This document shows, piece after piece, positions 1 through 64,000 of a stretch of 64,000 bases of DNA. The stretch lies in assembly GCA_015486055.1 (NCBI GenBank), contig WFSJ01000025.1, forward strand, positions 1,189 through 65,188, in the 5' to 3' direction. Origin of the DNA: Acidobacteriota bacterium (GTDB lineage: Bacteria; Acidobacteriota; Aminicenantia; S016-38). Numbering within the stretch: the first letter of the stretch is position 1; each line of letters opens with the position of its first letter. A program made the position numbers and the translations under genes. The notes beneath the pieces were generated by a model that saw only the letters and a list, made by a program, of their open reading frames with translations, did no database searches and was not told where the DNA came from.

Positions 1-95
1 GGAACTAAAGAAGGACACCCAGATAATACTGATAACACATAATATAAAAACTGCAAGGGGTGCAGATTACATATATGGTGTAAGCATGCCTGAGG

Positions 96-1814
96 ATGGA
101 AGCTCAAGGGTCTATTATGTATCATCAAAGGAACTATTTGAAAATGCAAGATAGGGAAGCTACTTTCATAATATTTTTGGTCTTCCTCATATTCTTATCT
201 TTTGTCCTTAGATTCAGGGTTAAAGAATATCAAAATCATGGATTTTTTGATGACGAGGCAGTTTACTACCTAATGGCTTATTCCATAGCCTTTGATGGAA
301 ATATTTCCTATGAAAAGCAGGATCTCAGCAGAATATCAGAGAATTATGGAGGACTTCCCCAAGGTATATTTTTAAAGAAAACAAAGAAAGGCTTATTTTT
401 CGCAAAATCCTATGCATATCCACTGGTTGCAGCACCATTCGTAAGGGTTTTCAAAGATAAGGGCTTTCTTATTTTAACTTCCCTGCTTCTCCTAATGGAC
501 CTTTTAATAATATTCAAAATCTCAAGGAAAAAATTCTCTCCAAAAACTTCCCTTTTAATATCATTGGGATTATTTTTCCTCTCCGTTCTTTGGGGATATT
601 CCCTCTGGATCTCGTCGGCATTCTTTAATTTTTCCCTTGGGCTTCTCGTACTCTATTGGGGATTGGAGAAGGAAAAACTCATTTTCCCCATTTTCGCCTC
701 CGTTATTCTTGGACTTCTAATATTTTCAAAGCCCACAAATGCAATTTTTGCCCTTCCTCTTTTAGGGGCAAGATTCTTTAAGTTTAAATGGAAAGAAATA
801 TTGAAAAGCGTAATACTCGGAGTTGTTTTTATTACATCCTTGGGGAGTTTCTTCCTTGTGGAGAAGGCGCATACAGGTGAATGGAATTATATGGGAGGGG
901 AAAGAAGAAGCTTCTATTACCATTTTCCTTACGAGAGCAAAGCTATGCTCTTTTCAAAAGGATACTTAATGAGTGCGAAGGATTACTGGCAGAGATTTTA
1001 TCTTACCCCAAAGGTTTTTTTCCTGAACCTTTATTATTTCTTCACAGGAAGGTTCTCTGGGATGATAATATATTTCCTTCCAGCATTTCTTCTTCTTATA
1101 GCCTTTAGGGGAGGTAATTTAAAGGCATGGTTGATTTTTTCATCAATTGTAATAGCAATAACAGCCTCCATATCCCTTATGCCTGAGAATTTCATGGGTG
1201 GCGGGGGATGTCTCGGAAACAGATACTTCCCCAACATTTATCCCCTTTTCATTTTCCTCATCCCATACGCTGCCTCATGGTTCAGAAAGCCCTTATTTTT
1301 GGCATCATTCTTCCTCTATCCGCTTTTCCTTTCCCCAATAACAACCTCTTCTTATCCCTCAATGATAGGGAAAATGGGGTTCAGGGACATCTTTCCTGTT
1401 GAACTAACTCAGATAAATTCAATCCCTACAAATATAAATCCCTATGCTTTCAGGGTTCCCTATGGAAAATTTTATATTTACCATCTTGATGATAATTTCT
1501 GTGGAATTCACAAAGGGTTAATTGTTCTGAAGGGAAACAGCAAAGCGGAAATGGTAATAGCGGTTCCTTCTGAGACAGAAAAATTGAGAATATGGATGGA
1601 AGGTAATGGAAAAGCCGAAATAAACTTCCAGGGAAAAGAAAGAAAAATAAACCTGAAGAAAATTGCAAAACTTGATTTTCCCCTGAAGGGCGGGCTTAAG
1701 TTCAGGGCATTTAAACTTGTAAAAATGAGCATAATTTCTCATTTCTCAAAGGAAGAAATAAGAAATGGAAGAAACTATTTCTGCGGAGTAAGATTAAAGA
1801 TTGAGGGATTTTGA
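96..1814 (+). CDS. GT-C family membrane glycosyltransferase (PMT/ArnT-like, GT39/83-like)
   Basis: 572 aa with more than 10 predicted TM helices. The N-terminal loop motif FFDDEAVYY resembles the acidic DE motif of PMT/ArnT-type GT-C enzymes. The start is uncertain, with in-frame ATGs at 96, 117 and 144. Confidence 0.55.
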   Translation: MEAQGSIMYHQRNYLKMQDREATFIIFLVFLIFLSFVLRFRVKEYQNHGFFDDEAVYYLMAYSIAFDGNISYEKQDLSRISENYGGLPQGIFLKKTKKGLFFAKSYAYPLVAAPFVRVFKDKGFLILTSLLLLMDLLIIFKISRKKFSPKTSLLISLGLFFLSVLWGYSLWISSAFFNFSLGLLVLYWGLEKEKLIFPIFASVILGLLIFSKPTNAIFALPLLGARFFKFKWKEILKSVILGVVFITSLGSFFLVEKAHTGEWNYMGGERRSFYYHFPYESKAMLFSKGYLMSAKDYWQRFYLTPKVFFLNLYYFFTGRFSGMIIYFLPAFLLLIAFRGGNLKAWLIFSSIVIAITASISLMPENFMGGGGCLGNRYFPNIYPLFIFLIPYAASWFRKPLFLASFFLYPLFLSPITTSSYPSMIGKMGFRDIFPVELTQINSIPTNINPYAFRVPYGKFYIYHLDDNFCGIHKGLIVLKGNSKAEMVIAVPSETEKLRIWMEGNGKAEINFQGKERKINLKKIAKLDFPLKGGLKFRAFKLVKMSIISHFSKEEIRNGRNYFCGVRLKIEGF

Positions 1815-2418
1815 CCTGAAGAGTCTCAGGAAAAAGCAGAAGGAATATTCTTCATTCTTCAGGGAAATCGAGGTAAAAAAAGCCGAAAACTTTGCAGGGG
1901 TTGACTGCCATTACAAAAGTGAAAAAATAATCTGCTGTGCTGTCCTCATTGGTATTCACGGGGAGATAATTGAGGAAAGCATCACTGAAGGAAAAACATT
2001 TTTCCCTTACATTCCCACATTCCTCGCTTTTAGAGAAGGTCCCTGGATGGTAAACTCTATAAGAAAACTAAAAACAGTGCCTGACCTCATATTTGTGGAT
2101 GGAAATGGAAGATTACATCCATTAGGAGCTGGCCTTGCAGTGTATGTGGGAGTTAAATTGAATATCCCAACAATAGGATTTTCCAAAAATCCTATGAAGG
2201 GCTATCCAAAGGAATGTTCATTCAATGGAGAAAAGTTTCTGAAAAACGGAGTAGCAATCTGCAGGAAAGGATGGAAAAAACCTGTCTTTATATCCAGTGG
2301 AAATCTGATTACACTCCGGAAATCCCTGGAATTTTACAATCTTTTCTCCCCCACGAAAATCCCAATCCCAATAAGATTGGCCCATCAAAGAGCAAGGCTT
2401 CTTATAAATGAGCATTAA
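1801..2418 (+). CDS. nfi: endonuclease V (deoxyinosine 3' endonuclease)
   Basis: AGVDCHY, YIPTFLAFREGP, LIFVDGNGRLHP and NIPTIGFSK match the conserved Nfi blocks (DVAY, YIPGLLAFRE, VDGQGIAHPR, PTIGVAK). It has a TTG start and overlaps the upstream stop by 14 nt. Confidence 0.8.
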   Translation: MRDFDLKSLRKKQKEYSSFFREIEVKKAENFAGVDCHYKSEKIICCAVLIGIHGEIIEESITEGKTFFPYIPTFLAFREGPWMVNSIRKLKTVPDLIFVDGNGRLHPLGAGLAVYVGVKLNIPTIGFSKNPMKGYPKECSFNGEKFLKNGVAICRKGWKKPVFISSGNLITLRKSLEFYNLFSPTKIPIPIRLAHQRARLLINEH

Positions 2419-2450
2419 ATGAAATACAAATCTTCTGTTAGAATATAAAA

Positions 2451-4172
2451 GTGAGAACTCTTGACGCTAATACCTTAAAAAACCTGATGCTTGGGGGTTC
2501 ATTCTGGGTTATAAAGAACAGAGAAGAACTCAACAGGATAAATAGATTTCCCGTTGCAGATGCGGATACAGGAACAAATCTATCCGCAACATTGTATGCT
2601 GTATTCAAAAAGCTGAGGGAAAAGGAATTTTCTTCAGCAGCACAACTCCTCAAGGACACTGCTTACGAAGCATTCTCCAATGCAAGAGGAAATTCCGGGC
2701 TTATAATGAGTCAGTATCTCGTAGGACTTTCCAATTACATAAGAAGGGAATGGGTAGAGATAAAAGAGCTCGCCCATTCCATAAAGAGTGCCTATACTGA
2801 AGTTTATTCCTCACTTGAAAATCCAATTGAAGGGACGATCCTCACTGTAATGAGAGAAGTCGGAGAAGAAGCGGAAAGAATTAACACACTCAGCTTTAGG
2901 AATTTCTTATTAAGAATAATAAGCAGGGCAAGGCTGGCTCTTGAGAAAACAAAAAATATCCTTCCTGTTCTGAAAAGAGAAGGTCTTGTAGATTCAGGAG
3001 CCAAAGGATTCGTGCTCTTTCTTGAAGGGATGAGGCTTAGCCTGGACAAACAGATAGATTATGATACTCTTGATTTTAACACTGAATACTTCAAATGGAA
3101 TTCAGGGGAAGGTTTTTACTGTACTATTGCAACAATTAGAACCCGTTTAACTCACCATGAAATTGCAAATAAGATCAAGGATTTGGGAGATTCAATAATA
3201 TTTTCAAGCTTTAATGAGCTTATGAAAGTACACATTCACACCCCTGAACCAGATAGGTTTAAGGAAATACTGAAAGAAGAAGGGGAAATAGTATCCATGA
3301 CTGCGGAACCAATAGTTGAGAGAGAATTAAAGATAAGGGAAACTGGTTTGCTTGCGGATTCCTCCCTCGACATTCCCATTGCCATTGCAGAAGAACTTGG
3401 AATTGAGATCGTTCCCTTGGGAGTCATATTCGATGGAAAGATATTGAAAGATGGGGAGGAAATCTCAAGAGAGGTCGTTGCGGAAAGAATAATGAAAAAG
3501 GAGGAAATCAGTTCCTCTCTCCCTTTACCCATAGATTTTATAAGGTCATATTCCAAACTCAAAAGAAACCATAAAAGGATAATTTCCTTCCATCTGAGTG
3601 AAAAAGCGAGCGGAACATACAGCCTTTCAAGAACAATAAAGGAAAAGCTTGGTATATCCGGCTATGTTATTGATACTGGAAACTTCAGTCTCGGAGGAGG
3701 TCTAAAAGTTCTTAGAGCTGTGGAACTCCTTGATAAGGGTGAAAAACCCGATGATGTGGTAAAAAAGCTCGGTAAATTGCAGTCCAATGCCTTTATATTT
3801 GCAGATGACCTTTCCTACGGTGTAAAAGGGGGTAGGGTCAAGCCATGGAAAGGAGTTCTTCAGAAATATCTCAAACTTGGAATAATCCTTGGATTTTCCC
3901 CTGAAAAAGGAGGGATTTACTTTAGAGGAGCTGCTCCAGGAGGGAAAATGGCAATGAGGCTTTTAAAACATATGATAAAAAGGGAACTTGGCAGAGAGAA
4001 ACTTTACGACATAGGGATAGCTTTTACAAAAGAAGATTCGAGAATTAACGGAATGGAAAAATTTATAAGGGAAAACATAAGCACAAGAAAAATAATAAAA
4101 TCAACAACTTCCCCTGCAATAATGGTTCACGCTGGCCCTTCAGCCTTTGGAATATTCGCCCTGGAAATTTAA
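2451..4172 (+). CDS. yloV: DAK2 domain fusion protein YloV (Dak2 phosphatase domain plus DegV-like C-terminal domain)
   Basis: The N-terminal FPVADADTGTNL motif is typical of Dak2. The C-terminal half is DegV-like. It is 573 aa with a GTG start. Confidence 0.8.
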   Translation: MRTLDANTLKNLMLGGSFWVIKNREELNRINRFPVADADTGTNLSATLYAVFKKLREKEFSSAAQLLKDTAYEAFSNARGNSGLIMSQYLVGLSNYIRREWVEIKELAHSIKSAYTEVYSSLENPIEGTILTVMREVGEEAERINTLSFRNFLLRIISRARLALEKTKNILPVLKREGLVDSGAKGFVLFLEGMRLSLDKQIDYDTLDFNTEYFKWNSGEGFYCTIATIRTRLTHHEIANKIKDLGDSIIFSSFNELMKVHIHTPEPDRFKEILKEEGEIVSMTAEPIVERELKIRETGLLADSSLDIPIAIAEELGIEIVPLGVIFDGKILKDGEEISREVVAERIMKKEEISSSLPLPIDFIRSYSKLKRNHKRIISFHLSEKASGTYSLSRTIKEKLGISGYVIDTGNFSLGGGLKVLRAVELLDKGEKPDDVVKKLGKLQSNAFIFADDLSYGVKGGRVKPWKGVLQKYLKLGIILGFSPEKGGIYFRGAAPGGKMAMRLLKHMIKRELGREKLYDIGIAFTKEDSRINGMEKFIRENISTRKIIKSTTSPAIMVHAGPSAFGIFALEI

Positions 4173-5381
4173 CTACTTGTTGCTCTTCAAGACGGAATTC
4201 ATAAGCCTATCAAGAAAATCTGGAAAGGCTGAGGTTATTCTTATCCAGTTCGGCGTCAAAGGGATTGCAAGGGGATCCTCAAGGAATTGGGCACAGGCGA
4301 GCCTTAATGCATCAGCAAATGTCTCAACCGCAAGTTCTTCTTCATGGCGAAAGAATTCAAGACCATTTATCATAGCATCAGCATGAAATCTTGCTATCAT
4401 ATCCTCGGCAATCCTCAAATATGTTGTCCTAAGAGTTGTGAGCCTTCCCTCATTTACAATAATTCCCCTTGCGGCTAAATTCCTTAAAAGATTAACGGCT
4501 ATATCTATAGCCATTTTATGCAGTCCTTTGTTAGGGTCTTTTTTGGAAAGGGCCTGATGCTTATGGTCATATCTCTTGCAGAGTTCAACCTGAACCACTC
4601 TCTTTATGGCTACATTTCTGTAAACTTCACTGAGAATTCCTACCTCAAGCCCCCAATCCCCTGGTATTCTTATCATCCTTGCAAGGTCTGTCTTTAATGC
4701 AAATTCCCCTGCAAGTGGATAGCGAAAACTATCCAGATAATCAAGAAATGGATGAGATCCTGCAATTATTTTCAGGGACCTTATAAGAGGGATTAAGAAA
4801 AGCCTTGTTACCCTTCCATGAAGTTTGTTCGAGAACCTCGCATAAAATCCCTTACTGAACTCAAAATCAATGTTTGGATTAATCAACGGATATATGAGCC
4901 TTGAAAGCATCTCTCTTGAATATGTAATTATATCGCTATCGTGGAGTGCCACAACCTCTGATTCTCTCTGGGCAAGGAGGAGGCCGAGTCCGAACCATAC
5001 TGCCCGACCTTTTCCATCAGGTCCAACATAAAGTCCTGCATCCTCCAGGACCTTTATCAGTTTCTTTATTTTCGGATGTTCCAGCCAGAAAACTGTTACT
5101 CTATATGGATATTCCTTAATCTCCTCCTTTACATTCTCAAAATCTTCATCTTTAGCCCTGCCGAGAACTATTAACACCTGATTTACATAATCCACACCCC
5201 GGAGAGTTTCCATGATATTTTTCATGGCAGGTTTTCTGTAATCCGCATAAGTCGCTGGAATGAGGAGTGTGGTCCTTACATGCCTTGAATAATATGAAAG
5301 CTCCCTTTCTATCCTCTCTGTTCCTTTCTCACCTAACAAATGAAGGGTGGTTATACTTCCCGTCTGATAAATATCAGCCAT
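4173..5381 (-). CDS. gpgS: glucosyl-3-phosphoglycerate synthase-like GT-A glycosyltransferase (GT81, GpgS family)
   Basis: HDSDIITY, GRVTRLFLIPLI, YPLAGEFA and DWGLEVGILSEV align with Mycobacterium GpgS (DSDLI, GGRVTELVARPLL, PLSGEYA, GYGVEIGLL). The ORF extends to 5450, but the internal Met at 5381 (MADIYQ) gives an 8-nt overlap with the upstream phosphatase instead of 77 nt. Confidence 0.7.
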   Translation of the reverse strand: MADIYQTGSITTLHLLGEKGTERIERELSYYSRHVRTTLLIPATYADYRKPAMKNIMETLRGVDYVNQVLIVLGRAKDEDFENVKEEIKEYPYRVTVFWLEHPKIKKLIKVLEDAGLYVGPDGKGRAVWFGLGLLLAQRESEVVALHDSDIITYSREMLSRLIYPLINPNIDFEFSKGFYARFSNKLHGRVTRLFLIPLIRSLKIIAGSHPFLDYLDSFRYPLAGEFALKTDLARMIRIPGDWGLEVGILSEVYRNVAIKRVVQVELCKRYDHKHQALSKKDPNKGLHKMAIDIAVNLLRNLAARGIIVNEGRLTTLRTTYLRIAEDMIARFHADAMINGLEFFRHEEELAVETFADALRLACAQFLEDPLAIPLTPNWIRITSAFPDFLDRLMNSVLKSNK

Positions 5382-6207
5382 TTTTATCTCCCTCTTTCCT
5401 AAGCAGGTCCAGAATGGCTGAGTTCCAGCCCTTTGGACCTTGTTCCTCATAAATTTTTATTCCCTTTATTTCCTGCTTTATACTACTAACATATGGATTG
5501 TCTCTTCCTGAAACCAATATTGGATAATTAACCCATTTAAGCATTTCTAAATCATTCATGCTATCGCCAAGACCTATCTTGAATGCTTCCTTGAATCTCT
5601 TGCCTAAGAATTCAAACATTTTGCTCAGGGCATCTGCTTTCGTATGCAGACCGGAAAGATGATAAAATGTCCCACCTTCCTGTATCAAATATCCCTTTTC
5701 CTCAGCTTCTTTCTTTAACTCCCCGAAATCTTCAAGGCTACCTTTAAAAATAAAAGGAATGTCAAAATCTCTTTCTCTTGCAAGGATAGCAAGGTTAACT
5801 GGAAGCCCTGTAATTTCAGATATTTCCTTTGCAGTCATCTTCAGGAAAGTTCTTATTTCAACTTTCCTTGAAGAACTAAAATTATTTATAAATTCTTCAA
5901 GCTCTTCAGAGGAAGTTCCAAGGGATATTTCAAAGAAATTCCCTTCAAATTTCGGCGCTCCAACACTTTTTATACAAAATTCCTTAGGAATGTATGCGGC
6001 ACCTCCATTCTCAACAACAAAAGGGTCTTTTATGCCCATCTCCTTCTGGAAATATAAAGTTTCAGCAAAGGTCTTGCTTGTACAGAATATAAGAGGGATA
6101 TTGGAAGATTTTATCTTTTCAATGGTGTTTATTGCTGGCTTAAAATTGTAAGTTTTTTTATCAAGAAGTGTATTGTCAAGATCTGTGATTATAACTAAAT
6201 CCCTCAT
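5374..6207 (-). CDS. gpgP: HAD-family mannosyl/glucosyl-3-phosphoglycerate phosphatase (MpgP/YedP family)
   Basis: HAD motif I is ITDLDNTLLD. Overall similarity to MpgP/GpgP and placement immediately upstream of gpgS support the call. Confidence 0.75.
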   Translation of the reverse strand: MRDLVIITDLDNTLLDKKTYNFKPAINTIEKIKSSNIPLIFCTSKTFAETLYFQKEMGIKDPFVVENGGAAYIPKEFCIKSVGAPKFEGNFFEISLGTSSEELEEFINNFSSSRKVEIRTFLKMTAKEISEITGLPVNLAILARERDFDIPFIFKGSLEDFGELKKEAEEKGYLIQEGGTFYHLSGLHTKADALSKMFEFLGKRFKEAFKIGLGDSMNDLEMLKWVNYPILVSGRDNPYVSSIKQEIKGIKIYEEQGPKGWNSAILDLLRKEGDKNG

Positions 6208-6289
6208 GAAAAAATTCTACAGCAAATAAGGCTCTAAAGCAAGCTAAAATGGGCAATATCTACACGGAAGCTAAAAACTCAGGAAATTT

Positions 6290-6907
6290 TCACCTTCCTT
6301 TTTCCTTCTTCACCGAAACAGAGATCTTATAGGAAAGCTGGCAAATTTCCCCATCGGGATCCTTAGCCTCTATGATGAACTCATATTCCCCCCTTTTTTT
6401 CGGGATCACCCACTTCAATGTGTTTTCCTCTATTTTTGCATCCTTCGGACCTTTCTTCAATTCAACTTTGACTTCCTCCACAGGATCATCTTCATCCTTA
6501 ACCTCTATTTTATATTTGTATTTATCCCCTGGTTTGAGTTTATCTACTGATGGTGGGGAATTTAAAATTTGAGGAGGAATATCTGCAATCTTATATCTCA
6601 AGCTTTCTCCATAATCTATCTTATTACCATCTTCATCAAGTATATAGACTCCAACCCATACAAAGTCACCTTTCTTGAAATTACCAGATGGAAGGGTAGG
6701 AGAATCATAATCGAGCTTTAGACCATTAACATACCAGGTATAAGAATATCTATATCCTTCAGGAAGAGCAGGAGGAGTAACCTCTGCCCTTATATCAGTA
6801 TTCTGTGTAATGCGAGGAGGTGAAAGGGTTATCGTTTCTATTTGCTGGGAAAACATAAATAGAGCAAGCATTATAAAAAGCATGAGCTTTTTCATTTCAA
6901 TATTCAC
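6290..6907 (-). CDS. secreted protein with two Ig-like repeats, last gene of the minor-pilin operon
   Basis: It has an N-terminal signal peptide (MKKLMLFIMLALFMFSQQ) and two roughly 80-aa repeat modules. It overlaps pilX by 11 nt. Confidence 0.5.
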   Translation of the reverse strand: MNIEMKKLMLFIMLALFMFSQQIETITLSPPRITQNTDIRAEVTPPALPEGYRYSYTWYVNGLKLDYDSPTLPSGNFKKGDFVWVGVYILDEDGNKIDYGESLRYKIADIPPQILNSPPSVDKLKPGDKYKYKIEVKDEDDPVEEVKVELKKGPKDAKIEENTLKWVIPKKRGEYEFIIEAKDPDGEICQLSYKISVSVKKEKGR

Positions 6908-7376
6908 CGTAAAACATAGCGAGGGTTGCGGTATCTATCGTCTTGGTAGAGGAAAGCTTTCCCCCTCTATCGTAAAGCTCTCCTGTAACATAAAACTGAA
7001 TTGCAAGAAAGCTGAACCCTTCTCCCATTGAAACCTGAGGTGGAAAAGGAGGAACAAACTCTCCCATTATCCTGGGATTTGAAGGCTGGGAGCCTGTAGG
7101 CTGAGGAAGATAGAATCTTGCACTTCTTCCATCAGGTAAATCTGTGGAGAGATCATATGTCACTCCTGAAAAGTCCCCTGTGGGCGGAGCCTCACCTATT
7201 TTTGCATAACCATAATTTGCACCTCCATCTGCTATATAAAGAGCTGATGTGGCCTTACTCGCATAGGAAATTGACCTCATCTCCATCTGAGACATTGTAA
7301 TCCCAACTCCCCCTATAAGTGCTAAAACCAGCACAGCTATTAAGGCTAATATAAGTACACTTCCTTTTTCTCTCAT
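6897..7376 (-). CDS. pilX: type IV pilus minor pilin PilX-like
   Basis: The N-terminal hydrophobic segment (MREKGSVLILALIAVLVLALIGG) is PilX_N-like. Operon position supports the call. Confidence 0.6.
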   Translation of the reverse strand: MREKGSVLILALIAVLVLALIGGVGITMSQMEMRSISYASKATSALYIADGGANYGYAKIGEAPPTGDFSGVTYDLSTDLPDGRSARFYLPQPTGSQPSNPRIMGEFVPPFPPQVSMGEGFSFLAIQFYVTGELYDRGGKLSSTKTIDTATLAMFYGEY

Positions 7377-7385
7377 ATTCCCTCC

Positions 7386-8561
7386 TTAATAAACTGAAAA
7401 GAAATTCCTCGGATCGAAGCTATTATTTAGCTGATACAGCTTCATATGGTTCCAAGGTGTTCCTGTCAAAGTCAGAGAATCTCTATCACCTGCTGTCTTA
7501 ATAATTAGCTGGCTCTGGTATTTTTCCCTGAACCTTTCTGTTGCACCTGAAAGAGTTATTTTCATCGATTTTACCTGTTTACTTACAATTACATCATAAA
7601 GGGCTTGAAACGAGGGATTGCGGTATGCATTTCCTGCATAGGAAGGATCATAAGTGCAATACAAATCAGGTGGGTTAGTGGGATTTACAGGATCGGGAAC
7701 AATATATTCTATCTGCATATCCAGTATGTTCTTCGCAAGGGGAACGCAGCGTTCGGGCCCAAACCCATTAGAGCAAGGGTTGGCATTTCCATCGGCATCA
7801 AGACTGGCAGTAAGATAATAACTATTATTTATCCTTGAGATGAAGTAAATTCCAAAGAAACTAAGCTTAATAACAGAAGAAGTATCTCTATTGTAGGTAA
7901 TTGCTTTACCATTATCATCAGTTGTAGGATTCAAATAATGGGGAAGAAAATCCAGATAATTCAGGTGAATTGGACCTGCCATGTCGGAATAATTGAAAAG
8001 TCCTGAATAATAAACAGCTGTATTTCTAAGGGTAAGCGTATCGGTGTCAGTATTTACCGCTGTAACCTTGAACATATAAAAACCTTCCTTCGACATTATC
8101 ATTCCTATGTCATCGGCATTCCACATGGATTCTCCTGACACAGGATCCTTAACTTTTTCAAGAACCATCGTCGTAGAAGGAGGGTGCCAGGAACCGGCTG
8201 ACAGCTTGGTAATAGTTCTTGTATCTCCATAGGCAAGTATTATTCCATCGGGATTATCGTCATTGCCACCCCCATCGTATGTGTTATAATTCATTGGGAT
8301 TATGCCCCTGAAAGGAACATTTGAATCTGCTCCTAAATATGATTTGGTACCTGCCACATTTATACCTGCTCCTGCCTGCGATATTCTTTCCTGAAGCTCT
8401 ATAAAAGCTGTCCTTATCTGTGATTTTATCATCACCCTCTTGTTTTCTTGAAGGAAACTCCTCTGGTGAAATATCATCGCAGTTGTAAGGGCTAAGCCAA
8501 CTAAAAGAAATATCACAAGGACAACCAAAAGCTCAGCTAAGGTCATTCCGTTTTCTCTCAT
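7386..8561 (-). CDS. pilW: type IV pilus assembly protein PilW-like (prepilin-type N-terminus)
   Basis: G|MTLAELLVVLVIFLL is a class III prepilin cleavage/methylation site with Glu at +5. Length is 391 aa. Confidence 0.6.
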   Translation of the reverse strand: MRENGMTLAELLVVLVIFLLVGLALTTAMIFHQRSFLQENKRVMIKSQIRTAFIELQERISQAGAGINVAGTKSYLGADSNVPFRGIIPMNYNTYDGGGNDDNPDGIILAYGDTRTITKLSAGSWHPPSTTMVLEKVKDPVSGESMWNADDIGMIMSKEGFYMFKVTAVNTDTDTLTLRNTAVYYSGLFNYSDMAGPIHLNYLDFLPHYLNPTTDDNGKAITYNRDTSSVIKLSFFGIYFISRINNSYYLTASLDADGNANPCSNGFGPERCVPLAKNILDMQIEYIVPDPVNPTNPPDLYCTYDPSYAGNAYRNPSFQALYDVIVSKQVKSMKITLSGATERFREKYQSQLIIKTAGDRDSLTLTGTPWNHMKLYQLNNSFDPRNFFSVY

Positions 8562-8570
8562 GTGACCCTC

Positions 8571-8957
8571 CTATTCTCCTCTTACTATTGTAGTCAAAGA
8601 GGCCATTTTTCTCTCCTGAGAACTTCCCGGTTTTCTCCAGCTAACTGTAACCGTCACTGTGTAAAGGTTCATAGTAGCGTCATAAACACCTATGGAATAT
8701 TCCCTTTTGTAGTCAGGATAAAGAGGAATTGATTGATAGTTTTCTGTGGTAAAAACCCCTTGCGAAATCCCCGCAGGATTTGATTTAACATTTTCTATGC
8801 CCTGCTCTGCAAGATAAAGGGCATCTGTCCTTATTGAATTGTTCCTGTCAAACCCATACCTTGAAGCAAAAAGGGAAAGGATAAATATAACAAGAATCCC
8901 AAGGACTGCTACCCCTATTAAAGCTTCTATCATATATTGTCCTTTTTGTCTTCTCAT
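8571..8957 (-). CDS. pilV: type IV pilus minor pilin PilV-like
   Basis: It is a short 128-aa pseudopilin with a KGQYMIEALIGVAVLGILV prepilin-like N-terminus. Confidence 0.55.
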   Translation of the reverse strand: MRRQKGQYMIEALIGVAVLGILVIFILSLFASRYGFDRNNSIRTDALYLAEQGIENVKSNPAGISQGVFTTENYQSIPLYPDYKREYSIGVYDATMNLYTVTVTVSWRKPGSSQERKMASLTTIVRGE

Positions 8958-8967
8958 GATTTCCTCC

Positions 8968-9459
8968 TCATTTTACAAAATGTCTTGAAGTTTCAATGCC
9001 GCCAAGAGGGTAAATAGTTACATTTACGAAGTGTTGAGAAAGGGAGGAAAGGGCAATTTTTACATGTATAATACTCATTTGCCAGTCAGTAGAAGCATTT
9101 TCAACCATAATTCTGCCGTCAGGAAGAAAAAGAATATCCTTTTGGGGATCCAGGGTAAATACTGCCTGAGACGGTATAATGTTTTCCGTGTTGGGAACTT
9201 CCTTGAAATTCGGGTCCTTTATCTCAATATAATATTTAGAAGGTGTTGAGGAAGAATCAAGGTGAATTTTTGTTACCTTCTCCTCCTTCATTGCCATAGA
9301 TTTAGCCTTGTAAATACTCATAACAAACTTATTTGCCTCCCCCCTCAGTGTCCAGTTATACTTTGCTCTGCCAATGGAGGAAACAGCAAAAGCAGCTATA
9401 AGACCAACTATGGCAAGAACTATGATCATCTCGGTTGCAGTGAAACCTTTATTCCTCAT
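8968..9459 (-). CDS. fimT: GspH/FimT-family minor pilin
   Basis: KGFTATEMIIVLAIVGLIAA is a classic G|FTxxE prepilin motif. The ORF runs to 9492, but the Met at 9459 immediately precedes the leader peptide. Confidence 0.65.
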   Translation of the reverse strand: MRNKGFTATEMIIVLAIVGLIAAFAVSSIGRAKYNWTLRGEANKFVMSIYKAKSMAMKEEKVTKIHLDSSSTPSKYYIEIKDPNFKEVPNTENIIPSQAVFTLDPQKDILFLPDGRIMVENASTDWQMSIIHVKIALSSLSQHFVNVTIYPLGGIETSRHFVK

Positions 9460-12400
9460 GGAGTATCCTCCAGTAAACAGGCCCAAAGACATTGGGAATA
9501 GTAACGGACTTCTGCTTTATTATTTTCATAGAACCAGGAGTTGAACCTGTAACATATATTTCATACTGACCGACAGTCAGGGAACCTCCTCCACCTAATC
9601 TTCCGCCCTGTCTTATTGCCGTAATATTTCCACCACATCCTGGAATAGATATCCTATAAGCTCTCATTTTCCCACCTGCTGAACACACATCACCTGTATC
9701 TGCGGGAGAATAAGTTGTAAAATAAAGGTTACCGAAGACAAAGGGATCATCAAAAAGCTTCTCACCAACCTCAGGGAATTTAAGCTTCCAACCTGAAGCC
9801 GAGGAGGCAACGGCAACTGATGGAGGGTTATTACTTTCATCAAATATGTCAGAGACGTCTGTAAGTATTGAGGAAATATCTTGAAGGTCGGACATACCGA
9901 TAGGCGTGGCTGGTATCCCATTGGGGTCCTTTATTCCAACAAACCACCAATCATTATCACTATTCTTGGGTTCATCCCTCCTTCCAGTTCCTGCATATAC
10001 CCATCTTCCTCCACAGGAATCAAGGGCAACAGTCACTTTCTGAAAGATATTCTGGTCATCCCCAAGCTCGGCAAGTTTTCCCATGTCCCAATCCGCTTTG
10101 TCTGTGCTGCTTATATCAACTTTCCATATATTACCCTTAATATCTCCCACATAAACTGTATCAACCACTCCATCGCTGTTGAGGTCAACTGCTACTGGGG
10201 TTCCAACCAATGAATGCAGGGCAGGTATAACTTTATATTGGTCTGACGGAGGATGAAGAGTAACAGTATTATTTCCCTGTGTAATGGTAACCGTTGGTTC
10301 ACTTCTCACAAAGGCCTTTATAACATCACCGCTTGTGGCATTCAATATAAAGAGGCCTGCCCCTTCATCTATGTCATCCCACTCGCTTGCCTGATGGTCA
10401 GATGGATAACCTCCTGTTGCAAATACAGCGTATACCTTGTCTTCCTCGCCATTAATTTTATATTTGACAACCCCAACCCTCGGTCTTCCCCAGGTTTGAC
10501 CTACAAATTGAGTCCAGTATTCACCCTTCCAGTGATGCTGATATGGAGGTGGTAAACACAGCTCCTTAAAATAGGGGGGACCTGCCTGGCCTGACTGAGG
10601 ACCACCAGCATTGTTCCAGAAAACTATGCAATCTACATCATCTGCAGGAGGAACAGCGGGAAACTCCCAGAGAACCCTTCCATAATGGCGGTTATTATCA
10701 TCATTATCGTAATCTTTGGTAGGGTCGGTTATATCCATGCCATAATACCTTTTTCCTCCCTGGCGAAGCCCAAATGTAAGAAAAGTAAAGAAATCTCTTT
10801 CATCAAAGGATTTGCTAAGGTCATTTAACCTAATATCAAGTGCGGTCATATAACCATCGGCTGAATAATCCCAGGAATTATTTATGGCTGTGCTTGTAAG
10901 CGTTGGAAGAGTATTTGTGGGAACGAGTTCCCTTACTCTCATTCCTGCATCGTAATGGGTGCCGTCATTTGTCCAATCTTTCAAAGTAACAGCATGAAGG
11001 GCACCATCATTTGTCCCGTAATACAGGAGCGGATTTCTATCTTTCCAATCATCATAGAACTCAGCATATTTTTTCCCATATATGTATTTGAGAAAGGCAA
11101 ATGGACTTCCAACCATAACCATATTTGAATGAAATGTATCACCGTGTCCCCAGTAATCTCCACTGGTGTCACAGTGAACTTCAAGATTTGTCCCTTGAGG
11201 GGTAAGGGTACATCCCAGCATGGCCGAATTTATTGGAGGGATGTTTGAAACCCTATCATAGGGAGGGGGAATTTTATAAAACTTTTTTATTTCTTCTGCC
11301 CGCGGGGTTTTAACAATATCCGAAAGTGCGAGAGTTTTTGTATATGTATATGTGAAAATTTTTGATAAAAGATTATCCCTGACAAGTTCAGAGTTAAGGT
11401 TCTTACTTTTCAGATAATTGGTGAGCACAAGTCCTGCATCCCACTTAGAATTGGTGGGGTTTCCATCAGCATCCACAGGAAATTCTCCGTTCTTTAATTC
11501 ATAGGCCTCGAGATGTCCTTTCCAGAATCTTGAATCTTCTCTCGGCCGAAACCAGCTTATAAATCCATAATCTTCTTCTGTAGTAACGGTTTTAGGAGCC
11601 GAAATAGGAGCATAAGAAGATGTTGTTTGAAGTATATAATGAATGGCGCTTCTTATACTCTTAACCAACTCCGAATAATTCTGGGCATTATAATACTGAC
11701 CTCCTCCTTCCTGCGCCGTGTGCTGAAGAAGTTGGGAATCCCCACTCCTAAATTTTATGGTATAGGTGGTAAGGTTCTGATCCCCATCAAGATCGGATCT
11801 TAGATCATGGTTATACAACCACCAAGATACATCATCAAGAAGATGGCTATCCCATTTTTTTACATCATTTAAGTTGTTATCATTATCCAGATCATAAAGA
11901 TCGCTACACTCTCCTTTAAGGTCAGGAATGTATGGTGAATACTCGCAATCGGTTGCGCCGTCACATGAGCATTCAAAATTATCTGAGGTAGGAGATCCAT
12001 CAGTCATGAGGATGGTAAAATTTTTCTGACACCATGCAGTTATGGGAGAAGGACAGGGACCGTTCTCGCACTTATCCCCAGTGAGCCCTTCAGCGAAATA
12101 CTCTCCCGCAGAATCCAAAGTTTCTGCAAGTGGGGTATATCCATATGGGTCTATATCATAAACAGTATTCATCATATCATGTCTCCATTTCGTACACTGG
12201 TCTGAGTCAGACTGGCTACACTTGTCTGGGTCAGAAACATCCTTTATAGGATATACTATTTTCCCTCCAATACTCTTATAGCGAGAATATCCCGTCTGAT
12301 GAAAATCCATAAATCCTATATCAAGTTCATTCCTGAAATCATCAATAAGTTCAATGAGTATCCTTTTAGCAGCTTCCAGTCGCTTAGCATAGTACTCTCC

Positions 12401-12664
12401 ACAACAAGAGCTACACTTAGAAAAGGTGAAAGTTTTCCATCCATCGGAGGTGGTATAAGTTTTAAAATTGTTGTAAGCTGCTTCGTCACCTATCAAAACA
12501 TCGCAGGTATCCATGGAGCCTGACTGGTCCAGCACAAACAAAAGGTTTGGCTTTGCGTACATGGTAAAGAAAACCCTATCATCTGTTGCAGAATTCCCTT
12601 GTGAAAATACTAATTTTGGAATCAAGAACGAAATGAAAGAAACTGCAAGAAATATTTTCCTCAT
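9449..12664 (-). CDS. pilY1: PilY1-like type IV pilus tip adhesin (N-terminal vWA domain plus C-terminal PilC beta-propeller region)
   Basis: 1071 aa with a signal peptide. The vWA MIDAS motif is LFVLDQSGSMD. The large C-terminal region is PilC/PilY1-like, and it is the first gene of the fimT-pilVWX operon. Confidence 0.7.
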   Translation of the reverse strand: MRKIFLAVSFISFLIPKLVFSQGNSATDDRVFFTMYAKPNLLFVLDQSGSMDTCDVLIGDEAAYNNFKTYTTSDGWKTFTFSKCSSCCGEYYAKRLEAAKRILIELIDDFRNELDIGFMDFHQTGYSRYKSIGGKIVYPIKDVSDPDKCSQSDSDQCTKWRHDMMNTVYDIDPYGYTPLAETLDSAGEYFAEGLTGDKCENGPCPSPITAWCQKNFTILMTDGSPTSDNFECSCDGATDCEYSPYIPDLKGECSDLYDLDNDNNLNDVKKWDSHLLDDVSWWLYNHDLRSDLDGDQNLTTYTIKFRSGDSQLLQHTAQEGGGQYYNAQNYSELVKSIRSAIHYILQTTSSYAPISAPKTVTTEEDYGFISWFRPREDSRFWKGHLEAYELKNGEFPVDADGNPTNSKWDAGLVLTNYLKSKNLNSELVRDNLLSKIFTYTYTKTLALSDIVKTPRAEEIKKFYKIPPPYDRVSNIPPINSAMLGCTLTPQGTNLEVHCDTSGDYWGHGDTFHSNMVMVGSPFAFLKYIYGKKYAEFYDDWKDRNPLLYYGTNDGALHAVTLKDWTNDGTHYDAGMRVRELVPTNTLPTLTSTAINNSWDYSADGYMTALDIRLNDLSKSFDERDFFTFLTFGLRQGGKRYYGMDITDPTKDYDNDDNNRHYGRVLWEFPAVPPADDVDCIVFWNNAGGPQSGQAGPPYFKELCLPPPYQHHWKGEYWTQFVGQTWGRPRVGVVKYKINGEEDKVYAVFATGGYPSDHQASEWDDIDEGAGLFILNATSGDVIKAFVRSEPTVTITQGNNTVTLHPPSDQYKVIPALHSLVGTPVAVDLNSDGVVDTVYVGDIKGNIWKVDISSTDKADWDMGKLAELGDDQNIFQKVTVALDSCGGRWVYAGTGRRDEPKNSDNDWWFVGIKDPNGIPATPIGMSDLQDISSILTDVSDIFDESNNPPSVAVASSASGWKLKFPEVGEKLFDDPFVFGNLYFTTYSPADTGDVCSAGGKMRAYRISIPGCGGNITAIRQGGRLGGGGSLTVGQYEIYVTGSTPGSMKIIKQKSVTIPNVFGPVYWRILHEE

Positions 12665-12735
12665 CGTTTCCTCCTTATCTTAACTTTACAATCTATTATC
12701 AGCAAATTCCATGCCAGAGTTTTCTCCCCATAAAT

Positions 12736-12760
12736 AAAAAAAGGGAGGCAAAAGCCTCCC
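12736..12760 (-). terminator. rho-independent terminator downstream of groEL
   Basis: The GGGAGGC-AAAA-GCCTCCC hairpin is followed on the minus strand by TTTTTTTATTT. It lies between the groEL stop and the pilY1 start. Confidence 0.75.
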
Positions 12761-12792
12761 CTTTATTGCGTGTAATTTTTACCCGATTTTCT

Positions 12793-14424
<1,632 letters not shown>

Positions 14425-14715
14425 TTACTTTTTTATTATGGCCAGTATTTCATCCTCTCGCAGGATTACATACTCCTCGCCCCCCAATTTCACATCCGTC
14501 CCTGAGTACTTTCCAATGAGAACTTTATCCCCGGTTTTAACACTCAGTGGAATTTTCTGCCCATTCTCAAGGATTTTACCATCTCCTACAGCTATAACCT
14601 CTGCTTGTTGGGGTTTTTCCTTTGCCGTATCCGGGATAATAATCCCTCCCTTTCTAACTTCCCCTTCCTCTAACCTCTTGAGGATAACTCTGTCGTACAA
14701 TGGTTTTAGTTCCAT
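14425..14715 (-). CDS. groS: co-chaperonin GroES
   Basis: 96 aa with [12 protein letters not shown]...IIIPD. Confidence 0.97.
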
Positions 14716-14739
14716 TCCTTACCTCCTTATCATTTTTTA

Positions 14740-14780
14740 CATTTTGATTATAGCAAAATTAGCATATAAGAACTCAAATG
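14740..14780 (-). promoter_or_regulatory. candidate groESL promoter (extended -10 TGcTATAAT)
   Basis: The minus-strand TGCTATAAT (complement of 14747-14754) lies about 30 nt upstream of a GGAGGTAAGG RBS. No canonical CIRCE inverted repeat is visible. Confidence 0.4.
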
Positions 14781-14830
14781 AAATCTCTTTAGAATATGTT
14801 TAGATTTTTTTTACTTTTATCTTATTTCTA

Positions 14831-15043
14831 CTATTTTCTCTTGATCTTATATTTTTTTATTTTTCCAGCGAGGGTATTTCTATGGAGACCAAGGAGGGCA
14901 GCAGCATCCTTTATTTTTCCCCCATTTATTTTCAGAGCTTCCTTTATGTAAATTTTCTCCACCACCTCCTCAAATTCTTCCAATGTGACACCTGAATTAA
15001 TAAGATACCTTATTATTTTCTCAAGTTCTTCTCCGATTTCCAT
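14831..15043 (-). CDS. small Fis-type helix-turn-helix DNA-binding protein
   Basis: The C-terminus AAALLGLHRNTLAGKIKKYKIK matches a Fis/NtrC-type HTH. Length is 70 aa. Confidence 0.6.
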   Translation of the reverse strand: MEIGEELEKIIRYLINSGVTLEEFEEVVEKIYIKEALKINGGKIKDAAALLGLHRNTLAGKIKKYKIKRK

Positions 15044-15510
15044 CTCTCCCTCCAGATTTTCTCTACCTGTCCTGCCATATAAAGCCCTGATGAGTAAATA
15101 TATGGTCCTGTTTTAGAGAATACAACAAAGTTTTTCGTGGAATTAAAAGAGACCAAAAAAATGCAAATAACTGAGAGAAACAAAAATGCCTTAAAGACTG
15201 CAAAGATCGCACCAAATATCCTATCTAAGAGCCCAATGGGGCCCTTTATAAAAAAAGAAATAATTATTGAACCTATGGCAAACGCTATATAAGTCGCAAG
15301 AAATGTAAGGGCAATGGAAGCAAGAACGAGAATCCCTCTCTCTTTTATGTATGGCGAAAGATAAGAGACGGCCTTATCATAATGGAAAACTGCTAAATAC
15401 GCAGCAGTTAAAAGCCCGGCAAGAGAGATAAATTGACGAAGAAATCCTCTTATAAAACCATAAAAAAAGGCGATAACCAAAATCAAAATAACTATAAGGT
15501 CAAAGAGCAT
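15013..15510 (-). CDS. cvpA: CvpA family membrane protein (colicin V production protein-like)
   Basis: 165 aa with four TM helices. The N-terminus (MLFDLIVILILVIAFFYGFIRGF) is typical of CvpA. Confidence 0.7.
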   Translation of the reverse strand: MLFDLIVILILVIAFFYGFIRGFLRQFISLAGLLTAAYLAVFHYDKAVSYLSPYIKERGILVLASIALTFLATYIAFAIGSIIISFFIKGPIGLLDRIFGAIFAVFKAFLFLSVICIFLVSFNSTKNFVVFSKTGPYIYSSGLYMAGQVEKIWRERWKSEKNLRK

Positions 15511-16345
15511 CCTTCCTCCTTCTCATTTCTTCCACTACACTATAAGGGCAAAAATAATCTCCCAGTTTTATCCATGGTTTTCTTTTACCGTGAAAATCAC
15601 TCCCACAGGTTTTTACGAGGGAATATTTAGATGCCAGCTCTGAATAGAATTTGATTTGCTCGCGCGAATGATAGGAGCTTTCTGCCTCTATTCCTTCAAG
15701 GCCAGCTTCCCTGAGATATCTAATCTCTTCCTCTGAAAAGGGCACAAAAGCTCCAGGATGAGCAAGGACAGGCAGAGATATTAATTTTCTGACCCTGCTT
15801 ATAGCCTTTTCAGTTGGCATGTAAACCCTCTCAACGAAGGCGGGTTTCCCTGGGAGGAAGTAATCATTATAAAAAGCCCTTATAGGATCCTTCGCTTTCT
15901 TATAGCTCCCAAGGGAATGATTTTCTATAACAAGTTCTGCGATTATCGGTCCTGTCGGTGGAGTGCCCTTGCTCCTCTTTAGAACTTCATTCATGGGAAC
16001 AGGCATTCCTAAGGCTTCTAATTTCTCCAATCTTCTTCTCGTCAATTCCATTCGCGTTGTTTCTATCTCCTTAATCAGGGAGACGGCTTCATTCTCATCA
16101 AGAAAATAAGCGAGTAGGTGTGTCTCTCTCCCTCTGAATCCTGTGGTAAATTCAACGCCCTTTATAATTTCAATTCCCAACCGGCTGCCGTAATTATAAG
16201 CTTCAGGGTAAGCTTTCATTGTGTCATGGTCAGTTATTGAAAGGGCTGAGAAACCGAGGGATTTCATTTTCCTTATTATCTCCTCCGGGGGAACCTCTCC
16301 ATCTGAACTAAAAACAGAATGAATGTGAAGATCAACCTTTTTCAT
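15500..16345 (-). CDS. PHP-domain metal-dependent phosphoesterase
   Basis: VDLHIHSVFSSDG and ITDHDT are PHP motifs. The ORF reaches 16381, but MKKVDLHIHS at 16345 is the likelier start. Confidence 0.75.
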   Translation of the reverse strand: MKKVDLHIHSVFSSDGEVPPEEIIRKMKSLGFSALSITDHDTMKAYPEAYNYGSRLGIEIIKGVEFTTGFRGRETHLLAYFLDENEAVSLIKEIETTRMELTRRRLEKLEALGMPVPMNEVLKRSKGTPPTGPIIAELVIENHSLGSYKKAKDPIRAFYNDYFLPGKPAFVERVYMPTEKAISRVRKLISLPVLAHPGAFVPFSEEEIRYLREAGLEGIEAESSYHSREQIKFYSELASKYSLVKTCGSDFHGKRKPWIKLGDYFCPYSVVEEMRRRKDAL

Positions 16346-17168
16346 CAAAAAGCCTCCTGAGAGCCTCCTTATATTTTTCAACTGTCCTAAAAACTATTTC
16401 CTCTGGAAGATAGGGAGGTGTGGTTTTTCTATCCCAATCTGTGCTTAACAGATAGTCCCTTACAAACTGCTTATCAAAGCTCGGCTGGGGCTTCCCTGGT
16501 TCATAGGATTCAAGTGGCCAGAATCTTGAAGAATCTGGTGTAAGAAGCTCATCTATAAGGATTGGCCTGCCATTTAGAAACCCGAATTCAAGCTTGGTAT
16601 CAGCAATGATTATTCCCTTCTTTAAAGCATATTCATGAGCCCTTGTGTAAATTTCTATGGATTTTCTCATAAGCTCATCTGAAAATTCCCCAGCTATTTC
16701 CCTGTATTCTTCAATGGATATTGGAAGATCGTGACCTTCCCTTGCCTTTGTTGTCGGGGTAAAAAAAGGATGCGGAAGCTTCCCGCTTTCCTTTAGTCCT
16801 TCTCCCACTTCTTGGCCAAAGAGAGTCCCGGTCTTTTTATACTCCCTCCATCCGCTCCCTGCAAGGTATCCCCTTATAACAAATTCAACAGGAATCGGCT
16901 TAGCTTTTCTTACGAGCATTGCTCTTCCCCTGAATTTTTCTGGCACTCCCTTTATCCTTTCATATTTCCATTCAACAAGATGATTTGGGACATCCCTGAA
17001 GAAATTAAACCAGAGTATACTCATCCTTGTGAGGATTTTCCCTTTCTTAGGGATTAGGCTTGGAAGTATAAAATCAAAGGCAGAGATTCTGTCAGTTGCA
17101 ACAATAAGGAGATGGTCCTTATCGTAAATATAAATATCTCTCACCTTTCCCCTTTTGAAAAGTTTCAT
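16332..17168 (-). CDS. purC: phosphoribosylaminoimidazole-succinocarboxamide synthase
   Basis: Contains GKVRDIY and ATDRISAFD motifs. Confidence 0.9.
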   Translation of the reverse strand: MKLFKRGKVRDIYIYDKDHLLIVATDRISAFDFILPSLIPKKGKILTRMSILWFNFFRDVPNHLVEWKYERIKGVPEKFRGRAMLVRKAKPIPVEFVIRGYLAGSGWREYKKTGTLFGQEVGEGLKESGKLPHPFFTPTTKAREGHDLPISIEEYREIAGEFSDELMRKSIEIYTRAHEYALKKGIIIADTKLEFGFLNGRPILIDELLTPDSSRFWPLESYEPGKPQPSFDKQFVRDYLLSTDWDRKTTPPYLPEEIVFRTVEKYKEALRRLFDEKG

Positions 17169-17237
17169 AATCAGATATTAGCAAAATGAATTTTCTTTTA
17201 CAAGTTTATTGGAAATTTCATCTGAATTTGCAAAAAT

Positions 17238-18530
17238 TCACAGGAAGTTGTTCTTCATTCTTTCCCTCAGATAATCTTTAGTTCTTTCAAAGATTCCTGC
17301 CTGTTCTTCTATAACTTTTTCCGCTCCTTCCCAGTTCATCGCAGCTACTTCTCTTATATAGGAAGCTGTCCTCCCGAAATAAAGAGGGGTCATAATGTTT
17401 ACGAGCCTCCTCCTGTTTCTCCTCCACGTATGGTATGTATATGCAAAATCATAAATGATTTTTGCCCACAATTCCGATGAAACCTCAAGATCGTTTCCTT
17501 CTTCTTTTTCAATATAAGCCTGAGTAAGTCCTTCAAATGATTTGGCGGATAATATGGCTTTATAAAATGCCTCAAAATGTTTGAACCCTTCCACGAACTC
17601 TATCTCCATTTTGTTTATATTTACAGAAATTCCCGGAATATCAGGGGAGGAATTCAACCCCGGGAGCACTGGAACGGACTTGCTTCCTCCCGTTTCCATC
17701 CACTTTCCCCTGTATTCTCCCATAAGATAAAAAAGGGTGGAGACTACCTGAGTGAACATCTGGGAAAGGTCTGCTGCCGGGTCCTTGGGGTCGTGAATTT
17801 TTACCCCAAGGTCAGCTTGGGCAATTTTTTCTTTTTCATTCATAGCTATTGTGCTCATCCATACATCTATACCAAACTTGGCGACATCTGTATCCCATAC
17901 ATCCTTTGATATATAGAACTCAGCCATTTCACCTGAAATGCCGAAGTCACCGCCAATGGGTTGTCTCACCCTTTTACCATAAAGAGCTCTTAGTAGAGGA
18001 TATACAATCATATTCGTTATTGTGCCATCGTATTTATGTCTCCTATAATAGGGAAACACAAATTCGTAACCTTCTTTTATCACAGCCTCCCCTAAAAGCT
18101 TTACCCACTCAGGGGTTAAACTCCTGAGGTCAGAGTCAAAAACCACAACAGCTTTCGTGCCGAAATGAGAGGCAGCTTCAAACACGGCCCTGAAAGATGT
18201 TCCTTTACCAGGTAGGCCCCTGTAAATGTCAACATTTTTTTTCACTCCCCTTGGTATCTCCACCATCAAAGCATTTTCCCTCGTGTTGTCGGTAGAGCCC
18301 CCATCTGCCACGAAAATCCCTGTTTTCAGGTTAGGAAAATACTTTCTAAGGCCGAGCCCAGTCTGGGAAATAACATAAGATATCGTTTCCTCATTATTAT
18401 AACAGGGAATGCCAACAAGAAGATCAAGTTTCCCAACCTTTTCTATCCATCTCAGAGTATTGTCTCTCAGAGCTGAATCGTATTTCTTAAAGGACATTTC
18501 CACCTCCAGAAATTCCCTTGTAATATTCAA
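17238..18530 (-). CDS. GT78-like GT-A glycosyltransferase (mannosylglycerate synthase / glucosylglycerate synthase family)
   Basis: RGLPGKGTSFRAVF, FDSDLRSLTPEW, QPIGGDFGISGEMA and KFGIDVWM align with Rhodothermus MGS (RPGKGDGMNTAL, YDADITSFGPDW, QPLGGELL, DWGIDTLY). Confidence 0.55.
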   Translation of the reverse strand: MNITREFLEVEMSFKKYDSALRDNTLRWIEKVGKLDLLVGIPCYNNEETISYVISQTGLGLRKYFPNLKTGIFVADGGSTDNTRENALMVEIPRGVKKNVDIYRGLPGKGTSFRAVFEAASHFGTKAVVVFDSDLRSLTPEWVKLLGEAVIKEGYEFVFPYYRRHKYDGTITNMIVYPLLRALYGKRVRQPIGGDFGISGEMAEFYISKDVWDTDVAKFGIDVWMSTIAMNEKEKIAQADLGVKIHDPKDPAADLSQMFTQVVSTLFYLMGEYRGKWMETGGSKSVPVLPGLNSSPDIPGISVNINKMEIEFVEGFKHFEAFYKAILSAKSFEGLTQAYIEKEEGNDLEVSSELWAKIIYDFAYTYHTWRRNRRRLVNIMTPLYFGRTASYIREVAAMNWEGAEKVIEEQAGIFERTKDYLRERMKNNFL

Positions 18531-19677
18531 GGACTCGCTTAATTATGGTTTTACTGACTTTCTCCTTTGATGCTCTTTCAATCCTCTTTGTTCTCCCATC
18601 CCTGAAGATCAGATAACCTTCGTTCTCCTCAGCGCTGAATCCCACTCCGCTTCTCACAGGGTTTACAAATAAAATGTCCGCTTCCTTTTCAAGCAGTTTC
18701 TTCTTTCCTCTCTCAATAAAATCTCTGGCCTCTGCAGCAAAGGCAACTATTACTTGGTGTTCTCTCTTTTTTTGCGATATCTCTTTTAAAATATCATGAG
18801 TCATCCCAAACTCAATGTTTAGCTTGCCTTCCCTTTTTATCTTTTCTTTAAATCTCCTTACAGGTTTAAAGTCGCCAACTGCTGCTGTCATAAAAAAAAT
18901 GTCAAAATCTCTTCCCTTCAACCTCTTCCTTAACTCATCTACCGCATCAAATCTTTCCGTTTTAACAAATGTTTTCTCACAGGAAGAGGCAGAAAGTAGA
19001 AGGAGAACATCTGCTCCCATAAGGGCTGCTTCATGTGCTATCGCAACTCCTTGCTTACCAGAAGAGGAATTTGAGATAAATCTAACATCGTCAATAAATT
19101 CCCTCGTTGCTCCCGCCGTAACCAGAACTTTCACCCTTTTCATTTCCTTTCCAAGGCCTGAAATTACATTGAAAACTATCCTTTTTGGTTCTGCCAGTCT
19201 CCCTTCCCCCTCTTCCTTACATGCAAGATATCCTGACTCAGGCTCAATTATGAAAACCCCATCCTCTTTCAATCTCTTAAGATTCCGCTGGGTTGCAGGA
19301 TGAAGGAGCATTTCCTCATTCATAGCAGGAGCTAAAAACACAGGCTTTTTACAGGCTAAATAAAGGGAACTTAAAAAATCATCTGCTATACCGCAGGAAA
19401 ATTTTGCAATTACATCAGCGGTGGCAGGAGCAATTAAGAGAGCCTCCGAGTTCTCACACAGTTCAATATGTTCAAGACCACTTTTTAAATCTCTAAACTG
19501 GCTCGTTATTACATCTTCTCCTGATAAAGACCGGAAGGTAAGAGGAGATACAAAATTGGTGGAGTTTTCGGTCATAACAACCTTTACAGCCCATCCTCTT
19601 TTCTGGAACTCCCTGAGAATTTCAATAGCTTTGTATGCAGATATTGATGCTGTAACTCCAAGAATTACTTTCTTCAT
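18487..19677 (-). CDS. coaBC: bifunctional phosphopantothenoylcysteine decarboxylase / phosphopantothenate-cysteine ligase
   Basis: An N-terminal flavoprotein domain (GVTASISAYK) is followed by a C-terminal ligase domain. Length is 396 aa. Confidence 0.9.
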   Translation of the reverse strand: MKKVILGVTASISAYKAIEILREFQKRGWAVKVVMTENSTNFVSPLTFRSLSGEDVITSQFRDLKSGLEHIELCENSEALLIAPATADVIAKFSCGIADDFLSSLYLACKKPVFLAPAMNEEMLLHPATQRNLKRLKEDGVFIIEPESGYLACKEEGEGRLAEPKRIVFNVISGLGKEMKRVKVLVTAGATREFIDDVRFISNSSSGKQGVAIAHEAALMGADVLLLLSASSCEKTFVKTERFDAVDELRKRLKGRDFDIFFMTAAVGDFKPVRRFKEKIKREGKLNIEFGMTHDILKEISQKKREHQVIVAFAAEARDFIERGKKKLLEKEADILFVNPVRSGVGFSAEENEGYLIFRDGRTKRIERASKEKVSKTIIKRVLEYYKGISGGGNVL

Positions 19678-20270
19678 AAGAGTTCCTTTACGAATTCCTC
19701 CATTCTCCTGGTTCTCAGTCTTTCTCCTTTTATTATGGAAGATACTCCATCCACTGCTACTTCAAGTTTGTCATTTACTACTATATGAGTGAAAACATTG
19801 TAAAGGGAGAGTTCAAATACTGATTTTTCAAACCTTTCTTTTATAGCCTTTTCAGATGTATCCTTTCTGCCCTTCAGTCTCCTCAAAAGCTCTTCCCTTG
19901 ATGGAGGAACAATCAGGATTCTTATACTATTCGGAAATAATTTCTTAATAGAAATAGCCCCCTGAATATCTATATCAAGAAGCACATCTCCTTGCTTTCT
20001 TCTCTTGTTGAGTTCCTTCTTTGAAGTGCCGTAAAAATGGTTATATACCTCAGCCCATTCAGCAAATTCATTTTCGTCTATCATCCTCATAAATTCTTCC
20101 CTAGAAACGAAATAGTAATCTCTTCCGTTCTTCTCCTTCCCCCTTGGCCCTCTCGTTGTGTGGGAAACTGAGAATACAATACTCTCTAAATTATTCATTA
20201 CTCCTCTTGCTACCGATGTCTTCCCAGCGCCGGATGGTCCCGAAACAACAATTATAAGGTTTCTATTCAC
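19674..20270 (-). CDS. gmk: guanylate kinase
   Basis: P-loop is SGPSGAGKTS. Also contains HTTR.PR..E..G.DY. Confidence 0.9.
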   Translation of the reverse strand: MNRNLIIVVSGPSGAGKTSVARGVMNNLESIVFSVSHTTRGPRGKEKNGRDYYFVSREEFMRMIDENEFAEWAEVYNHFYGTSKKELNKRRKQGDVLLDIDIQGAISIKKLFPNSIRILIVPPSREELLRRLKGRKDTSEKAIKERFEKSVFELSLYNVFTHIVVNDKLEVAVDGVSSIIKGERLRTRRMEEFVKELL

Positions 20271-20517
20271 CTGTAATATCCCCCTCTATTCTCATAATTA
20301 CAGTGGTTGGAGAGATAGCAGATACTATGATGTGTCCGCTGTCAGTCACTATCACAGTTTTCTCCTGTCTTCCCATGGTGGCATCTATAAGCATTCCCCT
20401 CTCCTTGGCAGAATCTTTCAACCTTTTTACAGGAAGGGAATCAACAGAAAGGATTGCTATAATTCTATCTCTCATTACGGCATTTCCAAATCCTATGTGA
20501 ATCATCTTGTTCATCAT
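20263..20517 (-). CDS. remA: DUF370 family protein (RemA/YlzA-like)
   Basis: GFGNAVMRDRIIAI...VKRLKD...GMLIDATMGRQEKTVIVTDSGHIIVSA matches DUF370. Synteny yloC-remA-gmk-coaBC is conserved. Confidence 0.8.
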   Translation of the reverse strand: MMNKMIHIGFGNAVMRDRIIAILSVDSLPVKRLKDSAKERGMLIDATMGRQEKTVIVTDSGHIIVSAISPTTVIMRIEGDITGE

Positions 20518-21365
20518 TCTAAATTATGAATTTGCTCCCTTATTTCTTCAACAGTCGTTTTTATAGCTATTGCCCTTTTTATAATCTCGGGGTTTGTTGT
20601 CTTTGAATTAAGGGTATTGGCTTCCCTCAATATTTCCTGAGCTACAAAGTCCATTTTCTTTGAACCATCCCCCATTGACTTGTTAAATTCCTCAAGGTGA
20701 AAGCCTATTCTTGAAACCTCTTCAGAAATATCATACCTTAAGGAAAGAATTGCAGCTTCCTGAATTATTCTATTCTCATCAACATCAACGGACATTTCTC
20801 TTATTTTCCTTTCAATCTCCTCCCTCATTCTATCTTTCTCACCTGAGAAGATTTTATCTATCTCCACCTTTTTCTTTGTGATTTTCTTCACCTTTTCTCT
20901 AATGTATTTTCTTATCCTTTCCCCCTCCTTCATTCTGTTCTTTTTAAGTGCTTCAAGAACTTTGGCTAAGGAAGAGAAAATAAATTCCTTTTCCTTATCT
21001 GCAAAGCCATCTTCATTGAAGGAAAGTTCTATTACCCCAGGAATTCTCAATATTGCATCAAGGGAAAGGGGTGCAAAGCCTGAAAAAGTTCTTAGCTCCC
21101 TTAAAATCGCGCTTATAGCTTCTCTGTTTATGTAAACCTTCTGTTTCTCTGGTGATACAAACCTGATCTCTATTGTTATTTCCACTCTTCCCCTTTTGAA
21201 GTAATTCCTTACAATTTTCCTTATGTCTTCTTCAAGGGGCCTTAAGAAAAAGCCTCCTTTGATCACAATATCAAGATATCTGTTATTAAGGCACCTTGCC
21301 GAGATTCTCATATCAAAGGAAGAACTAGAAAAATTTCCCTCTGAATATCCTGTCATTGATTCCAT
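20514..21365 (-). CDS. yloC: YicC/YloC family endoribonuclease
   Basis: 283 aa with MTGY at the N-terminus. Family-typical length and synteny support the call. Confidence 0.75.
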   Translation of the reverse strand: MESMTGYSEGNFSSSSFDMRISARCLNNRYLDIVIKGGFFLRPLEEDIRKIVRNYFKRGRVEITIEIRFVSPEKQKVYINREAISAILRELRTFSGFAPLSLDAILRIPGVIELSFNEDGFADKEKEFIFSSLAKVLEALKKNRMKEGERIRKYIREKVKKITKKKVEIDKIFSGEKDRMREEIERKIREMSVDVDENRIIQEAAILSLRYDISEEVSRIGFHLEEFNKSMGDGSKKMDFVAQEILREANTLNSKTTNPEIIKRAIAIKTTVEEIREQIHNLE

Positions 21366-23132
21366 TTAGACCTCCATTTGTGCTTTGTATAAACGTGAGT
21401 ATTTTCCCTTTCTCTTCAATAGCTCCTCATGGTTTCCTTCTTCTACGATTTTTCCATCCTCTATAACTATTATTTTATTAGCCATCTTAACAGTTGAAAG
21501 CCTGTGAGCTATTATCACAGTTGTTCTTCCTTTGGTTATCTCCTCAAGGGCTTCCTGAATCTTTTTCTCCGATTCTGAATCAAGGGATGACGTGGCCTCA
21601 TCAAATATAAGTATCCTGGGGTTCTTTATTATTGCCCTTGCTATTGAAATCCTCTGCCTCTGTCCCAAGGAAAAGTTTACCCCTTTCTCCGAGAGTCTTG
21701 TATCGTATTTAGAAGGAAGAGAGGATATAAAATCATGGATATGGGCTGCCTTTGTTACAGCTTCAAGTTCTTCATCTTTCACGGAATCCATCCCATAGGC
21801 GATGTTTTTCCTTACTGACTCATTAAACAAAAGGACATCCTGGGTTACCATTCCTATTCTCTTCCTGAGCCATTTCAGGTCATATTCCTCAACTTTTATC
21901 CCATCAATTAATACTTCACCCTTTAAAGGTCTGTAAAAACCGAGAAGAAGATTCACAATGGTAGTTTTACCTGCGCCTGACTCTCCAACTATCGCAAGCT
22001 TTTCTCCTGGTTTTAGACTGAAATTCACACCCCTAAGAACTGATTTACCTGAGTTATAGGAAAATTCCACCTCTCTAAATTCTATTTCACCTTTAAGTTC
22101 AGAGGGCCTGTAATTCCCCCCTATTTTTTTATACCTTTCTCCTAACTGCAAAAATTCATTGAGACTTTCCACAGAAGCGCCCCCTTGATGAAGGAGATTG
22201 TTTGCACTGGAAAGCCTCTTTATAGGCGTATAAAGATAAAATACAGAAGCTATAAAGGTTGTAAACTGTCCCGGTGTCATTGTCCCCTGCCTTATCATCT
22301 TAGCACTTATATAAATAAGGACAGCTGCAATGATTCCTCCTATAAATTCAAGAAATGGGGAGGAAAGAGTCCACACTTTTACGAATTTCATGTTGACATT
22401 GTAGTTTTTCTCGTTCGTCTCAGAAAATCTTTTCTTCTCATATTTTTCTGTACTGAAAGCTCTTACAACTCTTATTCCACTTATAACCTCGGAAATTCTC
22501 CTGGATATTTCTCCTATGGATTCTTGCCTTTTTTCAGTAAGAAACTTTATAACCTTTCCGAAAATTATAATGGGAACCGTAGCTATGGGAATCATAAGAA
22601 GAGCAAGGAGGGAAAACTTCGGGTTATTTGTTATTATAACCACTATTAGGGCAAAAACAGTCAAACTTTCCCTCACCATCTGAACAACCCCATTTGATAC
22701 AGCTCTTTCAAGTATGTCCATTTCGTAAAGAAACCTTGAGGAAATTTTACCGCTGTGAAAACTATCAAAAAACCTGAGGGGGGCTTCTACTATCTTTGAA
22801 AATACTCTATCCCTTAGTTCCTTTATGATCCTCTGAGCAAGAGCTCTGGTAGTGTAATTGGAAAGGAAGGTAAAAATAGCCTTGGAAAGGAAAACCACGA
22901 GAACCAGCAGGGGTATTACAATAGGAGAGGAAAGATCTAAATACTTTGATATGAATTTTCCGAACTGAAATCCCTTTGCATTGGTTTGGGGGGCTACAGA
23001 AAAAAGATTGTCCATTATAGGCTGAAGTATAAGGGCAGCAGCTGCAGTAAAGGCGGCGGCGAAAGCTGAGTAAAGGAGGGCAAGGGCAATTCTTCCCTTA
23101 TATGGTATCAGAATCTTTATCAGTGATTTCAT
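21366..23132 (-). CDS. ABC exporter, fused permease/ATPase (MsbA-like lipid exporter)
   Basis: Six TM helices are followed by Walker A (GESGAGKTT), signature (FSLGQRQR) and Walker B (ILIFDE) motifs. Confidence 0.85.
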   Translation of the reverse strand: MKSLIKILIPYKGRIALALLYSAFAAAFTAAAALILQPIMDNLFSVAPQTNAKGFQFGKFISKYLDLSSPIVIPLLVLVVFLSKAIFTFLSNYTTRALAQRIIKELRDRVFSKIVEAPLRFFDSFHSGKISSRFLYEMDILERAVSNGVVQMVRESLTVFALIVVIITNNPKFSLLALLMIPIATVPIIIFGKVIKFLTEKRQESIGEISRRISEVISGIRVVRAFSTEKYEKKRFSETNEKNYNVNMKFVKVWTLSSPFLEFIGGIIAAVLIYISAKMIRQGTMTPGQFTTFIASVFYLYTPIKRLSSANNLLHQGGASVESLNEFLQLGERYKKIGGNYRPSELKGEIEFREVEFSYNSGKSVLRGVNFSLKPGEKLAIVGESGAGKTTIVNLLLGFYRPLKGEVLIDGIKVEEYDLKWLRKRIGMVTQDVLLFNESVRKNIAYGMDSVKDEELEAVTKAAHIHDFISSLPSKYDTRLSEKGVNFSLGQRQRISIARAIIKNPRILIFDEATSSLDSESEKKIQEALEEITKGRTTVIIAHRLSTVKMANKIIVIEDGKIVEEGNHEELLKRKGKYSRLYKAQMEV

Positions 23133-24084
23133 TTGTAAACTTCAGAGCTTTGAACCCTATTTCTATAGCATTAAGGACAGAGCCCCTTTTTACATTGTCA
23201 AATACTGCCCAGAGCCAGAATTTGCCGTCCTCGCCCTTTTTTATATCTGAGACATGGACGAAGAAACCCTCTTCCTCATAAAATCTTGAGGGAGAAATTT
23301 TTCCTTTTTCAATCATTACATACTGGCTGGAAGAAATGGATTCCTCAAGCTTTTTTATAGATTTAATTCCGTTCAATTTCAAAAATATCAAAGCCGAATA
23401 TCAGTGAAAGATCCCGGACCTCATAATGATGCTGTAAAAGTCAGGTATCCCTGTTGCTTTCCTTATTTCCTTTACAACCTTCAGTTCCTCCTGTATGAAC
23501 CTTCCCTTCCCCTTTCTTCCCCTTTTGGGAAAGAGGTCGAAAGCAAGTATGTCTTTGAGAACTTTTTCTGGAATTTCCTCCATATTCAGGAGATTCACTG
23601 CTTGGGAAAAAAGCTCATCCATTCCGCCTTCACCGCTCTCTGATACAGGCTCAATAAGGGCAGAAAAACCGTAATCAATATATTTTGAAACGGGATAAAT
23701 AACATGGGAAATTCCTATGGAACCCGGAAGAGGATTTTCAAATTTTCCTCCTTTTATTTCCCTATCGTTTAGTCCGCTCACAATAGTCGGAAGTTCTTCC
23801 CTTGTTCCCGAAAGGTCTACTGAAATCCTCGATGAGTTAAATATTTCGTCCTCAACTGGAACAGTAAAAAATGCCAAATCAAGCGTCGGCATCTCATCCT
23901 TGGTGGGATTCAGAACAACCTTGGCCTCATCTCTGAAAGAGTCGAAAAGAGCATATTTTCCTATTCCCGGTTCATAAAGATAAAAATCATCAAATTCAAC
24001 TTTTATCTTTTCAAGAGTTTCCTTAAGAGTTTTGCCCCTGAGGTTTTTAACCCCGATTATGGCAGCTTTAAACTTCCTGTTCAT
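23098..24084 (-). pseudogene. aspartate-semialdehyde dehydrogenase-like gene interrupted by a single in-frame TGA (codon 23401-23403); the catalytic Cys motif is not conserved
   Basis: ORF 23401-24084 aligns with the Asd NAD-binding and central domains. ORF 23098-23391 aligns with the Asd C-terminus (LWAVFDNVKRGSVLNAIEI vs LWVVSDNLLKGAAWNSVQI). Both are in the same frame, separated only by TGA plus 3 codons. ENPLPGSIG replaces the active-site ANPNCSTI. Confidence 0.5.
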
Positions 24085-24841
24085 TTTCCTCTGCAGTTCT
24101 AAATCTATCCTTCAAAAAACTCACTAAAGAAAAAATAGGGCCTGATATTGCATATCCGTATGCCAGAAAAAGTAAGGTCTTGGTTGGCCAAGCAGCCAAT
24201 GCAGAAAGAGCTATGGAAAAAAAGAAAAGTGTTAGATAATGTCTTTTGGATTTCAGATTTACATCCTTGAAGCTCCTGTACTTCATTTTAGATATCATAA
24301 GAAAAGAGAGGAAAAAGACGATGGCACCCAATATAATTGGAAACAACCTGCTTTCGGGAGGATGTTCAAAGAACAAAACAGTTGACACAAGAACTACACT
24401 CGCAGATGGAATGGGCAGCCCAACAAAGTGTTTTTTTGAAGATATCCCCTTCGAGGTAATAACATTGTATCTTGCCAGTCTAATGGCTCCTCCCGCAATA
24501 AAAAGGAAAGAAACGAAAAATCCGAGCTTTGGGAAATTCTTGAGTGCCCATAGATAAATTAGGAGCGAAGGGGCAACTCCAAAGGAAACTATATCAGCAA
24601 GAGAGTCTAATTCCCTTCCCAATGGAGATGTACTCCTTAATGCCCTTGCCGTTCTACCATCCATCAAATCCATAAATGTAGCTAAAATTATAAAGAGAGA
24701 GGAAATATCAAATCTTCCCTTTACTGCAAAATTCATGGAAACAAAGCCAAAATAAAGATTCAGCATCGTCAAAACAGAGGGAATAAAAAACACAAGGTTC
24801 AAATTTCTTACTCTTCTTGTCCTCCCTGTTCCTTTTTTCAT
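24068..24841 (-). CDS. pssA: CDP-diacylglycerol-serine O-phosphatidyltransferase (CDP-alcohol phosphatidyltransferase family)
   Basis: DLMDGRTARALRSTSPLGRELDSLADIVSFGVAP is the CDP-OH phosphatidyltransferase signature. Confidence 0.85.
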   Translation of the reverse strand: MKKGTGRTRRVRNLNLVFFIPSVLTMLNLYFGFVSMNFAVKGRFDISSLFIILATFMDLMDGRTARALRSTSPLGRELDSLADIVSFGVAPSLLIYLWALKNFPKLGFFVSFLFIAGGAIRLARYNVITSKGISSKKHFVGLPIPSASVVLVSTVLFFEHPPESRLFPIILGAIVFFLSFLMISKMKYRSFKDVNLKSKRHYLTLFFFSIALSALAAWPTKTLLFLAYGYAISGPIFSLVSFLKDRFRTAEENEQEV

Positions 24842-25458
24842 ATCTTCCTCCTTCCAAGAATGCTCTCGCCGGCCTTTATTTTATCTCCTTCCTTTACTTC
24901 TATCTCAAAGTCAGGGGAAAAATAAAGATCAACCCTTGAACCAAACATAATTATCCCTATTCTTTCCCCCTTTTTCAAGGAATCTCCCGGGGAAATATAT
25001 GTCTTTATCCTTCGGGCTAATATTCCAGCTATCATCTCAACTATAAACCTTTCCCCTTTAGATTCTAATTCAATTATCGCTTTTTCATTTTCCACTGATT
25101 CCCTCTTATATGCAGGTATGTGGCCTCCGCCCCTCCTCTTCAAGGAAATTACTTTCCCATCCACTGGCGATCTATTAACATGAACATCAAGAGGTGACAT
25201 AAAAATGCTCACCCTTCTGAATGATCCTTTCTTTTCCGGATAGCCCATTTTCTCTATACTCATAATTTTCCCATCGGCAGGGGAAACGATGATCCCATCT
25301 TCCCCCGGTGTATTCCTTTCAGGATCCCTGAAAAAAAACAGCATGAGGAAAATTAGCAGGACAAAAATACAGGCCAAACACGAAAGGGAAGCGAGAAAAA
25401 ATATAAGAGAAACAGCAAAAAGGGGTATAACAAAATAAAGAGATTCCTTAGCGATCAT
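24838..25458 (-). CDS. psd: phosphatidylserine decarboxylase (short archaeal-type proenzyme)
   Basis: Contains FFRDPER and SPADG motifs. It overlaps pssA by 4 nt. Confidence 0.8.
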   Translation of the reverse strand: MIAKESLYFVIPLFAVSLIFFLASLSCLACIFVLLIFLMLFFFRDPERNTPGEDGIIVSPADGKIMSIEKMGYPEKKGSFRRVSIFMSPLDVHVNRSPVDGKVISLKRRGGGHIPAYKRESVENEKAIIELESKGERFIVEMIAGILARRIKTYISPGDSLKKGERIGIIMFGSRVDLYFSPDFEIEVKEGDKIKAGESILGRRKI

Positions 25459-25678
25459 TTCCTTTCTCCATTTCTTTTACCAGGATCTCGTGCATCCTGT
25501 CTTTTACTCTAAGCTTGAGCTTTTTAAGCTTTTTCACTTCTGTTTTCTCATCAGAGGTAAGAGCAATTCTTGAAAGAAGCTTTTCAATCCTTCTTTCATA
25601 TTCTTGATGTTGCTGATAAAGTTCCCTAAATTCATCGTTTTCCCTCGCAAGTATTTCTTTAAGCTCTTCTTCCTTCAT
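25448..25678 (-). CDS. DUF465 (YdcH-like) small coiled-coil protein
   Basis: 76 aa. The pattern EYERRIEKL...EVKKLKKLKLRVKDRM is typical of DUF465. Confidence 0.6.
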   Translation of the reverse strand: MKEEELKEILARENDEFRELYQQHQEYERRIEKLLSRIALTSDEKTEVKKLKKLKLRVKDRMHEILVKEMEKGNDR

Positions 25679-25706
25679 TTTACCTCCTAATTCATAGTAT
25701 ATATCA

Positions 25707-26309
25707 TTAAATCCTTTCTATCCTGCTCTTAAAAAATTTCGTTTCCCTCTCAGGATCATCCGAAAGAAAGATTGCAGAGGATATAGCTATTATATCAGGT
25801 CTAAGAGCCAGGACTTCGTCTATATTTTCCCTGTTTATCCCCCCAATTACGCAAATATCTATTTTTAATTCTCTTTTTGCTCTTGTTAAAGTATCAGGGG
25901 TCAATCTCACTGCTTCTGGCTTTGTGCTCGTCGGAAAGATCGAACCGAAGGCCACATAAGTTGCCCCTACTCTCTCAGCTTTTCTCCCTCTTTCAATATC
26001 ATTGTAACAGGACACGCCTAAGACCTTATCCCTAAGAATCTTCTTAGCTGAGACGGGTCCCATGTCATCCTTACCTATGTGCGCTCCATCTGCTCCAAGT
26101 TCCACAGCAAGGCGGGGAAAATCGTTGATTATAAGCTTAAAATCATATTTATCCTTCAATTTTAGGATTCCCTCTGCAATTTTTCTTGCCTCCTCTTTTT
26201 CTTTGACCCTGAGTTGAATCCAGTCAATACCACCTTGGGCCGTTTTCTTCACCCTCTCAAGGAACTCCGCTCTTCCTAAATTCCCGGTTGCAATCAGATA
26301 AAGTTTCAC
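25707..26309 (-). CDS. thiE: thiamine-phosphate synthase
   Basis: 200 aa TIM-barrel with typical ThiE blocks (LYLIAT, IQLRVKE, GADGAHIG). Confidence 0.85.
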   Translation of the reverse strand: MKLYLIATGNLGRAEFLERVKKTAQGGIDWIQLRVKEKEEARKIAEGILKLKDKYDFKLIINDFPRLAVELGADGAHIGKDDMGPVSAKKILRDKVLGVSCYNDIERGRKAERVGATYVAFGSIFPTSTKPEAVRLTPDTLTRAKRELKIDICVIGGINRENIDEVLALRPDIIAISSAIFLSDDPERETKFFKSRIERI

Positions 26310-26692
26310 TTTATATCCAGTGTCAATTCTGAGAAAAATTCCCTTGTAAATTCGTAAAATTCTTCCCAGTATTTCCTAACTATACATTCGTTAAAAGTAG
26401 GACATTCTGCTGGCACAGGTCCCATACATGGCACAGGACTTAGCCCTTCATCTACCGCTTCCATTATACTGAGCCAATTTATCTTCTCTTTTTCCCTTGC
26501 AAGAACATACCCTCCCCCTGCTCCTCTTTTTCCTTTAACTAAATCTGCCTTTTTCAATTTAAGGAAAACCTGTTCAAGAAATCTTTCTGGGATCTTTTCC
26601 TCTACAGATATCTTCCTTAAAGGAACTGGGACTTTCCTTGAAAGATGGAGCATCGCTCTTATAGCATATCTTGAATATGTTGTAAACTTCAC
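26306..26692 (-). CDS. Rrf2 family transcriptional regulator with a 3-Cys cluster
   Basis: The N-terminal winged-HTH (YAIRAMLHLS) and the C...C.....C cluster (PVPCMGPVPAECPTFNEC) are Rrf2 features. It overlaps thiE by 4 nt. Confidence 0.8.
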   Translation of the reverse strand: MKFTTYSRYAIRAMLHLSRKVPVPLRKISVEEKIPERFLEQVFLKLKKADLVKGKRGAGGGYVLAREKEKINWLSIMEAVDEGLSPVPCMGPVPAECPTFNECIVRKYWEEFYEFTREFFSELTLDIK

Positions 26693-26738
26693 ATTCCTAT
26701 TATAACAAATTGGCTAAGAAATATGGGGAAATAAAAAA

Positions 26739-26812
26739 CGCCCCCGACGGGACTTGAACCCGTGCTGCCGCCTTGAAAGGGCGGTGTCCTCACCTGGCTA
26801 GACTACAGGGGC
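26739..26812 (-). tRNA. tRNA-Glu (anticodon UUC)
   Basis: Hand-folded cloverleaf: acceptor GCCCCTG/CGGGGGC, anticodon stem CCGCC/GGCGG with loop CTTTCAA, T-arm ACGGG-TTCAAGT-CCCGT. CCA is not encoded. Confidence 0.85.
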
Positions 26813-26815
26813 GAA

Positions 26816-26888
26816 TGAGCCGTACAGGAATTGAACCTGCGACTCCCGGCTTAAAAGGCCGGTGCTCTACCTACTGAGCTAACGGCTC
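26816..26888 (-). tRNA. tRNA-Lys (anticodon UUU)
   Basis: Hand-folded cloverleaf: acceptor GAGCCGT/ACGGCTC, D-arm GCTC-AGTAGGTA-GAGC, anticodon stem CCGGC/GCCGG with loop CTTTTAA. It sits 3 nt from tRNA-Glu. Confidence 0.85.
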
Positions 26889-26915
26889 AAGAAAAGAAAT
26901 TTTACCAAAAATTCT

Positions 26916-27605
26916 TTACTTGGTTAACTCCTCAATATTCTTAACTACCCATCTTCCTCTTATAGGGGTGGTAACTCCTTCCTTTGTAAGTTCATATCTC
27001 ACAAGATAAAACTTGAATTTCTTTGTTTTCCCCTGGGAATCTGTTCCTTCAATTACAATCTCCTCTGAGTAAACTTTCCCAGCAAGCTTTTCAATCTCAG
27101 AAATGTCCCCCACAGAAAGGGCCATAAGCTTTTTCTCATTACCAAACTCCATCTGGGCATTGTTATAATCTTCCTTTGCTTTAAGGAATTGAGCCTTAAG
27201 ATCATCAGCTTTCGTCTTCAGCTCCTCGTATTTCTTTTTCTTTGCTCTTTTCCTGGCCCTTGACCATTTCTCGTATTTCTTGTTGAAATCGTCAAAATCA
27301 AGCTTGGCAAGTGCAGCCTTTTCCTGAATGTCTTCCATATTCTTCTTGGCTTCATTCATCTTTTTCTGAAGATCTGCAATTGTGGTCTTACCTTCCGCAG
27401 GTTGAGTTGTGGAGATTACCTTCCATCTTGCAAGGTCAACCTTAACAGGGACAAGGGAAATTTTAACGATGCTGTCCTTATCACCTATTCTCACAGCCTG
27501 GATGTAACGGCTTATAAGAGTCTTTTCGGGGGAACCACACCCAACTAATACAATGGAAGAAATCACCATAAGCCCTCCAATTGCCAAAACCATTAATTTC
27601 TTCAT
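26916..27605 (-). CDS. lipoprotein (signal peptide with LVGC lipobox), K/E-rich, unknown function
   Basis: MKKLMVLAIGGLMVISSIVLVGCGS is a lipoprotein signal peptide. The central region is a coiled coil. Confidence 0.5.
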   Translation of the reverse strand: MKKLMVLAIGGLMVISSIVLVGCGSPEKTLISRYIQAVRIGDKDSIVKISLVPVKVDLARWKVISTTQPAEGKTTIADLQKKMNEAKKNMEDIQEKAALAKLDFDDFNKKYEKWSRARKRAKKKKYEELKTKADDLKAQFLKAKEDYNNAQMEFGNEKKLMALSVGDISEIEKLAGKVYSEEIVIEGTDSQGKTKKFKFYLVRYELTKEGVTTPIRGRWVVKNIEELTK

Positions 27606-27606
27606 T

Positions 27607-29016
27607 TTACGCCTCCTTTATTAATTTGTTTTCAAAATCTATCTTCTTTTCAAGCATTTCAGAAAAACTTAAAAGTCTATCTTCATTATACCACTTTGAA
27701 AGAATCTGGAAACCTATGGGAAGACCTTTTTTTGAGAGAGAAAAAGGTATGGAAATAGCTGGTAGACCTGATAAGTTAGCGAAAATGGTGAATCTATCTT
27801 CAAGGTACATTGAAATTGGGTTCTGTCTCTCGCCTATTTTGAAAGCAACATCAGGAGTCGTGGGAAGGGTCAGAAATTCCCCTTCTTTGAAAATCTCGTT
27901 CATCTTATCTCTTAGAAATTCTCTATAAGAAATCCCTTTCCCGTAGTAATCATCGTAATAACCACTTGAAAGAACAAATGTTCCAAGAAGAATTCTCCTT
28001 TTAACTTCCTCCCCAAATCCTTTTGTCCTCGTTCTGAAATACATATCCTTTAGTTTATTTGCTTCTGCCTTCAACCCATATCTTACTCCATCATATCTTG
28101 CAAGATTAGAACTCGCCTCTGCATTGGCAACTATATAATATGCTTCAATTGCATGTGTCATGAAAGAGAGATCCACAGGTTTCCCTTTACCCCCCATAGA
28201 TATAAGAAGCTTTACAAAGGAAGAAAACTTCTCTTTTACTTCCTTAGAGGCTCCTTTCAAAAATTCACCCTCTGGGTATATAAAGGTGAAGGGCTTTTCT
28301 ATATGCTTGAAGATCTCACCATAAGAAGGAACAGGCAAGGAAGAAGTTGTCGAGTCCCTTGGGTCATCCCCTGAAATAATTGAAAAAACATAACCCACAT
28401 CTCTAACAGAATTTGCAATAATCCCTATTTGATCCAGAGATGACGCAAAGGCAACAAGTCCGTATCTCGAAATTCTTCCATAGGTGGGTTTAAATCCGAC
28501 TACTCCACAAAAAGAAGCGGGCTGTCTTACCGAACCTCCAGTATCGGAGCCAAGGGCAAATTTAACCATCCCTGAAGCAACAGCAGCCGCAGAACCACCA
28601 CTTGACCCTCCAGGAACTCTTTCTATGTCCCATGGATTCCTTGTGGGGCCAAAAGCTGAGTATTCTGTAGAAGAACCCATGGCAAATTCATCAAGATTTG
28701 TCTTCCCTGAAAGCGAAAATCCAGCTTCCTTCAACCTTTTCCAAGCAGTTGCCGAATACGGGGCAATATAGTTTTCAAGAATCTTTGACCCACAGGTGGT
28801 TGGGAAACCTTTAATAATTATGTTATCTTTCACCCCAACGGGGATTCCATTTCCCTCATTTAAATATTTTACCTTTGTGATGAAAGCATTTACCCCGGGT
28901 TCAAGCTCTTCTCTTCTCCTCGCAAAGAAATTCCATACTTCTTTCGGACTTACTCTTTTTTCCCTCTCAAGCTTGAGGATTTCCTCTATGGAAATTCTGG
29001 AAAAATTCATATTCAC
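27607..29016 (-). CDS. gatA: Asp-tRNA(Asn)/Glu-tRNA(Gln) amidotransferase subunit A
   Basis: The amidase signature GGSSGGSAAAVA and catalytic Ser-cisSer-Lys context are present. Confidence 0.9.
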   Translation of the reverse strand: MNMNFSRISIEEILKLEREKRVSPKEVWNFFARRREELEPGVNAFITKVKYLNEGNGIPVGVKDNIIIKGFPTTCGSKILENYIAPYSATAWKRLKEAGFSLSGKTNLDEFAMGSSTEYSAFGPTRNPWDIERVPGGSSGGSAAAVASGMVKFALGSDTGGSVRQPASFCGVVGFKPTYGRISRYGLVAFASSLDQIGIIANSVRDVGYVFSIISGDDPRDSTTSSLPVPSYGEIFKHIEKPFTFIYPEGEFLKGASKEVKEKFSSFVKLLISMGGKGKPVDLSFMTHAIEAYYIVANAEASSNLARYDGVRYGLKAEANKLKDMYFRTRTKGFGEEVKRRILLGTFVLSSGYYDDYYGKGISYREFLRDKMNEIFKEGEFLTLPTTPDVAFKIGERQNPISMYLEDRFTIFANLSGLPAISIPFSLSKKGLPIGFQILSKWYNEDRLLSFSEMLEKKIDFENKLIKEA

Positions 29017-29288
29017 AATACCTTCGGGACTTTGAAATAACGATTCGCTAAAGAGGGACCAAGATTCAGAAGATCTTCTTTCCCGTCAAACTCTTCAGGT
29101 TTATCATTCCTTCTTTTTAACTCTATAGAGGGAAGGTAAAAATGCTCAATTTCAGGGAGCGGGATAGTTATAAGGCCGCTCACCCACTTGAGGATATTCT
29201 CAATATCAGAGAGAAGTTTTCCTTTCCCTTCCTCGGATATGTTAGAGAGATGGAAGAAATAAGAAAGTTCATCCTTCCTCATTTCCAA
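29013..29288 (-). CDS. gatC: Asp-tRNA(Asn)/Glu-tRNA(Gln) amidotransferase subunit C
   Basis: 91 aa, overlapping gatA by 4 nt. Contains the GatC-like LSDIENILKWVSGL segment. Confidence 0.75.
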   Translation of the reverse strand: MEMRKDELSYFFHLSNISEEGKGKLLSDIENILKWVSGLITIPLPEIEHFYLPSIELKRRNDKPEEFDGKEDLLNLGPSLANRYFKVPKVL

Positions 29289-29823
29289 GCTTTACCAACC
29301 CTGCTGTTACAAGGCCATATAGGATTTTACCAACCTCAAATACAGGAAGTCTTACTTCTTCAGCTATCTGCCTTATAGTTTTCTTTCCGTCTATTTTAGA
29401 AATTATAAGCCATTCTGAAGTGTTAAGGGTCATTTTCCTTTTGTCATTTATATCAAAAATTGTGAAATGCGGCACTGCCTGAACAGATTTTATCTTCCTC
29501 TGAAGAACTTTCCATTCATCAAGTCTCTTCGCCGCTTCCATCATAAGGGAAGCATTTGGTTTTTTTATGCTCCGCTTTGGGGGAGGGACATCTGGTTCAA
29601 ACATAAACTCACCTTTAGACCAGGGAGCTATCTTGTAGACAGCAAATTCCCCCTCTATATCCCCAACTTCTGCGTGGACTATTTCTCCCTCTTCCAAGTA
29701 AACATAACCCACTTCGTTTTCTTCCTCATTTTTCAAGATAAATCTTCCTGTTTTTCCCTGCATACTCATAACTTGAACAAGATCAGGAAGTTGAAGATCT
29801 TTCAAAGAACCTTTCATAGCCAT
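29269..29823 (-). CDS. DUF4388 domain protein
   Basis: LKDLQLPDLVQVMSMQGKTGRFIL...GEIVHAE...GEFAVYKIAPWSKGEFMFE matches the DUF4388 pattern. Confidence 0.6.
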   Translation of the reverse strand: MAMKGSLKDLQLPDLVQVMSMQGKTGRFILKNEEENEVGYVYLEEGEIVHAEVGDIEGEFAVYKIAPWSKGEFMFEPDVPPPKRSIKKPNASLMMEAAKRLDEWKVLQRKIKSVQAVPHFTIFDINDKRKMTLNTSEWLIISKIDGKKTIRQIAEEVRLPVFEVGKILYGLVTAGLVKLGNEEG

Positions 29824-29865
29824 AGTGTCCCTCTCATATTCTATTGAATAATAATTTTATCATAC

Positions 29866-31155
29866 TCAATTGAATTTTGTCAAAATTTCCTTTGCAGCGT
29901 CCTTGTGCACAAGGATAGTGAGCATTTTAAGCTTGATATAATCCTCCCTGTAAAAGTAATACCCCTTAAATTTTCCCCATCTTGAGCTTCTTGCAGAATC
30001 CTTTATAAGAAACCAGTCCCAGTCTCCTATACGTTTATAACCGATAAGATGAATTCCATGGTCATCTGTTGTGGTATGATTGTAAATCCTGTATTCCCTT
30101 GAGCTCTGGTCTATATACTGTGGTGGAATATCAAAAGTAGGGATTACTGCTGCATCTTCTTTCCCGTTATAGCCGGGTTCGCTGACATCCCCACCTATAG
30201 CTATACTATAACCATGGGTTATCGCATATTTTATTATTTGATAGAAATCCTTCAGGGGAACATTATAATAATCTTTACTCCTTCTCCAGTTATCTGGAAC
30301 ATCAAATGTACCTTTCTTGTAAAAGGGCTGAGAAAGAGTGGACATAAAACTTACATAATCGGCAAGGTTTAATCTCAAAACTTCCTTAAGAAACTGCTTA
30401 GGAGTATATTTCCTGCCATTATATTGAAATTTCTCAGGGGGTTTTCCCATATACTTGTTAAGGATTAGTCTTATGTGAGGGATAATCAACTTTTCATCCC
30501 AGTAGTTCTTATCTCTACAGAAATTAAGATAATCTTTCATCTCCTTGAACATAAGATAATGGTCAAACCGTCCATCCTTCGCAAGAACTCCCCTGTAAGC
30601 TGAAAGGGGAACTATTCCATATTTTCTCCATATTCTTTGCACAGCATCCGATTCAGAGCCCTGTCCGAATTCAGAATTACCTCTTTCCCTCACAAATCTT
30701 CTTGCCTTCTCTATGTATTCGTAATAGGCAGTCCACATCTCTGAAAGCTTAATTTTTTGGCCAGTTAGTCTATATACTTCGGATTCAAAGAAGGATGTGG
30801 TTGAAAAATCCCAGCAGGTTCCAGTAAGATACTGAGCAACAGGGGGAAAATGAAAAACCTGTTTGAATTCAGAGGGAGAGGACGGTTTTTTCATTCCTTC
30901 AAAGCTGAACCTGAGGACTTTTCTATTTTCCCTCTTTTTCTTTTTTGCCTCTCTGTATTTTTTGTCTATCTCCTCTGTTTTTTTCTGTTCCTCCTTGAGG
31001 AGTTTTTTGTCCCTATCCATCATTTCCTTTATAACAGGTGAAACATACCGCTTCTCATAGTAGGCTTTATTCTTCCTGATTTTCTTCCCTGCGTAAGCAT
31101 TTCCGCCTAAAAAGCTCATAAGGACAATAAGAAAAATCCCATTAATTTTTTTCAT
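29866..31155 (-). CDS. secreted papain-family (C1, aminopeptidase C / bleomycin hydrolase-like) cysteine peptidase
   Basis: It has a signal peptide, the active-site Cys block QYLTGTCWDFSTTS, and His in DHGIHLIGY. The N-terminal linker is K/E-rich. Confidence 0.7.
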   Translation of the reverse strand: MKKINGIFLIVLMSFLGGNAYAGKKIRKNKAYYEKRYVSPVIKEMMDRDKKLLKEEQKKTEEIDKKYREAKKKKRENRKVLRFSFEGMKKPSSPSEFKQVFHFPPVAQYLTGTCWDFSTTSFFESEVYRLTGQKIKLSEMWTAYYEYIEKARRFVRERGNSEFGQGSESDAVQRIWRKYGIVPLSAYRGVLAKDGRFDHYLMFKEMKDYLNFCRDKNYWDEKLIIPHIRLILNKYMGKPPEKFQYNGRKYTPKQFLKEVLRLNLADYVSFMSTLSQPFYKKGTFDVPDNWRRSKDYYNVPLKDFYQIIKYAITHGYSIAIGGDVSEPGYNGKEDAAVIPTFDIPPQYIDQSSREYRIYNHTTTDDHGIHLIGYKRIGDWDWFLIKDSARSSRWGKFKGYYFYREDYIKLKMLTILVHKDAAKEILTKFN

Positions 31156-31268
31156 TTTATACCTCCTTTTTCCTGCATTTTTTACATAGAGAAATATGTA
31201 TTGAATGTCCTTTTATCTTGAAAATATCCACAAGCTCTTTCATATTCACAAAAAAGAAATACCACCAT

Positions 31269-31292
31269 AAAAAAATAAAGTCAAATTGACTT
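31269..31292 (-). terminator. possible weak rho-independent terminator after the DUF2061 gene
   Basis: The AAGTCAA-TT-TGACTT inverted repeat overlaps the stop. It is followed on the minus strand by TATTTTTTTAT. The AT-rich stem makes it weak. Confidence 0.3.
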
Positions 31293-31590
31293 AATCCATA
31301 TACCCAAGGTCCTTCAATAGCTTCTTAATTAACTCCTTATCCTCATCTGTTATCGGCTTCTTCACAGGAATGTCTTCAAGAGGGTGATAATTCTTACCAA
31401 AGGGAATTAAAGTCCATATCCTCTCGTGAACATAATAAACAATTAATTTCACTGCTACATCAAGAATCCCTATTCCAACTGCTAATTTCAACCTGCTGGT
31501 AAAAATAAAAACAAGACTCCCTGTGACAATAGAAGCTATTATCCTCCAGCTTATAGCCTTTACAAGGCTTCTTATCTTTTTCTCTTTCAC
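31291..31590 (-). CDS. DUF2061 membrane protein
   Basis: SLVKAISWRIIASIVTG...VKLIVYYVHERIWT matches the DUF2061 pattern. Confidence 0.65.
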   Translation of the reverse strand: MKEKKIRSLVKAISWRIIASIVTGSLVFIFTSRLKLAVGIGILDVAVKLIVYYVHERIWTLIPFGKNYHPLEDIPVKKPITDEDKELIKKLLKDLGYMD

Positions 31591-31640
31591 CTTTTAATTT
31601 TCTCTCAAATTTCCTATTGTGTCAATTGTATAATTCAAGG

Positions 31641-33023
31641 GTGAGGATTTTTATAACTGCAATTTCAGGAACTGCAACAGCTTCCCTTGCTTCAATACTA
31701 ATTGAGGCAGGGCATAAGGTTTACGGTTCAGACAGGGAGTTCTATCCCCCGATGGGAGATTTTGTAAAATCTCTCCCTGTAAAATTATATGAAGGATTCT
31801 CCCCAAAAAACATAGAGAATTCCCTGCCTCTTGACGGACTTATAGCTGGCAATCTTGTATCATCTTCCAATACGGAGATTCAAAGGGCAATAGAGCTTGG
31901 AGTGGAGATTCTCTCAACCCCTGAAGCTCTATATCACTTTATAATTAAGAATAAGAAAAGAATAGTTGTTGCCGGAACACATGGTAAAACCACGACTTCT
32001 TCTCTTCTTGCATGGGGAATGGAAATTGCAGAAAAAAATCCCGGGTTTTTAATAGGGGGAATTCCCAATAACTTTGGCAAAAGCGGAAGACCAGGTGAGG
32101 AATGGTTCATAGTAGAAGGAGACGAGTATGAAACTTCTTTCTTTGACAAAGGGCCAAAATTTGCCCATCTTTTCCCTCATTATTTAATTCTTGGCCCGGT
32201 TGAGATGGACCATTATGACATTTACGAGACCTTTGATGCTGTAAAAAAGAGCTTTTCCTTGCTTGTTTCTTTAGTTCCGGAAAGCGGCATGGTTATCTCA
32301 TACTCAAGCCTTGCTAACAAAGAAATAATCAAAAAAGCAAAATGTCCAGTTATCTTTTATCCCTCTAAGAACTTAACTTATGAGAATTTGAAGATAAGCG
32401 AAAATGAAGTTGAGTTTGACCTTATTATAGAAGGGAAAAATCTAGGTAAATTCTCGAGCCAGCTCCCGAGCTCTCTTACAGCTTTAAATTTCCTGCCCGC
32501 AGCTTATATCCTATGGAAGCTTGGAGCAAAGGAGAAAACCATCAGGGAAGCATTTGGCACCTTTAAGGGAGTAAAAAGGAGAATGGAACTCCTTCTTCAG
32601 AGGAGGAATCTTCTTTTTTTCACTGATTTTGCACATCATCCAACATCCCTGAGGGCAAACCTTGAAGATTTAAGGAAGAGATTCAGAACCTGGAATATAA
32701 TAGCCATCCTTGAGCCAAAAAGTTGGACAATGAGAAGCAGTTTATTCCAGAAAAGGATTCCTGAAGCGCTATCACCCGCTAACCACTCAATAATAACTCC
32801 CCCACCCTCAGGTCCTCTTAAAAAGGGGATTCCTCTTGACAGGGGAAAAATCTGCAGAGTTATATCCTCAATTGGAAAGAACGCCCTATGTCCCAACAGA
32901 TGGGATGAAATTTACAAATTTATACCGCAATTGATCAGGGAAAAAACTATTATCGTTCTTTTTTCTAATGGAAATATAAGAGAAAAGACAGAAAAAATAA
33001 AGGAAGTTCTTTCCCAAATTTAA
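31641..33023 (+). CDS. mpl: UDP-N-acetylmuramate:L-alanyl-gamma-D-glutamyl-meso-DAP ligase (murein peptide ligase, Mur ligase family)
   Basis: YPPMGDF, GTHGKTTTSS, FFDKGPKF, FAHHPTS and LEPKSWTM match E. coli Mpl blocks. The likely start is the GTG at 31641 (MRIFITAISGTA); the ORF track begins at a TTG at 31617. Confidence 0.8.
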   Translation: MRIFITAISGTATASLASILIEAGHKVYGSDREFYPPMGDFVKSLPVKLYEGFSPKNIENSLPLDGLIAGNLVSSSNTEIQRAIELGVEILSTPEALYHFIIKNKKRIVVAGTHGKTTTSSLLAWGMEIAEKNPGFLIGGIPNNFGKSGRPGEEWFIVEGDEYETSFFDKGPKFAHLFPHYLILGPVEMDHYDIYETFDAVKKSFSLLVSLVPESGMVISYSSLANKEIIKKAKCPVIFYPSKNLTYENLKISENEVEFDLIIEGKNLGKFSSQLPSSLTALNFLPAAYILWKLGAKEKTIREAFGTFKGVKRRMELLLQRRNLLFFTDFAHHPTSLRANLEDLRKRFRTWNIIAILEPKSWTMRSSLFQKRIPEALSPANHSIITPPPSGPLKKGIPLDRGKICRVISSIGKNALCPNRWDEIYKFIPQLIREKTIIVLFSNGNIREKTEKIKEVLSQI

Positions 33024-33053
33024 ATCTGTTATACTCTATCCTCGGAGAGAAAA

Positions 33054-34856
33054 ATGTGCGGAATATTCGGGATAGTTTACAGCGAAGAAAAGAACAACCT
33101 CGGCGAGTGCCTTATGAAGGCGGCAAGAAGGCTTGTCTATAGGGGTTATGACTCTGCTGGATTTGTTGGAATAAGCGAGGAGGGCAAAATTGACCTTAGA
33201 AAGGATGCAGGGAAACTTGATAAAATAGCTAAAAAATTGAAATTTCAGGAAATAAAAGGAAAAAGGGGAATTATTCAGCTCAGGTGGGCAACTTTTGGGA
33301 TACCCAAGAAGGAAAATGCTCAACCCCATGTAGACTGCAAGAAAAGGCTGGTTTCCGCCCACAATGGCAACGTTGTAAATACAGGAGAGCTAATAAGGGA
33401 ACTTACATTTAAAGGGCATAGCTTTATGGGGGACAACGACGGTGAAGTTGTTTGCCATACAGTAGAAGACTTCTTCAACGTTGATCATAACCTCGGAAAA
33501 TCAATAATGAAAGCATATAGGATTTTAAGGGGGGACTACTCCTATATTATAGCTGATTCAAAGGAGAAAGGAATGTTCGCAGTAAAAAAAGGTTCCTCTC
33601 TTTTCCTTGGAATAGGGAAAGATTTTACCTGTGCTTCTTCTGATCTCCCATCAATTCTTCCCTTCACAAAAAGATATATTCCCCTCTACGATGGCGAATT
33701 TGCCGAATTCCATAGTTCGTCCTATAAAATAATGTCCCTTGAAACTGGAGAAAGAATAGAAAGGGAGGAATTAATATACAAAGGAGATATTTCTCAGGCA
33801 GAAAAAGGAGGATTCCCACATTTTATGATAAAGGAGATAAAAGAACAGCCAAGGACCGTAAACGGAATAATTTCTTACCTAAATGATTCAGGGGAAGCTT
33901 TGGAATATGGAAAGCAGATAAGGAAATCAAGGAAAGCATTTCTCATTGGTTCGGGTTCCTCTTACCACGCATCATTAATGGGGAGTTATTTCCTCAACAG
34001 GATAGGGAGAAAATTCTCAATCCCTGTGGTTTCAGGAGAATTCAAAGAACTTTTCGGGAATACCCTTAACAAAAGGGACAGCTTTATTTTAGTGAGCCAG
34101 AGCGGCGAGACAAAGGATACAATTAATGTGCTAAACTATCTTCAGGAAAGAGGATTTGAGAACTTATACTCATTTGTCAATATCCCCGGTTCAACCCTTT
34201 ACTTAAGAACAAAAAAGAGATTCCCAGTAATGTCCGAGCTTGAGATAAGCGTAGCTGCAACAAAAACCTTTCTGAATCAAGCAGTGGGATTCGTTGGACT
34301 TTCAGCCTTAATTGGTGGGAGAAATGATATCCTGAAGGAAATTTCCCTTCTTCCCGGACTCTTGGAGGAAACAATAGGGAAATCTGAGGTCTTCTGCGAA
34401 AATTTAGCTGAGGAATTAAAAAGCTCCCTCTCAATATATATTCTTGGATATGGGCCCAATCATCCAGCAGCCCTTGAAGGCGCTCTTAAAATAAAGGAAG
34501 TTTCCTACATCCATGGAGAGGCTTATTATTCCACTGAGTTCAAGCATGGTCCTCTTGCATTGATTGAAGAAGGGAATCCCGTTATTTTCCTCTCTTCAAG
34601 GGAAGACTCTGAAAAGATAATATCGGCGATAAACGAGGTCAGGGTAAGAAAGGGGAAGATAATTTCAATCTCCCCTGAAAATTCCTCCATAAGATTGAAT
34701 TCCGATGTTTTTATTCCACTTCCCTACGAGAATTACACAATGACCCCGCTTCTTTCCGTTGCTGTCCTTCAGCTCCTCGCATATTATCTATCTGTTAAAA
34801 GGGATATTGACCCTGATACGCCAAGGAATCTTTCTAAAACGATAACAGTGGACTGA
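33054..34856 (+). CDS. glmS: glutamine-fructose-6-phosphate aminotransferase (isomerising)
   Basis: Starts MCGIFG with an Ntn Cys2, carries two SIS domains, and ends TVD. Length is 600 aa. Confidence 0.95.
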   Translation: MCGIFGIVYSEEKNNLGECLMKAARRLVYRGYDSAGFVGISEEGKIDLRKDAGKLDKIAKKLKFQEIKGKRGIIQLRWATFGIPKKENAQPHVDCKKRLVSAHNGNVVNTGELIRELTFKGHSFMGDNDGEVVCHTVEDFFNVDHNLGKSIMKAYRILRGDYSYIIADSKEKGMFAVKKGSSLFLGIGKDFTCASSDLPSILPFTKRYIPLYDGEFAEFHSSSYKIMSLETGERIEREELIYKGDISQAEKGGFPHFMIKEIKEQPRTVNGIISYLNDSGEALEYGKQIRKSRKAFLIGSGSSYHASLMGSYFLNRIGRKFSIPVVSGEFKELFGNTLNKRDSFILVSQSGETKDTINVLNYLQERGFENLYSFVNIPGSTLYLRTKKRFPVMSELEISVAATKTFLNQAVGFVGLSALIGGRNDILKEISLLPGLLEETIGKSEVFCENLAEELKSSLSIYILGYGPNHPAALEGALKIKEVSYIHGEAYYSTEFKHGPLALIEEGNPVIFLSSREDSEKIISAINEVRVRKGKIISISPENSSIRLNSDVFIPLPYENYTMTPLLSVAVLQLLAYYLSVKRDIDPDTPRNLSKTITVD

Positions 34857-34857
34857 G

Positions 34858-35904
34858 ATGGAAGCATTCATACTGCTAATGCTCATTTTTCTCCTTCTGT
34901 TCATAGTTCTTTTTGCATTCGTCACGATAGAGAACAAAAGAAGGGATGAAGAGGTGAGTAGTTCTCTCAATACATTTTCTGAAAGCCTGAAAAAAGAAGT
35001 CATTGAGATAATCTCACCCGTGAAGGAAAGGCTTGACTCAACAAAGCAAAGTCTTGGAGAGACGATATCAGACCTTAAGGAAGAAACAAAAAGAACAGTT
35101 GAGGAACTCGGAAATGCAAGGGTCACCCTTGAAAGGCTCTCTTCTGAAAACAGGAGAGTCCAGGAAATCACGGAAAAATTGGGGGATCTTTTCCGCTCCA
35201 CAAAGGAGAGGGGAACAATCGGAGAATTTCTCCTTGAGAATATACTTTCAAGCTTCCTCCCGGACTACATGTGGGAAAGGCAATTTTCTATAGGTTCTGA
35301 AACCGAGAGAGTAGATGCTGTGGTGAAGTTTAAGAACATGGTCGTTCCTATAGATTCAAAATTCCCAAGGGAAAGTTATCTCAACTTTGCAAACTCCCAA
35401 GGAGAAGAGAGCAAAAGGAAATGGAAGGACTTTAAGAACGCCATCAAAAACAAAATAAAAGATATATCAGAGAAATATATAAGACCAGGTGAAGGGACAT
35501 CAAACTATGCCATAATGTTTGTGCCCTCTGAACCAGTTCATTCCATAATAAGCTCTTCTAATGACCCATTTGGGGAAAGAAATGACATTTGGGACTTTGC
35601 AGTTTCAAAGAGGGTAATATTGGCAGGGCCTTACAGTCTTCTTGCGATAATTTCCTCTCTCTTAGCATTCAACGAAGCAGAAACTATTGGAAAGAAAATA
35701 AATCTGATCTATAGAGCAATAAACGGAGCCTTAGAAAGAATGGAAAGTATCGAAAAGGTTATGACAATCGCAAAAAAGCAGCTCAAAAGTTCACTTGAAA
35801 ATATATCACGGGTAGAAAACGAGATAGAAAAAGCAAAATATTCCCTCAACATAGCCAAACAAGAGGAAAAAGTATTACCTGATAATCAGACTCCCTCCGA
35901 ATAA
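34858..35904 (+). CDS. rmuC: DNA recombination protein RmuC
   Basis: An N-terminal TM helix and coiled coil are followed by the RmuC nuclease-like core (ERGTIGEFLLENIL...VDAVV...VPIDSKFP). Confidence 0.8.
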   Translation: MEAFILLMLIFLLLFIVLFAFVTIENKRRDEEVSSSLNTFSESLKKEVIEIISPVKERLDSTKQSLGETISDLKEETKRTVEELGNARVTLERLSSENRRVQEITEKLGDLFRSTKERGTIGEFLLENILSSFLPDYMWERQFSIGSETERVDAVVKFKNMVVPIDSKFPRESYLNFANSQGEESKRKWKDFKNAIKNKIKDISEKYIRPGEGTSNYAIMFVPSEPVHSIISSSNDPFGERNDIWDFAVSKRVILAGPYSLLAIISSLLAFNEAETIGKKINLIYRAINGALERMESIEKVMTIAKKQLKSSLENISRVENEIEKAKYSLNIAKQEEKVLPDNQTPSE

Positions 35905-35921
35905 ACTACCTTTCCTATCAC

Positions 35922-37418
35922 TTATTTCATTTTCTCCCAGATGGCTATCTCTATTATCCTATAGTCTGGAGAAAGTGATGTTATATCCCTTGAAAAATTA
36001 TATGTCCAGCCTAAAGATGGGAGAGGGCCTGCTGCCTGCGTTGTAACGAGAAATCGTGATGATAATGTCCCGAATCCCTGCGCCTGCTTCAATAAATTTT
36101 CACTGTCCCCTCCCTGAGAATCTACTGGAACCCAGCCATAATTAGGGAAATAAACCTCGCTCCAGCGATGAAACACCCAGTCATAGCCTGTTCCCCTTTC
36201 AACAACAGCCCCAACATATCTTGCAGGAATTCCTGCTGCTCTCAAAAGTGAGATGAAGCTGAATGTATATTCAGAGCAGGAACCAGAGCCCCTCTTAAGA
36301 ACAACAGGAGCAGGGTTCCATCCCCCTGCAAGTTCATAGTGAAGCTTCTGTCCTATATACTGATATATTTTCCTTACTTTTCTGTAGTAATTCCTCTCAT
36401 TTCCGAGAATTTCTTTTACTGTTTCCCTTATATACGGATTATTTACATCGTATTTTTCTCCATCATTTAGATAGATCCTTTTTACATTTTCAGGGATCTC
36501 GCCATTTACAGATTCAGGGCTCATGAAATAGTGAATAGGATATAGCTTTGATTCTACAATAACAGAACACACCTTTTTCTCGCCAGGTTTTATGTTTACT
36601 AACCTGCAATCCATTATCTTTTGCTCATCCTCCAATCTATATCTTACTTTCGGATAAATATTAAGAATTTCCTGGAAATTCCTGTTTTCCGGTATAGCAA
36701 AATGCATAGTAGCTTCTCTTATACCTTTCCCACCGGCAACTATCCCCTGAGTAAGTGTTATCTTCCACTTTTTTCCCTCTCCCCTTATGAATTTATTCCT
36801 GAAGAAGGAGTTTATATCCACTTTCTCAACTTTCTTCTCAGCAAAGTCTGCTATCGTTGCAATTCCATCTTTATAGCTTATTCCTGTTGGTTTCTCCCCT
36901 TTATATGGAAAGTAATTCAAAAGCCATCCTGTTTCAGGGTCAAATTGATAGATCAGCCTGAGCTTTGAATCCACTCCCCACAGGTATCCATTTCCGTAGT
37001 CAAGGGCAGATATTGTCCACGAAGGAGAAGGAAACGAGAAATAATCAGTTCCGTCCTCTGAAGAAATTCTATAAATTTTCCTGGGGGACGCAACCCAAAG
37101 GGCCTTTCTATCGCCATCCCAAGCTATTCCCACAAGAGATGAAGACGGGGGCTCCAGAACCTTTGCGTAATTTCCATTCCTGTCGATAGCAACAATTTTA
37201 TTTTCCATCCTTGAGCATACCCAGAAATATTTGCCATCGTATGTTATATCAGTCGGTATAATAAGTCCTGTCTCTATTTGTTTCCCATTGACTAAAATAG
37301 AAGAAGTATTAAGGTCAAGTAATGCCTTTACCCCGTCTTTCCAGTAAATTCCCGCAGGGTATTTCAACCCTGCAGCAAGGGACAAAACGAAAACTATAAA
37401 CGCAAGTGCCTTTTTCAT
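35922..37418 (-). CDS. secreted transglutaminase-like cysteine protease domain protein with an N-terminal beta-propeller-like region
   Basis: It has a signal peptide. The C-terminal core GSCSEYTFSFISLLRAAGIPARYV...VFHRWSEVYFPNYGWVPVDS carries the Cys-His-Asp transglutaminase triad. Confidence 0.7.
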   Translation of the reverse strand: MKKALAFIVFVLSLAAGLKYPAGIYWKDGVKALLDLNTSSILVNGKQIETGLIIPTDITYDGKYFWVCSRMENKIVAIDRNGNYAKVLEPPSSSLVGIAWDGDRKALWVASPRKIYRISSEDGTDYFSFPSPSWTISALDYGNGYLWGVDSKLRLIYQFDPETGWLLNYFPYKGEKPTGISYKDGIATIADFAEKKVEKVDINSFFRNKFIRGEGKKWKITLTQGIVAGGKGIREATMHFAIPENRNFQEILNIYPKVRYRLEDEQKIMDCRLVNIKPGEKKVCSVIVESKLYPIHYFMSPESVNGEIPENVKRIYLNDGEKYDVNNPYIRETVKEILGNERNYYRKVRKIYQYIGQKLHYELAGGWNPAPVVLKRGSGSCSEYTFSFISLLRAAGIPARYVGAVVERGTGYDWVFHRWSEVYFPNYGWVPVDSQGGDSENLLKQAQGFGTLSSRFLVTTQAAGPLPSLGWTYNFSRDITSLSPDYRIIEIAIWEKMK

Positions 37419-37504
37419 TTTTTACCTCCCAAATTGAGTTTAGACAGATTTTTCCCAATTTTCAAGAGTTTGAGGGAGCATTTTTTTTGTTGTAGTATAA
37501 TCTT

Positions 37505-38911
37505 ATGCCAAAAAAGTTCCTTATTTACAATACATTGTCGGGAAGGATTGAAGAGTTCGTTCCTTTAAAAGAAGGAGTTGTAAAAATGTACACCTGCGGA
37601 CCCACTGTTTATGATTACGCCCACATAGGAAATTTCAGGAGCTATATAGCAGAGGACCTTCTTAAAAGATTCCTCAGATTCCTCGGTTATAAAGTTATAC
37701 ATACTATGAACATAACAGATGTAGATGATAAAACAATAACAGGCGCAAGAACACAGGGAACATCCCTTAAGGAGTTCACCGCTAAATACGAGAAGGCATT
37801 TTTTGAGGACATAGATAAACTAAGGATCAGCAAGGCTGATTATTATCCAAGAGCGACAGAGAATATTGACGGTATGATCAAGATAATTCAGGGACTCCTT
37901 GATAAAGGCTATGCCTATGAAAAGGAAGGATCGATCTATTACAGGATTTCTTCCTTCCCTGAATACGGAAAGCTCTCAAAAATAAAGAAAGAGGATCTTA
38001 AAAAGGGGATAAGGATAGAATCAGATGAATATGAGAAGGAAAATGCAAGGGATTTTTCCCTCTGGAAGGCGAAAAAGCCAGGCGAACCTTTCTGGAAAGC
38101 TCCTTTTGGAGAAGGAAGGCCAGGATGGCACATAGAATGCTCCACAATGAGCATGAAATACTTCGGTCCCACCCTTGATATTCACGCAGGAGGGGTTGAC
38201 AATATATTTCCACACCACGAAAACGAAATAGCCCAGTCAGAGGCATATACTGGAAAACCCTTCGTAAGATACTGGTTTCACATTCAGCATTTAATTGTAA
38301 ATGGTGAAAAAATGAGCAAGTCAAAGGGAAATTTTTATACGCTCAGAGACCTCCTATCAATGGGATTTTCTCCAAGAGCAATAAGATACCTCCTCCTCTC
38401 GGCCCATTACAGAAAGATCCTGAATTTTACCTTCGATGCCCTTTATCAAGCAGCAGCCTCTCTTAAAAGGATAACGGATTTCCTTTTTGAACTTGAAACA
38501 AAGGAATTTGATGAGGGAAAAACAGGGGAAGCGGAAAAAATGGTAAGGGAAACGAGGAAAAAATTTACCGATTCACTCGCAGATGATCTCAATATTTCCT
38601 CTGCTATGGGGGCAATCTTTAATCTAATTCACTGGGGAAATAAGGCTCTTGAGGAAGGGAAGCTAAAAAAAGAAGATACAAGGAAAATAAAATCCATGTT
38701 CTACGAATTTGACAGAGTCCTTGCGGTCCTTCCAGAACAGATAATAGAGGAACTTCCCGAGGAAATTATGGAGCTGATAAAAAAGAGGGAAGAGGCAAGA
38801 AAAAACATGGATTTTGCGACCTCAGATGCCATAAGGGATGAACTCTTTAAAAGAGGAATAATCCTTGAGGATACAAAGGAAGGAACCAGATGGAAAATGA
38901 TAAAAAAATAA
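37505..38911 (+). CDS. cysS: cysteine-tRNA ligase
   Basis: Contains the class I HIGN motif (AHIGNFRSY) and KMSKS. Length is 468 aa. Confidence 0.95.
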   Translation: MPKKFLIYNTLSGRIEEFVPLKEGVVKMYTCGPTVYDYAHIGNFRSYIAEDLLKRFLRFLGYKVIHTMNITDVDDKTITGARTQGTSLKEFTAKYEKAFFEDIDKLRISKADYYPRATENIDGMIKIIQGLLDKGYAYEKEGSIYYRISSFPEYGKLSKIKKEDLKKGIRIESDEYEKENARDFSLWKAKKPGEPFWKAPFGEGRPGWHIECSTMSMKYFGPTLDIHAGGVDNIFPHHENEIAQSEAYTGKPFVRYWFHIQHLIVNGEKMSKSKGNFYTLRDLLSMGFSPRAIRYLLLSAHYRKILNFTFDALYQAAASLKRITDFLFELETKEFDEGKTGEAEKMVRETRKKFTDSLADDLNISSAMGAIFNLIHWGNKALEEGKLKKEDTRKIKSMFYEFDRVLAVLPEQIIEELPEEIMELIKKREEARKNMDFATSDAIRDELFKRGIILEDTKEGTRWKMIKK

Positions 38912-39252
38912 ATCTTGGAAAGGAAGGGGAAAAGGAAGCAGCGAAATTCCTCAAGAAAAAGGGATACAAGATTCTTGACAGGAACTTCAGAGTAAAGGGA
39001 GGAGAACTTGATATAGTGGCAGAGAAAAGTGGGGAAATCGTATTCGTGGAGGTGAAAGCAAGGAGTTCGGATAAATTCATGGAGCCTGTTGAGGCAATTA
39101 CCCCCAAAAAAAGAAAAAGCCTGAGGAAAGCGGCTGAAATTTTCCTCCTTTCTAAAAAACTTGACCTCAACCCATGCAGATTTGATGTAATAACCATAAT
39201 AAAGAAAGCAGGAAAGAGCAAAATAGAACATCTGGAGAATGTCTATATATGA
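38890..39252 (+). CDS. yraN: YraN family (UPF0102) endonuclease
   Basis: GEKEAAKFLKKKGYKIL..NFR...GELDIVA...VFVEVK matches the UPF0102 pattern. Confidence 0.75.
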   Translation: MENDKKINLGKEGEKEAAKFLKKKGYKILDRNFRVKGGELDIVAEKSGEIVFVEVKARSSDKFMEPVEAITPKKRKSLRKAAEIFLLSKKLDLNPCRFDVITIIKKAGKSKIEHLENVYI

Positions 39253-40262
39253 GTGAATTAAGAAAGGACCCCCTAAGTGGAAGATGGGTTATAATCGCCC
39301 CCGAAAGAGGGTTAAGACCAATCCAATTTGGAAGAAGATCCAAATTCCACCACAAGGGAACCCCAAAAGAATGTCCATTTTGCCCTGGAAACGAGGGGAA
39401 AACTCCAAATGAAATCTTTGCTATAAGAGACATTCTATCCCCGAAGAATTCTCCTAACTGGGAGATAAGAGTGATGCCAAACAAATATCCCATCCTCAGG
39501 GTTGAGGAAAAAATGGTGAAGTCAGGGGAAGGAATTTACGACAAAATGAGCGGTATAGGGGCTCATGAGATAATTATCGAAACCCCTTCACATTACGAGA
39601 CAATTCCAAGAATGCCTCTTGAAAGGGTTGAAAAGATAATTTTTACATACAGGGAAAGGATAAGGGACCTTAAAAATGACATAAGGCTAAAGCAGATACT
39701 TATATTCAAAAACCATGGGGAGGAGGCAGGAGCCTCTCTCTCCCATGCCCATTCTCAGCTGATAGCTCTACCAATAATTCCAAAAAGGATAATGGAGGAA
39801 ATGGAAGGGGCAAGAAAATACTATCAGTTCAGGGAAAGATGTCCAATATGCGATATTGTCGCCCAAGAACTTGAGGATGGCAAAAGGGTAGTTGAGGAAA
39901 ACGAAGGTATGGTTGCGATAGAGCCATTTTCCTCAAGGTTCCCATTTGAAGTCTGGATAATCCCGAAAAAACATTCCCCGAATTTTGGCGATGTGAACGA
40001 TAAAGAGGTAAAACAACTGGCAGAAATATATCAAAGCATATTGAGGAAAATGGATGTTGCCCTTGAGGAACCTTGCTTCAACATGATCCTTCATACAAAG
40101 CCTTATATAGAAGAGGGAAGCCCTTACTATCACTGGCATGTTCAGATAATTCCACAGATAACGAGAATAGCAGGTTTCGAATGGGGAAGCGGTATATTCG
40201 TTAACACTGTTCCTCCCGAAGAAGCAGCTGAATTCTTAAGGAAAGCGACATGGAAGAAATAG
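39249..40262 (+). CDS. galT: galactose-1-phosphate uridylyltransferase (HIT family, type 1)
   Basis: Contains the Zn site CPFCPGNE and the catalytic HxHxQ motif (SHAHSQ). Confidence 0.85.
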   Translation: MSELRKDPLSGRWVIIAPERGLRPIQFGRRSKFHHKGTPKECPFCPGNEGKTPNEIFAIRDILSPKNSPNWEIRVMPNKYPILRVEEKMVKSGEGIYDKMSGIGAHEIIIETPSHYETIPRMPLERVEKIIFTYRERIRDLKNDIRLKQILIFKNHGEEAGASLSHAHSQLIALPIIPKRIMEEMEGARKYYQFRERCPICDIVAQELEDGKRVVEENEGMVAIEPFSSRFPFEVWIIPKKHSPNFGDVNDKEVKQLAEIYQSILRKMDVALEEPCFNMILHTKPYIEEGSPYYHWHVQIIPQITRIAGFEWGSGIFVNTVPPEEAAEFLRKATWKK

Positions 40263-40301
40263 TCCTCTGCGGAAAATTAAAGCTCTTGGGAACAGTTAGG
40301 T

Positions 40302-41075
40302 TTGGTAAAAATTGATATGAAGGTTGAGCTCATAGCGATTACCCCTGGTGCTGAAAATTTGATAGAGAAAGCAGGGAGAACTTCCTATCTTTCCTTTGAT
40401 AAAGCGACGGTCTTTCCAATACTCAGAATTACAGATGGGACCCAAAAAACAATAGTTTACACAGAGGAACATCCTGAATTAAGACAGGCCCACTCAGGAA
40501 AACAAGTTGAATTTCAAGGCAAAACCTGGAAGGTGGAGAAAAGATGGGAAAACTCGGCAGAAAAATTCATAAAGATGATCATAAAAAGTGGACATCTTTC
40601 CGTCCTTGAACATGCCTATGCCTCCTTCAGAATAAGGGGAGGCTCAAGGAGCTTCACCCATCAGCTTGTTCGCCACCGAATGGCTTCTTTTACCCAGCAG
40701 TCCCAGAGATACGTTGATGAAAAGGGTTTCCAATTTGTTATTCCCATTTCAATAGAAAAAAACCAGGAGGCAAAGAAAATCTATCTTTCTTTTATGGAGG
40801 AGGCAAGAAAAGTTTACAAAAAGCTTGGTGAGCTTTCCATAAGGAAAGAAGATGCGAGATTCGTCCTCCCGAATGCTGCTGTATCAGAAATAGTTATTTC
40901 AGCAAATCTAAGGGAATGGAGACACATCATTGGACTCCGGGGGGATAAAAAAGCCCAGTGGGAAATAAGAAATATGGCAATTCAGATCCTTAAAATCCTG
41001 AAGAAAGAAGTCCCATCTGTCTTTTATGACTATAGGATCGAGGGAAATAGCATAGCAAAGCTTGACAAAATATGA
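40302..41075 (+). CDS. thyX: FAD-dependent thymidylate synthase ThyX (with a roughly 50-aa N-proximal insertion)
   Basis: Carries the ThyX signature RHRMASFTQQSQRY and C-terminal blocks. The extra segment ITDGTQKTIVYTEEHPELRQAHSGKQVEFQGKTWKVEKRWE is absent from Thermotoga ThyX. Confidence 0.85.
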   Translation: MVKIDMKVELIAITPGAENLIEKAGRTSYLSFDKATVFPILRITDGTQKTIVYTEEHPELRQAHSGKQVEFQGKTWKVEKRWENSAEKFIKMIIKSGHLSVLEHAYASFRIRGGSRSFTHQLVRHRMASFTQQSQRYVDEKGFQFVIPISIEKNQEAKKIYLSFMEEARKVYKKLGELSIRKEDARFVLPNAAVSEIVISANLREWRHIIGLRGDKKAQWEIRNMAIQILKILKKEVPSVFYDYRIEGNSIAKLDKI

Positions 41076-41094
41076 ATTTGGAGCCATCATTTAA

Positions 41095-41448
41095 ATGATG
41101 TGGGAAATAGCAATTTTGATAATAGCAATAGCCTTTGCGGTTCTTGTGGTATTTTTTATACCCGCCCTTCTTCAAATAAGGGACTCTGCAAAGGAATTTG
41201 AGTTTACAATGAGGGAAGCGAAGGAAACCCTCAAAAAAATACGGGAAATCTCTAATAAAACAGAGGAAAGCATGCAGAAAGGACGAAAGAGCATAGAAAA
41301 AATAGACAGGGCTTTTACCACAATTAATGAAACTTTCGGGAGTTCAGGGGTTAAAGCTTTAACTAAACCTATTTCAGCAATCCTTGAATTTCTCCCGTTG
41401 ATTCTCTCTGGCTCAAAGATTTATAAAAAATATATTAAAAGGAGGTAA
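41095..41448 (+). CDS. DUF948 membrane protein
   Basis: A single N-terminal TM helix (IAILIIAIAFAVLVVFFIPALLQI) is followed by a coiled coil. It is paired with a YtxH-like gene as in Firmicutes. Confidence 0.6.
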   Translation: MMWEIAILIIAIAFAVLVVFFIPALLQIRDSAKEFEFTMREAKETLKKIREISNKTEESMQKGRKSIEKIDRAFTTINETFGSSGVKALTKPISAILEFLPLILSGSKIYKKYIKRR

Positions 41449-41450
41449 AA

Positions 41451-41708
41451 ATGGAGGATAGGGGCGCTACATTCTTTGAACTCTCCGTATCATTCCTTCT
41501 TGGGGCATTAATCGGAGCTGGCACAGCCTTGCTCCTGGCACCCGCATCAGGAGAAGAAACAAGGAAAAAACTGGCAGCGATGGGCGAGAAAGCTATTGAA
41601 AGCAGCAAGAAAATAGCCGAGACAGGTAAGGAAAAAATAACAAGAGTAGTAGAGACTGCGAGGGAAAAGACAAAAAAGACCAAGCCAGAGGCAAAAAAAG
41701 AGGTCTAA
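41451..41708 (+). CDS. YtxH domain protein
   Basis: GALIGAGTALLLAPASGEETRKKL is the YtxH signature. Confidence 0.6.
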   Translation: MEDRGATFFELSVSFLLGALIGAGTALLLAPASGEETRKKLAAMGEKAIESSKKIAETGKEKITRVVETAREKTKKTKPEAKKEV

Positions 41709-41714
41709 TCCCCC

Positions 41715-42944
41715 ATGCTGAAGGGGAGCGTAGCGGTAGTTTTAGCAGGGGGAAAAGGGAAAAGGCTTTCTCCGCTAACCCTTCATGAAAGTAAACCAGC
41801 AGTTTCTTTCGGTGGAATTTACAGAATAATTGATTTTACACTTACAAACTGTCTCCATTCTGGAATAAGGAGAATATTCGTCCTTACCCAGTACAAATCC
41901 TACACTCTCCACAGGCATCTTCGTTCCGGCTGGCAAATATTTCATCATGAGCTTGGAGAATTTATTGACATTATCCCTCCACAGATGAACATAGAGAGTT
42001 TCTGGTACAGGGGAACTGCAGATGCAGTTTATCAGAACATAAAGATTGTAAACGACGAAGATCCCGAGTATCTTCTTGTTCTAAGTGGGGATCATATTTA
42101 CAAAATGGACTACAGAAAAATTGTGTCCTTCCACAGGGACAGAGGGGCAAATCTCACAATTGCATCATTTGAGGTGCCGGTATCAGAAGCTTCAAGATTT
42201 GGGATAATTCAGGTGAATGATGACTGGAAAATAGTTGGTTTTCAGGAAAAGCCAGAAAATCCTGAAGCAATTCCCGGTAAGCCTTATTCCTCTTTGGTGT
42301 CCATGGGAATATATGTATTTGATTTCCCTGTTTTAAGAGAAGCCCTTGAAGAAGATGCAAAAGACAAAAATTCCCAGCATGACTTCGGAAAAAATGTAAT
42401 TCCCAAATTGTTAAAGAAAGGGTTTAATCTATACGCATTTCCATTCAGGAACGAGAAGGGAGAGCCTGGATACTGGAGGGACATAGGAACCCTTGACGCA
42501 TATTACGAGGCGAGTATGGAACTCGTGTCAATTTCCCCGAGATTCAATCTCTATGACTCTAAATGGCCAATAAGAACATATATGCCTCAATACCCTCCTG
42601 CAAAATTCGCATTTAATGACCCTAACATAAGGAAGGGAGAAGCTGTTGATTCTATAATAGGCGCCGGGGCAATTATAAGCGGTAGCAGAATAATAAACTC
42701 AATAATATCCTATGGGGTGAGAGTTCATTCCTATAATCTCATAGAGAACTCAATTATTCACCCGAACGTTGTAATAAATAGGTATTCAAAGATAAAAAAT
42801 GCAATAATATCGGAAGGGACAAAAATCCCAAAGGGAACCATAATCGGTTACAACCTTAAAAAAGACATAAAGAGAGGATTTACTGTAACCCCAAAGGGTA
42901 TAACAGTGGTAACATCGGAAAACTTTAAGGAGGAAACACTATGA
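41715..42944 (+). CDS. glgC: glucose-1-phosphate adenylyltransferase
   Basis: The nucleotide-binding loop AVVLAGGKGKRLSPLT, a left-handed beta-helix C-terminus, and a length of 409 aa support the call. Confidence 0.9.
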   Translation: MLKGSVAVVLAGGKGKRLSPLTLHESKPAVSFGGIYRIIDFTLTNCLHSGIRRIFVLTQYKSYTLHRHLRSGWQIFHHELGEFIDIIPPQMNIESFWYRGTADAVYQNIKIVNDEDPEYLLVLSGDHIYKMDYRKIVSFHRDRGANLTIASFEVPVSEASRFGIIQVNDDWKIVGFQEKPENPEAIPGKPYSSLVSMGIYVFDFPVLREALEEDAKDKNSQHDFGKNVIPKLLKKGFNLYAFPFRNEKGEPGYWRDIGTLDAYYEASMELVSISPRFNLYDSKWPIRTYMPQYPPAKFAFNDPNIRKGEAVDSIIGAGAIISGSRIINSIISYGVRVHSYNLIENSIIHPNVVINRYSKIKNAIISEGTKIPKGTIIGYNLKKDIKRGFTVTPKGITVVTSENFKEETL

Positions 42945-45235
42945 GAAAGAAAGAGAATGAATTTAATCGGGAAAAATCACGGTTTAAGTTTGATCTGGCC
43001 TTACTTAGCTTAATCCTACTCCTTGCAGCCACAATTAATTTTCTTCCTGCAAAGCAGGTAAAAGACCGCTCAATTCTTACTCTTGATAGAATATTTGTCT
43101 CAAAGGATTTCACCTCTGAAAAGTTTGGACCTCCTCACTGGATAAAGGGCGGATATGCAGTATTGGAGAAGTCTAAGTTCATCAAAAAGGCTCAGGATAT
43201 AGTTTTTTACGGGATAAAAAAAGGGAAAAGGAGGATACTTGTTTCCGCAAAGCATCTAATCCCTATAGGTAAGAAATCTCCGTTAAAGATTGAGGATTTT
43301 AAGTTCTCAAAAGATGAGAGCCATATTCTTTTATATACAAACAGCAAAAGAGTGTGGAGAAGGAATACCAGAGGAGATTATTGGGTTCTGGGGCTGGAAA
43401 CATGGAAGTTAAAAAAACTGGGTAAAAATTTCAAGCCTGCCTCTTTAATGTTTGCCAAATTCTCTCCAGACGGAACAAGGGTAGCTTATGTTTATAAAAA
43501 TAACATATATGTGGAGTACATTGACCAGAATAAAGTGATTCAGCTCACAAAAAGCAGCTCTAAGAACATAATAAACGGCACCTCAGATTGGGTTTACGAG
43601 GAAGAGTTCAGCTTGAGAGATGGCTTTCGCTGGAGCCCTGACGGAAAATATATTGCCTATTGGCAGTTTGATACATCAGGAGTTCCCCTTTTCTATCTTG
43701 TAAATTACACTGACGCTCTCTATCCCAAGCTCAAATCCTTTCCCTATCCGAAAGTAGGACAGAAAAACTCAGCATGCAGGATCGGAGTGATAAGTGCAGA
43801 GGGAGGAAAAACCCTATGGATAAAAGTTTCAAAAGATCCCAGAAACAACTACATTCCAAGGATGGAATGGGTAGACAATGACACCTTAGTTCTTCAACAT
43901 CTTAACAGACTCCAGAATACTGACAGGGTTATTCTTGCAAATGTCCATACGGGAAAGACAAAAACCATACTTACCGAGACAGACAAGGCATGGGTTGATG
44001 TCGTGGATAATATTCGCTGGTTGAACAATGGAAAGTATTTTATATGGCTGAGTGAAAGGGACGGTTGGAGACATGTATATCTTGTCTCAAGAAACGGGGA
44101 GAAAATTCGTCTCATCACCCCAGGTAAATATGATGTCGTAAGAATAGCAGGAATCGACAAGAACGAAAAATGGCTCTATTACATTGCCTCTCCCGAGAAC
44201 CCAGCTCAGCGTTACCTTTACAGAATAAAGCTGAATGGGAAGTGGAAACCCAGAAGGATAACTCCTCTGAATCAGCCAGGATATCACAGCTATACCATCT
44301 CCCCTGATGGAAAATGGGCTTTCCACATCTATTCTAACTTTGATACCCCTCCTACAGCTGACCTTGTAAAACTTCCATCCCACAAAGAGGTGAAAATCCT
44401 TGTTTCCAACTCAAAACTCTTTGCCAATGTAAAAGCTCTCAAGAGGAGACCTGTAGAATTCTTCAAGGTTGACATAGGGAATGGGATACTTCTTAATGCA
44501 TGGTCCATCAAACCCCCTGATTTTAACCCTAACAAAAAGTATCCTGTGCTTTTCTATGTCTACGGAGAACCTGCTGGACAAACTGTTGTTGACCGCTGGG
44601 GAAGAAGCAGATATCTCTGGCATCTTATGCTTGCCCAGCAGGGATATGTAATAATGAGCGTGGATAATCAGGGAACCCCAGCCCCCTGTGGAAGGATATG
44701 GAGAAAGGCCATATACAAAAAGCTCGGAATTCTTATATCCGAACAGCAATCAAAAGCAGCAAGAGAAATACTAAAACAAAGACCTTATCTTGACCGTAAC
44801 AGAGTTGGAGTATGGGGATGGAGTGGCGGCGGAACTTCCACTCTCAATCTAATTTTCCGCTATCCTGACCTTTACAAGACGGCAATGTCGGTGGCTCCGG
44901 TCACATCTCCAAGGTTCTACGACTCCATATATGAAGAACGGTACATGAGTCTTCCCGAGGACAATCCAGAAGGATATAAACTTGCAGGCCCAATTCCCTT
45001 TGCACATCAACTGAAGGGAAACCTTCTTATAGTTCACGGAACAGGTGATGACAACGTTCATGTACAGAACACCTATGTTCTTGTAAATGAACTTATTAAG
45101 GACAATAAGCAATTCTCCTTAATGATTTATCCCAACAGGTCTCACGGAATTTTTGAGGGGAAAAATACAAGGCGACATCTTTTCGGGCTGCTTACGAAGT
45201 ATCTAAAGAGTCATTTGCCCCCAGGTCCAAGGTGA
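42941..45235 (+). CDS. S9B family dipeptidyl-peptidase IV-like serine peptidase
   Basis: An N-terminal TM/signal and a DPP4-type beta-propeller are followed by a C-terminal alpha/beta-hydrolase with the nucleophile elbow GVWGWSGGG. Length is 764 aa. Confidence 0.85.
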   Translation: MRKKENEFNREKSRFKFDLALLSLILLLAATINFLPAKQVKDRSILTLDRIFVSKDFTSEKFGPPHWIKGGYAVLEKSKFIKKAQDIVFYGIKKGKRRILVSAKHLIPIGKKSPLKIEDFKFSKDESHILLYTNSKRVWRRNTRGDYWVLGLETWKLKKLGKNFKPASLMFAKFSPDGTRVAYVYKNNIYVEYIDQNKVIQLTKSSSKNIINGTSDWVYEEEFSLRDGFRWSPDGKYIAYWQFDTSGVPLFYLVNYTDALYPKLKSFPYPKVGQKNSACRIGVISAEGGKTLWIKVSKDPRNNYIPRMEWVDNDTLVLQHLNRLQNTDRVILANVHTGKTKTILTETDKAWVDVVDNIRWLNNGKYFIWLSERDGWRHVYLVSRNGEKIRLITPGKYDVVRIAGIDKNEKWLYYIASPENPAQRYLYRIKLNGKWKPRRITPLNQPGYHSYTISPDGKWAFHIYSNFDTPPTADLVKLPSHKEVKILVSNSKLFANVKALKRRPVEFFKVDIGNGILLNAWSIKPPDFNPNKKYPVLFYVYGEPAGQTVVDRWGRSRYLWHLMLAQQGYVIMSVDNQGTPAPCGRIWRKAIYKKLGILISEQQSKAAREILKQRPYLDRNRVGVWGWSGGGTSTLNLIFRYPDLYKTAMSVAPVTSPRFYDSIYEERYMSLPEDNPEGYKLAGPIPFAHQLKGNLLIVHGTGDDNVHVQNTYVLVNELIKDNKQFSLMIYPNRSHGIFEGKNTRRHLFGLLTKYLKSHLPPGPR

Positions 45236-45244
45236 ACTTTTAGT

Positions 45245-46195
45245 CTATAGTCCAAATTCTCCGGGAAGCTTTGGAAAAAGCCTGCAGAATTTTACTGATT
45301 CTAAACCTGCAATGAAACGAGTAAGCCTTTCTATACCTATCCCAAATCCTGCTGACGGCGGGATCCCTTGTTCAAGCATAATTAAGTAGGGAGAATACAG
45401 ATCTTCGTTAATCCTCTTCCTTTTGAGCCGCTCCCTTATCTTTTCCGCTCTCCATTCTCGTTTTCCTCCAGAAATAGCCTCTCCGAATCCCTCGGGGTAG
45501 ATCAGGTCAAAGTCCTTTAAATAGAAGGTTCTTTCCCCTTCAAGATAATAGAATTCCCTTATCTTTTCGGGAAAATCAATCAGCCAGATGTGGCCTTCTG
45601 AACTTTGAGAAAGTCTTGCCTCAAGGTCTTTCCCGAATTTTGAATATGCTTCACTATAGGTAACAACTTTGAAAGGTCTAATGGGCATTTTTAACTTTCT
45701 TTCAAAGAATTCCATCTCATCTTTAGCCTCGTCAATTATGCGCGTCACAAGTCCTATAATCATTTCCTCTGCAAGTTCCATAACCTCTTTGCGAGTAGCG
45801 CCTCTTACCTCTAAATCAAACTGGGTAAATTCCACTAAGTGACGGCCAGTTTTTGCCATCTCTTTCTTTTCGATTCTAAAGTTAGGGGAGAAAATAAATA
45901 TCCGTTCAAAGGCCAACATTGCAAACTGCTTGTGGAAAATCATACTCTTTGTCAACTGGAAAGGATACCCGTAGACATTAAAAGACACTGTGGTTTCAGG
46001 GGAGGACAAAGGATCAGTAACCGGGGATGCGACAACAGGAAGCAATTCGACAAATCCCTTCTCTTTTAAGAAGTCACGGAGAATCCCGATTATTTTTCCT
46101 TTAAGACGATTCGCAGTGATTACCCGCTCGTCCTTTAAAAAATTCTTTGTTTCCCTGAGTTTTTCCTTTAGCTCTTCTTTATTTATAGATTGCAT
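45245..46195 (-). CDS. asnA: archaeal-type asparagine synthetase A (AS-AR; AsnRS/AspRS catalytic-core paralogue)
   Basis: It has class II aaRS motif 2 (FRIE) and motif 3 (GFGIGIERL) without an anticodon-binding domain. FDLIYPEGFGEAISGGKREW...PSAGFGIGIERLTRFIAG closely parallels Pyrococcus AS-AR. Confidence 0.75.
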   Translation of the reverse strand: MQSINKEELKEKLRETKNFLKDERVITANRLKGKIIGILRDFLKEKGFVELLPVVASPVTDPLSSPETTVSFNVYGYPFQLTKSMIFHKQFAMLAFERIFIFSPNFRIEKKEMAKTGRHLVEFTQFDLEVRGATRKEVMELAEEMIIGLVTRIIDEAKDEMEFFERKLKMPIRPFKVVTYSEAYSKFGKDLEARLSQSSEGHIWLIDFPEKIREFYYLEGERTFYLKDFDLIYPEGFGEAISGGKREWRAEKIRERLKRKRINEDLYSPYLIMLEQGIPPSAGFGIGIERLTRFIAGLESVKFCRLFPKLPGEFGL

Positions 46196-46271
46196 TTCTA
46201 CCTCCTTATCTTGGATTTTTTGTAGAGATTGGTTGCTTTCTTTAAAAAATGGATTTAGATGCTAATATATT

Positions 46272-46294
46272 TGTCCCCCTATGTGTGGGGGACA
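46272..46294. other. GC-rich perfect hairpin in the 316-bp asnA-treT intergenic region
   Basis: GTCCCCC-TATGTGT-GGGGGAC has a 7-bp G/C stem and 7-nt loop. No proper U-tract follows for the minus-strand genes. Confidence 0.4.
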
Positions 46295-46511
46295 TTATTA
46301 TTGGAAAGATTCAGATTGGCATTGCCAGAGAATGAAGCCATACAAAAACTTTGGCAGGAATAAAATCTGCATATGACATTCATCAAAGACAACTCTTCAA
46401 ATTCATCACGTAGAAATGTCTGCCGCCTCATACATAAACCAATAATCATCTTATTGGTTATTATATAACTTTTCGTTCTTTTGTCAACATTTCGAGTGGA
46501 AGAACCTCACT

Positions 46512-47720
46512 CTATTCATATAAATAATTTAACAGGTCTAAATAATCAGATAAAAGCCTTGTTATGAGGAAATTTTCCCTTATCCTTTCTCTTCCATTCT
46601 TTCCCATAGTTTCCCCTAAATTCGGATTTTTAAGGATTTCCACGATCCTTTCAGCAAATTCCTCTGGCCTCTGAGATTCTACAAGGTATCCGCCCTTCCC
46701 ATCTTCTATCTGGAGAGGAATACCACCAACCTTGGAGGCTACTACCGGTCTGCCCTTCCATAATGCTTCTGTTACAGTCAATCCGAATCCCTCTCTTTTT
46801 GATTTCTGGATAACAACCGAGGAAATTCTCTGAAGAGCATTTACTAATATGTCGTTTTCAATGGTTATAAGGATGACATCGCCGCTTTTTACAAAAGGCT
46901 CAGCTCTTTTTTCCACTTTGCTGTAAATTTTCCAGGCTTCAGGGTCATCACTTGCCGTGCTTCCGCAAAGGACAAGTCTCACATCCACTTTTTTTCTTAC
47001 GGCTTCAAATACTCTCAATACTCCCTCAGGATCTTTCCATTTGTCAAATCTTGATACCTGAGAAATAATCGGTTTGTCAAAAGGAATTTCATACTTTTTA
47101 AGGTATTTTTTTATCATGGAAGCAGGAATTTCCATATTCTTAGACGAAAGAGGGTCAATAGCAGGGGATATTATTCTCTGTTCAACAGGAAGGTCTTTTT
47201 TTCTGTATTTTTCGCTTGAGACTATCACCAAGTCATATCTTAAAATATATTCCTTAATGAAATCCCATATTTCTTCATTCGGAGATGAAAGGTCAATATG
47301 ACATCTCCAAACCCAGGGTTGTCTTTTGCTATAGAATCTTACAAGCGGAAGCGGCTGAGGGTCATGCACTATTACAACATCATGGTTTATGTGTGTAAAT
47401 GTGGAAAAATCCTGATTGGTGCGAAGATAAAGTTTCTTTTTTATCTCACTTAGATTAATCTTTTCCCCCTGTAAAGCGTTGTGAAATTTCTTGGTTATTG
47501 AGAAAAAGTCAGGATTACCGTGCAGTATTCTCCACCCAGCTTCTATGCCTATCTCATTCATCAATGGAACTATGGAGGAAAGCATTTCTGCTACTCCACC
47601 ACCCTGATAAGTAGAATTAATATTAACTATATGCTTTCCATAAAGTTTTCTTGCCTTTTTGTAAATTGAGGATATCGCCCCATCCCCTACTATTTTCCTG
47701 TAATCTTCTACACTTCTCAT
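46512..47720 (-). CDS. treT: trehalose glycosyltransferring synthase TreT (GT4)
   Basis: NINSTYQGGGVAEMLSSIVPLMNEIGIEAGWRIL...FFSITKKFHNALQG, WRCHIDLSSPN, QVSRFD.WK and REGFGLTVTEA are near-colinear with Thermococcus/Pyrococcus TreT. Confidence 0.85.
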   Translation of the reverse strand: MRSVEDYRKIVGDGAISSIYKKARKLYGKHIVNINSTYQGGGVAEMLSSIVPLMNEIGIEAGWRILHGNPDFFSITKKFHNALQGEKINLSEIKKKLYLRTNQDFSTFTHINHDVVIVHDPQPLPLVRFYSKRQPWVWRCHIDLSSPNEEIWDFIKEYILRYDLVIVSSEKYRKKDLPVEQRIISPAIDPLSSKNMEIPASMIKKYLKKYEIPFDKPIISQVSRFDKWKDPEGVLRVFEAVRKKVDVRLVLCGSTASDDPEAWKIYSKVEKRAEPFVKSGDVILITIENDILVNALQRISSVVIQKSKREGFGLTVTEALWKGRPVVASKVGGIPLQIEDGKGGYLVESQRPEEFAERIVEILKNPNLGETMGKNGRERIRENFLITRLLSDYLDLLNYLYE

Positions 47721-47723
47721 ATT

Positions 47724-49907
47724 TCACCTCGTTAAAATTCTTATTAATTCCCTGACCTCAGCTACTGAATCTAAGTTATAATTAGCTCTTGACGGGCTCA
47801 AACCTACCTTCAAAGAATATGAACTTTTAGGAAGAACATTAAAGATATCCTCATCTGTCCAATCATCTCCTATACAGAGGATAAAATCCCAATTATTTTT
47901 AGAAAGCCATTCTAATACAGCGCGGCCCTTGTTCACCCCTACAGGTTTTACCTCTATCACCTTATTGCCTTCCATCACTCCAAGATTTAGGTTTGCACTC
48001 AGGTGATAAAGAGCATCCTTCAGCTCACTAATCCTCACAGAGGATAATTTCATATCCGCCTTCCTATAATGCCAGACAAGAGAGAAATTCTTTTCTTCTA
48101 TAAAGGCTCCAGGTGTCCTATCCATGTATAATTCAAGGATTGGTCTGATTTCCTCTTTCCACTCACTTTGGAGCGGCTCTATGGTTTCCCAAGAACCTTT
48201 TCTCTTTTTTACCCACGCCCCGTGTTCAGCTATTAATCCAATATTCAAGGAGCTGAACCACTCATCTATAATTTTCTTATCTCTTCCGCTTGCAATTACT
48301 ATTTCGTTTTTCTTGTCTCTGGCAAGGGACTTTAACAATCTCAAAATTTCCCTATCTGGTTTAGCTTCTTCCGGCCTTCTCGCAAAAGGCACGAGAGTTC
48401 CATCATAATCAAGTATTATCAAACGATTCTTGCCCCTTCTATAAGATTCCAGGAGTTCCTCTCTCTTATTAGATGGAAATTTCCTCGCACGAAACTGCTT
48501 TTGAATATTTTTTATTTGAGAAAGACTACCTATAAAATCTTCAGCCCATCTAAAAATATCATAACGCTTAAGCCTACTTTGCATAATAAGATTTCTCTCT
48601 TCCTTTTCACTCTCAGGCATTGATAACGCCCTTTCTATGGCCTTTGCTATCTCTTCTCTGTTGTTCGGATTTACTATTATTGCTTCTCCAAGTTCAAAAG
48701 AAGCTCCTGCCATTTCACTCAAGATTAGGACTCCGTGTTTGTCTCTCTTTGCCGCTATAAACTCCTTTGCAATAAGGTTCATTCCATCCTTTAAGGGAGT
48801 TATAAGTCCCACATCAGCAATATTATACATAGCTACCAAAGTATAAAAAGAGAGAGCCCTGTAAAAATATCGGATGGGTGTCCAGCCTATTGTGCTATAC
48901 TTGCCGTTGATCTTTCCAATTAATTCGTCTACTTTATGTTTGAGATTTCTATACTGTTCTACTCTTGTTCGCGAAGGAACAGCAATAAGTATAAGTGTTA
49001 CCTTTTCTTTGTATTGAGGATTTTCTTCAAGGAAAAGGTCAAAGGCTTCAAGCCTTTCAGGAATGCCCTTTGTATAATCAAGTCTATCTATAGATAATAT
49101 CACCTTTTTCTCTTCCAATGTCTTCCTGAATCTATTAATTTCTTTCTGCACTCTGTTTTTCTCTAAAGCTTCTTCGAAACGGCGGTAATCAATTCCCATA
49201 GGGAAGGTATCTGTCTTTAATGTCCTGTTTCCTATGATCATCTGTCCAAGGGTATGTTCATAGTTCAAAATGCGGAGAATACAATCAAGAAAATGCTGAA
49301 CATAATCATAAATATGAAATCCTATGAGATCGGCTCCCAATAAGCCTTCAAGAATTTCCTTTCGGTTCGGAAGAAGTCTGAATATTTCATAAGGTGGAAA
49401 AGGTATGTGCAGAAAGAATCCAATTTTGGAATTCGGCAGTTTATCCCTTATCAACTTCGGAAGAAGCATAAGATGGTAATCATGTATCCAGATGGTATCA
49501 TCGGATTTCACATATTTCAGAATGTGGTCCAGAAATATCTTATTCACCCTTTTATACTCTCCCCATAGTTCCTTATCATAGATAACATACTGGGTAAAAC
49601 AGTGAAACAGAGGCCAGATAGTCTTATTACAGAATCCGTAGTAATACGACTCAACATTTTTTTTGGAGAGAAAAACTGGATAGTTATTGTATTGAGAAAT
49701 TAATTTTTCCTGAAGTTCCTCTTTTTCCTTACGATTGAGTTTTTCTATAGGAATACCAGGCCATCCAATCCAGATACTTTCATGAGTTTTAGAGAAAGAT
49801 ACAAGCCCTGTGGTTAATCCTCCTACACTTTGCCGGAAATGTAAGACTCCTTTCCTCTTTTCAACCACAGTAGGAAGACGATTGGAGACAATCATTATGC
49901 GGGACAA
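47724..49907 (-). CDS. otsBA: bifunctional trehalose-6-phosphate synthase / trehalose-6-phosphate phosphatase (OtsA-OtsB fusion, TPSP)
   Basis: The N-terminal GT20 domain (IMIVSNRLP, HDYHLMLLP) is followed by a C-terminal HAD TPP domain (LILDYDGTLVPF, GDDWTDED). Length is 727 aa. Confidence 0.85.
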   Translation of the reverse strand: MSRIMIVSNRLPTVVEKRKGVLHFRQSVGGLTTGLVSFSKTHESIWIGWPGIPIEKLNRKEKEELQEKLISQYNNYPVFLSKKNVESYYYGFCNKTIWPLFHCFTQYVIYDKELWGEYKRVNKIFLDHILKYVKSDDTIWIHDYHLMLLPKLIRDKLPNSKIGFFLHIPFPPYEIFRLLPNRKEILEGLLGADLIGFHIYDYVQHFLDCILRILNYEHTLGQMIIGNRTLKTDTFPMGIDYRRFEEALEKNRVQKEINRFRKTLEEKKVILSIDRLDYTKGIPERLEAFDLFLEENPQYKEKVTLILIAVPSRTRVEQYRNLKHKVDELIGKINGKYSTIGWTPIRYFYRALSFYTLVAMYNIADVGLITPLKDGMNLIAKEFIAAKRDKHGVLILSEMAGASFELGEAIIVNPNNREEIAKAIERALSMPESEKEERNLIMQSRLKRYDIFRWAEDFIGSLSQIKNIQKQFRARKFPSNKREELLESYRRGKNRLIILDYDGTLVPFARRPEEAKPDREILRLLKSLARDKKNEIVIASGRDKKIIDEWFSSLNIGLIAEHGAWVKKRKGSWETIEPLQSEWKEEIRPILELYMDRTPGAFIEEKNFSLVWHYRKADMKLSSVRISELKDALYHLSANLNLGVMEGNKVIEVKPVGVNKGRAVLEWLSKNNWDFILCIGDDWTDEDIFNVLPKSSYSLKVGLSPSRANYNLDSVAEVRELIRILTR

Positions 49908-50001
49908 TTTTCAAAACCCCATAGAAAAAGCATTACCGAACTTAAACAATACCTCATACAATATAATATCATTTTTAGACCCTGTGTAGCAATATGAAAA
50001 T

Positions 50002-53000
50002 CTAATGCTTACCGCTCAAAAGGAATGAAACTGTAGGGGCTATAATCAGTGTGCTCAGGGTTGCAGTTACAAGTCCTCCTATCACAGTTATGGAAAAGGG
50101 CTGGAATATCTTTGAACCCACTCCAATCCCAGTTGCTACAGGGATAATGGCAAAAATTGTCGTTGAGCTTGTCATAAGAATGGGTCTGAGCCTCACAGAA
50201 GCTGCTTCTCTAAGTGCCTGGGCGACTGAAATCCCGGAATTCATTCTCCTGTTTGCAAAGTCCAGAAGCACTATGGCATTGTTCACAGATATTCCCAGGA
50301 GGGTTATAACACCCATAGCCACTGAAATATCAATACCCTGACCTGTTATAAACAGGGTTAAAATGGCACCTACTATGGAAAATGGAGCAGTTATCATAAT
50401 TATCAAAGGTTGAATCCAAGAATGGAATTCAAGAGAAAGTATAAGATATATCAGAAAAATCGCTGCAAGGGCAACAAAAATAAGCTCCAATGCCCCTTTT
50501 ATAATATTTCTATACTGACCTGCTATCTCCACTCTGTATCCCGCTGGAAGATGTAATTTTGCAAATCTCTTCTTAAGATGATTCGCCACGCTGAGAACAT
50601 TTCCCTCCACCTCACCAAGAATTGTCATCTCCCTTTCTCCATTTATCCTTGTAAGTTGCGAGGGAAAACTATCCATTTTTATCTCAGCAAGCCTGCCAAG
50701 AGGAATCATTTCTCCTCTTGTTGTCCTTATGGGAAGCATTTTCAGATTGTCTATGGACTTTGTCCCATAATCAAGGTCTATAAGGACACTTATTTCTTCC
50801 TTCTGCTTCAATATCCTCGTCGCCTCAAGTCCCCAAAAAGCTGCTCGCAGGGTTAAAAGCAGTTCATTTAAATTAACTCCATACTGGGAAAGGCTGGAAC
50901 GGTTTATTCTCACAACAATTTCTGAGATCTTTGCCCTTGATGGATTGAAAATATTGGTTATAGAGCCTTCACTTTCCATAATTTTCTCAACTTTTCCAGC
51001 AATATCTGTAAGTCTGGAAAGTTTCTCTCCGTAAATTGTTACTGCAAAGAAAGATGATATTCCTGAAAGGCTCTCATCCATTTTCTCCTGAGTAGGCTGA
51101 TGATAAAGAAATGCTAACCCTTTGAACTGTGAATATTTCCTCTTGAGGGAGTCTATTATTTCATTTACATTTCGCTTGCGTTCCTTCTTAGCTTTCAACT
51201 TCATCAGGATTTCTCCCCTGTTTACTCCTTCTATTTGGTATCCAACCTCAGGGGACCCAGTTCTCCTGTAAACACAGGAAACATCAGGGTCTGCCATAGC
51301 TGTTCTGTCAAGCTCATCGCCTATACGATTGCTCTCTTTGAGGGAAGTTCCAGGGGGCATTATGTATTCTACAAGTATAGAACCCTCATCAATTGGGGGA
51401 AGAAGCCCAACTCTTTTTATAAAAACCGCAGATAACCCCGCCATGAAAAAAGCGAGGAGGGAAATTCCAATTATTTTCCAGGGATGAGTGAACGAATACC
51501 TCAGAACTTTATCCACCCATCCGGAGAACCCTGATAGAAATTTTTGCCCTGGGACTTTAATAGACTTTGCCTTTTCCTTCCTGAGAAGAACAGGAACAAG
51601 ACTGAGAGAAAGGACAAGAGAGGTTAAAAGAGCAATGCTTATTGTAAATCCAAATGGCCTCAAAAATAGCCCTATTATTCCGCCTACAACAGTAAGTGGA
51701 AGGAATGCAGCAACAGTTGTGAAAGTGCCAGAAGCATCTGGCCCTGCTATCTCCAAGGTTCCCTCTAAGCTTGCATCCTTTTCTTTTTCCCCTTTCTGAA
51801 TATGGCGGAATATGTTTTCTGTAACGACTATCGCATCATCCACTATCATTCCAACAGCTAAGGCAAGGGCTGAAAATGTGATAACATTTAGCCCCACCCC
51901 AAGATATTCCATAAGAGCAAGGGTGGTAAGCAGGGTTAGAGGAATTGTAGCTCCAACTATAAGGGTCAATTTTGTGTCTCCTGTGAAGATAAACAGAATC
52001 AGAATTGCAAGGACAGCCCCAACAAGAAGGTCATTTAATATTGTGTTCCTCGCTTCCCCTATTATTTCTGATTGGTCATAGAACTTCCTTATCCTGACCC
52101 CTGAGGGAACTTGCTTCCTGAACCTTTTAACTGCTTCCTCAACACCTTTCACTACACTTATTGTGCCTGCACCTGGCTGTTTCCTGACTATGAAGGCAAC
52201 TGCTGGAAAAGCATCTCCCATTATCTCATAGTGCCTTTTTACCTTTCCCTCATTAACTCTTACTATAGAACCAAGAAGAACCTTTCCATTCCCTGTTTTT
52301 ATGGGGATAGAAAGGATATCATCTATGCTCATAAGACGGGAATCTCCCCTGAGAGGATATTCCCTGGAACCTCTGCTGATATAACCTTCTGCTTTTGTTC
52401 TGTTGCTTTTTCTAATGCTCTCTTCAAGGTCTGAGATGCCGAAGTTAAACCTCAACATTTCTTCAGGCGGAACATGTATTATGTAAGCTCTCCTATCCCC
52501 TCCAAAAACTTCCACAAAGGAGACCCCCTGGATTCCCATAATCTGATTGCTCAGGTCATATCTCACCATCTTTCTGAGGTTTATCAGGCTTTCTCCTCCT
52601 CCGTAAATAACATAGCCTACTACCTCCTGAAGAGTTGTTCCTATATTTTCAAGTCTTGGAATAGCTTCCCGCGGCAGGATGCCTGAAAGAGAAGAAAGCC
52701 TTGCTTGAACGAGCTGGCGAGCTTCATTCACAGTAGTTCCAGAGGAAAATTCAACAGTTACCTTGGAGATACCCTGAGATGATACTGAAAGCACTCTTTT
52801 TACTCCCTGGATTCCCCTCAGTTCATTTTCAACGGATCTTGTTATCAATATCTCCATATCCTCAGGGGAAGCTCCGGGATAATGAGTTATAACATTTACT
52901 ATAGGAATATTAAGATTCGGGAAAAGCTCAACAGGCGTTTTGAAGATTGAATAAACACCTGCCAGAACTATGAGGGCCACAAAAATATCCATAACTCTTG

Positions 53001-53034
53001 GGTGTTTAATAAGCCAGTGTAAAGTTCCTCTCAA
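50002..53034 (-). CDS. RND efflux transporter permease (AcrB/CzcA superfamily)
   Basis: 1010 aa with 12 TM helices, two large periplasmic loops, and the conserved TM4 region AVGMIVDDAIVVTENI. Confidence 0.9.
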   Translation of the reverse strand: MRGTLHWLIKHPRVMDIFVALIVLAGVYSIFKTPVELFPNLNIPIVNVITHYPGASPEDMEILITRSVENELRGIQGVKRVLSVSSQGISKVTVEFSSGTTVNEARQLVQARLSSLSGILPREAIPRLENIGTTLQEVVGYVIYGGGESLINLRKMVRYDLSNQIMGIQGVSFVEVFGGDRRAYIIHVPPEEMLRFNFGISDLEESIRKSNRTKAEGYISRGSREYPLRGDSRLMSIDDILSIPIKTGNGKVLLGSIVRVNEGKVKRHYEIMGDAFPAVAFIVRKQPGAGTISVVKGVEEAVKRFRKQVPSGVRIRKFYDQSEIIGEARNTILNDLLVGAVLAILILFIFTGDTKLTLIVGATIPLTLLTTLALMEYLGVGLNVITFSALALAVGMIVDDAIVVTENIFRHIQKGEKEKDASLEGTLEIAGPDASGTFTTVAAFLPLTVVGGIIGLFLRPFGFTISIALLTSLVLSLSLVPVLLRKEKAKSIKVPGQKFLSGFSGWVDKVLRYSFTHPWKIIGISLLAFFMAGLSAVFIKRVGLLPPIDEGSILVEYIMPPGTSLKESNRIGDELDRTAMADPDVSCVYRRTGSPEVGYQIEGVNRGEILMKLKAKKERKRNVNEIIDSLKRKYSQFKGLAFLYHQPTQEKMDESLSGISSFFAVTIYGEKLSRLTDIAGKVEKIMESEGSITNIFNPSRAKISEIVVRINRSSLSQYGVNLNELLLTLRAAFWGLEATRILKQKEEISVLIDLDYGTKSIDNLKMLPIRTTRGEMIPLGRLAEIKMDSFPSQLTRINGEREMTILGEVEGNVLSVANHLKKRFAKLHLPAGYRVEIAGQYRNIIKGALELIFVALAAIFLIYLILSLEFHSWIQPLIIMITAPFSIVGAILTLFITGQGIDISVAMGVITLLGISVNNAIVLLDFANRRMNSGISVAQALREAASVRLRPILMTSSTTIFAIIPVATGIGVGSKIFQPFSITVIGGLVTATLSTLIIAPTVSFLLSGKH

Positions 53035-54068
53035 CGATTGTTCTCCTTTCTAAAAGAATGAACAATGAGTATCCCAAAGCCTATCACAATAAGCAACAAT
53101 GCAAGTTCCAAACCATGTATTCTTAGAAAAGCATAGGTGTAGAGCCAGGCCGCATAAGTAAGGCGATCAATCCATTCGTAATCAGGGGAATGCAATCTCA
53201 CAACTTTTATGTTAAGTTTTTCTCCTTTAACACTCAGTTTCAGATAGTGAAAGAAGGAATGGCGAGGGTCAGTACCCCACAATTCAGCTCCAGCTCCGCC
53301 TGTTATTATATAAGGAATCCCTCCCCATTTGCCGGAGAAATAACTGTGAATGTGAGAAGTGAAGATATATGTTACCCTGTATTTTTTAAAGAGGCCAAGC
53401 AATTCTTCTGCAGTTTTCTTAGAAAGACAGTGATGGTGGATTCCTCCCCTCGGGTCGTAAAGAGGAATATGCATGAAAACAAGGCGATGAACACAATCCC
53501 GTGCATTTTTCAGCTCATTCTCAAGCCATTCCCTTTGCCAGAGGCCGAGACTTCCATTGGCATCATCTAAGACTATAAAACATGTCCTGCCTATTTTAAA
53601 AGAATAAAAAAATGGGCCAAAGATTTCATAATAAAGTCCTCGCCCATCCCCTTTTAGCTCATGATTTCCCATCGCAACAAGAAAAGGTTTATGGAAATTT
53701 CTTCTTATCTGCTTGAGAAAATAGCGATATTTCTCCTTTTCCCCATCATATACAAGGTCTCCTATGTCTATAGCAAAAGAAATTTGCCTGTCATTTTCAA
53801 TTTTCGTTAAGAGTTTTTCAAAAACAAAGTGACTGTTTTTATTGTCCCCGAATACAGCAAAGGAAAAATCTTCGGGGTTGGAAATTTTAATTTGCTTTAA
53901 ATTTATGCTGAGCCAATCATGGGCTGGTAAGGGTGAAAACTTATTCCAGACCTCAAGGAAAAGGAGCGCAATTATGGAGAGGGTAAACAGTGCAAATACA
54001 AAAGGAGATTTTTTTGCTGCCTCTTTAAGGAAGAAAATAAAATTTTTAACCCCTTTTTTTCTCATCAA
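53031..54068 (-). CDS. membrane-anchored calcineurin-like metallophosphoesterase
   Basis: MPP motifs are present: FGDNK, IDIGDLVYDG, GNHE, MHIP and TSHIHSY. It has N- and C-terminal TM helices. ATGA-type 4-nt overlaps on both sides link it to the MFP and RND genes. Confidence 0.75.
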   Translation of the reverse strand: MMRKKGVKNFIFFLKEAAKKSPFVFALFTLSIIALLFLEVWNKFSPLPAHDWLSINLKQIKISNPEDFSFAVFGDNKNSHFVFEKLLTKIENDRQISFAIDIGDLVYDGEKEKYRYFLKQIRRNFHKPFLVAMGNHELKGDGRGLYYEIFGPFFYSFKIGRTCFIVLDDANGSLGLWQREWLENELKNARDCVHRLVFMHIPLYDPRGGIHHHCLSKKTAEELLGLFKKYRVTYIFTSHIHSYFSGKWGGIPYIITGGAGAELWGTDPRHSFFHYLKLSVKGEKLNIKVVRLHSPDYEWIDRLTYAAWLYTYAFLRIHGLELALLLIVIGFGILIVHSFRKENNR

Positions 54069-55150
54069 TCAGGGACCTTAAAAACTTTGTTAAAATTCTG
54101 ATTTATCAGTTCATAAGCACCGAGAATTGCGACCTTTTCCCTCTCTTTTAATCCTGAAATGACTTCAACATGCCCGTTATTTTTAAGACCAAGAATTACA
54201 GCCCTTTTCTCATATCTTCCTCCCTTCTGGACGAATATATAAGCTTTATTCCTGTAATACACCACTGCAGAGGCTGGAAGGGAGAGGGAGTTTTTATGAA
54301 TCTCAAGGATTAGTTTTCCCCTCACAGGTTCTCCTGGACTGAGCCCTGAATTAATTTCACTTCCCTCTATCCATACTACAAGCCCTCCTGAAGGTATATT
54401 TCCTGGAAAAGCTCTCTTCACCTTTCCTTTAAGCTTTTTACCCTCCGATGTTATTACAATAGCCTTCATTCCTATTGGAGATTTTAGAATTCTACTGAAT
54501 ATTCTGGCCTCTATTTTGAGGTTAGCGGGGTCAATCACCTCCCCGAGGATTTGTCCTTTCTCAACTTCCTGTCCTGCATTAACCTTTCTGGAGGCAAAAA
54601 TACCGTTAATTGTTGCCCTTACTTTTGTATTTTCCTCAAAAAGCCTCAGCTTCTTTTCTGCTGAGACAAGGGCACCTTTAATCTTTTGAGCATTTTCCTC
54701 TGCCTCCTTTAGCTTATCAAGAGATATTATTCTGGTTTTTACACCTTCCCTTCTCAAAGAAACAATCCTCATAGCAAGGGAATACCTCTTTTTAAGGGAT
54801 TTCGCTCTGGATTTCAGGATTTCCATTTCAGTAGAAATAACAGGGCCACCAAGCTGAAAAATAACTGTTCCTTTTTTTACCCTTTCCCCATCTCTTACTA
54901 ATATTGAATTTATCCTTCCGCTCTCCATGGAAATCAGCTTCACATCACTTTTGCTGAAAGTCAAGCCTAAAAATGGAATACTCCTTACGAAATCTCCACG
55001 AGAAGGATAACCTGTCTTTATAAAAGAAAGCTTGGTTTCGGAAAAATAGGACTTTATCTTCCGGGTATTATGCAATAGCACAAGGGAAAAAGCCCCTGCT
55101 ACGGCAAGAAAAACTATGATAATAATAACTTTTGTAGTTTTGGTTTTCAT
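54065..55150 (-). CDS. RND efflux periplasmic adaptor (membrane fusion protein, HlyD family)
   Basis: A signal anchor and coiled-coil hairpin are followed by beta-barrel domains. The ORF reaches 55240, but the Met at 55150 (MKTKTTKVIII) abuts the TolC-like stop. Confidence 0.8.
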   Translation of the reverse strand: MKTKTTKVIIIIVFLAVAGAFSLVLLHNTRKIKSYFSETKLSFIKTGYPSRGDFVRSIPFLGLTFSKSDVKLISMESGRINSILVRDGERVKKGTVIFQLGGPVISTEMEILKSRAKSLKKRYSLAMRIVSLRREGVKTRIISLDKLKEAEENAQKIKGALVSAEKKLRLFEENTKVRATINGIFASRKVNAGQEVEKGQILGEVIDPANLKIEARIFSRILKSPIGMKAIVITSEGKKLKGKVKRAFPGNIPSGGLVVWIEGSEINSGLSPGEPVRGKLILEIHKNSLSLPASAVVYYRNKAYIFVQKGGRYEKRAVILGLKNNGHVEVISGLKEREKVAILGAYELINQNFNKVFKVPD

Positions 55151-55151
55151 C

Positions 55152-56552
55152 TTATCCTCCAGTTTTCCTTCTTGAAGCTCTGCTATCTCTAAAAGGCAAA
55201 TATCTCCCAGAGACAAGCTCAAGGGCCAATGCAAGGTCACTGAGGTTTTCTTTCAGCCTCAGAAGGGATAATTTCTGTTCAATAAGTTCCTTCCTTGCAG
55301 AGTAAAAGGAGAAGATGTCCGATTCTCCTTTCGCCGAAGCATCTTTTAGGACTGAAACAAGGTGAGCTTGTGCTTTTATATAATTTTCCTTAGTGTGTAT
55401 TCTGGATCTGAGGAATTTCATATCTTTTATAATCTCTACAACTTTCGAACGGACTTCAAAAACTCTAAAGTTATATTCATCATACAATTTTTTTCTTGTG
55501 GCCTTTTCAAGCTCAATTTTACCCCTTTTCCTATTAAAAAAAGGCATCTCAATAGAAACCCCAAAGTTAGAAGTTAACACATTCTCAACATCCATTGCAC
55601 GGGCAAACTTAATGCTTAGTCCCGGGAACTGGGAAAGAACTGCTGCTCTCAATCTTGCCTCCTGACTCTTGTAGCCAATCCTGAGGGCAAGAAGATCAAG
55701 GCGACGGTTTTCAATACCCCTGAGAACCTGTGCGCTGCGAGGAAGACTGCCCCAGCGGGAAAAGTTAACTTCTTCCTGGAGAGACAACATTTTCCCTGGT
55801 GGAATCCCTATTGTTCTGTTTAGAGCAAGTCTCTCTCTTTCATTTTCGTTTTTCAGATTTATGAGAGCGAGCTTCACTCTTTGACATTCTCTCCTTGCAA
55901 TTTCCATGTCTTTGCAATTTTTTCCACCTATCTTCAGAGCCTTTACTATTAATTTCAGGTTCCTTCTTAAAAGGCTTCCTTCTTCCATAACTAAAGGGAG
56001 CATCTTCCCTATCCAGAAAAGGCGTAAGGCATGCAACTTTGCAGCCTCAGCAACCTGCCATTCTTTCCAGGCTATAGAAATTTCAACGGATTTAAGTCTT
56101 GATTTCGCCTCATCTATTTTCGCCCCCCTCGATATGAGCGAAGATAAACCAAAATTTATCCCAAATTCAAAACCCTTAACAGCTTCTTCTTTCCTGCCTC
56201 CTATGGGCTTTTCAAAACCATAGGAAAAAGAGGGGTTGGGAATAAGCCCTGCCTGAATTAATTGAGCCTTCACTATGCCCATTTGGTCACGGACTGCCCT
56301 CAGTTCAGGATTTCCTGCAACAGCAAGAAGAGCAGCTTCATCAGGGGAAATTCCATCTCTCAAATCAATCCTTACAGGCTTCAAAATGGGGTGATTGATC
56401 TTTTTCGCCATTATTTCAAGCTTGCTTATCCTGGGAACAGGTGAGTTCTTCTCAAGCAGAAGAGGATGATAAACTGCACAGCCAGCAAGGAAAAAAATCA
56501 AAAAAGCAGTGGGAAGAAGACACTTTAAAAACTTAGTTAAGCTTTCTTGCAT
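55152..56552 (-). CDS. TolC-family outer membrane efflux protein (lipoprotein)
   Basis: It has a lipobox FLAGC and two TolC-type repeat halves with long helices. Length is 466 aa. Confidence 0.8.
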   Translation of the reverse strand: MQESLTKFLKCLLPTAFLIFFLAGCAVYHPLLLEKNSPVPRISKLEIMAKKINHPILKPVRIDLRDGISPDEAALLAVAGNPELRAVRDQMGIVKAQLIQAGLIPNPSFSYGFEKPIGGRKEEAVKGFEFGINFGLSSLISRGAKIDEAKSRLKSVEISIAWKEWQVAEAAKLHALRLFWIGKMLPLVMEEGSLLRRNLKLIVKALKIGGKNCKDMEIARRECQRVKLALINLKNENERERLALNRTIGIPPGKMLSLQEEVNFSRWGSLPRSAQVLRGIENRRLDLLALRIGYKSQEARLRAAVLSQFPGLSIKFARAMDVENVLTSNFGVSIEMPFFNRKRGKIELEKATRKKLYDEYNFRVFEVRSKVVEIIKDMKFLRSRIHTKENYIKAQAHLVSVLKDASAKGESDIFSFYSARKELIEQKLSLLRLKENLSDLALALELVSGRYLPFRDSRASRRKTGG

Positions 56553-56646
56553 ATTTGAAATTTACTCGCATCGAATTTCCCTGTCAAGCTTTTGGAAAAA
56601 ATGCTATTGTAACCCTTTTCATACCAGAATTTATTGATTTATTGTA

Positions 56647-56655
56647 TGGTATAAT
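56647..56655 (+). promoter_or_regulatory. extended -10 promoter element (TGgTATAAT) for the Cys-rich mini-protein gene
   Basis: TGGTATAAT lies 37 nt upstream of the ATG at 56692. A GAAGG RBS sits 8 nt before the ATG. Confidence 0.4.
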
Positions 56656-56691
56656 TTTGTTTAAGAAAATCACTAAATATTGAAGGTTCTT

Positions 56692-56895
56692 ATGAAAGAA
56701 TGCAAATGGTATCCTGTTTGTCCAATCAAAAGATTTTACGAAGAGGGAAAAATAGATAGGAAGTGGGTGGAGCTTTACTGCAAAGGAAATTGGAAAAGGT
56801 GTGTGCGATACCAAATGGAAGAAGCAGGGGAACCTCATTCGGACTGTATGCTTCCAAACGGAGCTATAGACGAGAAACTATGTAGAGAAAAATAA
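56692..56895 (+). CDS. small cysteine-rich protein (6 Cys plus 1 His; zf-like 'cysteine-rich small domain' type), likely metal-binding
   Basis: MKECKWYPVCP...YCKGNWKRC...HSDCMLPNG...C. The ORF track starts at a TTG at 56680, but the ATG at 56692 is preferred. Confidence 0.45.
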   Translation: MKECKWYPVCPIKRFYEEGKIDRKWVELYCKGNWKRCVRYQMEEAGEPHSDCMLPNGAIDEKLCREK

Positions 56896-56941
56896 GCCAA
56901 TTAACTGAAAATCAGCATTAGAATTCCTCTATTAAGGTATT

Positions 56942-57030
56942 AAGGATTTTCAGATTAGTCTTTCTTCTCATATTGGTTAGAACAGATGACGTGATTATCT
57001 TACAGGGAATTCTTGACGAAAAGAGCAAGA
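56942..57030 (+). repeat. 89-bp direct repeat, copy 1 (carries the MNT-HEPN promoter)
   Basis: AAGGATTTTCAGATTAGTCTTTCTTCTCATATTGGTTAGAACAGATGACGTGATTATCTTACAGGGAATTCTTGACGAAA... is identical over about 80 nt to 57817-57905. TTGACG-17nt-TATTAT (57013-57041) sits at its 3' end. Confidence 0.85.
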
Positions 57031-57056
57031 GGGGATATTATAACAAAGGAGAAGAG

Positions 57057-57371
57057 ATGAAAAAGCGGGAAAGGATAAAGAAAACGATTTTAAAGACAGC
57101 GGAAGAGGAAGGGCTTACAGTCTCTCGTATAATCCTCTTTGGCTCAAGAGCGAGGGGGGAGGCAAAGCGAGACAGCGATTGGGATGTTCTTGTTGTTGTA
57201 GAAGAACATGTTGGCAGAAAGAAAAAGTGGGAACTGGCTGCGGAAATTAGATGCCGTTTAAGAGATATTCCTATAGATGTTCTTATAAAAACAAAGGGTG
57301 AGCTTAAAAAATACGAGAACTTCTATGGAACAGCTACGAGAGAAGCATTAAAAGAAGGAGTGGCTCTTTGA
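57057..57371 (+). CDS. minimal nucleotidyltransferase (MNT; Pol-beta superfamily), antitoxin-type partner of HEPN
   Basis: LFGSRARGEAKRDSDWDVLVVV carries the GS...DxD NTase motif. An AAGGAG RBS precedes the ATG at 57057. The ORF-track start at 56973 lies inside the non-coding repeat. Confidence 0.8.
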   Translation: MKKRERIKKTILKTAEEEGLTVSRIILFGSRARGEAKRDSDWDVLVVVEEHVGRKKKWELAAEIRCRLRDIPIDVLIKTKGELKKYENFYGTATREALKEGVAL

Positions 57372-57772
57372 TAGATGAAAGAGTGGAAAAATGGCTCCAA
57401 AAAGCCCTTAATGACTTGGAGGCTGCGAAGCATCTTTTAAAAGTCTCTCCTCCAGAGGAAATTGTGACAGAAGCTGTTTGCTTCCATTCTCAGCAGGCTG
57501 TAGAAAAATTTCTAAAAGCTTTTTTGACTTCCTATAATATCCCTTTTGGAAGAACTCATCATCTTGAATATATAGTAAATCTTGCCTCAAAGGTTGAGGC
57601 TTCCATTTTAAGTTTTTTGGAAGATATGAAAAAGCTCGCACCTTACGCTGTTGAGGTGCGCTATCCCGACGATTTTTACGAACCAACATTAAAAGAGACA
57701 AAAGAAGTTTATGAAATAGCTCTCAAGGTGAAGAAATTTGTCTTACAAAAGATAGGGCAAAATAGAAAGTGA
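57368..57772 (+). CDS. HEPN domain protein (toxin-type partner of MNT)
   Basis: HSQQAVEKFLKAFL...GRTHHLEYI is the HEPN R-x-H core. It overlaps the MNT stop (TTG start at 57368, or GTG at 57383). Confidence 0.75.
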   Translation: MIDERVEKWLQKALNDLEAAKHLLKVSPPEEIVTEAVCFHSQQAVEKFLKAFLTSYNIPFGRTHHLEYIVNLASKVEASILSFLEDMKKLAPYAVEVRYPDDFYEPTLKETKEVYEIALKVKKFVLQKIGQNRK

Positions 57773-57816
57773 AGCATAACCGAAAGATTCGGAAAGAGAT
57801 GTTATTTCCGCTGTGA

Positions 57817-57905
57817 AAGGATTTTCAGATTAGTCTTTCTTCTCATATTGGTTAGAACAGATGACGTGATTATCTTACAGGGAATTCTTGACGAAAGGAG
57901 CAGGA
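57817..57905 (+). repeat. 89-bp direct repeat, copy 2 (downstream of HEPN)
   Basis: Matches copy 1 apart from 2-3 mismatches at the 3' end. The -10 element is lost in this copy. Confidence 0.85.
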
Positions 57906-58045
57906 AGGAAAGGAGCGTTCATTTTTCACTTCACGGTTTTTACTTCTTACATTTCATCGCTCTCAGTGAATATCAAATGAAAGGGTAACTAAGAATTTTT
58001 TTATGGCCTCCACTGGTAAGCATTACTATGCTCTGTAAACTGAGG

Positions 58046-59209
58046 TTAGAAGGAATACTTTATCTCAATAAAAGCCTTTGAGAGCTTCTTGCTCCTTCCG
58101 AAAATGCTGGGCTCAGGTCCCTCAAATATTGATGCTCCTATATACATATTTACACCATCGGAAATTTCATATGTAAATACTGGAAGGAGAAAATAATCTC
58201 CATCGCCAAAATTGTAAACCCCTATGAACCTTAAATTATAATATCCTTCCTTTTTGTAAGAAATCATCCCGGAGGCAGAGTCTCTTTTCCTCCTTTCCAT
58301 TGGGTTCATAAATCCTTCTCTCCATTTAAAAACCCTGTTTTCTATGAATTGAAGGTTGAGAGTTAAATTGTTTGATATATTCCAGTCTGCACCAAGGACA
58401 TACTCGAGATGTGGATTTCTCACAAAGGGGTTGTATCCTTCCCTGTCCTGCGTGAGATAATAAGCTCCTTCTCCTTTGAAAACGAATCTTCCTATTGCAT
58501 AGTCAAAATCAGCACCGAATACCTGCTGAGGTTTATACTCTATGTTCAGAGCGTTTAATTCTGGGATTACAGAGGGGAAAAGTTCAAATCCCCTGAGGTA
58601 TGAAGTTGAAAAATTGAGGCCACCAACAGAAGAGGAAAATCTTACTCCTTCCTGCCAGTTTTCGGGTTTTTGTTCAGGCAGTATTGTCTTTGCCCCTGTA
58701 ATTTCCATCCCCGTTTTGTTGGGTCTAAAAAATGGGACAAAGACAAATTCAAGGCTTGAGGTTCCGAAATACCAGTCCATCTTCGCCGCAGTTACAGAAA
58801 TCCTGTAATCCTCTATCTCAGCGGTCATATTTGTGTAATCCCAGGGAGTTATATTGTCTGTAGGGTTTACCCAGTCCGTTCTTCCCCAGAAGACAAATTG
58901 CTTCCCGAGTTTTAAATCAACAGAGGAAAAATGGAACCTAATGTATGCCTCAACAGGGTAAATTTTAAGAACAGAAGACCTCGGTTCGGAAGGAACTCCT
59001 GTGCTGTTTCTCTCATCAAGATCAAAGTCAAAGGAAGCAAAAAAATCAATGTTTTTTCTCTTCTTTTTCATTGAGAGCTGAAGTCTTGTCCCGTATCTGT
59101 CAAAGCTATATGGCAGGGTGAGTTTTGGATGGGCAAAGAACTTAAGATAACCATGGAAATCGCCTGAGACCAGAATAAGAGGAAACAGCAAAGCTATTAA
59201 TTTTCTCAC
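58046..59209 (-). CDS. putative outer-membrane beta-barrel protein (partner of LolA-like/MMPL module)
   Basis: It has a signal peptide, alternating amphipathic beta-strand pattern, and a C-terminal aromatic residue (IEIKYSF) typical of BAM substrates. It overlaps the LolA-like gene by 4 nt. Confidence 0.5.
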   Translation of the reverse strand: MRKLIALLFPLILVSGDFHGYLKFFAHPKLTLPYSFDRYGTRLQLSMKKKRKNIDFFASFDFDLDERNSTGVPSEPRSSVLKIYPVEAYIRFHFSSVDLKLGKQFVFWGRTDWVNPTDNITPWDYTNMTAEIEDYRISVTAAKMDWYFGTSSLEFVFVPFFRPNKTGMEITGAKTILPEQKPENWQEGVRFSSSVGGLNFSTSYLRGFELFPSVIPELNALNIEYKPQQVFGADFDYAIGRFVFKGEGAYYLTQDREGYNPFVRNPHLEYVLGADWNISNNLTLNLQFIENRVFKWREGFMNPMERRKRDSASGMISYKKEGYYNLRFIGVYNFGDGDYFLLPVFTYEISDGVNMYIGASIFEGPEPSIFGRSKKLSKAFIEIKYSF

Positions 59210-59973
59210 TGGACTAAGTATCTCTTTGTGAACAGTTCCTTGGAAATCCTCTGATTTATTTTTATCGCTTCAAATTCCATTTCGCTCTGACTTCCTGAGA
59301 GAACATTCTTCATCAAAAGGTCTGTCTGAAACCATATATCCTCTATCTTTTTTATCTCCTTAACATAAAGGACCTTCCACAAGGTGGCTGTCCTGTCGTA
59401 GTATTCTGCGTGGACAATGCTCCAGCGGTTCGGGTCAACCCAGTGGATTATCTTGCTGTATTTAGTATCCTTCTCTATTTTTGGGCCTGAAGGAACAGCT
59501 TCAATTCTATAGCATTTTATACTATTGAACTTCACAAATCCAAGGTTTCTGTATTTCCAGTCCTTGAGTTTTGGCTTTCCTATGTCATAATAGCTAAAAT
59601 CAGAACCCATAAATGCCCCACCCTTCCCGCTTGCAGCAATTCTTTTTATCCTCCTTAGAGCTGGAAGATAAAGATATCTTTCGTCTTCGCCCTTTGAATG
59701 CTCTATCAAAAGAAATGCTGTTCCCTCAATATCAGGAGGATACAGGAATTTCATTACCATATCAGAATCCTGCTCTGTCCTCTTTCTTGAATACAACTTG
59801 ATTTTTCTTGTCCTTGTCCTTCCTCTTACCATAATTTTCATTGTTATTTCCCCTTCCATATCATTCCACTCTGTTTTGTTCACGACCTTTTCCATCACCG
59901 CTCTTCCAGTAAGTTCTTCACTGTAAAGCGGGATTAAAAGAACCACAGTTAAAATTAATGCTAATTTTTTCAT
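59206..59973 (-). CDS. outer membrane lipoprotein-sorting protein (LolA-like family)
   Basis: It has a signal peptide. ERYLYLPALRRIKRIAASGKGGAFMGSDFSYYDI matches the LolA-like family signature. Confidence 0.7.
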   Translation of the reverse strand: MKKLALILTVVLLIPLYSEELTGRAVMEKVVNKTEWNDMEGEITMKIMVRGRTRTRKIKLYSRKRTEQDSDMVMKFLYPPDIEGTAFLLIEHSKGEDERYLYLPALRRIKRIAASGKGGAFMGSDFSYYDIGKPKLKDWKYRNLGFVKFNSIKCYRIEAVPSGPKIEKDTKYSKIIHWVDPNRWSIVHAEYYDRTATLWKVLYVKEIKKIEDIWFQTDLLMKNVLSGSQSEMEFEAIKINQRISKELFTKRYLVQ

Positions 59974-62321
59974 TCTTTCCTCCTTTCCGCTGCCTTTCTC
60001 AGGGACTTTGGCTTGAATGTCACGAAGTATATTGGAAGTAAAGTCAGGGCAGCGAAAGCTGTTGTTATCATTGTCAAAGCAAGAAGGAATCCCATTGCCC
60101 TTGCTCCTTTAAACATTGAGAACACAAGGAGCATGAATCCTGAAGCAACAACAAGAGAGTTAAAAACTATTGCAACCCCTGAGGTCTCCATTGAGGGAGT
60201 AAGGCTCTCATTATAATCTTTGGTTCTCATCTCAAATATGTATCTATGGATAAAATGTATTGCATAATCAACTCCTATTCCAATGGCAAGGCTTGATGTT
60301 ACCATTGTCTGAATATCGAGTGGAATACCAAGGGCTCCCATTATTGCAAAATTGAGGAAGATGCCGAAGAAGAGGGGAACCGCATTGAAAATGCCAATTA
60401 TCGCTGAGCGGAACATTATGGTAGTGAGTGCCCATACCAAAAGAAGTGAAGCAATTAAGCTCAGAAATTGCCCCTTTATCACCATTTTTCTTACAACGAG
60501 AATCAGCTTTGCCATTCCTGTTATGTCTGCCTTTATTCCCTTTGCTCTCTCCCTTAGAAATTTCCGAAGCTCCTTATCAATCTTCCTCAGCTCAGAGTCC
60601 CTGTCTGTTTTCACAAAAATTGCTACCCTTGAATTTCTGTAATTGAAATCAACCATATTTGCGAAGTCCTCAGGGGAAGAAGAAAGCTCATAAAGCTGAA
60701 GAAGCTGGGCAATAAGTTTTTTTCCCTCAACTTTGAAGGTTTTTTCCACTTTTTTGCCACCTTCATAAATAAAAGTCTTCTCTTCCTCTATTTCATTGGG
60801 AATCCTATAATAAGAAGAATCGTTGTCGTGGAGAGCTCTGTTTATGAGCTTTACGAAATCAGCAATGGATTGGGTGGAACCAACATTGGGGAGCTTACTC
60901 ACCTGTGTTTCAAGCTGGTCCATTGTTTTAAGAACCGCTGGTTGCTTAATGTATCCGTCCTTATCCCCTTCAAAAAGGACATAAAATGCAGTTGTGCCTG
61001 CAAAATGTTTATTTACGAACTCCGCTGCTTTTCTTACAGGATTTTTCTTTGGAAACTGAGAAATTGAACTTGATTCAACTTTAAGTTTTGAAACTGCAAC
61101 AACTGAAAGAAGAAGAACTATCAGGATTCCTATTAAAACCCCTTTTTTCTTTCTAACAAGGAAATTTGAATATTTCGTCATTACTCCCCTCAGCATCCCT
61201 TTATCAGTTCTCCAATTCTTACCAGCCTTTATCTTCAAAAGAGAAAGCACAGCAGGAACGAAGGAAAGCGACCATATAAGCGCAGATAAGACTCCAAAGG
61301 CTGAAAACAACCCAAGCTCTTCAAGGGATTCCATGTGGCTCGTGTTGAGAGCGATGAATCCTGCCATTGTTGTGAGGGAGGTCATTATAACAGGGGAATA
61401 TAGGTCATGTACAACATTTTTCACAAGCTCCTTTGCATCGGAATACAGTTTGGCCCTCTGATAATAATGGGTGAGGATGTGAATGCTGTCAGCTATACCT
61501 ATCGCCATTATGAGAATTGGCAACATCTCCGTGGAATGGCTGAGGGGCCTTCCTGTAAGAGCCATAAGCCCAAGGGTCCATATAACACTTGATAGGACAA
61601 CTGTCAATGGAATAAGCACCCCTCTCACACTTGAAAATATGAAAAGAAGGAGTAGGAATATGAGTATTATCCCTGATGTGAAGAATATACCCATATCCTT
61701 AGCTATTCCTTTGCTTATATAGAAATTGACAATTGGCTCCCCTGTTGCAAAGACCTTCCCCTTGTGGTTTTTTGAGAAATTATCAAGGAGGGCAAGGAGC
61801 TTTTGCGAGAATTTTTCCTCATCTGCACTTTTACTTAGAGAAACTATTATTGCGGCTGACTTCCAGTCATCTGCTATTAAGCTTTTAAGAAAGGTAGGGT
61901 TTTGGGAAAGGCGGCTTTTCCAGCTCTCTATGTCCTTTTCAGTTTCGGGAAGATCCCTCAACGCTTCTTCAACATCTATGCCCTCCTGCGGGGCTTCAAT
62001 TATCTTAACATTTGTTGGACTAATTACTGAATATGCTTCGGGAAACTCCTCAAGTTTTCCTGTAAGCTCCGCTATTTCCTTCGCCCCTTCAATAGAGAAA
62101 ACATCCCCTTTATATATCACGATTGCCATTGCTTTTGATGGAAAAATCTCCTTCATCTTATCGTAAAGCCTTTTTGCAGGAATGCTTTTCGGAAGAGCCG
62201 CTGTTATATCAGGGTTCATTTTGAGGTTTTTCATCATATATCCGAAAAATACAGTTATTAGGAAAAGGACTATCAATACTTTCCATGGATTTTTTGCAAC
62301 CCAATTTATATAGCTTTTCAT
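59970..62321 (-). CDS. MMPL-family RND-superfamily exporter (HpnN-like)
   Basis: 783 aa with two 6-TM bundles each followed by a periplasmic domain. It has an SSD-like region. Confidence 0.85.
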   Translation of the reverse strand: MKSYINWVAKNPWKVLIVLFLITVFFGYMMKNLKMNPDITAALPKSIPAKRLYDKMKEIFPSKAMAIVIYKGDVFSIEGAKEIAELTGKLEEFPEAYSVISPTNVKIIEAPQEGIDVEEALRDLPETEKDIESWKSRLSQNPTFLKSLIADDWKSAAIIVSLSKSADEEKFSQKLLALLDNFSKNHKGKVFATGEPIVNFYISKGIAKDMGIFFTSGIILIFLLLLFIFSSVRGVLIPLTVVLSSVIWTLGLMALTGRPLSHSTEMLPILIMAIGIADSIHILTHYYQRAKLYSDAKELVKNVVHDLYSPVIMTSLTTMAGFIALNTSHMESLEELGLFSAFGVLSALIWSLSFVPAVLSLLKIKAGKNWRTDKGMLRGVMTKYSNFLVRKKKGVLIGILIVLLLSVVAVSKLKVESSSISQFPKKNPVRKAAEFVNKHFAGTTAFYVLFEGDKDGYIKQPAVLKTMDQLETQVSKLPNVGSTQSIADFVKLINRALHDNDSSYYRIPNEIEEEKTFIYEGGKKVEKTFKVEGKKLIAQLLQLYELSSSPEDFANMVDFNYRNSRVAIFVKTDRDSELRKIDKELRKFLRERAKGIKADITGMAKLILVVRKMVIKGQFLSLIASLLLVWALTTIMFRSAIIGIFNAVPLFFGIFLNFAIMGALGIPLDIQTMVTSSLAIGIGVDYAIHFIHRYIFEMRTKDYNESLTPSMETSGVAIVFNSLVVASGFMLLVFSMFKGARAMGFLLALTMITTAFAALTLLPIYFVTFKPKSLRKAAERRKE

Positions 62322-62893
62322 TTTATTAACTCATTTAACATTTTCTTGAAGGTTTCGCACTCCTGTTTCAAATCTTCAAACTTCATTCCCTGGGAAAGTT
62401 TTATGGACATTCCAATTACATAACTCCAGATGACCTCAAATATCCCAGAAGCATGACCCTTTAAGGTATTTACCTTTTCATCCAAGGGTTTCCTCATGGT
62501 TGCTATCTCCTCCCTAAACTCCTTCCCCAATAAAATTGGTGAGCTCTTCCCAAAGGGAAAAATCAAGCCCAATATATCCTTTCTTTCCTTGAAGTACTCA
62601 ATATAAAAATCAATTAGAGCGGAAAACACTCCAAAGGCATCTCTCATATTCTTTACTGCCTCATAGGCTTTTCTATAAAAATTAGATGTTTCTCTCAGGG
62701 CAACTTCGTAGAAGAGTTCTTCTTTTGAATGAAAATAATAGTAAAGAATTCCCTTTGAAAGCTCTGCTCTCTCCGCTATTTCATCCATGGATGTCTCTTC
62801 ATAGCCTTTTCTTGAGAAAAGCTTCAGCGCAGCATCAAGAATTTCTTTCTTCCTTGCCTCTCTTTCCCTTTCTTTTCTATCCTTCAAACTCAT
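62318..62893 (-). CDS. TetR/AcrR family transcriptional regulator
   Basis: The HTH is ILDAALKLFSRKGYEETSMDEIAERAELSKGILYYYF. The Met at 62893 (MSLKDRKE) has an AAGG RBS; the ORF track extends to 62929. Confidence 0.8.
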   Translation of the reverse strand: MSLKDRKEREREARKKEILDAALKLFSRKGYEETSMDEIAERAELSKGILYYYFHSKEELFYEVALRETSNFYRKAYEAVKNMRDAFGVFSALIDFYIEYFKERKDILGLIFPFGKSSPILLGKEFREEIATMRKPLDEKVNTLKGHASGIFEVIWSYVIGMSIKLSQGMKFEDLKQECETFKKMLNELIK

Positions 62894-62913
62894 TTTGACC
62901 TTATAGTTACATT

Positions 62914-62929
62914 TTGACTTATCAGTCAA
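62914..62929. promoter_or_regulatory. palindromic candidate TetR operator in the divergent TetR / GT-C intergenic region
   Basis: TTGAC-TTATCA-GTCAA is a perfect 5-6-5 palindrome. It is flanked by additional TTGAC (62895) and GTCAA (62935) half-sites. Confidence 0.4.
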
Positions 62930-62973
62930 TCAATGTCAAGGATTTTTTCTTGAAAATAAAGTAAAATATTCAG

Positions 62974-64000
62974 GTGAAATGGATTGTATTTTCCCTTTTC
63001 CTCTTGGGAGCTTTCGTTTGTTTCCTTATGACTTCTCCTCTGGGCTTTGCTCTTCCCGAAATAATATCCCCTATATTTATTTTAATTTCTGCATTTCTCT
63101 ATGGAAAACTCATCCTAAGGGAAGAAAGAAGCGTTGATATTCCAATAGCACTGGGCCTTGTTATAGTTTATTTTTTGTCCTTTCTCATAGGGATATTCAA
63201 ACTGTATTATGCTTTGCCCCTTGCAGTTCTTGTGCTTCTTCCATTTGTAAAACCGAATTTCAGAAAAACTGATCTTCACCTTCACTGGGGTCTTCTCCTG
63301 ACTTTGCCTTCTCTTCTTCTTGTGCTGCCTTTCTCTCTTCTTCCCCCTGTCTTTTACGACGATCTCGTCTATCATTTAGGAACCCCAAATTACTATCTAA
63401 TCCATCATGGAATTGTGTTTTTTCCCTCACATTTTTATTCAAACCTTCCTGTGCTTCAGGCAACGATTTTTTCGCCTCTGCTCAAATTCTTCGGCTCCCC
63501 ACAGTTTTTCAATCTTCTGACCTTGAGTATTACAGGTTACTCAATTTTCCTTCTTTCAAAGGACTTCGGTCTTGAGGGCTGGATAGCTGCTCTTCTTGCG
63601 ATATCAATGCCCATGTCAGTCTTTCTTGCCTCAACTTCCAAAGATGATCTCCTCGTTGCCTTTTTTATAACAACAGGCACAAGGGCATTTTTCAAATGGA
63701 GGGATGGAAAACTCCCAATCTATATTCCCGGGATGATTTTTGGAGCAGCCATATCAACAAAATACACAGCGCTTATAGCTCTAACTATATTTATACTCTT
63801 GCTTTTAGTAATGAATAAAATAAAGCTGAGGCAGGCAATAATCATTTCAGTAATTGCAGGGGGTGTTTTTCTTCCCATTTTGGCGAAGAACACTGTTATG
63901 ACAGGAAACCCGATATACCCTTATATAATTGGCGGAAAGGATATGCCTATAGAAAGACTTCGGATTGTAAAAAGGGATGTCGGCGGGAGAATTTCTTTTT
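62974..64000 (+). CDS. GT-C-like polytopic membrane protein (partial, runs off the window end)
   Basis: A continuous open frame runs from the GTG at 62974 to the window end and is absent from the ORF track because it has no stop. It has multiple TM helices, a loop motif FYDDLVYHLG reminiscent of the first ORF's FFDDEAVYY, and a conserved ISTKYTAL segment. Confidence 0.5.
   Translation, partial: MKWIVFSLFLLGAFVCFLMTSPLGFALPEIISPIFILISAFLYGKLILREERSVDIPIALGLVIVYFLSFLIGIFKLYYALPLAVLVLLPFVKPNFRKTDLHLHWGLLLTLPSLLLVLPFSLLPPVFYDDLVYHLGTPNYYLIHHGIVFFPSHFYSNLPVLQATIFSPLLKFFGSPQFFNLLTLSITGYSIFLLSKDFGLEGWIAALLAISMPMSVFLASTSKDDLLVAFFITTGTRAFFKWRDGKLPIYIPGMIFGAAISTKYTALIALTIFILLLLVMNKIKLRQAIIISVIAGGVFLPILAKNTVMTGNPIYPYIIGGKDMPIERLRIVKRDVGGRISF

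Follow-up and report, generated by a model that had tools for sequence, protein, structure and literature searches.

The interrupted Asd-like gene and its neighbors

The window, a 64,000-nucleotide stretch of contig WFSJ01000025.1 from an Acidobacteriota bacterium, contains a minus-strand gene (24084..23098) that resembles the aspartate-semialdehyde dehydrogenase (Asd) gene and is interrupted in its ORF translation by one in-frame TGA codon (23403..23401). The stop reads 'tca' on the plus strand at 23401-23403 and closes a 227-residue ORF (24084..23401) that starts with ATG. Past the stop, the frame is unchanged and proceeds through Y-S-A to a TTG codon at 23391 and up to a TAA codon at 23098, forming an ORF of 97 residues. 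Further TTG codons follow shortly at 23382 and 23376. The joined product comprises 328 residues and contains no Cys. The initial annotation had fused the two same-frame ORFs (227 and 97 residues) into a protein of about 328 residues whose reading frame stays intact beyond the stop, and the translation agrees on both points, with no frameshifts or other stops in the gene.

The N-terminal fragment of the Asd-like protein (227 residues; 23404..24084, minus strand), which was deposited separately as protein P0001, consists of a degenerate Rossmann domain, an NPLP motif in place of NPNC and the start of the dimerization domain. The C-terminal remainder (23098..23400, minus strand) has its first possible restart codon in the TTG at 23391, is annotated by the source as a 94-residue product (P0015) and holds the invariant W290, W292, D296 and N297 block. 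The assignment of the entire interval (23098..24084) to one Asd/USG-1-like gene of a Cys-less family, 328 residues long when intact, is based on the translation, full-length orthologs (P0002-P0013), an intact and identical protein (P0014), a profile match to Asd in the PDB and Foldseek.

Upstream of the Asd-like gene on the minus strand are pssA (CDP-alcohol phosphatidyltransferase; 24068..24841), recognized as an ORF and by PF01066 on the identical gene of contig L092, and psd (phosphatidylserine decarboxylase, short type; 24838..25458), recognized as an ORF and from the L092 gene. A gene for a small DUF465 protein (25448..25678, minus strand; PF04325 in L092, L093, L094 and L095) opens a conserved DUF465-psd-pssA-AsdLike cassette. 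The downstream gene encodes an MsbA-like ABC exporter (21366..23132, minus strand; ORF and L092) and starts with an ATG located 35 nt inside the 3' end of the Asd-like gene. The overlaps of the Asd-like gene with pssA (17 nt, 24068-24084) and with the exporter gene (35 nt, 23098-23132) coincide with those reported initially. The exporter ATG has no clear Shine-Dalgarno sequence in front of it. The case for co-transcription is made from the gene overlaps, because promoter and terminator scans over 17000-27700 did not rise above shuffled sequences. The window contains no canonical asd gene.

A Cys-less branch of the Asd/USG-1 fold

The relation to Asd is weak for the single sequence, which scores 33.8 bits against Pfam PF02774 (cutoff 26) and at best 52 bits against the NCBIfam Asd models (cutoff 223). 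At the profile level, the family matches Vibrio cholerae Asd2 (asd_B/PRK14874 type, PDB 2qz9) end to end over positions 3-314 (E = 8.3e-24), and the N- and C-terminal halves each match a true Asd separately. The predicted fold likewise retrieves 2qz9 in Foldseek (E = 3e-22, TM 0.74), and the top matches are all Asd; the AF2 model behind this search is of moderate quality (pLDDT 74.9) and poor over residues 149-182, which form one of the best-conserved stretches. The original placement in the Asd family is thus borne out by profile and fold.

The catalytic roles of the Cys, His and Gln residues of Asd were taken from PMC3276109, in which the C136S mutation of the active-site Cys (NPNC) left less than 0.01% of the activity. 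In the window protein, NPNC is replaced by NPLP, and Pro120 occupies the nucleophile column. The acid-base column (His277 in Haemophilus influenzae numbering), which is His in 41/41 Cys-bearing Asd sequences of the same alignment, is filled by Tyr229 in the frame past the stop and by Phe in P0012 and P0013. The TGA codon aligns to the residue immediately before this column, in line with its earlier placement at or next to the catalytic His block. The catalytic Gln of Asd is Glu in the Asd-like family. The NADP-binding motif GxxGxxG is represented by G11-V-K-N14-L-R-G17 (GVKNLRG), in which the middle Gly is Asn. The loss of the active-site Cys and the degeneration of GxxGxxG had both been noticed in the initial annotation, and both hold in the alignment.

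These losses are shared across a broad family. The comparison covered 161 sequences, composed of the top 150 representatives and the core orthologs; 120 of them share the Cys-less motifs (xPHP for NPNC and GxxS/T/NxxG for GxxGxxG), and the 41 Cys-bearing sequences keep every catalytic residue. The nucleophile column of the 120 Cys-less sequences contains Pro, Ala or Ser. The middle Gly of GxxGxxG is retained in 14/120 Cys-less sequences, which mostly carry Ser, Thr or Asn there, versus 39/41 true Asd sequences. The equivalents of the substrate-binding residues Arg270 (R222) and Glu243 (E200) are invariant in 14 Aminicenantes-type sequences; in the broad Cys-less clade, the Arg270 column is Gln in 61/120 and the Glu243 equivalent is kept in 73/120. 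His227 is invariant throughout the broad family; it precedes the lost catalytic His by two residues and probably faces the same side of the strand.

Compared with Asd, the Cys-less proteins have the same two-domain fold and are colinear from end to end, and the Aminicenantes subfamily additionally keeps the E200 and R222 equivalents and the W-x-V-x-DN block at the C-terminus. They differ from Asd in having Pro for Cys, Tyr or Phe for His, Glu for Gln and a degenerate GxxGxxG, and their genes are found in a phospholipid operon rather than in an aspartate-pathway context. Judged from these sequence features, the Cys-less proteins are best read as a branch of the Asd/USG-1 fold without the features needed for ASADH chemistry, that is, as pseudo-enzymes. 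Given the invariant His227, a different chemistry may be carried out instead.

To our knowledge, USG-1 is an Asd paralog without a known function or a functional definition. For the soil branch of the Cys-less family, the best-matching solved structure is USG-1 (Escherichia coli Usg / Pseudomonas aeruginosa homolog, PDB 2hjs; 203 bits, E = 4.5e-59). The two have in common the QAPVF motif, in which Gln stands for the carboxylate-binding Arg, and both lack the catalytic His, which is Asp in 2hjs. Unlike the Cys-less family, 2hjs retains GATGSVG and a Cys (SSPCAV). For the Aminicenantes branch, the motif is RSGIFH, and the scores are 63.6 bits to 2hjs and 87.5 bits to Asd2. The Cys-less family may offer an initial way into the function of the USG-1-like branch of the Asd superfamily.

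Public labels for the family diverge. NCBI names its members 'Asd/ArgC dimerization domain-containing protein', and JGI names them 'aspartate-semialdehyde dehydrogenase', which is probably wrong. None of the nine Cys-less members scanned with NCBIfam models passes a cutoff (0/9), and the control, a true Asd (P0028), scores 427 bits. Metabolic reconstructions that score Cys-less genes as asd would overstate the completeness of the lysine, threonine and methionine pathways.

The window gene is not a decayed copy of canonical Asd. The orthologs had been considered as potentially intact canonical Asd proteins with a Cys active site; they are intact, but all of them are Cys-less. Because every ortholog lacks the Cys, its loss is ancestral and conserved. 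By sequence, the gene is a member of a conserved family of putative pseudo-enzymes that has taken one recent hit.

The in-frame TGA

The contig L092 is nearly identical to the window over 13098-34084, and a base-by-base comparison gives 99.990% identity over 20,987 bp with two mismatches and no gaps. One mismatch falls on the TGA codon (23401..23403, minus strand), where L092 has CGA (Arg228) and encodes an intact 328-residue protein; the differing base is 23403, T in the window and C in L092 on the coding strand. The other mismatch is at 24915 in psd and changes Pro in the window to Ser in L092 at a variable position of Psd. P0014, which is encoded on L092 and belongs to the same cluster, is identical to the joined window protein and has Arg at the stop position. 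All 13 orthologs aligned (45-62% identity) also carry Arg at the TGA codon, and those with DNA read use AGG, CGT or AGA. The ortholog comparison called for initially therefore yielded sense codons wherever the codon was read. The TGA arises from one C-to-T transition at residue 228, whose Arg codon CGA is a rare one. The product is thereby cut to 227 residues and loses the invariant C-terminal third.

Programmed recoding, whether by selenocysteine insertion, stop-codon read-through or reassignment of TGA to sense, had been put forward for this codon and is extremely improbable. Several features are compatible with it: the frame is intact on either side of the TGA, the operon overlaps are kept, and the TGA adjoins the former catalytic-His column, which is Cys in 12/120 members (such as FHCLA in L013). 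These Cys-containing members are distant, with about 20-25% identity, and all 13 orthologs have Arg rather than Cys at the TGA codon itself. The RNA after the TGA folds like shuffled sequences: a 91-nt segment from just before the TGA onward has a minimum free energy of -13.5 kcal/mol versus a shuffle mean of -13.15 kcal/mol (z = -0.12), and no Rfam family matches after the TGA even at E <= 10. The search for a SECIS element 3' of the TGA, which had been suggested along with selenocysteine, thus returned nothing in the form of a fold comparison and an Rfam scan. No tRNA-Sec gene is present in the window, in which ARAGORN finds tRNA-Glu and tRNA-Lys only.

Usage of TGA in the rest of the window points in the same direction. 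TGA is the commonest stop and terminates 27/52 long ORFs, which upholds the initial remark that it is a genuine stop elsewhere in the window, and ORFs of up to 1071 residues run uninterrupted under table 11. We know of no bacterial code in which TGA has been reassigned to Arg. The gene resembles bacterial selenoprotein genes in its in-frame TGA inside an otherwise intact frame, but differs from them in that the homologous residue is Arg instead of Cys, no stem-loop follows the UGA and the sister allele is CGA. The CGA allele, the ortholog Arg, the lack of a hairpin and of an Rfam match and the use of TGA as the main stop together effectively rule out selenocysteine, read-through and code reassignment. 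The TGA is instead a plain nonsense variant or an error in the consensus, because a nearly identical assembly lacks the one-base change. An old pseudogene is also dismissed, as the gene has no frameshifts or further stops and is one base apart from an intact allele. Of the options originally listed, only the last is left standing, a nonsense mutation of very recent date or an error in sequencing.

A real and very recent nonsense allele, representing a loss of function in this population that is too young for further decay, has about an even chance of being correct. It would require a single transition, at the only Arg codon that a transition can turn into TGA. Apart from the two differences, the 21 kb compared are identical and free of indels, and the second difference at 24915 looks like a genuine SNP nearby. 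On the other hand, look-ups of the truncated protein and of the window Psd allele found no second independent assembly with the TGA. The inferred cost would also be high, given that the invariant C-terminal block is lost and that the ABC exporter, gmk and coaBC could suffer polar effects.

A consensus or assembly error, by which a T was miscalled in this MAG in an organism that truly has CGA, is a serious possibility that we place somewhat below an even chance. The gene index has the intact allele on two further contigs, and the truncated protein occurs in one NCBI record only. The gene is strongly conserved, with 70 invariant columns among 14 sequences, and the exporter downstream shows no obvious Shine-Dalgarno sequence of its own and would lose its coupling through the stop. 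Against an error, a consensus base in an assembly is usually supported by many reads, and the Pro/Ser difference at the variable Psd position resembles ordinary strain polymorphism.

A functional split gene, in which the 227-residue product assembles with a second product of about 94-97 residues re-initiated at a TTG lying 10-25 nt past the stop, is highly unlikely. The TTG codons at 23391, 23382 and 23376 are close behind the stop, and the source annotation lists the 94-residue product, but no ortholog is split and the sister allele is unsplit. No Shine-Dalgarno-like sequence precedes the TTG codons. In the model, the break would fall between adjacent strands of the dimerization-domain sheet (E216-223 and E230-237).

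Whether allele or error, the stop codon itself is biologically unimportant and serves as a warning: when a MAG shows an in-frame TGA in an otherwise intact-looking frame, sister assemblies should be consulted first. For the locus as a whole, we are confident in a Cys-less pseudo-enzyme of the Asd/USG-1 fold beside psd-pssA that has acquired a recent CGA-to-TGA nonsense change or consensus error and involves no recoding.

Association with phosphatidylethanolamine synthesis genes

The position of the Asd-like gene is conserved in several lineages of Acidobacteriota (Aminicenantes, Thermoanaerobaculia and soil members). The psd-pssA-AsdLike order with DUF465 ahead, either as a separate gene or as a thiE fusion, is the arrangement wherever the upstream DNA could be read, namely in the Aminicenantes loci, in L013 (Thermoanaerobaculia), in L093 and in L094. 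Locus L096 has psd directly before the Asd-like gene, and the short contig L095 has DUF465-AsdLike with neither psd nor pssA in between. Across 80 soil loci, the gene immediately upstream is pssA in 73/73, and farther upstream lie psd in 58/58 and DUF465 in 45/48; these loci, obtained through a narrow-alignment metagenome pattern scan, are close relatives of one soil lineage and count as about one lineage for synteny. The 17-nt overlap between pssA and the Asd-like gene is repeated in five ortholog loci, and overlaps of 23, 4 and 67 nt are observed in three more distant members.

The location directly after psd-pssA, usually overlapping pssA, suggests that the Asd-like protein would be co-produced with the enzymes of phosphatidylserine and phosphatidylethanolamine synthesis and would serve alongside them as a binding or regulatory subunit without catalytic activity. 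The protein would then be a putative non-catalytic partner of phosphatidylethanolamine synthesis. We tentatively extend this idea to a proposal that we regard as possible rather than probable: the Cys-less Asd/USG-1-like proteins could be a dedicated and previously unrecognized non-catalytic component of phosphatidylserine/phosphatidylethanolamine synthesis in Acidobacteriota. Such a component would be soluble, with its translation coupled to that of PssA, and would regulate PssA and Psd or bind a substrate or a ligand similar to a headgroup. The window TGA allele would in that case amount to a natural knock-out of the component. The Cys-less family, which accompanies psd-pssA in several deep acidobacterial lineages, provides a testable candidate for an accessory factor of bacterial phosphatidylethanolamine synthesis.

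Literature searches on Asd-like/pssA, DUF465/psd and Aminicenantes/phosphatidylserine yielded no relevant paper, and the members scanned stay below every NCBIfam cutoff, consistent with the initial view that no Asd-like protein with a psd-pssA link has been described. As to the co-transcription with psd-pssA and a lipid exporter that was proposed at the same time, the link to DUF465-psd-pssA is conserved, and the ABC exporter follows the Asd-like gene only in Aminicenantes loci.

Organization of the split gene and origin of its stop codon

The Asd-like gene is located on the minus strand and is divided by a single in-frame TGA. Its N-terminal ORF extends from an ATG at 24084 to the TGA at 23401–23403 (plus-strand coordinates) and contains 227 codons. 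The continuation, on the same strand and in the same frame, consists of Tyr-Ser-Ala directly after the TGA and a 97-codon ORF from a TTG at 23391 to a TAA at 23098, and translation across the TGA yields 328 residues. The gene start overlaps pssA (24068–24841, minus strand) by 17 nt, and the first 35 nt of an MsbA-like ABC exporter gene (21366–23132, minus strand) lie within the gene end. The ORFs and overlaps were re-derived and agree with the coordinates and anatomy in the initial annotation, whose observation of an Asd-like gene split by an in-frame TGA and devoid of the catalytic Cys is confirmed.

The truncated 227-residue product (P0001) shares a 90% cluster with P0014, a 328-residue protein that matches the joined window product exactly and has Arg where the stop lies. 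P0014 originates from the contig REYS20-1_SAMN12239305_METAG-scaffold_34 (locus L092), which aligns without gaps to window positions 13098–34084; the 20,987 bp differ at two sites (99.990% identity). At one of these, the first base of the TGA codon, L092 has C and thus the codon CGA. The second mismatch, at 24915 (minus strand), affects psd: the window has CCT (Pro) and L092 has TCT (Ser), at a position that is variable among Psd orthologues. The two differences in the 21 kb compared lie within 1.5 kb of each other, in neighboring genes of one operon. The intact allele is present on two indexed contigs. Thirteen further orthologues (45–62% identity, 313–328 residues) are all uninterrupted, and no orthologue exhibits the split. 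The TGA column is Arg in all 13, encoded by AGG, CGT or AGA wherever the DNA was read. CGA is the rarest Arg codon of the window (15 of 1107) and the sole Arg codon that turns into TGA by transition. The TGA is a single C-to-T substitution: a young nonsense allele or else an error in the consensus.

The initial annotation had also offered recoding or selenocysteine insertion as readings of the TGA; the reading that is supported is its other one, a nonsense mutation or sequencing error of very recent origin. The evidence does not support selenocysteine, read-through or reassignment of the code: the relatives have Arg or CGA at this position, the 91 nt starting just 5' of the TGA fold no better than shuffled sequences (z = -0.12), an Rfam search past the TGA gave no match even at E ≤ 10, and ARAGORN found no tRNA-Sec within the window. 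Moreover, TGA is a normal stop that terminates 27 of the 52 long ORFs in the window, and uninterrupted ORFs reach 1071 residues under table 11. The in-frame stop is ordinary.

Truncation would remove the last third of the protein, including the invariant W290, W292, D296 and N297 block, and in the AlphaFold model the break falls between two neighboring strands of the dimerization-domain sheet. The exporter ATG (23132) sits within the lost reading frame. The region upstream of this ATG (23133–23160, minus strand; …GCTCTGAAGTTTACAAATG) has no recognizable Shine-Dalgarno sequence, in contrast to the start of the Asd-like gene, where GAGGA lies 4 nt upstream. Translation of the exporter may therefore require coupling with the Asd-like frame, and the stop may reduce this coupling.

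Relationship to aspartate-semialdehyde dehydrogenase

As a single sequence, the window protein scores 33.8 bits against Pfam PF02774 (cutoff 26) and only 52 bits against the NCBIfam Asd equivalogs (cutoff 223). The family profile gives full-length alignments to solved Asd structures (2qz9, E 8e-24; 8juo, E 2e-23), and the top Foldseek matches of the AlphaFold model (pLDDT 74.9, pTM 0.78) are all Asd (2qz9, E 3e-22, TM 0.74). The relationship is real but distant.

The roles of the catalytic residues of ASADH have been reviewed, and the C136S and H277N mutants retain <0.01% and 1% activity, respectively (PMC3276109). In an alignment to solved Asd, NPNC, which contains the Cys nucleophile, is NPLP in the window protein, with Pro120 in place of Cys. 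Likewise, the conserved Gln is replaced by Glu145, the catalytic His by Tyr229 and GxxGxxG by G-V-K-N-L-R-G. The carboxylate-binding Arg (R222) and the amino-binding Glu (E200) are retained. The protein has an Asd fold without the nucleophile or the acid-base His and with a disrupted dinucleotide motif, and it is under purifying selection.

A Cys-less family

Against 1.84 billion representative proteins, the family profile had 3191 matches, and motifs were compared in 161 sequences (the top 150 representatives plus core orthologues). The Cys is present in 41 sequences, which retain every catalytic residue. The other 120 lack it and share motifs of their own: xPHP(A/V) where Asd has NPNC, (E/Q)PxSExG, (Q/R)xPVFH followed by G/S/R and Y/H, and WxW ahead of the DN block. 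The family is a conserved Cys-less paralogue rather than a broken Asd. This supports the pseudo-enzyme observation of the initial annotation and places it in a broad family of Acidobacteriota. Comparison by hhalign shows clear full-length homology between the Aminicenantes and soil subfamilies (probability 100%, E 2.8e-45). No paper on the family or its psd-pssA linkage was found in a literature search.

Q161, F226, H227 and D296 are invariant across 59 diverse members of the family. Arg at residue 228, where the TGA lies, is a specific feature of the Aminicenantes subfamily; elsewhere the column clearly varies, being Gly in most of the remaining members and Cys in 12 of the 120 sequences. One distant homologue, from a Thermoanaerobaculia MAG (L013, 2041–3066), has Cys (TGC) in this column (SAFHCLA), which was judged a coincidence as regards the TGA.

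The best solved relative of the soil branch is the P. aeruginosa USG-1 homolog 2hjs (203 bits). Like the soil branch, 2hjs has Gln for the catalytic Arg and lacks the catalytic His, which in 2hjs is replaced by Asp (QAPVFFGD); unlike the Cys-less family, it retains the Cys and GxxGxxG. Given Gln and Asp in these catalytic columns, USG-1 itself is unlikely to be a standard ASADH.

None of nine Cys-less members scanned passed the NCBIfam cutoff; a true Asd scores 427 bits. NCBI labels these proteins "Asd/ArgC dimerization domain-containing protein" (Candidatus Angelobacter, Solibacter, Sulfotelmatobacter, Terriglobales). JGI labels them (P0171, P0174 and others) "aspartate-semialdehyde dehydrogenase", which is probably a systematic misannotation; as a result, metabolic reconstructions of Acidobacteriota could overstate how complete the aspartate pathway is.

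Gene context and proposed role

The window order is Rrf2, thiE, DUF465, psd, pssA, Asd-like gene, ABC exporter, yicC, remA, gmk and coaBC, and Aminicenantes-type loci of sufficient length share this order. Among GTDB species representatives, the closest is a Candidatus Aminicenantes MAG (51% identity). Among distant members, the order is DUF465-psd-pssA-AsdLike in L013 and L093, DUF465-psd-pssA-AsdLike-LptE-holA in L094, psd-AsdLike in L096 and DUF465-AsdLike in the short contig L095. In 80 soil-metagenome loci, 60–89% identical to the soil orthologue P0040, pssA is immediately upstream of the Asd-like gene in 73/73, psd is upstream in 58/58 and DUF465 in 45/48, counting loci with enough flank; as close relatives, these loci amount to about one extra lineage. 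Except in L095, where it follows DUF465, the gene comes directly after pssA or psd in the loci examined, usually overlapping it. The constant partners are psd, pssA and DUF465.

The downstream partner depends on the lineage: Aminicenantes have the MsbA-like exporter, whereas in the soil group (L094, L097–L176) LptE and then holA follow, in 65/65 loci with enough flank. Both LptE and the exporter belong to envelope-lipid export or assembly.

The family represents an uncharacterized variant of the Asd/USG-1 fold, and its link to phospholipid synthesis is testable. Tentatively, the Asd-like protein might be non-catalytic, would be made together with PssA and Psd, and could contribute to phosphatidylserine or phosphatidylethanolamine synthesis as a subunit with a binding or regulatory function. 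A different chemistry is possible because the invariant His227 lies two residues ahead of the lost catalytic His column.

In L006 (3799–4653) and L008 (3796–4647), two Aminicenantes loci, thiE (TMP-TENI) is called as 283–284 residues including the DUF465 region; Pfam marks DUF465 only on the product from L008. In the window (25707–26309 and 25448–25678, respectively), L001, L004 and L092, thiE and DUF465 form separate genes. A tRNA-Lys(TTT) and tRNA-Glu(TTC) pair (26738–26889, minus strand) is located immediately upstream of the Rrf2-thiE-DUF465-psd operon.

Follow-up and report, generated by a model that had tools for sequence, protein, structure and literature searches.

The locus analysed here raises the question of what a membrane-anchored metallophosphoesterase (MPP) does in the middle of a tripartite efflux operon. 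In the window, a stretch of 64,000 nucleotides from an Acidobacteriota contig, four tightly packed minus-strand genes encode an outer-membrane factor (OMF), a membrane fusion protein (MFP), the MPP and an RND permease in that order (Table 1), an arrangement proposed in an earlier note and one with which both coordinates and Pfam assignments agree. The G+C content is even over all four genes. The OMF has a lipoprotein-type N-terminus (..FLAGC), and the MFP scores 109 bits against the NCBIfam model TIGR01730 RND_mfp (cutoff 94.9). Like the HAE-1 pumps AcrAB-TolC, MexAB-OprM and MdtABC, the system comprises a full-length ACR_tran permease, an MFP and an OMF, with an Asp-Asp pair in an HAE-1-like TM4 (VDDAIVVTEN) of the permease; unlike them, it has the order OMF-MFP-x-RND with an extra enzyme gene within the operon, and the TM10 lysine (AcrB K940) is replaced by asparagine. 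The permease's top NCBIfam match, RND_permease_2, falls under that model's cutoff, and its top PDB matches are MdtB and ZneA, from which it is roughly equidistant.

Table 1. Features of the efflux operon and of the metallophosphoesterase encoded within it (positions in the window)
Feature	Position	Strand	Details and evidence
Promoter-like site	56559..56587	-	TTGACA-17-TAAATT directly upstream of the OMF ATG; consensus match only
TolC-like outer-membrane factor	55152..56552	-	466 aa; Pfam OEP 3.7e-14
Membrane fusion protein (periplasmic adaptor)	54065..55150	-	361 aa; Pfam HlyD_3/HlyD_D23
MFP-stop/MPP-start overlap	54062..54068	-	TTGATGA
Membrane-anchored metallophosphoesterase	53031..54068	-	344 aa from ATG 54065; 345 aa from TTG 54068
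MPP N-terminal TM helix	53946..54002	-	Residues 22-40; hydropathy and positive-inside analysis; AF2 helix 21-43
MPP catalytic beta-sandwich domain	53196..53870	-	Residues ~66-290; ligands D74, D103, N134, H199, H238, H240, plus H135
MPP C-terminal single long helix	53037..53174	-	Residues 298-343; alignment, model, hydropathy
MPP TM2, within the C-terminal helix	53064..53120	-	Residues 316-334
RND start region	53031..53048	-	Shine-Dalgarno AAGGAG 53048..53043, 8-nt spacer, TTGA overlap 53034..53031
RND permease	50002..53034	-	1010 aa; Pfam ACR_tran 2.2e-228

The junctions point to translational coupling. The OMF stop (TAA, 55154..55152) is followed after 1 nt by an ATG at 55150 with GGAGG 5 nt upstream, and the MFP is therefore assigned 361 residues rather than the 391 of the longest open reading frame. 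At both MPP junctions stop and start codons overlap, as the earlier note had stated; its reading of 4-nt ATGA overlaps holds for the length at the MPP/RND junction and not for the sequences. The MFP stop (TGA, 54067..54065) and the MPP ATG at 54065 have 1 nt in common (TGATG), or the overlap is 4 nt (TTGA) if the MPP starts at TTG 54068. At the next junction, 4 nt (TTGA) are common to the MPP end, with its stop TGA at 53033..53031, and the RND start, TTG at 53034. This TTG is favoured over the internal Met15 of the public gene call (P0268, 996 aa) because the homologous junctions also overlap, as ATGA in locus L013 (Thermosulfurimonas dismutans) and TGATG in locus L094. The promoter-like site upstream of the OMF is retained as a candidate only, since such sites in the region are not above shuffled expectation.

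To which proteins is the MPP related? It matches Pfam Metallophos (3e-12, 47.8 bits, cutoff 21.5), and NCBIfam yields weak CpdA/SpdA matches only. The claim that all five MPP motifs are present stands for motifs II (GD103), III (GN134H135E), IV (H199) and V (SH238IH240), which are canonical, and fails for motif I (GD74NKNS), which has the Asp and lacks the His, a trait common to the whole family in our alignments, where DPR204-206 and H269/H273 stand out as family-specific residues. Searches of 90%-identity clusters recovered 664 homologues at E<=1e-3, and at 50% identity the family counts 606 cluster representatives (E<=1e-30), including members from archaea (ANME-1), CPR bacteria, Thermotogae and Actinomycetota, that is, from taxa without tripartite pumps. 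Among 99 relatives, D74, D103, N134, H135, H199, H238 and H240 vary little or not at all. The MPP is a member of a large, conserved, unnamed family of proteins of ~340 aa that have two TM helices and keep the metal ligands. An AF2 model (pLDDT 94.9, pTM 0.90) adopts the MPP fold, its best Foldseek matches being purple acid phosphatases (PAPs), GpdQ and Rv0805 (probability 1.0, 1e-13 to 1e-11), and a PDB profile search likewise returns PAPs at 1e-13. From the conserved ligands and the confident model, we predict that the window MPP is a catalytically competent binuclear metallophosphoesterase. It shares with the PAP and GpdQ/Rv0805-type enzymes the fold and the binuclear-site motifs II-V, and with PAPs also a motif I Asp without the His; it differs from these enzymes in its two TM anchors and its low identity to them (<21%), it lacks the PAP N-terminal domain, and the column of the PAP Tyr ligand, occupied by Tyr in the window MPP, is not conserved across the family.

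The predicted topology places this domain outside the cytoplasm. TM anchors at both ends, as first noted from the sequence, are found at residues 22-40 and 316-334, and exactly two TM segments are present in 92 of the 99 relatives. TM1 is preceded by a Lys/Arg-rich tail (seven K/R in residues 2-19) predicted to be cytoplasmic, and in the C-terminal helix an aromatic juxtamembrane segment (AWLYTYAF) and the conserved H317 are followed through TM2 by a basic tail. Among the relatives, the N- and C-terminal tails carry on average 3.3 and 3.9 K+R, and the flanks towards the domain 1.2 and 1.0. In fusion proteins TM2 leads into either a GT4 glycosyltransferase or a PAS-HisKA-HATPase-REC unit, both cytoplasmic modules. 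The catalytic domain is accordingly predicted to lie on the periplasmic face of the cytoplasmic membrane with both tails in the cytoplasm, an orientation compatible with pump association, which a topology check had been suggested to probe. In the model, nearly no linker separates the domain from the TM helices.

Is the MPP's place in the operon a matter of chance? The same MFP-MPP-RND order, with genes overlapping or almost abutting, recurs on the independent contigs L094 (identity to the window: MFP 54%, MPP 64%, RND 54%) and L013 (MFP 44%, MPP 50%, RND 59%; OMF 45%), so the arrangement is neither a one-off nor the assembly artefact that the earlier note had allowed for, and its view of the MPP as an integral part of the efflux operon is borne out, the gene being tightly coupled. 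The gene-neighbourhood survey it had called for finds RND genes no more than 10 kb from the MPP at 14 of the 79 genome loci, adjoining it on the same strand in about nine, and so rejects the case, named there as a refutation, that MPP homologues never sit by efflux genes elsewhere. The order is RND>MPP in L012, L014, L021, L033, L050 and L089 and MPP>MFP>RND in L059, and in L001, L002 and L084 the MPP and a PAP2-OMF-MFP-RND operon are divergently oriented. In the MPP tree the RND-associated proteins fall into at least five separate clades; their genes stand in three different places with respect to those of the pump and have partners from at least three RND groups. Within three genes on either side, nine RND genes occur among 292 ORFs where roughly 1-2 are expected (Poisson P 4e-7 to 9e-5, assuming that 0.3-0.6% of genes encode RND proteins). 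These data make it improbable that the MPP is a hitch-hiker, inserted by chance, kept through a shared promoter and functionally unrelated to efflux. Most family members are indeed not beside pumps, and the usual DedA, PAP2 and GT4 partners are absent from the window; yet such an insertion would have to accommodate an arrangement kept in three genomes at 50-64% protein identity, the independent associations in several MPP clades and RND groups, and the like behaviour of PAP2 in RND operons.

A structural role was weighed next to this, in which the permease would serve as the docking site for the two TM helices, and the periplasmic domain would touch either the porter domain or the MFP. RND pumps are known to have small TM accessory proteins (AcrZ, YajC), and translational coupling between MFP and RND in three genomes would favour co-assembly. 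We nevertheless consider it very improbable that the MPP is a new accessory subunit: family members are common in organisms that have no tripartite pump, the gene may lie inside, after or before the pump genes or diverge from them, the catalytic residues are fully conserved, and close RND orthologues dispense with the MPP. The orthologue operon L101 has no phosphatase gene, and L102 (RND identity 55%) reads RR-HK-OMF-MFP-RND-PAP2-(DedA-PAP2), the PAP2 and DedA-PAP2 genes standing in a slot equivalent to that of the MPP. That a metallophosphoesterase is not a known tripartite-pump component agrees with our literature search, in which no paper linking one to an RND operon was found; the further idea of a pump-specific component or a new obligatory subunit is not supported, given the pump-less taxa, the majority of loci without any efflux gene and the identity of the commonest partners.

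Those partners are DedA (UptA-like), PAP2 (UndPP-phosphatase-like) and GT4 proteins, whose association with the MPP is both stronger and commoner than that of RND: of 74 genome loci, 14 have PAP2 within three genes of the MPP, 12 DedA, 9 GT4 and 4 a DedA-PAP2 fusion, with cardiolipin synthase, PEMT, an ArnT-like PMT_2 protein and Lgt among the other neighbours. The best NCBIfam matches of these neighbours, UptA, undecaprenyl-diphosphatase and ArnT, all lie under the curated cutoffs, and 44 of the 74 loci, many on short contigs, have neither an RND nor a lipid-type neighbour. The MPP also occurs fused to DedA, GT4 and histidine kinases. The DedA-MPP fusion P0131, with every metal ligand kept, parallels the DedA-PAP2 fusions read in the literature as UndPP phosphatase plus UndP flippase, whereas the ligands are gone in the MPP-GT4 and MPP-kinase fusions, where the domain would bind or sense rather than hydrolyse. 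MPP and PAP2 frequently share one cluster and are therefore not simply redundant.

We propose, with a probability of about 0.42, that the MPP faces outward and cleaves lipid-linked (pyro)phosphate esters, and that it is expressed along with the pump as a partner in envelope defence or remodelling and not as an obligatory subunit. Anchored by one TM helix per end, with its active domain directly on the periplasmic face, it would most likely act on a membrane-embedded lipid and hydrolyse its phosphate or pyrophosphate ester; we favour a polyprenyl-diphosphate or polyprenyl-(di)phosphate-linked species as substrate, the alternative being a phospholipid head group. Made together with the OMF-MFP-RND pump through translational coupling, it would convert or regenerate the lipid that an amphiphilic agent targets or that remodelling needs, while the pump would clear that agent from the periplasm or outer leaflet. 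Of the three roles first suggested for the MPP a lipid one fits best, and nothing points to nucleotide signalling. The logic would resemble that of BcrAB plus BcrC, with PAP2 phosphatases taking the same slot in sister RND operons: in the bcrABC/bcrABD bacitracin-resistance operons, co-transcription makes a single resistance unit of an export pump and an enzyme that works in the undecaprenyl-(pyro)phosphate cycle. The likeness is functional only, as the bcr operons of monoderms pair an ABC transporter with a PAP2 or BacA-type protein and the window operon a tripartite RND pump with an MPP. The DedA(UptA)-PAP2 undecaprenyl-phosphate cycle offers the same partners, DedA and PAP2 flanking the MPP at many loci; its phosphatase has the PAP2 fold, and UndPP dephosphorylation by an MPP is putative. 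LpxH, an MPP-fold enzyme, acts at the membrane surface, where it splits the pyrophosphate bond of a lipid-linked substrate, but it is peripheral on the cytoplasmic face, has no TM anchors and accepts specifically UDP-2,3-diacylglucosamine; the top 50 Foldseek matches of our model do not include it. The recurrence beside both efflux pumps and lipid recycling or remodelling enzymes suggests a combined pump-and-lipid-phosphatase envelope defence module, whose lipid substrate and cooperation with the pump we infer. Against this reading stand the nearest solved relatives, the window (searched for DedA, PAP2 and lipid-type GT4, it has none, the nearby GT4-fold gene being TreT), the phosphatase-free L101 operon, the co-occurrence with PAP2, the ligand loss in fusions and the 44 loci with neither kind of neighbour.

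The GT4 partners bring in a further possibility, since none of their matches outscores the diacylglycerol glycolipid synthases, which favours a phospholipid/diacylglycerol route over a polyprenyl one. The MPP could be a PlcP-like phospholipase C that cleaves phospholipid head groups to give diacylglycerol for a GT4 glycolipid synthase, in membrane lipid renovation co-regulated with the pump operon, for example under phosphate or cationic-peptide stress. In PlcP-Agt systems (Sinorhizobium, SAR11, Pseudomonas aeruginosa PA3219/PA3218) the gene of a Mn-dependent MPP that works on membrane lipid head groups adjoins a GT4 gene, and the MPP relatives resemble them in gene arrangement: they pair or fuse with GT4, form DedA>GT4>MPP or MPP>DedA>GT4 clusters at nine loci, adjoin phospholipid enzymes (cardiolipin synthase, PEMT, PAP2) and in one case lie near PHO4/PhoU/PPK2 genes, and top NCBIfam matches of the GT4 neighbour include alpha-monoglucosyl-DAG synthase and LTA-anchor glycolipid transferases. 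Such an enzyme is unlikely here, however: NCBIfam returns no more than the CpdA/SpdA matches, the MPP-GT4 fusions have lost the ligands, an outward-facing phospholipase held between two TM helices would have to supply a GT4 in the cytoplasm, the ether lipids available to archaeal members would have the opposite stereochemistry, and the window operon has no lipid GT4. In the published accounts of PlcP consulted we found no association with RND pumps.

The fold relationships suggest, lastly, a PAP-like, membrane-tethered ecto-phosphatase acting on soluble periplasmic phosphate esters, either to scavenge phosphate or to modify or detoxify a phosphorylated compound then exported by the pump. The nearest relatives in sequence and structure (PAPs, GpdQ, PhoD, Rv0805), whose known members act on soluble esters, speak for it, as do phosphate-transport genes near locus L095 and OmpR-type two-component systems beside several family members. 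We hold it to be slightly less likely even than the phospholipase, as it leaves unexplained the repeated fusion and adjacency to DedA, PAP2 and GT4 and the conserved aromatic juxtamembrane helix with its invariant His, and as a domain that both ends pin flat against the membrane, as modelled, would be needless for soluble substrates. The two-component systems adjoining these members score about equally against PhoB, CopR and PmrA models.

Four open reading frames, all on the minus strand, occupy positions 50002..56552 of the window and encode an OMF (OEP match in Pfam), an MFP (HlyD_3 in Pfam and TIGR01730 above its cutoff in NCBIfam), a 344-residue membrane-anchored metallophosphoesterase (MPP) and an RND permease that matches the Pfam family ACR_tran over its full length (2e-228). 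A single nucleotide separates the OMF stop from the MFP ATG (55150), with GGAGG 5 nt upstream of the latter. The phosphoesterase had been described in the earlier note as overlapping both neighbours through ATGA; the tight overlap stands, but the letters read from the sequence are TGATG at the MFP stop, where the TGA and the MPP ATG have one base in common (four with an alternative TTG start, giving TTGA), and TTGA at the RND start, where the MPP stop TGA overlaps a TTG preceded by AAGGAG 8 nt upstream. The public gene call (P0268, 996 aa) starts the permease at what is here Met15 (window position 52992); the overlapping TTG at 53034 is the better call, because residues 1-14 are kept in homologues and because the corresponding junction of Thermosulfurimonas dismutans reads ATGA and that of a metagenomic relative TGATG. 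Co-transcription of the pump and MPP genes is implied by the overlapping start and stop codons. Ahead of the OMF gene, a candidate promoter is recognisable only by its match to the consensus.

The pump has the tripartite make-up of an HAE-1 system, with a 12-TM, full-length ACR_tran permease, an MFP and an OMF in one operon, and its permease keeps the TM4 Asp-Asp proton-relay pair (VDDAIVVTEN). The TM10 lysine (AcrB K940) is replaced by asparagine (SVNNAIV versus SAKNAIL), both in the window and across the whole orthologous group; the change lies at about 50230..50250, and the loci compared were L013, L012, L016, L035, L045 and L059. Other MPP-adjacent RND groups carry Glu or Arg at this position. 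The Asp-Asp pair of TM4 and the arginine of TM11 are retained throughout, and the RNDs found near MPP genes fall into at least three groups by their TM10 residue (Asn, Glu or Arg for K940). No curated NCBIfam RND subfamily was reached, the best match being RND_permease_2 (638.7 bits; cutoff 1250), with CusA/CzcA scoring 486 (cutoff 701). The idea that the pump belongs to the heavy-metal (HME) class and that the MPP handles metals would agree with the CzcA label that JGI gives to many homologues, with the weak metal-system matches of the TCS, MFP and OMF, and with the presence of ZneA among the top PDB matches. We do not favor this assignment, however, as the TM4 signature is DDA, which we take to be HAE-1-like under the Nies classification, and as nothing seen here ties the MPP to metals apart from its own cofactor.

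The phosphoesterase matches PF00149 over residues 69-243 (47.8 bits, cutoff 21.5). Of the five MPP motifs previously ascribed to it, motifs II (GD103), III (GN134H135E), IV (H199) and V (SH238IH240) are invariant or at least 90% conserved among 99 sequences, whereas in the alignments the histidine of motif I (D-x-H) is absent from the window protein and its relatives, the entire family retaining only the aspartate of GD74-N-K-N-S. PAP-type MPPs also lack this histidine. The same 99 sequences show equal conservation (invariance or at least 90%) of the metal ligands and catalytic histidine (D74, D103, N134, H135, H199, H238 and H240) and of the family-specific residues W51, S78, D204-P205-R206, H269 and H273, and in a 23-sequence alignment (A1) H317, located in an aromatic juxtamembrane helix, is almost invariant. 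Among 5.8 billion clustered proteins, 664 relatives scored at E ≤ 1e-3, the best 120 of which are nearly all 300-380 aa long at 42-64% identity, and a profile search run exhaustively over 1.84 billion representatives at the 50% identity level recovered 606 family representatives at E ≤ 1e-30. The family, among which we found no characterised member, spans bacteria and archaea.

An AlphaFold2 model built with the family alignment (pLDDT 94.9, pTM 0.90) features an N-terminal membrane helix, an MPP beta-sandwich that begins about 25 residues later, and a single unbroken C-terminal helix (residues 298-343) holding the second TM segment. Foldseek relates the beta-sandwich to purple acid phosphatases (PAPs), GpdQ and Rv0805 with a probability of 1.0; these, together with PhoD and SMPDL3A, are the closest solved structures, at 12-21% identity, and in NCBIfam the protein draws weak CpdA/SpdA matches only. 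Membership in the purple acid phosphatases was rejected, as the tyrosine ligand column is not conserved (motif II GDxxY reads GDLVY106 in the window MPP and the column is Y/F/H/Q/E across the family) and as the PAP N-domain is absent, Pfam giving no Pur_ac_phosph_N match in the window protein, whose N-terminus is a TM helix.

Exactly two hydrophobic segments are present in 92 of 99 family members, and the mean Lys+Arg count is 3.3 in the N-tail and 3.9 in the C-tail, as opposed to 1.2 and 1.0 on the respective domain-proximal sides. Furthermore, TM2 is followed by a GT4 glycosyltransferase in Pseudosulfitobacter and Halomonas proteins as well as in P0239, P0265 and P0224, and by a PAS-HisKA-HATPase-REC kinase in another relative (P0129), partners that are cytoplasmic and therefore lend independent support to an outward-facing MPP domain. 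Because the two-segment pattern, the positive-inside charge bias and the fusion architectures agree, the domain is predicted to lie outside the cytoplasmic membrane, flat against it via both ends. An active site on the outer face of the cytoplasmic membrane, as expected of a polyprenyl-diphosphate phosphatase, is thus a prediction from the positive-inside rule and the fusion architectures.

To place the operon in a wider context we gathered 79 loci by scanning a single genome for each species, together with 10 metagenome loci and contig look-ups for close homologues, with ORFs called by a simple longest-ORF heuristic; as many contigs are short, missing neighbours are weak evidence. By tblastn with the window proteins, an RND gene lies within 10 kb of the MPP gene in 14 of the 79 genome loci, and the pump-linked loci are spread over at least five separate clades of a neighbour-joining tree, interleaved with pump-free loci, so that the earlier proposal of an MPP integral to an efflux operon withstands the objection that its homologues might never occur near efflux genes elsewhere. 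The exact MFP-MPP-RND order is found in the metagenomic relative, which has the closest MPP homologue (L094; MPP 64%, MFP 54% and RND 54% identity to the window) and in T. dismutans (L013; 50%, 44% and 59%), and its presence with overlapping codons on these independent contigs rules out an assembly artefact or one-off insertion. Elsewhere the MPP gene directly follows RND (L012, L014, L021, L033, L050 and L089), stands ahead of MFP-RND (L059) or is divergent from a PAP2-OMF-MFP-RND operon (L001, L002 and L084). Within three genes on either side of MPP, 9 of 292 ORFs encode RNDs versus 1-2 expected (Poisson P 4e-7 to 9e-5), a rough figure that assumes RND to make up 0.3-0.6% of genes and ignores the kinship of the loci. 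The association of MPP with efflux operons is real. The family distribution and the variable gene position nevertheless make it unlikely that the protein is an obligatory structural component of the pump, along the lines of the accessory subunit once suggested.

The main partner of MPP is in fact not the pump. Among 74 loci, a lipid-type neighbour occurs within three genes in 25 and an efflux neighbour in 10, the former including PAP2 (14/74; UndPP-phosphatase-like), DedA (12/74; UptA-like), GT4 (9/74) and DedA-PAP2 fusions (4/74). Recurring strings are DedA>GT4>MPP, PAP2>MPP>DedA>GT4 and OMF>MFP>RND>MPP>PAP2>HK>sigma54-RR. The neighbours identified by Pfam comprise PAP2, VTT/DedA, Glyco_transf_4 with Glycos_transf_1, PLD-type cardiolipin synthase, PEMT, MFS, an ArnT-like PMT_2 protein and Lgt, and their top NCBIfam hits, all below the curated cutoffs, are UptA, undecaprenyl-diphosphatase (YbjG/SepP type), ArnT and monoglucosyl-DAG synthase. 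The surroundings of the gene are conserved in ANME-1/Methanophagales archaea (L024, L026, L027, L031, L032 and L036), where its neighbours encode an unannotated 173-aa membrane protein (c22), a small protein resembling K channels and a bona fide cardiolipin synthase. Fusions strengthen the putative link to lipid enzymes. The DedA-MPP fusion (P0131) keeps all catalytic residues; the MPP-TM-GT4 fusions (L082 7016-9244; L083 6887-9091; P0239, P0265 and P0224), preceded on marine Pseudosulfitobacter plasmids by an LPG_synthase_TM flippase-like gene, have lost most ligands, and the MPP-PAS-histidine kinase-REC fusion (P0129) has lost them in part. Given these losses, the MPP domain in the GT4 and kinase fusions probably binds instead of cleaving, and such inactive ectodomains may serve the cytoplasmic modules as ligand sensors.

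PAP2 genes and a DedA-PAP2 fusion also occur inside OMF-MFP-RND operons in several phyla, whether or not MPP is present; the loci are L102 (10152-12137), L001/L002/L084 and L021/L033/L050/L089. Within the clade of the window RND, an outward lipid phosphatase, either PAP2 or MPP, appears to be a recurrent but optional add-on, because, in a reciprocal check, one orthologue at 55% identity sits in an RR-HK-OMF-MFP-RND-PAP2-(DedA-PAP2) operon (L102) and another at 57% identity in an operon without a phosphatase (L101). Our literature search found no paper joining a metallophosphoesterase, or PAP2, with RND operons.

Best supported is a reading of the protein as a lipid (pyro)phosphate esterase co-expressed with the pump. 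Working on the periplasmic side, the enzyme would cleave a phosphate or pyrophosphate ester bond in a lipid embedded in the membrane, and would be made in step with the RND pump, as part of one envelope defence or remodelling unit. That the lipid may be a carrier we infer only from gene neighbours and fusions; a polyprenyl-(di)phosphate-linked substrate is favored because of the DedA fusion, the UptA-, UndPP-phosphatase- and ArnT-like partners and the presence of the family in archaea, CPR and DPANN, all of which run polyprenyl-phosphate cycles. The closest solved relatives, however, act on soluble esters. A PlcP-like activity towards phospholipids also has to be taken seriously as an alternative: the PlcP-Agt lipid-renovation pathway pairs an MPP with a GT4, and a GT4 likewise adjoins or is fused to MPP among the relatives of the window protein, whereas the window holds no such GT4 and its GT4-fold gene is TreT.

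Returning to a polyprenyl-linked substrate, DedA-PAP2 adjacency or fusion is described in the literature as an UndPP phosphatase followed by an UndP flippase, and bcr operons place an exporter and an undecaprenyl-lipid enzyme on one transcript, although there the ABC transporter BcrAB is paired with a PAP2/BacA-family enzyme and here an RND pump with an MPP. Taken as a whole, we give roughly one chance in five to a joint proposal in which two-TM outward MPPs would constitute a third, so far unrecognised class of lipid-carrier phosphoesterases (undecaprenyl/dolichyl-diphosphate or -phosphate-linked) beside BacA/UppP and PAP2, tripartite RND pumps in several deep-branching anaerobic phyla would have MPP or PAP2 as a built-in enzymatic partner, and the pair would be the diderm equivalent of BcrAB-BcrC, linking the efflux of a lipid-carrier-binding agent or the export of a lipid-linked product to periplasmic carrier regeneration. 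New here are the family of two-TM ecto-MPPs, its linkage to DedA, PAP2 and GT4 and its presence inside RND operons, whereas the MPP fold, the RND pump and modules that pair a transporter with a phosphatase were known before. If the lipid-esterase reading holds, RND operons of Thermodesulfobacteriota, Nitrospirota, Calditrichota, Deferribacterota, Aquificota and Bacteroidales would bundle a pump with an enzyme editing a membrane lipid at the periplasmic face, extending a transporter-plus-lipid-phosphatase resistance logic from Gram-positive ABC to Gram-negative RND systems. The ties to DedA flippases, PAP2 and GT4 place the family in the field of undecaprenyl-phosphate recycling and lipid remodelling, where enzymes are still missing, and the single gene, clear predicted topology and defined catalytic residues make it a testable candidate.

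Coordinates of the efflux operon and of other features in the window
Feature	Position	Strand	Context
OMF	55152..56552	-	efflux operon
MFP	54065..55150	-	efflux operon
MPP	53031..54068	-	efflux operon
RND permease	50002..53034	-	efflux operon
TetR regulator	62929..62318	-	second RND-type cluster
HAE3/MmpL/HpnN-like transporter, 783 aa	62321..59970	-	second RND-type cluster
LolA_like/DUF1329 protein	59973..59206	-	second RND-type cluster
DUF1302-like outer-membrane protein	59209..58046	-	second RND-type cluster
Nucleotidyltransferase (MNT)/HEPN pair, 4-nt overlap	56973..57772	+	type II/VII toxin-antitoxin-like module
Small Cys-rich ORF MKECKWYPVCPIKRFYEEGKIDRKWVELYCKGNWKRCVRY...	56692..56895	+	divergent from OMF gene
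OtsA-OtsB fusion and TreT	46512..49907	-	directly downstream of RND, same strand
Sigma-70 consensus TTGACA-16-TATAAT, 12/12	46460..46487	-	just downstream of treT

A second, different RND-type cluster (58046..62929, minus strand) lies 1.5 kb upstream of the efflux operon and resembles a set of genes for exporting lipids or hydrophobes, the window therefore holding two neighbouring envelope-transport systems, with the MNT/HEPN pair between them. The small Cys-rich ORF, 67 aa from its Met or 71 aa from an upstream TTG, has no Pfam match and might encode a metal- or redox-binding protein or a regulator. Downstream of the permease, no terminator-like site was seen in the 94-nt gap to the OtsA-OtsB/TreT genes, and TreT orthologues occur at or near MPP homologues at two further loci (L099 4260-5450, 51% identity; L080 15800-16987), within one MPP clade only; the proximity of TreT/OtsAB to MPP is likely shared synteny, a link to trehalose being the less probable alternative. 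The 12/12 sigma-70 site lies upstream of a class-II aminoacyl-tRNA-synthetase-like gene (46195..45245).

Follow-up and report, generated by a model that had tools for sequence, protein, structure and literature searches.

Known MNT-HEPN Modules

MNT-HEPN dyads are among the commonest predicted toxin-antitoxin (TA) modules, and the type VII HepT/MntA systems among them have been characterised experimentally. The dyads of thermophilic bacteria and archaea combine a minimal nucleotidyltransferase (MNT; PF01909) with a HEPN protein of the HEPN-T clade (PF05168), and their solved relatives are 1wot (a minimal nucleotidyltransferase), 1ufb (TT1696) and 1wol. To our knowledge, AMPylation has not been established in the HEPN-T/minimal MNT clade. 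Typical of HEPN-T is the sequence R-Y-P-D, with D replacing the H of the Rx4-6H motif (Anantharaman et al. 2013, PMC3710099), and the MNT/HEPN-T classification used here follows the same work. The locus described below lies in a 64-kb stretch of DNA, referred to as the window, and carries an MNT-HEPN pair between two copies of a direct repeat.

The MNT and HEPN Genes

The MNT gene (57057..57371, + strand) encodes a putative antitoxin of 104 aa with matches to the Pfam families PF01909 (2.4e-13) and PF18765 (3.4e-11). The columns of its GS...DxD motif, GSRARGEAKRDSDWD, are invariant among relatives, and Pfam recognises no DNA-binding domain in this minimal protein. Its score against the NCBIfam MntA equivalog NF047752 is 44.2 bits, under the cutoff of 60. 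A Shine-Dalgarno sequence, AAGGAG (57046..57051, + strand), can be read 5 nt before the ATG at 57057, which an initial sequence-only reading of the window had proposed as the true start. This proposal is supported by the homology to relatives, which begins at RERIK, by the 102-aa length of the related MNTs, and by the 28 repeat-encoded residues, which have no match in a 5.8-billion-protein database because all matches cover at most 80% of the 132-aa MNT call. The public 132-aa gene calls begin within the repeat, which adds 28 surplus codons.

The HEPN gene (57368..57772, + strand) encodes a HEPN-domain protein of 134 aa, a putative toxin of the HEPN-T clade. PF05168 is its sole Pfam match (3.2e-24; 85.8 bits, the cutoff being 22), NCBIfam gives none, and the closest PDB entries are 1wol and 1ufb. 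As already noted in the initial reading, stop and start overlap: the TTG start at 57368 runs into the MNT TGA stop at 57369-57371. The N-terminus MID-ERVEKW agrees with the relatives. The conserved motifs are CFHxQQxVEK, FGxTH and EVRYP; in the region EVRYPDDFY no His stands 4-6 residues after the Arg, and the canonical Rx4-6H is absent. The protein shares with the HEPN-T clade both the R-Y-P-D in place of Rx4-6H and the conserved His elsewhere (CFH, TH).

The two Pfam matches (PF01909 and PF05168) uphold the description of the locus as an MNT-HEPN pair. Judged by its domains, the module is a predicted TA pair of the HEPN-T/minimal MNT kind and not a canonical HepT/MntA system. By analogy, HEPN would act as a growth-inhibiting toxin of the RNase type, and the co-translated MNT would neutralise it by binding and/or nucleotidylylation. 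Annotation pipelines should keep such HEPN-T modules apart from the experimentally characterised type VII systems.

The Repeat Pair and the Native Promoter

The gene pair is bracketed by a direct repeat of 92 nt at 97% identity (56942..57033 and 57817..57908, + strand), with a start-to-start spacing of 875 nt. Its core is perfect, 56942-57021 being equal to 57817-57896 over 80 nt with 0 differences, and 0 of 100 shuffles gave any match. Repeats of about 89 bp lying about 875 bp apart had been reported; their existence and spacing stand, the extent measured here being 80 nt (perfect) or 92 nt (97%). Past either end the similarity is not above shuffled controls, except for a purine-rich tail at the right edge (9/12), which in copy 1 forms a homeologous extension to 57033. 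The window contains no other high-identity repeat of at least 30 nt. Copy 2 begins 44 nt past the HEPN stop, in a convergent intergenic region, and no gene follows it on the + strand. A degenerate second cassette was looked for beyond it and rejected, as 57897-58045 has no similarity to the cassette on either strand. A 9-nt inverted repeat (56905-13/56945-53) pairs the start of copy 1 with its upstream sequence, while copy 2 has no upstream partner of this kind, a difference that possibly reflects the native context of copy 1.

Both repeat copies are present in three assemblies, namely the window, an ENA scaffold (L001, 99.75% identical to the window) and the MAG GCA_027006605.1 (L002, 100% identical). 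Two strains that differ by 0.25% elsewhere have thus both retained the two identical copies. What looks like an indel of L001 relative to the window (62422-62699) was rejected as a run of Ns.

A sigma-70-type promoter, TTGACG-17-TATTAT (57013..57041, + strand), was found in a two-hexamer scan with a 10/12 match and straddles the right boundary of copy 1. Its TTGACG lies at 57013-57018 and its TATTAT at 57036-41, and the perfect repeat holds only the -35 box and 3 nt of the spacer. The sequence-only reading had let the first repeat end in this promoter, driving the pair; the promoter is confirmed, its -10 falls outside the repeat. Copy 2 was correctly described as devoid of a -10: it carries an orphan -35 at 57888-57893, and the scan lists no promoter there. 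The same promoter architecture occurs at the same position in the closest relatives of the cassette, L003/L004 (TTGACA-17-TATCAT) and L005 (TTGACG-17-TAGCAT). Their MNTs show ~70% aa identity; the genomes are unrelated, lack the repeat and share no other similarity at the DNA level. Upstream of the L005 cassette, 13 of 14 positions agree with the -35 box CTTGACGAAAAGAG (p=0.014). A hybrid promoter arising by chance at an insertion junction is expected in an estimated ~1% of cases. Since the promoter is conserved across the right edge of copy 1 in relatives that lack the repeat, this boundary is native cassette sequence, and the comparison identifies copy 1 as the predicted native leader of the module, not an insertion or target junction. 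A duplicated regulatory leader, one of the explanations offered at the outset, fits this evidence.

The Neighbourhood

The cassette lies between two different efflux modules, as first described, with an OEP/HlyD/RND operon to its left and an MMPL/LolA-like/DUF1302 operon to its right. An RND gene also adjoins the L003/L004 cassette; shared synteny was considered and rejected, as the RND proteins are only 27% identical and the adjacency coincidental. From ~9 kb left to ~8 kb right of the cassette no integrase or transposase is found among the called genes, and MNT and HEPN are the only genes between the repeats. Hallmarks of mobility (RNA structure, an Rfam match, a neighbouring integrase or transposase) are not seen, an observation in favour of a duplication scar. 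A foreign composition of the module was likewise looked for and not detected: the codon usage and GC of MNT and HEPN fall within the range of the window (10th and 39th percentile among size-matched chunks), and relatives match the higher GC of their own hosts. Because of this native codon usage and GC the module is not a fresh arrival, and because its copies show 0 differences in 80 nt the repeat is young.

Upstream, outside the repeats, lies a gene for a 67-aa protein with six Cys and one His (56692..56895, + strand). The extended -10 attributed to it, TGgTATAAT (56647..56655, + strand), and a GAAGG ribosome-binding site can both be read from the sequence; the extended -10 has no matching -35 and is therefore absent from the list of the two-hexamer scan. 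The profile search suggested for this protein gave no match in Pfam, NCBIfam or, in addition, PDB, and homologues are found in 185 cluster representatives at E<=1e-3. Of the Cys residues in this family, C4, C10 and C30 never vary and C37 is kept in at least 90%; the domain also forms part of fusion proteins with family-4 uracil-DNA glycosylases (UDG), methyltransferases and PS decarboxylase. The small protein is a real gene and a member of an uncatalogued four-Cys domain family; with a codon usage typical of the window, it looks like a resident gene. Being widespread and repeatedly joined to family-4 uracil-DNA glycosylases, this four-Cys domain deserves some attention in its own right.

Flanking Repeats at Other MNT-HEPN Loci

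Another MNT-HEPN pair, L018, which is independent of this one, also lies between copies of a direct repeat, in its case of 82 nt and with a very similar geometry. In both loci 25-35 nt separate the end of the upstream copy from the MNT start, and 44-49 nt separate the HEPN stop from the downstream copy. In L018 the repeat derives from a diverged allele of an flpD/mvhD-like gene, of which it is a 5' fragment, and the order there is flpD/mvhD 5' fragment, MNT-HEPN and full gene. Its copies are 87% identical, and 10 of the 12 differences are at third codon positions. As these differences are mostly synonymous, the L018 repeat indicates recombination between diverged alleles, not a fresh duplication. 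The 82-nt repeat could also hint at a recurrent process, which would count against a scar at our locus. Flanking repeats are absent from three other related cassettes. Bracketing repeats of ~80 nt are seen in two of four independent, evaluable MNT-HEPN loci (the window and L018). In the fetched loci, the background frequency of short flanking duplications (65-92 nt) is ~1 per 40 kb, and two of these are gene-fragment scars, which favours a scar at our locus as well.

Two further loci were set aside. The 875-nt contig L017, which carries an MNT-HEPN pair and has exactly the length of the repeat spacing, shows neither terminal overlap nor similarity to the repeat, and the agreement in length is a coincidence. 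The MNT-HEPN pair of a Bacillus pXO1-type plasmid (32% identical) lies inside a larger ThiF/PAPS-reductase operon and is uninformative.

Origin of the Repeats

We consider the repeats to be a local duplication scar, with a probability of roughly 0.55, left either by a tandem duplication with a subsequent microhomology deletion or by a template switch. The resident MNT-HEPN module would be transcribed from its own TTGACG-17-TATTAT promoter, copy 1 would represent the native 80-90 nt upstream of the promoter -10, and copy 2 would be a recent, partial duplicate of this leader. By the first route, a unit of 875 nt comprising leader and operon would be duplicated in tandem, and the remainder of the second unit would then be deleted between the homeologous purine-rich tracts GAAAAGAGCAAGAGGG and GAAAGGAGCAGGAAGG. 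By the second, a single template-switch event during replication would give the same outcome. The two-step route requires two events, and homeology of the purine-rich tracts is expected by chance in ~7% of cases given the A/G-rich composition; both observations speak against a scar. We infer the order of events, since no close relative with a single-copy or empty site was found in public data. Copy 2 is probably inert because it has kept the -35 without a -10 and has no downstream gene. Ordinary homologous recombination between the two perfect 80-nt repeats is predicted to be able to delete or amplify the module. Read as a young rearrangement scar, which describes it best, the repeat is a finding that matters very little.

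Unlikely, in our view, is a pop-in/pop-out cassette, in which an 875-nt circle present among close relatives would integrate by homologous (Campbell-type) recombination at a chromosomal 80-nt copy and leave attL/attR-like repeats. A single crossover predicts a perfect 80-nt direct repeat around a self-contained, promoter-bearing TA unit, and in E. coli RecA-dependent recombination needs less homology than 80 nt. The conserved promoter is compatible with this mechanism because the repeat would belong to the circle, and the mostly synonymous differences of the L018 repeat provide a case of recombination between diverged alleles. However, such integration needs a cassette-less chromosomal repeat, and none was found. 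The search for an empty site through the flank genes yielded only a 31% relative among GTDB representatives and nothing in the JGI metagenomes. The closest DUF1302-like homologues (L007-L013, 74-65% identical) keep the TetR-MMPL-LolA-DUF1302 operon, with different downstream neighbours; even for the closest flank homologue, 74% identical in aa, synteny is broken. Exact look-ups of the HEPN and OEP proteins returned only two contigs, both with filled loci, and the filled form is present in three of three assemblies. When a 25-nt core of the repeat was scanned against the genome, metagenome and viral contig collections, no exact match appeared, and the whole cassette region gave none in plasmids and phages (blastn). 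The native composition of the cassette also argues against its arrival on a circle.

We give little credence to a functional duplication, with copy 2 kept as a decoy operator that binds the TA complex or another regulator, as an insulator that keeps out antisense transcripts of the convergent DUF1302 operon, or for programmed amplification or loss. The location of copy 2 in a convergent intergenic region and the retention of identical copies in two strains would agree with a function, but 0 differences in 80 nt are equally expected of any young duplication. Apart from an EcoRI site the repeat shows neither an internal palindrome nor operator-like symmetry, no DNA-binding domain is recognised in the minimal MNT, and conservation outside this species is not observed. 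When the repeat was folded, as had been suggested as a check, the MFE was -16 kcal/mol for the + strand (z=+0.34 relative to shuffles) and -10.1 kcal/mol for the - strand (z=-0.12), and neither strand folds better than its shuffles. Rfam gave no match, whether at the gathering threshold or at E<=1, and on these grounds the repeat was rejected as a structured RNA, riboswitch or sRNA. A tRNA fragment or att site was rejected as well, the only tRNAs of the window being located at 26.7-26.9 kb.

It is a long shot that MNT-HEPN modules are recurrently bracketed by ~80-nt repeats since they are captured, excised as ~0.9-kb circles and re-inserted by host recombination, with the carried homology as a portable attachment site. 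If true, this would amount to recombinase-free cassette mobility for TA modules in thermophile communities.

Dedicated mobility, by which MNT-HEPN would move with a long target-site duplication or with the att core of a site-specific or integron-like system, is very unlikely. The ~80-nt repeats at similar offsets in two independent MNT-HEPN loci speak for it, but the L018 repeat is an flpD/mvhD-like fragment of a diverged allele and three other related cassettes have none. The right boundary of copy 1 lies inside a promoter that is conserved in relatives without the repeat, and this conservation appears largely to refute cassette-like mobility by target duplication or a recombination site, as the sequence-only reading had suggested it. 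Moreover, neither strand forms a hairpin, inverted repeats were found neither at the repeat ends nor at the inner edges, GTTAGAA misfits the attC core GTTRRRY, and the neighbouring genes include no integrase or transposase. Nor does the insert resemble a transposon or IS with target-site duplication, as it consists only of MNT and HEPN, with no transposase and no inner-edge inverted repeats.

Just as poorly placed is a dispersed intergenic repeat of the REP/MITE type that occurs here twice by chance. The scan of the source genome covers the 64-kb window and a 1.8-kb extension, which leaves such a reading some room, but even at relaxed stringency only two copies are present in the 64 kb. The REP-like element named at the outset as an alternative was not seen in the window or in the collections searched, where the 25-nt core and the cassette region are unmatched. 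Terminal inverted repeats and a stable hairpin are missing, and the repeat-encoded peptide occurs in no called protein of the 5.8-billion set.

An artefact is unlikely because the repeat is found in three assemblies and is shorter than a typical sequencing read; although every source is a metagenome assembly and L001 has scaffold gaps, an origin in short-read assembly is scarcely credible for an identical structure in three separately deposited assemblies, one of them a strain variant, with unique sequence on all sides of the repeat.

Comparison with Known Systems

The TA cassettes of chromosomal integrons resemble this locus in that a small TA unit is bounded by similar repeats, of ~60-140 nt. 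They differ in being bounded by attC, whereas the repeats here have no attC hairpin or core sites (RYYYAAC ... GTTRRRY), occur in two copies only and are accompanied by no integrase, and one of their boundaries is inside a conserved promoter. Blocks of attL/attR identity and the gene-fragment scars of homeologous recombination, as in L018, likewise flank an accessory module with a direct repeat of ~80 nt. The L018 repeat is coding and 87% identical, while the one in the window is non-coding, identical and includes the -35 of the module itself.

With the type VII HepT/MntA systems the module has in common the gene order, an MNT with the GS...DxD motif, a HEPN partner and the presumed logic of an RNase toxin neutralised by MNT. 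However, its HEPN belongs to PF05168 (HEPN-T) and not to DUF86/HepT and is devoid of the canonical Rx4-6H(xY), and its MNT reaches 44 bits against the NCBIfam MntA model, which has a cutoff of 60. The closest systems are the MNT + HEPN-T dyads (PF01909 + PF05168) of thermophilic bacteria and archaea, with the same domains, MNT in the 5' position and overlapping genes. In its proteins the pair does not differ from them, the sole oddity being that 80 nt of the leader recur exactly downstream of the operon, and the dyad is a typical, ordinary example of its kind.

A direct repeat around the MNT-HEPN gene pair

The direct repeats reported to bracket the MNT (nucleotidyltransferase, putative antitoxin) and HEPN (putative toxin) genes are real. 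A repeat search returned one direct repeat of 92 nt, 97% identical, with a start-to-start spacing of 875; copy 1 (56942-57033) lies 5' of MNT and copy 2 (57817-57908) lies 3' of HEPN. The first 80 nt are perfect (56942-57021 = 57817-57896), and no match at all appeared in the 100 dinucleotide shuffles used as the control for this identity. In the 64-kb window it is the sole high-identity repeat of at least 30 nt, and relaxed blastn of the window and every fetched locus detected no weaker copies. Beyond the repeat, the flanks are not more similar than shuffled controls on either strand, with the sole exception of 12 nt past the perfect part (AGAGCAAGAGGG vs GGAGCAGGAAGG, 9/12), which could match by chance because both tracts are purine-rich.

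The domain searches agree with the annotation of the sequence-only reading: MNT (57057-57371, + strand) has a minimal nucleotidyltransferase domain (PF01909 2.4e-13, also PF18765), HEPN (57368-57772, + strand) has a classical HEPN domain (PF05168 3.2e-24), and the MNT TGA stop is overlapped by the HEPN TTG start. The HEPN N-terminus (MID-ERVEKW) aligns with its relatives from their first residues. Public gene calls start MNT at a TTG at 56973, within the repeat, and the resulting 132-aa protein is too long. The ATG at 57057, proposed earlier as the correct start, is confirmed by the onset of similarity to the closest relatives at RERIK, by the hits to the 132-aa query, 31 of 31 of which cover at most 80% of it (the 28 repeat-encoded residues are unmatched in 5.8 billion proteins), by the 102-aa length of the MNTs of more distant relatives, and by an AAGGAG 5 nt before this ATG.

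A conserved promoter spans the repeat edge

The closest relatives of the cassette, with about 70% protein and about 71% DNA identity (DNA similarity being limited to 57067-57723), are three loci (L003, L004 and L005) from unrelated genomes, with other neighbours and no flanking repeat. The promoter recognised earlier in the window (TTGACG, 17-nt spacer, TATTAT) recurs at the same position upstream of MNT in L005 (TTGACG, 17, TAGCAT) and in L003/L004 (TTGACA, 17, TATCAT). The -35 and the start of the spacer match at 13 of 14 positions between the window and L005 (CTTGACGAAAAGAG vs CTTGACGAAAAAAG; p=0.014 against shuffles). In the window, the right edge of copy 1 falls within this promoter: the -35 (57013-57018) is inside the repeat, the -10 (57036-57041) is outside, and the perfect repeat stops 3 nt past the -35. 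Since the promoter spanning the edge is shared with loci that have no repeat, both sides of the edge are ancestral cassette sequence, with no junction between target and insert. Copy 1 is accordingly read as the native leader of the operon and copy 2 as a secondary, partial copy of it. The first bases of copy 1 (GATTTTCAG, 56945-56953) pair with CTGAAAATC at 56905-56913, upstream of the repeat, a partner that copy 2 lacks, and the left edge of copy 1 falls in a tandem TATTAAGG/TATTAAGG; the upstream pairing and the tandem agree with copy 1 being in its original context.

In the three related loci (L003 9655-9695, L004 9655-9695, L005 9664-9696) MNT probably starts at a GTG 6-7 nt past the -10, a distance that suggests leaderless MNT mRNAs. 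Unlike them, the window MNT has acquired a 15-nt leader with AAGGAG, plus an ATG. The public MNT calls in all four loci probably start too far upstream and are too long.

Origin of the second leader copy

With 0 differences in 80 nt the repeat is young. A local rearrangement is the most economical history of the second leader copy, and we give it a probability of about 0.55. A tandem duplication of the 875-nt unit of leader and operon would have been followed by loss of what remained of the second unit, through deletion between GAAAAGAGCAAGAGGG and the homeologous tract GAAAGGAGCAGGAAGG downstream of it; alternatively, a single template-switch event would have had the same outcome. The repeat is thus most likely a young local duplication of the module's own leader. 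The module itself shows no sign of having been imported recently from a donor of different composition, because its codon usage and GC3 are within the range of the window genes (10th and 39th percentiles among size-matched chunks) and its GC fits the window (0.39 vs 0.40); related cassettes have 0.44-0.49, matching the higher GC of their hosts.

In the main rival account, appreciably less probable, homologous recombination by the host at the 80-nt sequence excises and reinserts the 875-nt unit. This would be compatible with the conserved promoter but requires a cassette-free copy of the repeat, and none was seen. Exact-sequence look-ups with HEPN and the adjacent OEP gene returned two filled contigs only, and no close relative of the locus was present in GTDB representatives or JGI metagenomes. 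Outside this species, the closest homologue of the DUF1302-like flank gene shares 74% identity with it; in the three nearest lineages the TetR-MMPL-LolA-DUF1302 operon is preserved, each time with a different downstream neighbour. A function for copy 2 is doubtful; it retains a -35 (57888-57893), and on that strand it has neither a -10, as had been noted, nor a downstream gene.

A recurrent capture mechanism for MNT-HEPN modules is improbable, even though a more distant relative (L018, HEPN 53% identical; L019 and L020 are identical fragments with the same repeat sequence) is also flanked by a direct repeat (3577-3658 and 4473-4554; 82 nt, 86.6% identical, spacing 896), whose first copy stops 25 nt short of the MNT start and whose second begins 49 nt past the HEPN stop. 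There, the upstream copy corresponds to the first 28 codons of an flpD/mvhD-like gene and the downstream copy to the start of the full gene. With 10 of the 12 differences falling at third codon positions, the upstream fragment comes from a diverged functional allele, and the repeat is a scar left when homologues recombined, as opposed to a newly made target duplication. The L018 pair lies between hdrA and mvhD in a small island of TA-like genes, which includes a 196-aa HEPN-like protein, a HicB-like protein and DUF4258 with a zinc-finger antitoxin; the mvhD-like gene appears to be split by a frameshift.

Around 191 kb of non-redundant fetched loci contain five direct repeats of at least 40 nt and at most 5 kb apart, four of them 65-92 nt long. 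One, at a locus with a homologue of the DUF1302-like flank (L008, 3738-3810 and 6082-6154; 73 nt, 88% identical), flanks three small genes that directly precede the TetR-MMPL operon and is probably another gene-fragment duplication scar; it resembles the 3' end of an ABC-transporter ATPase gene (…KTCILISHQIWNI…). Duplication scars are not rare in these genomes, so one beside a TA pair carries less significance. L003 and L004 are 98.7% identical through the HEPN gene and diverge completely directly after it; the breakpoint region (L003 10399-10527, L004 10509-10557) contains short tandem motifs of 22-nt GGTTC-rich and 14-nt ATCGTCC units. L003 has an AAA_14/DUF234 ATPase gene that L004 lacks, with a 65-nt repeat on either side of it (region 10399-10527 and 11961-12025).

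A dedicated target-duplication or att mechanism is very unlikely, as it is contradicted by the promoter conserved across the edge of copy 1 in repeat-less relatives; the cassette mobility suggested by the sequence-only reading is therefore unsupported. We consider a dispersed repeat equally remote: a search for further copies found two in the 64-kb window only, the 25-nt repeat core has no exact match in GTDB representative genomes, JGI metagenomes or IMG/VR, and blastn with the whole cassette region returned nothing from plasmids or phages. An assembly artefact is unlikely, indeed barely credible, because the structure recurs in two further public assemblies, an ENA scaffold of a strain variant (L001, 15 kb at 99.75% identity) and a contig of 3.6 kb from MAG GCA_027006605.1 (L002, 100% identical), and the 37 positions at which L001 differs from the window all lie outside 56500-58200.

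Several other identities were considered for the repeat. It does not fold as a structured RNA (MFE -16 kcal/mol on the + strand and -10.1 on the - strand; z +0.34 and -0.12; no Rfam match), so the folding suggested earlier gave no signal. It has neither the hairpin nor the internal inverted repeat of an attC-like site. Nor is it the footprint of a transposon: its edges lack terminal inverted repeats on the inner side, and the intervening segment consists of the two genes only. No integrase or transposase domain is on record in the called genes from about 9 kb left to about 8 kb right.

Neighbouring genes

As previously described, the cassette lies between two efflux modules, both on the - strand: an OEP-HlyD-metallophosphatase-RND operon on the left and an MMPL/LolA-like/DUF1302-like operon on the right. 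In the left-hand operon (window 53900-56552, - strand; L001 5664-6698), the metallophosphatase-domain gene between the HlyD-type adaptor and the RND pump is an unusual member. Of the window-L001 differences, 22 of 37 cluster within 500 nt (58219-58718, - strand) of the DUF1302-like outer-membrane gene, with one difference in the 9 kb to its left; the L002 contig ends just before the cluster. The clustering points to a recombination tract, or to diversifying selection acting on a surface protein. An apparent length difference at L001 15056-15155 (window 62423-62698) reflects a scaffold gap of 100 N, with no indel behind it.

The 67-aa Cys-rich ORF (56692-56895, + strand) is a real gene, with 185 family cluster representatives at E<=1e-3 (50% identity clusters) and 93 at E<=1e-10. 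Of the six Cys and one His emphasised earlier, the family conserves only four Cys (C4, C10, C30, C37; CX5CP...YCX6C), along with P11, G19, W25, Y29, R39, P55 and G57, and the His is common, not invariant. The domain stands alone or is C-terminal in family-4 uracil-DNA glycosylases, SAM methyltransferases and one phosphatidylserine decarboxylase. The profile search proposed for it gave no sequence match for 40 members in Pfam, NCBIfam or PDB, and the AlphaFold model built from the family alignment, confident (pLDDT 93.5) and with four short helices, had no Foldseek match in PDB. The protein represents a widespread small domain with no counterpart in these databases. It is a neighbour and no part of the MNT-HEPN module, because it is located outside the repeats, shows the codon usage typical of the host and was not found next to related cassettes.

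Comparison with known MNT-HEPN systems

The HEPN belongs to the HEPN-T clade (PF05168), its nearest solved structures being 1wol and 1ufb (TT1696). The nearest to MNT is 1wot, while the characterised MntA (5yep) is reached only at E=1e-3. Against NCBIfam MntA, MNT reaches 44 bits (cutoff 60), and in PADLOC it matches candidate-system models only (PDC-S09); HEPN has no match to NCBIfam or PADLOC models. The region equivalent to the catalytic Rx4-6H reads EVRYPDDFY and is invariant among relatives, as are CFHxQQxVEK and FGxTH. Given the PF05168 HEPN, the EVRYPDDFY motif, the 44-bit MntA score and the lack of an NCBIfam HEPN match, the pair is placed in the abundant, predicted MNT/HEPN-T toxin-antitoxin class and not among the demonstrated members of type VII HepT/MntA, a family in which AMPylation was shown as the mechanism for DUF86-type toxins (PMC7641770, PMC11586414). 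The module is one more member of a well-known kind of TA pair. In HEPN-T proteins the His of Rx4-6H is replaced by D and a conserved His is found elsewhere (Anantharaman et al., PMC3710099), and the HEPN studied here has exactly that pattern.
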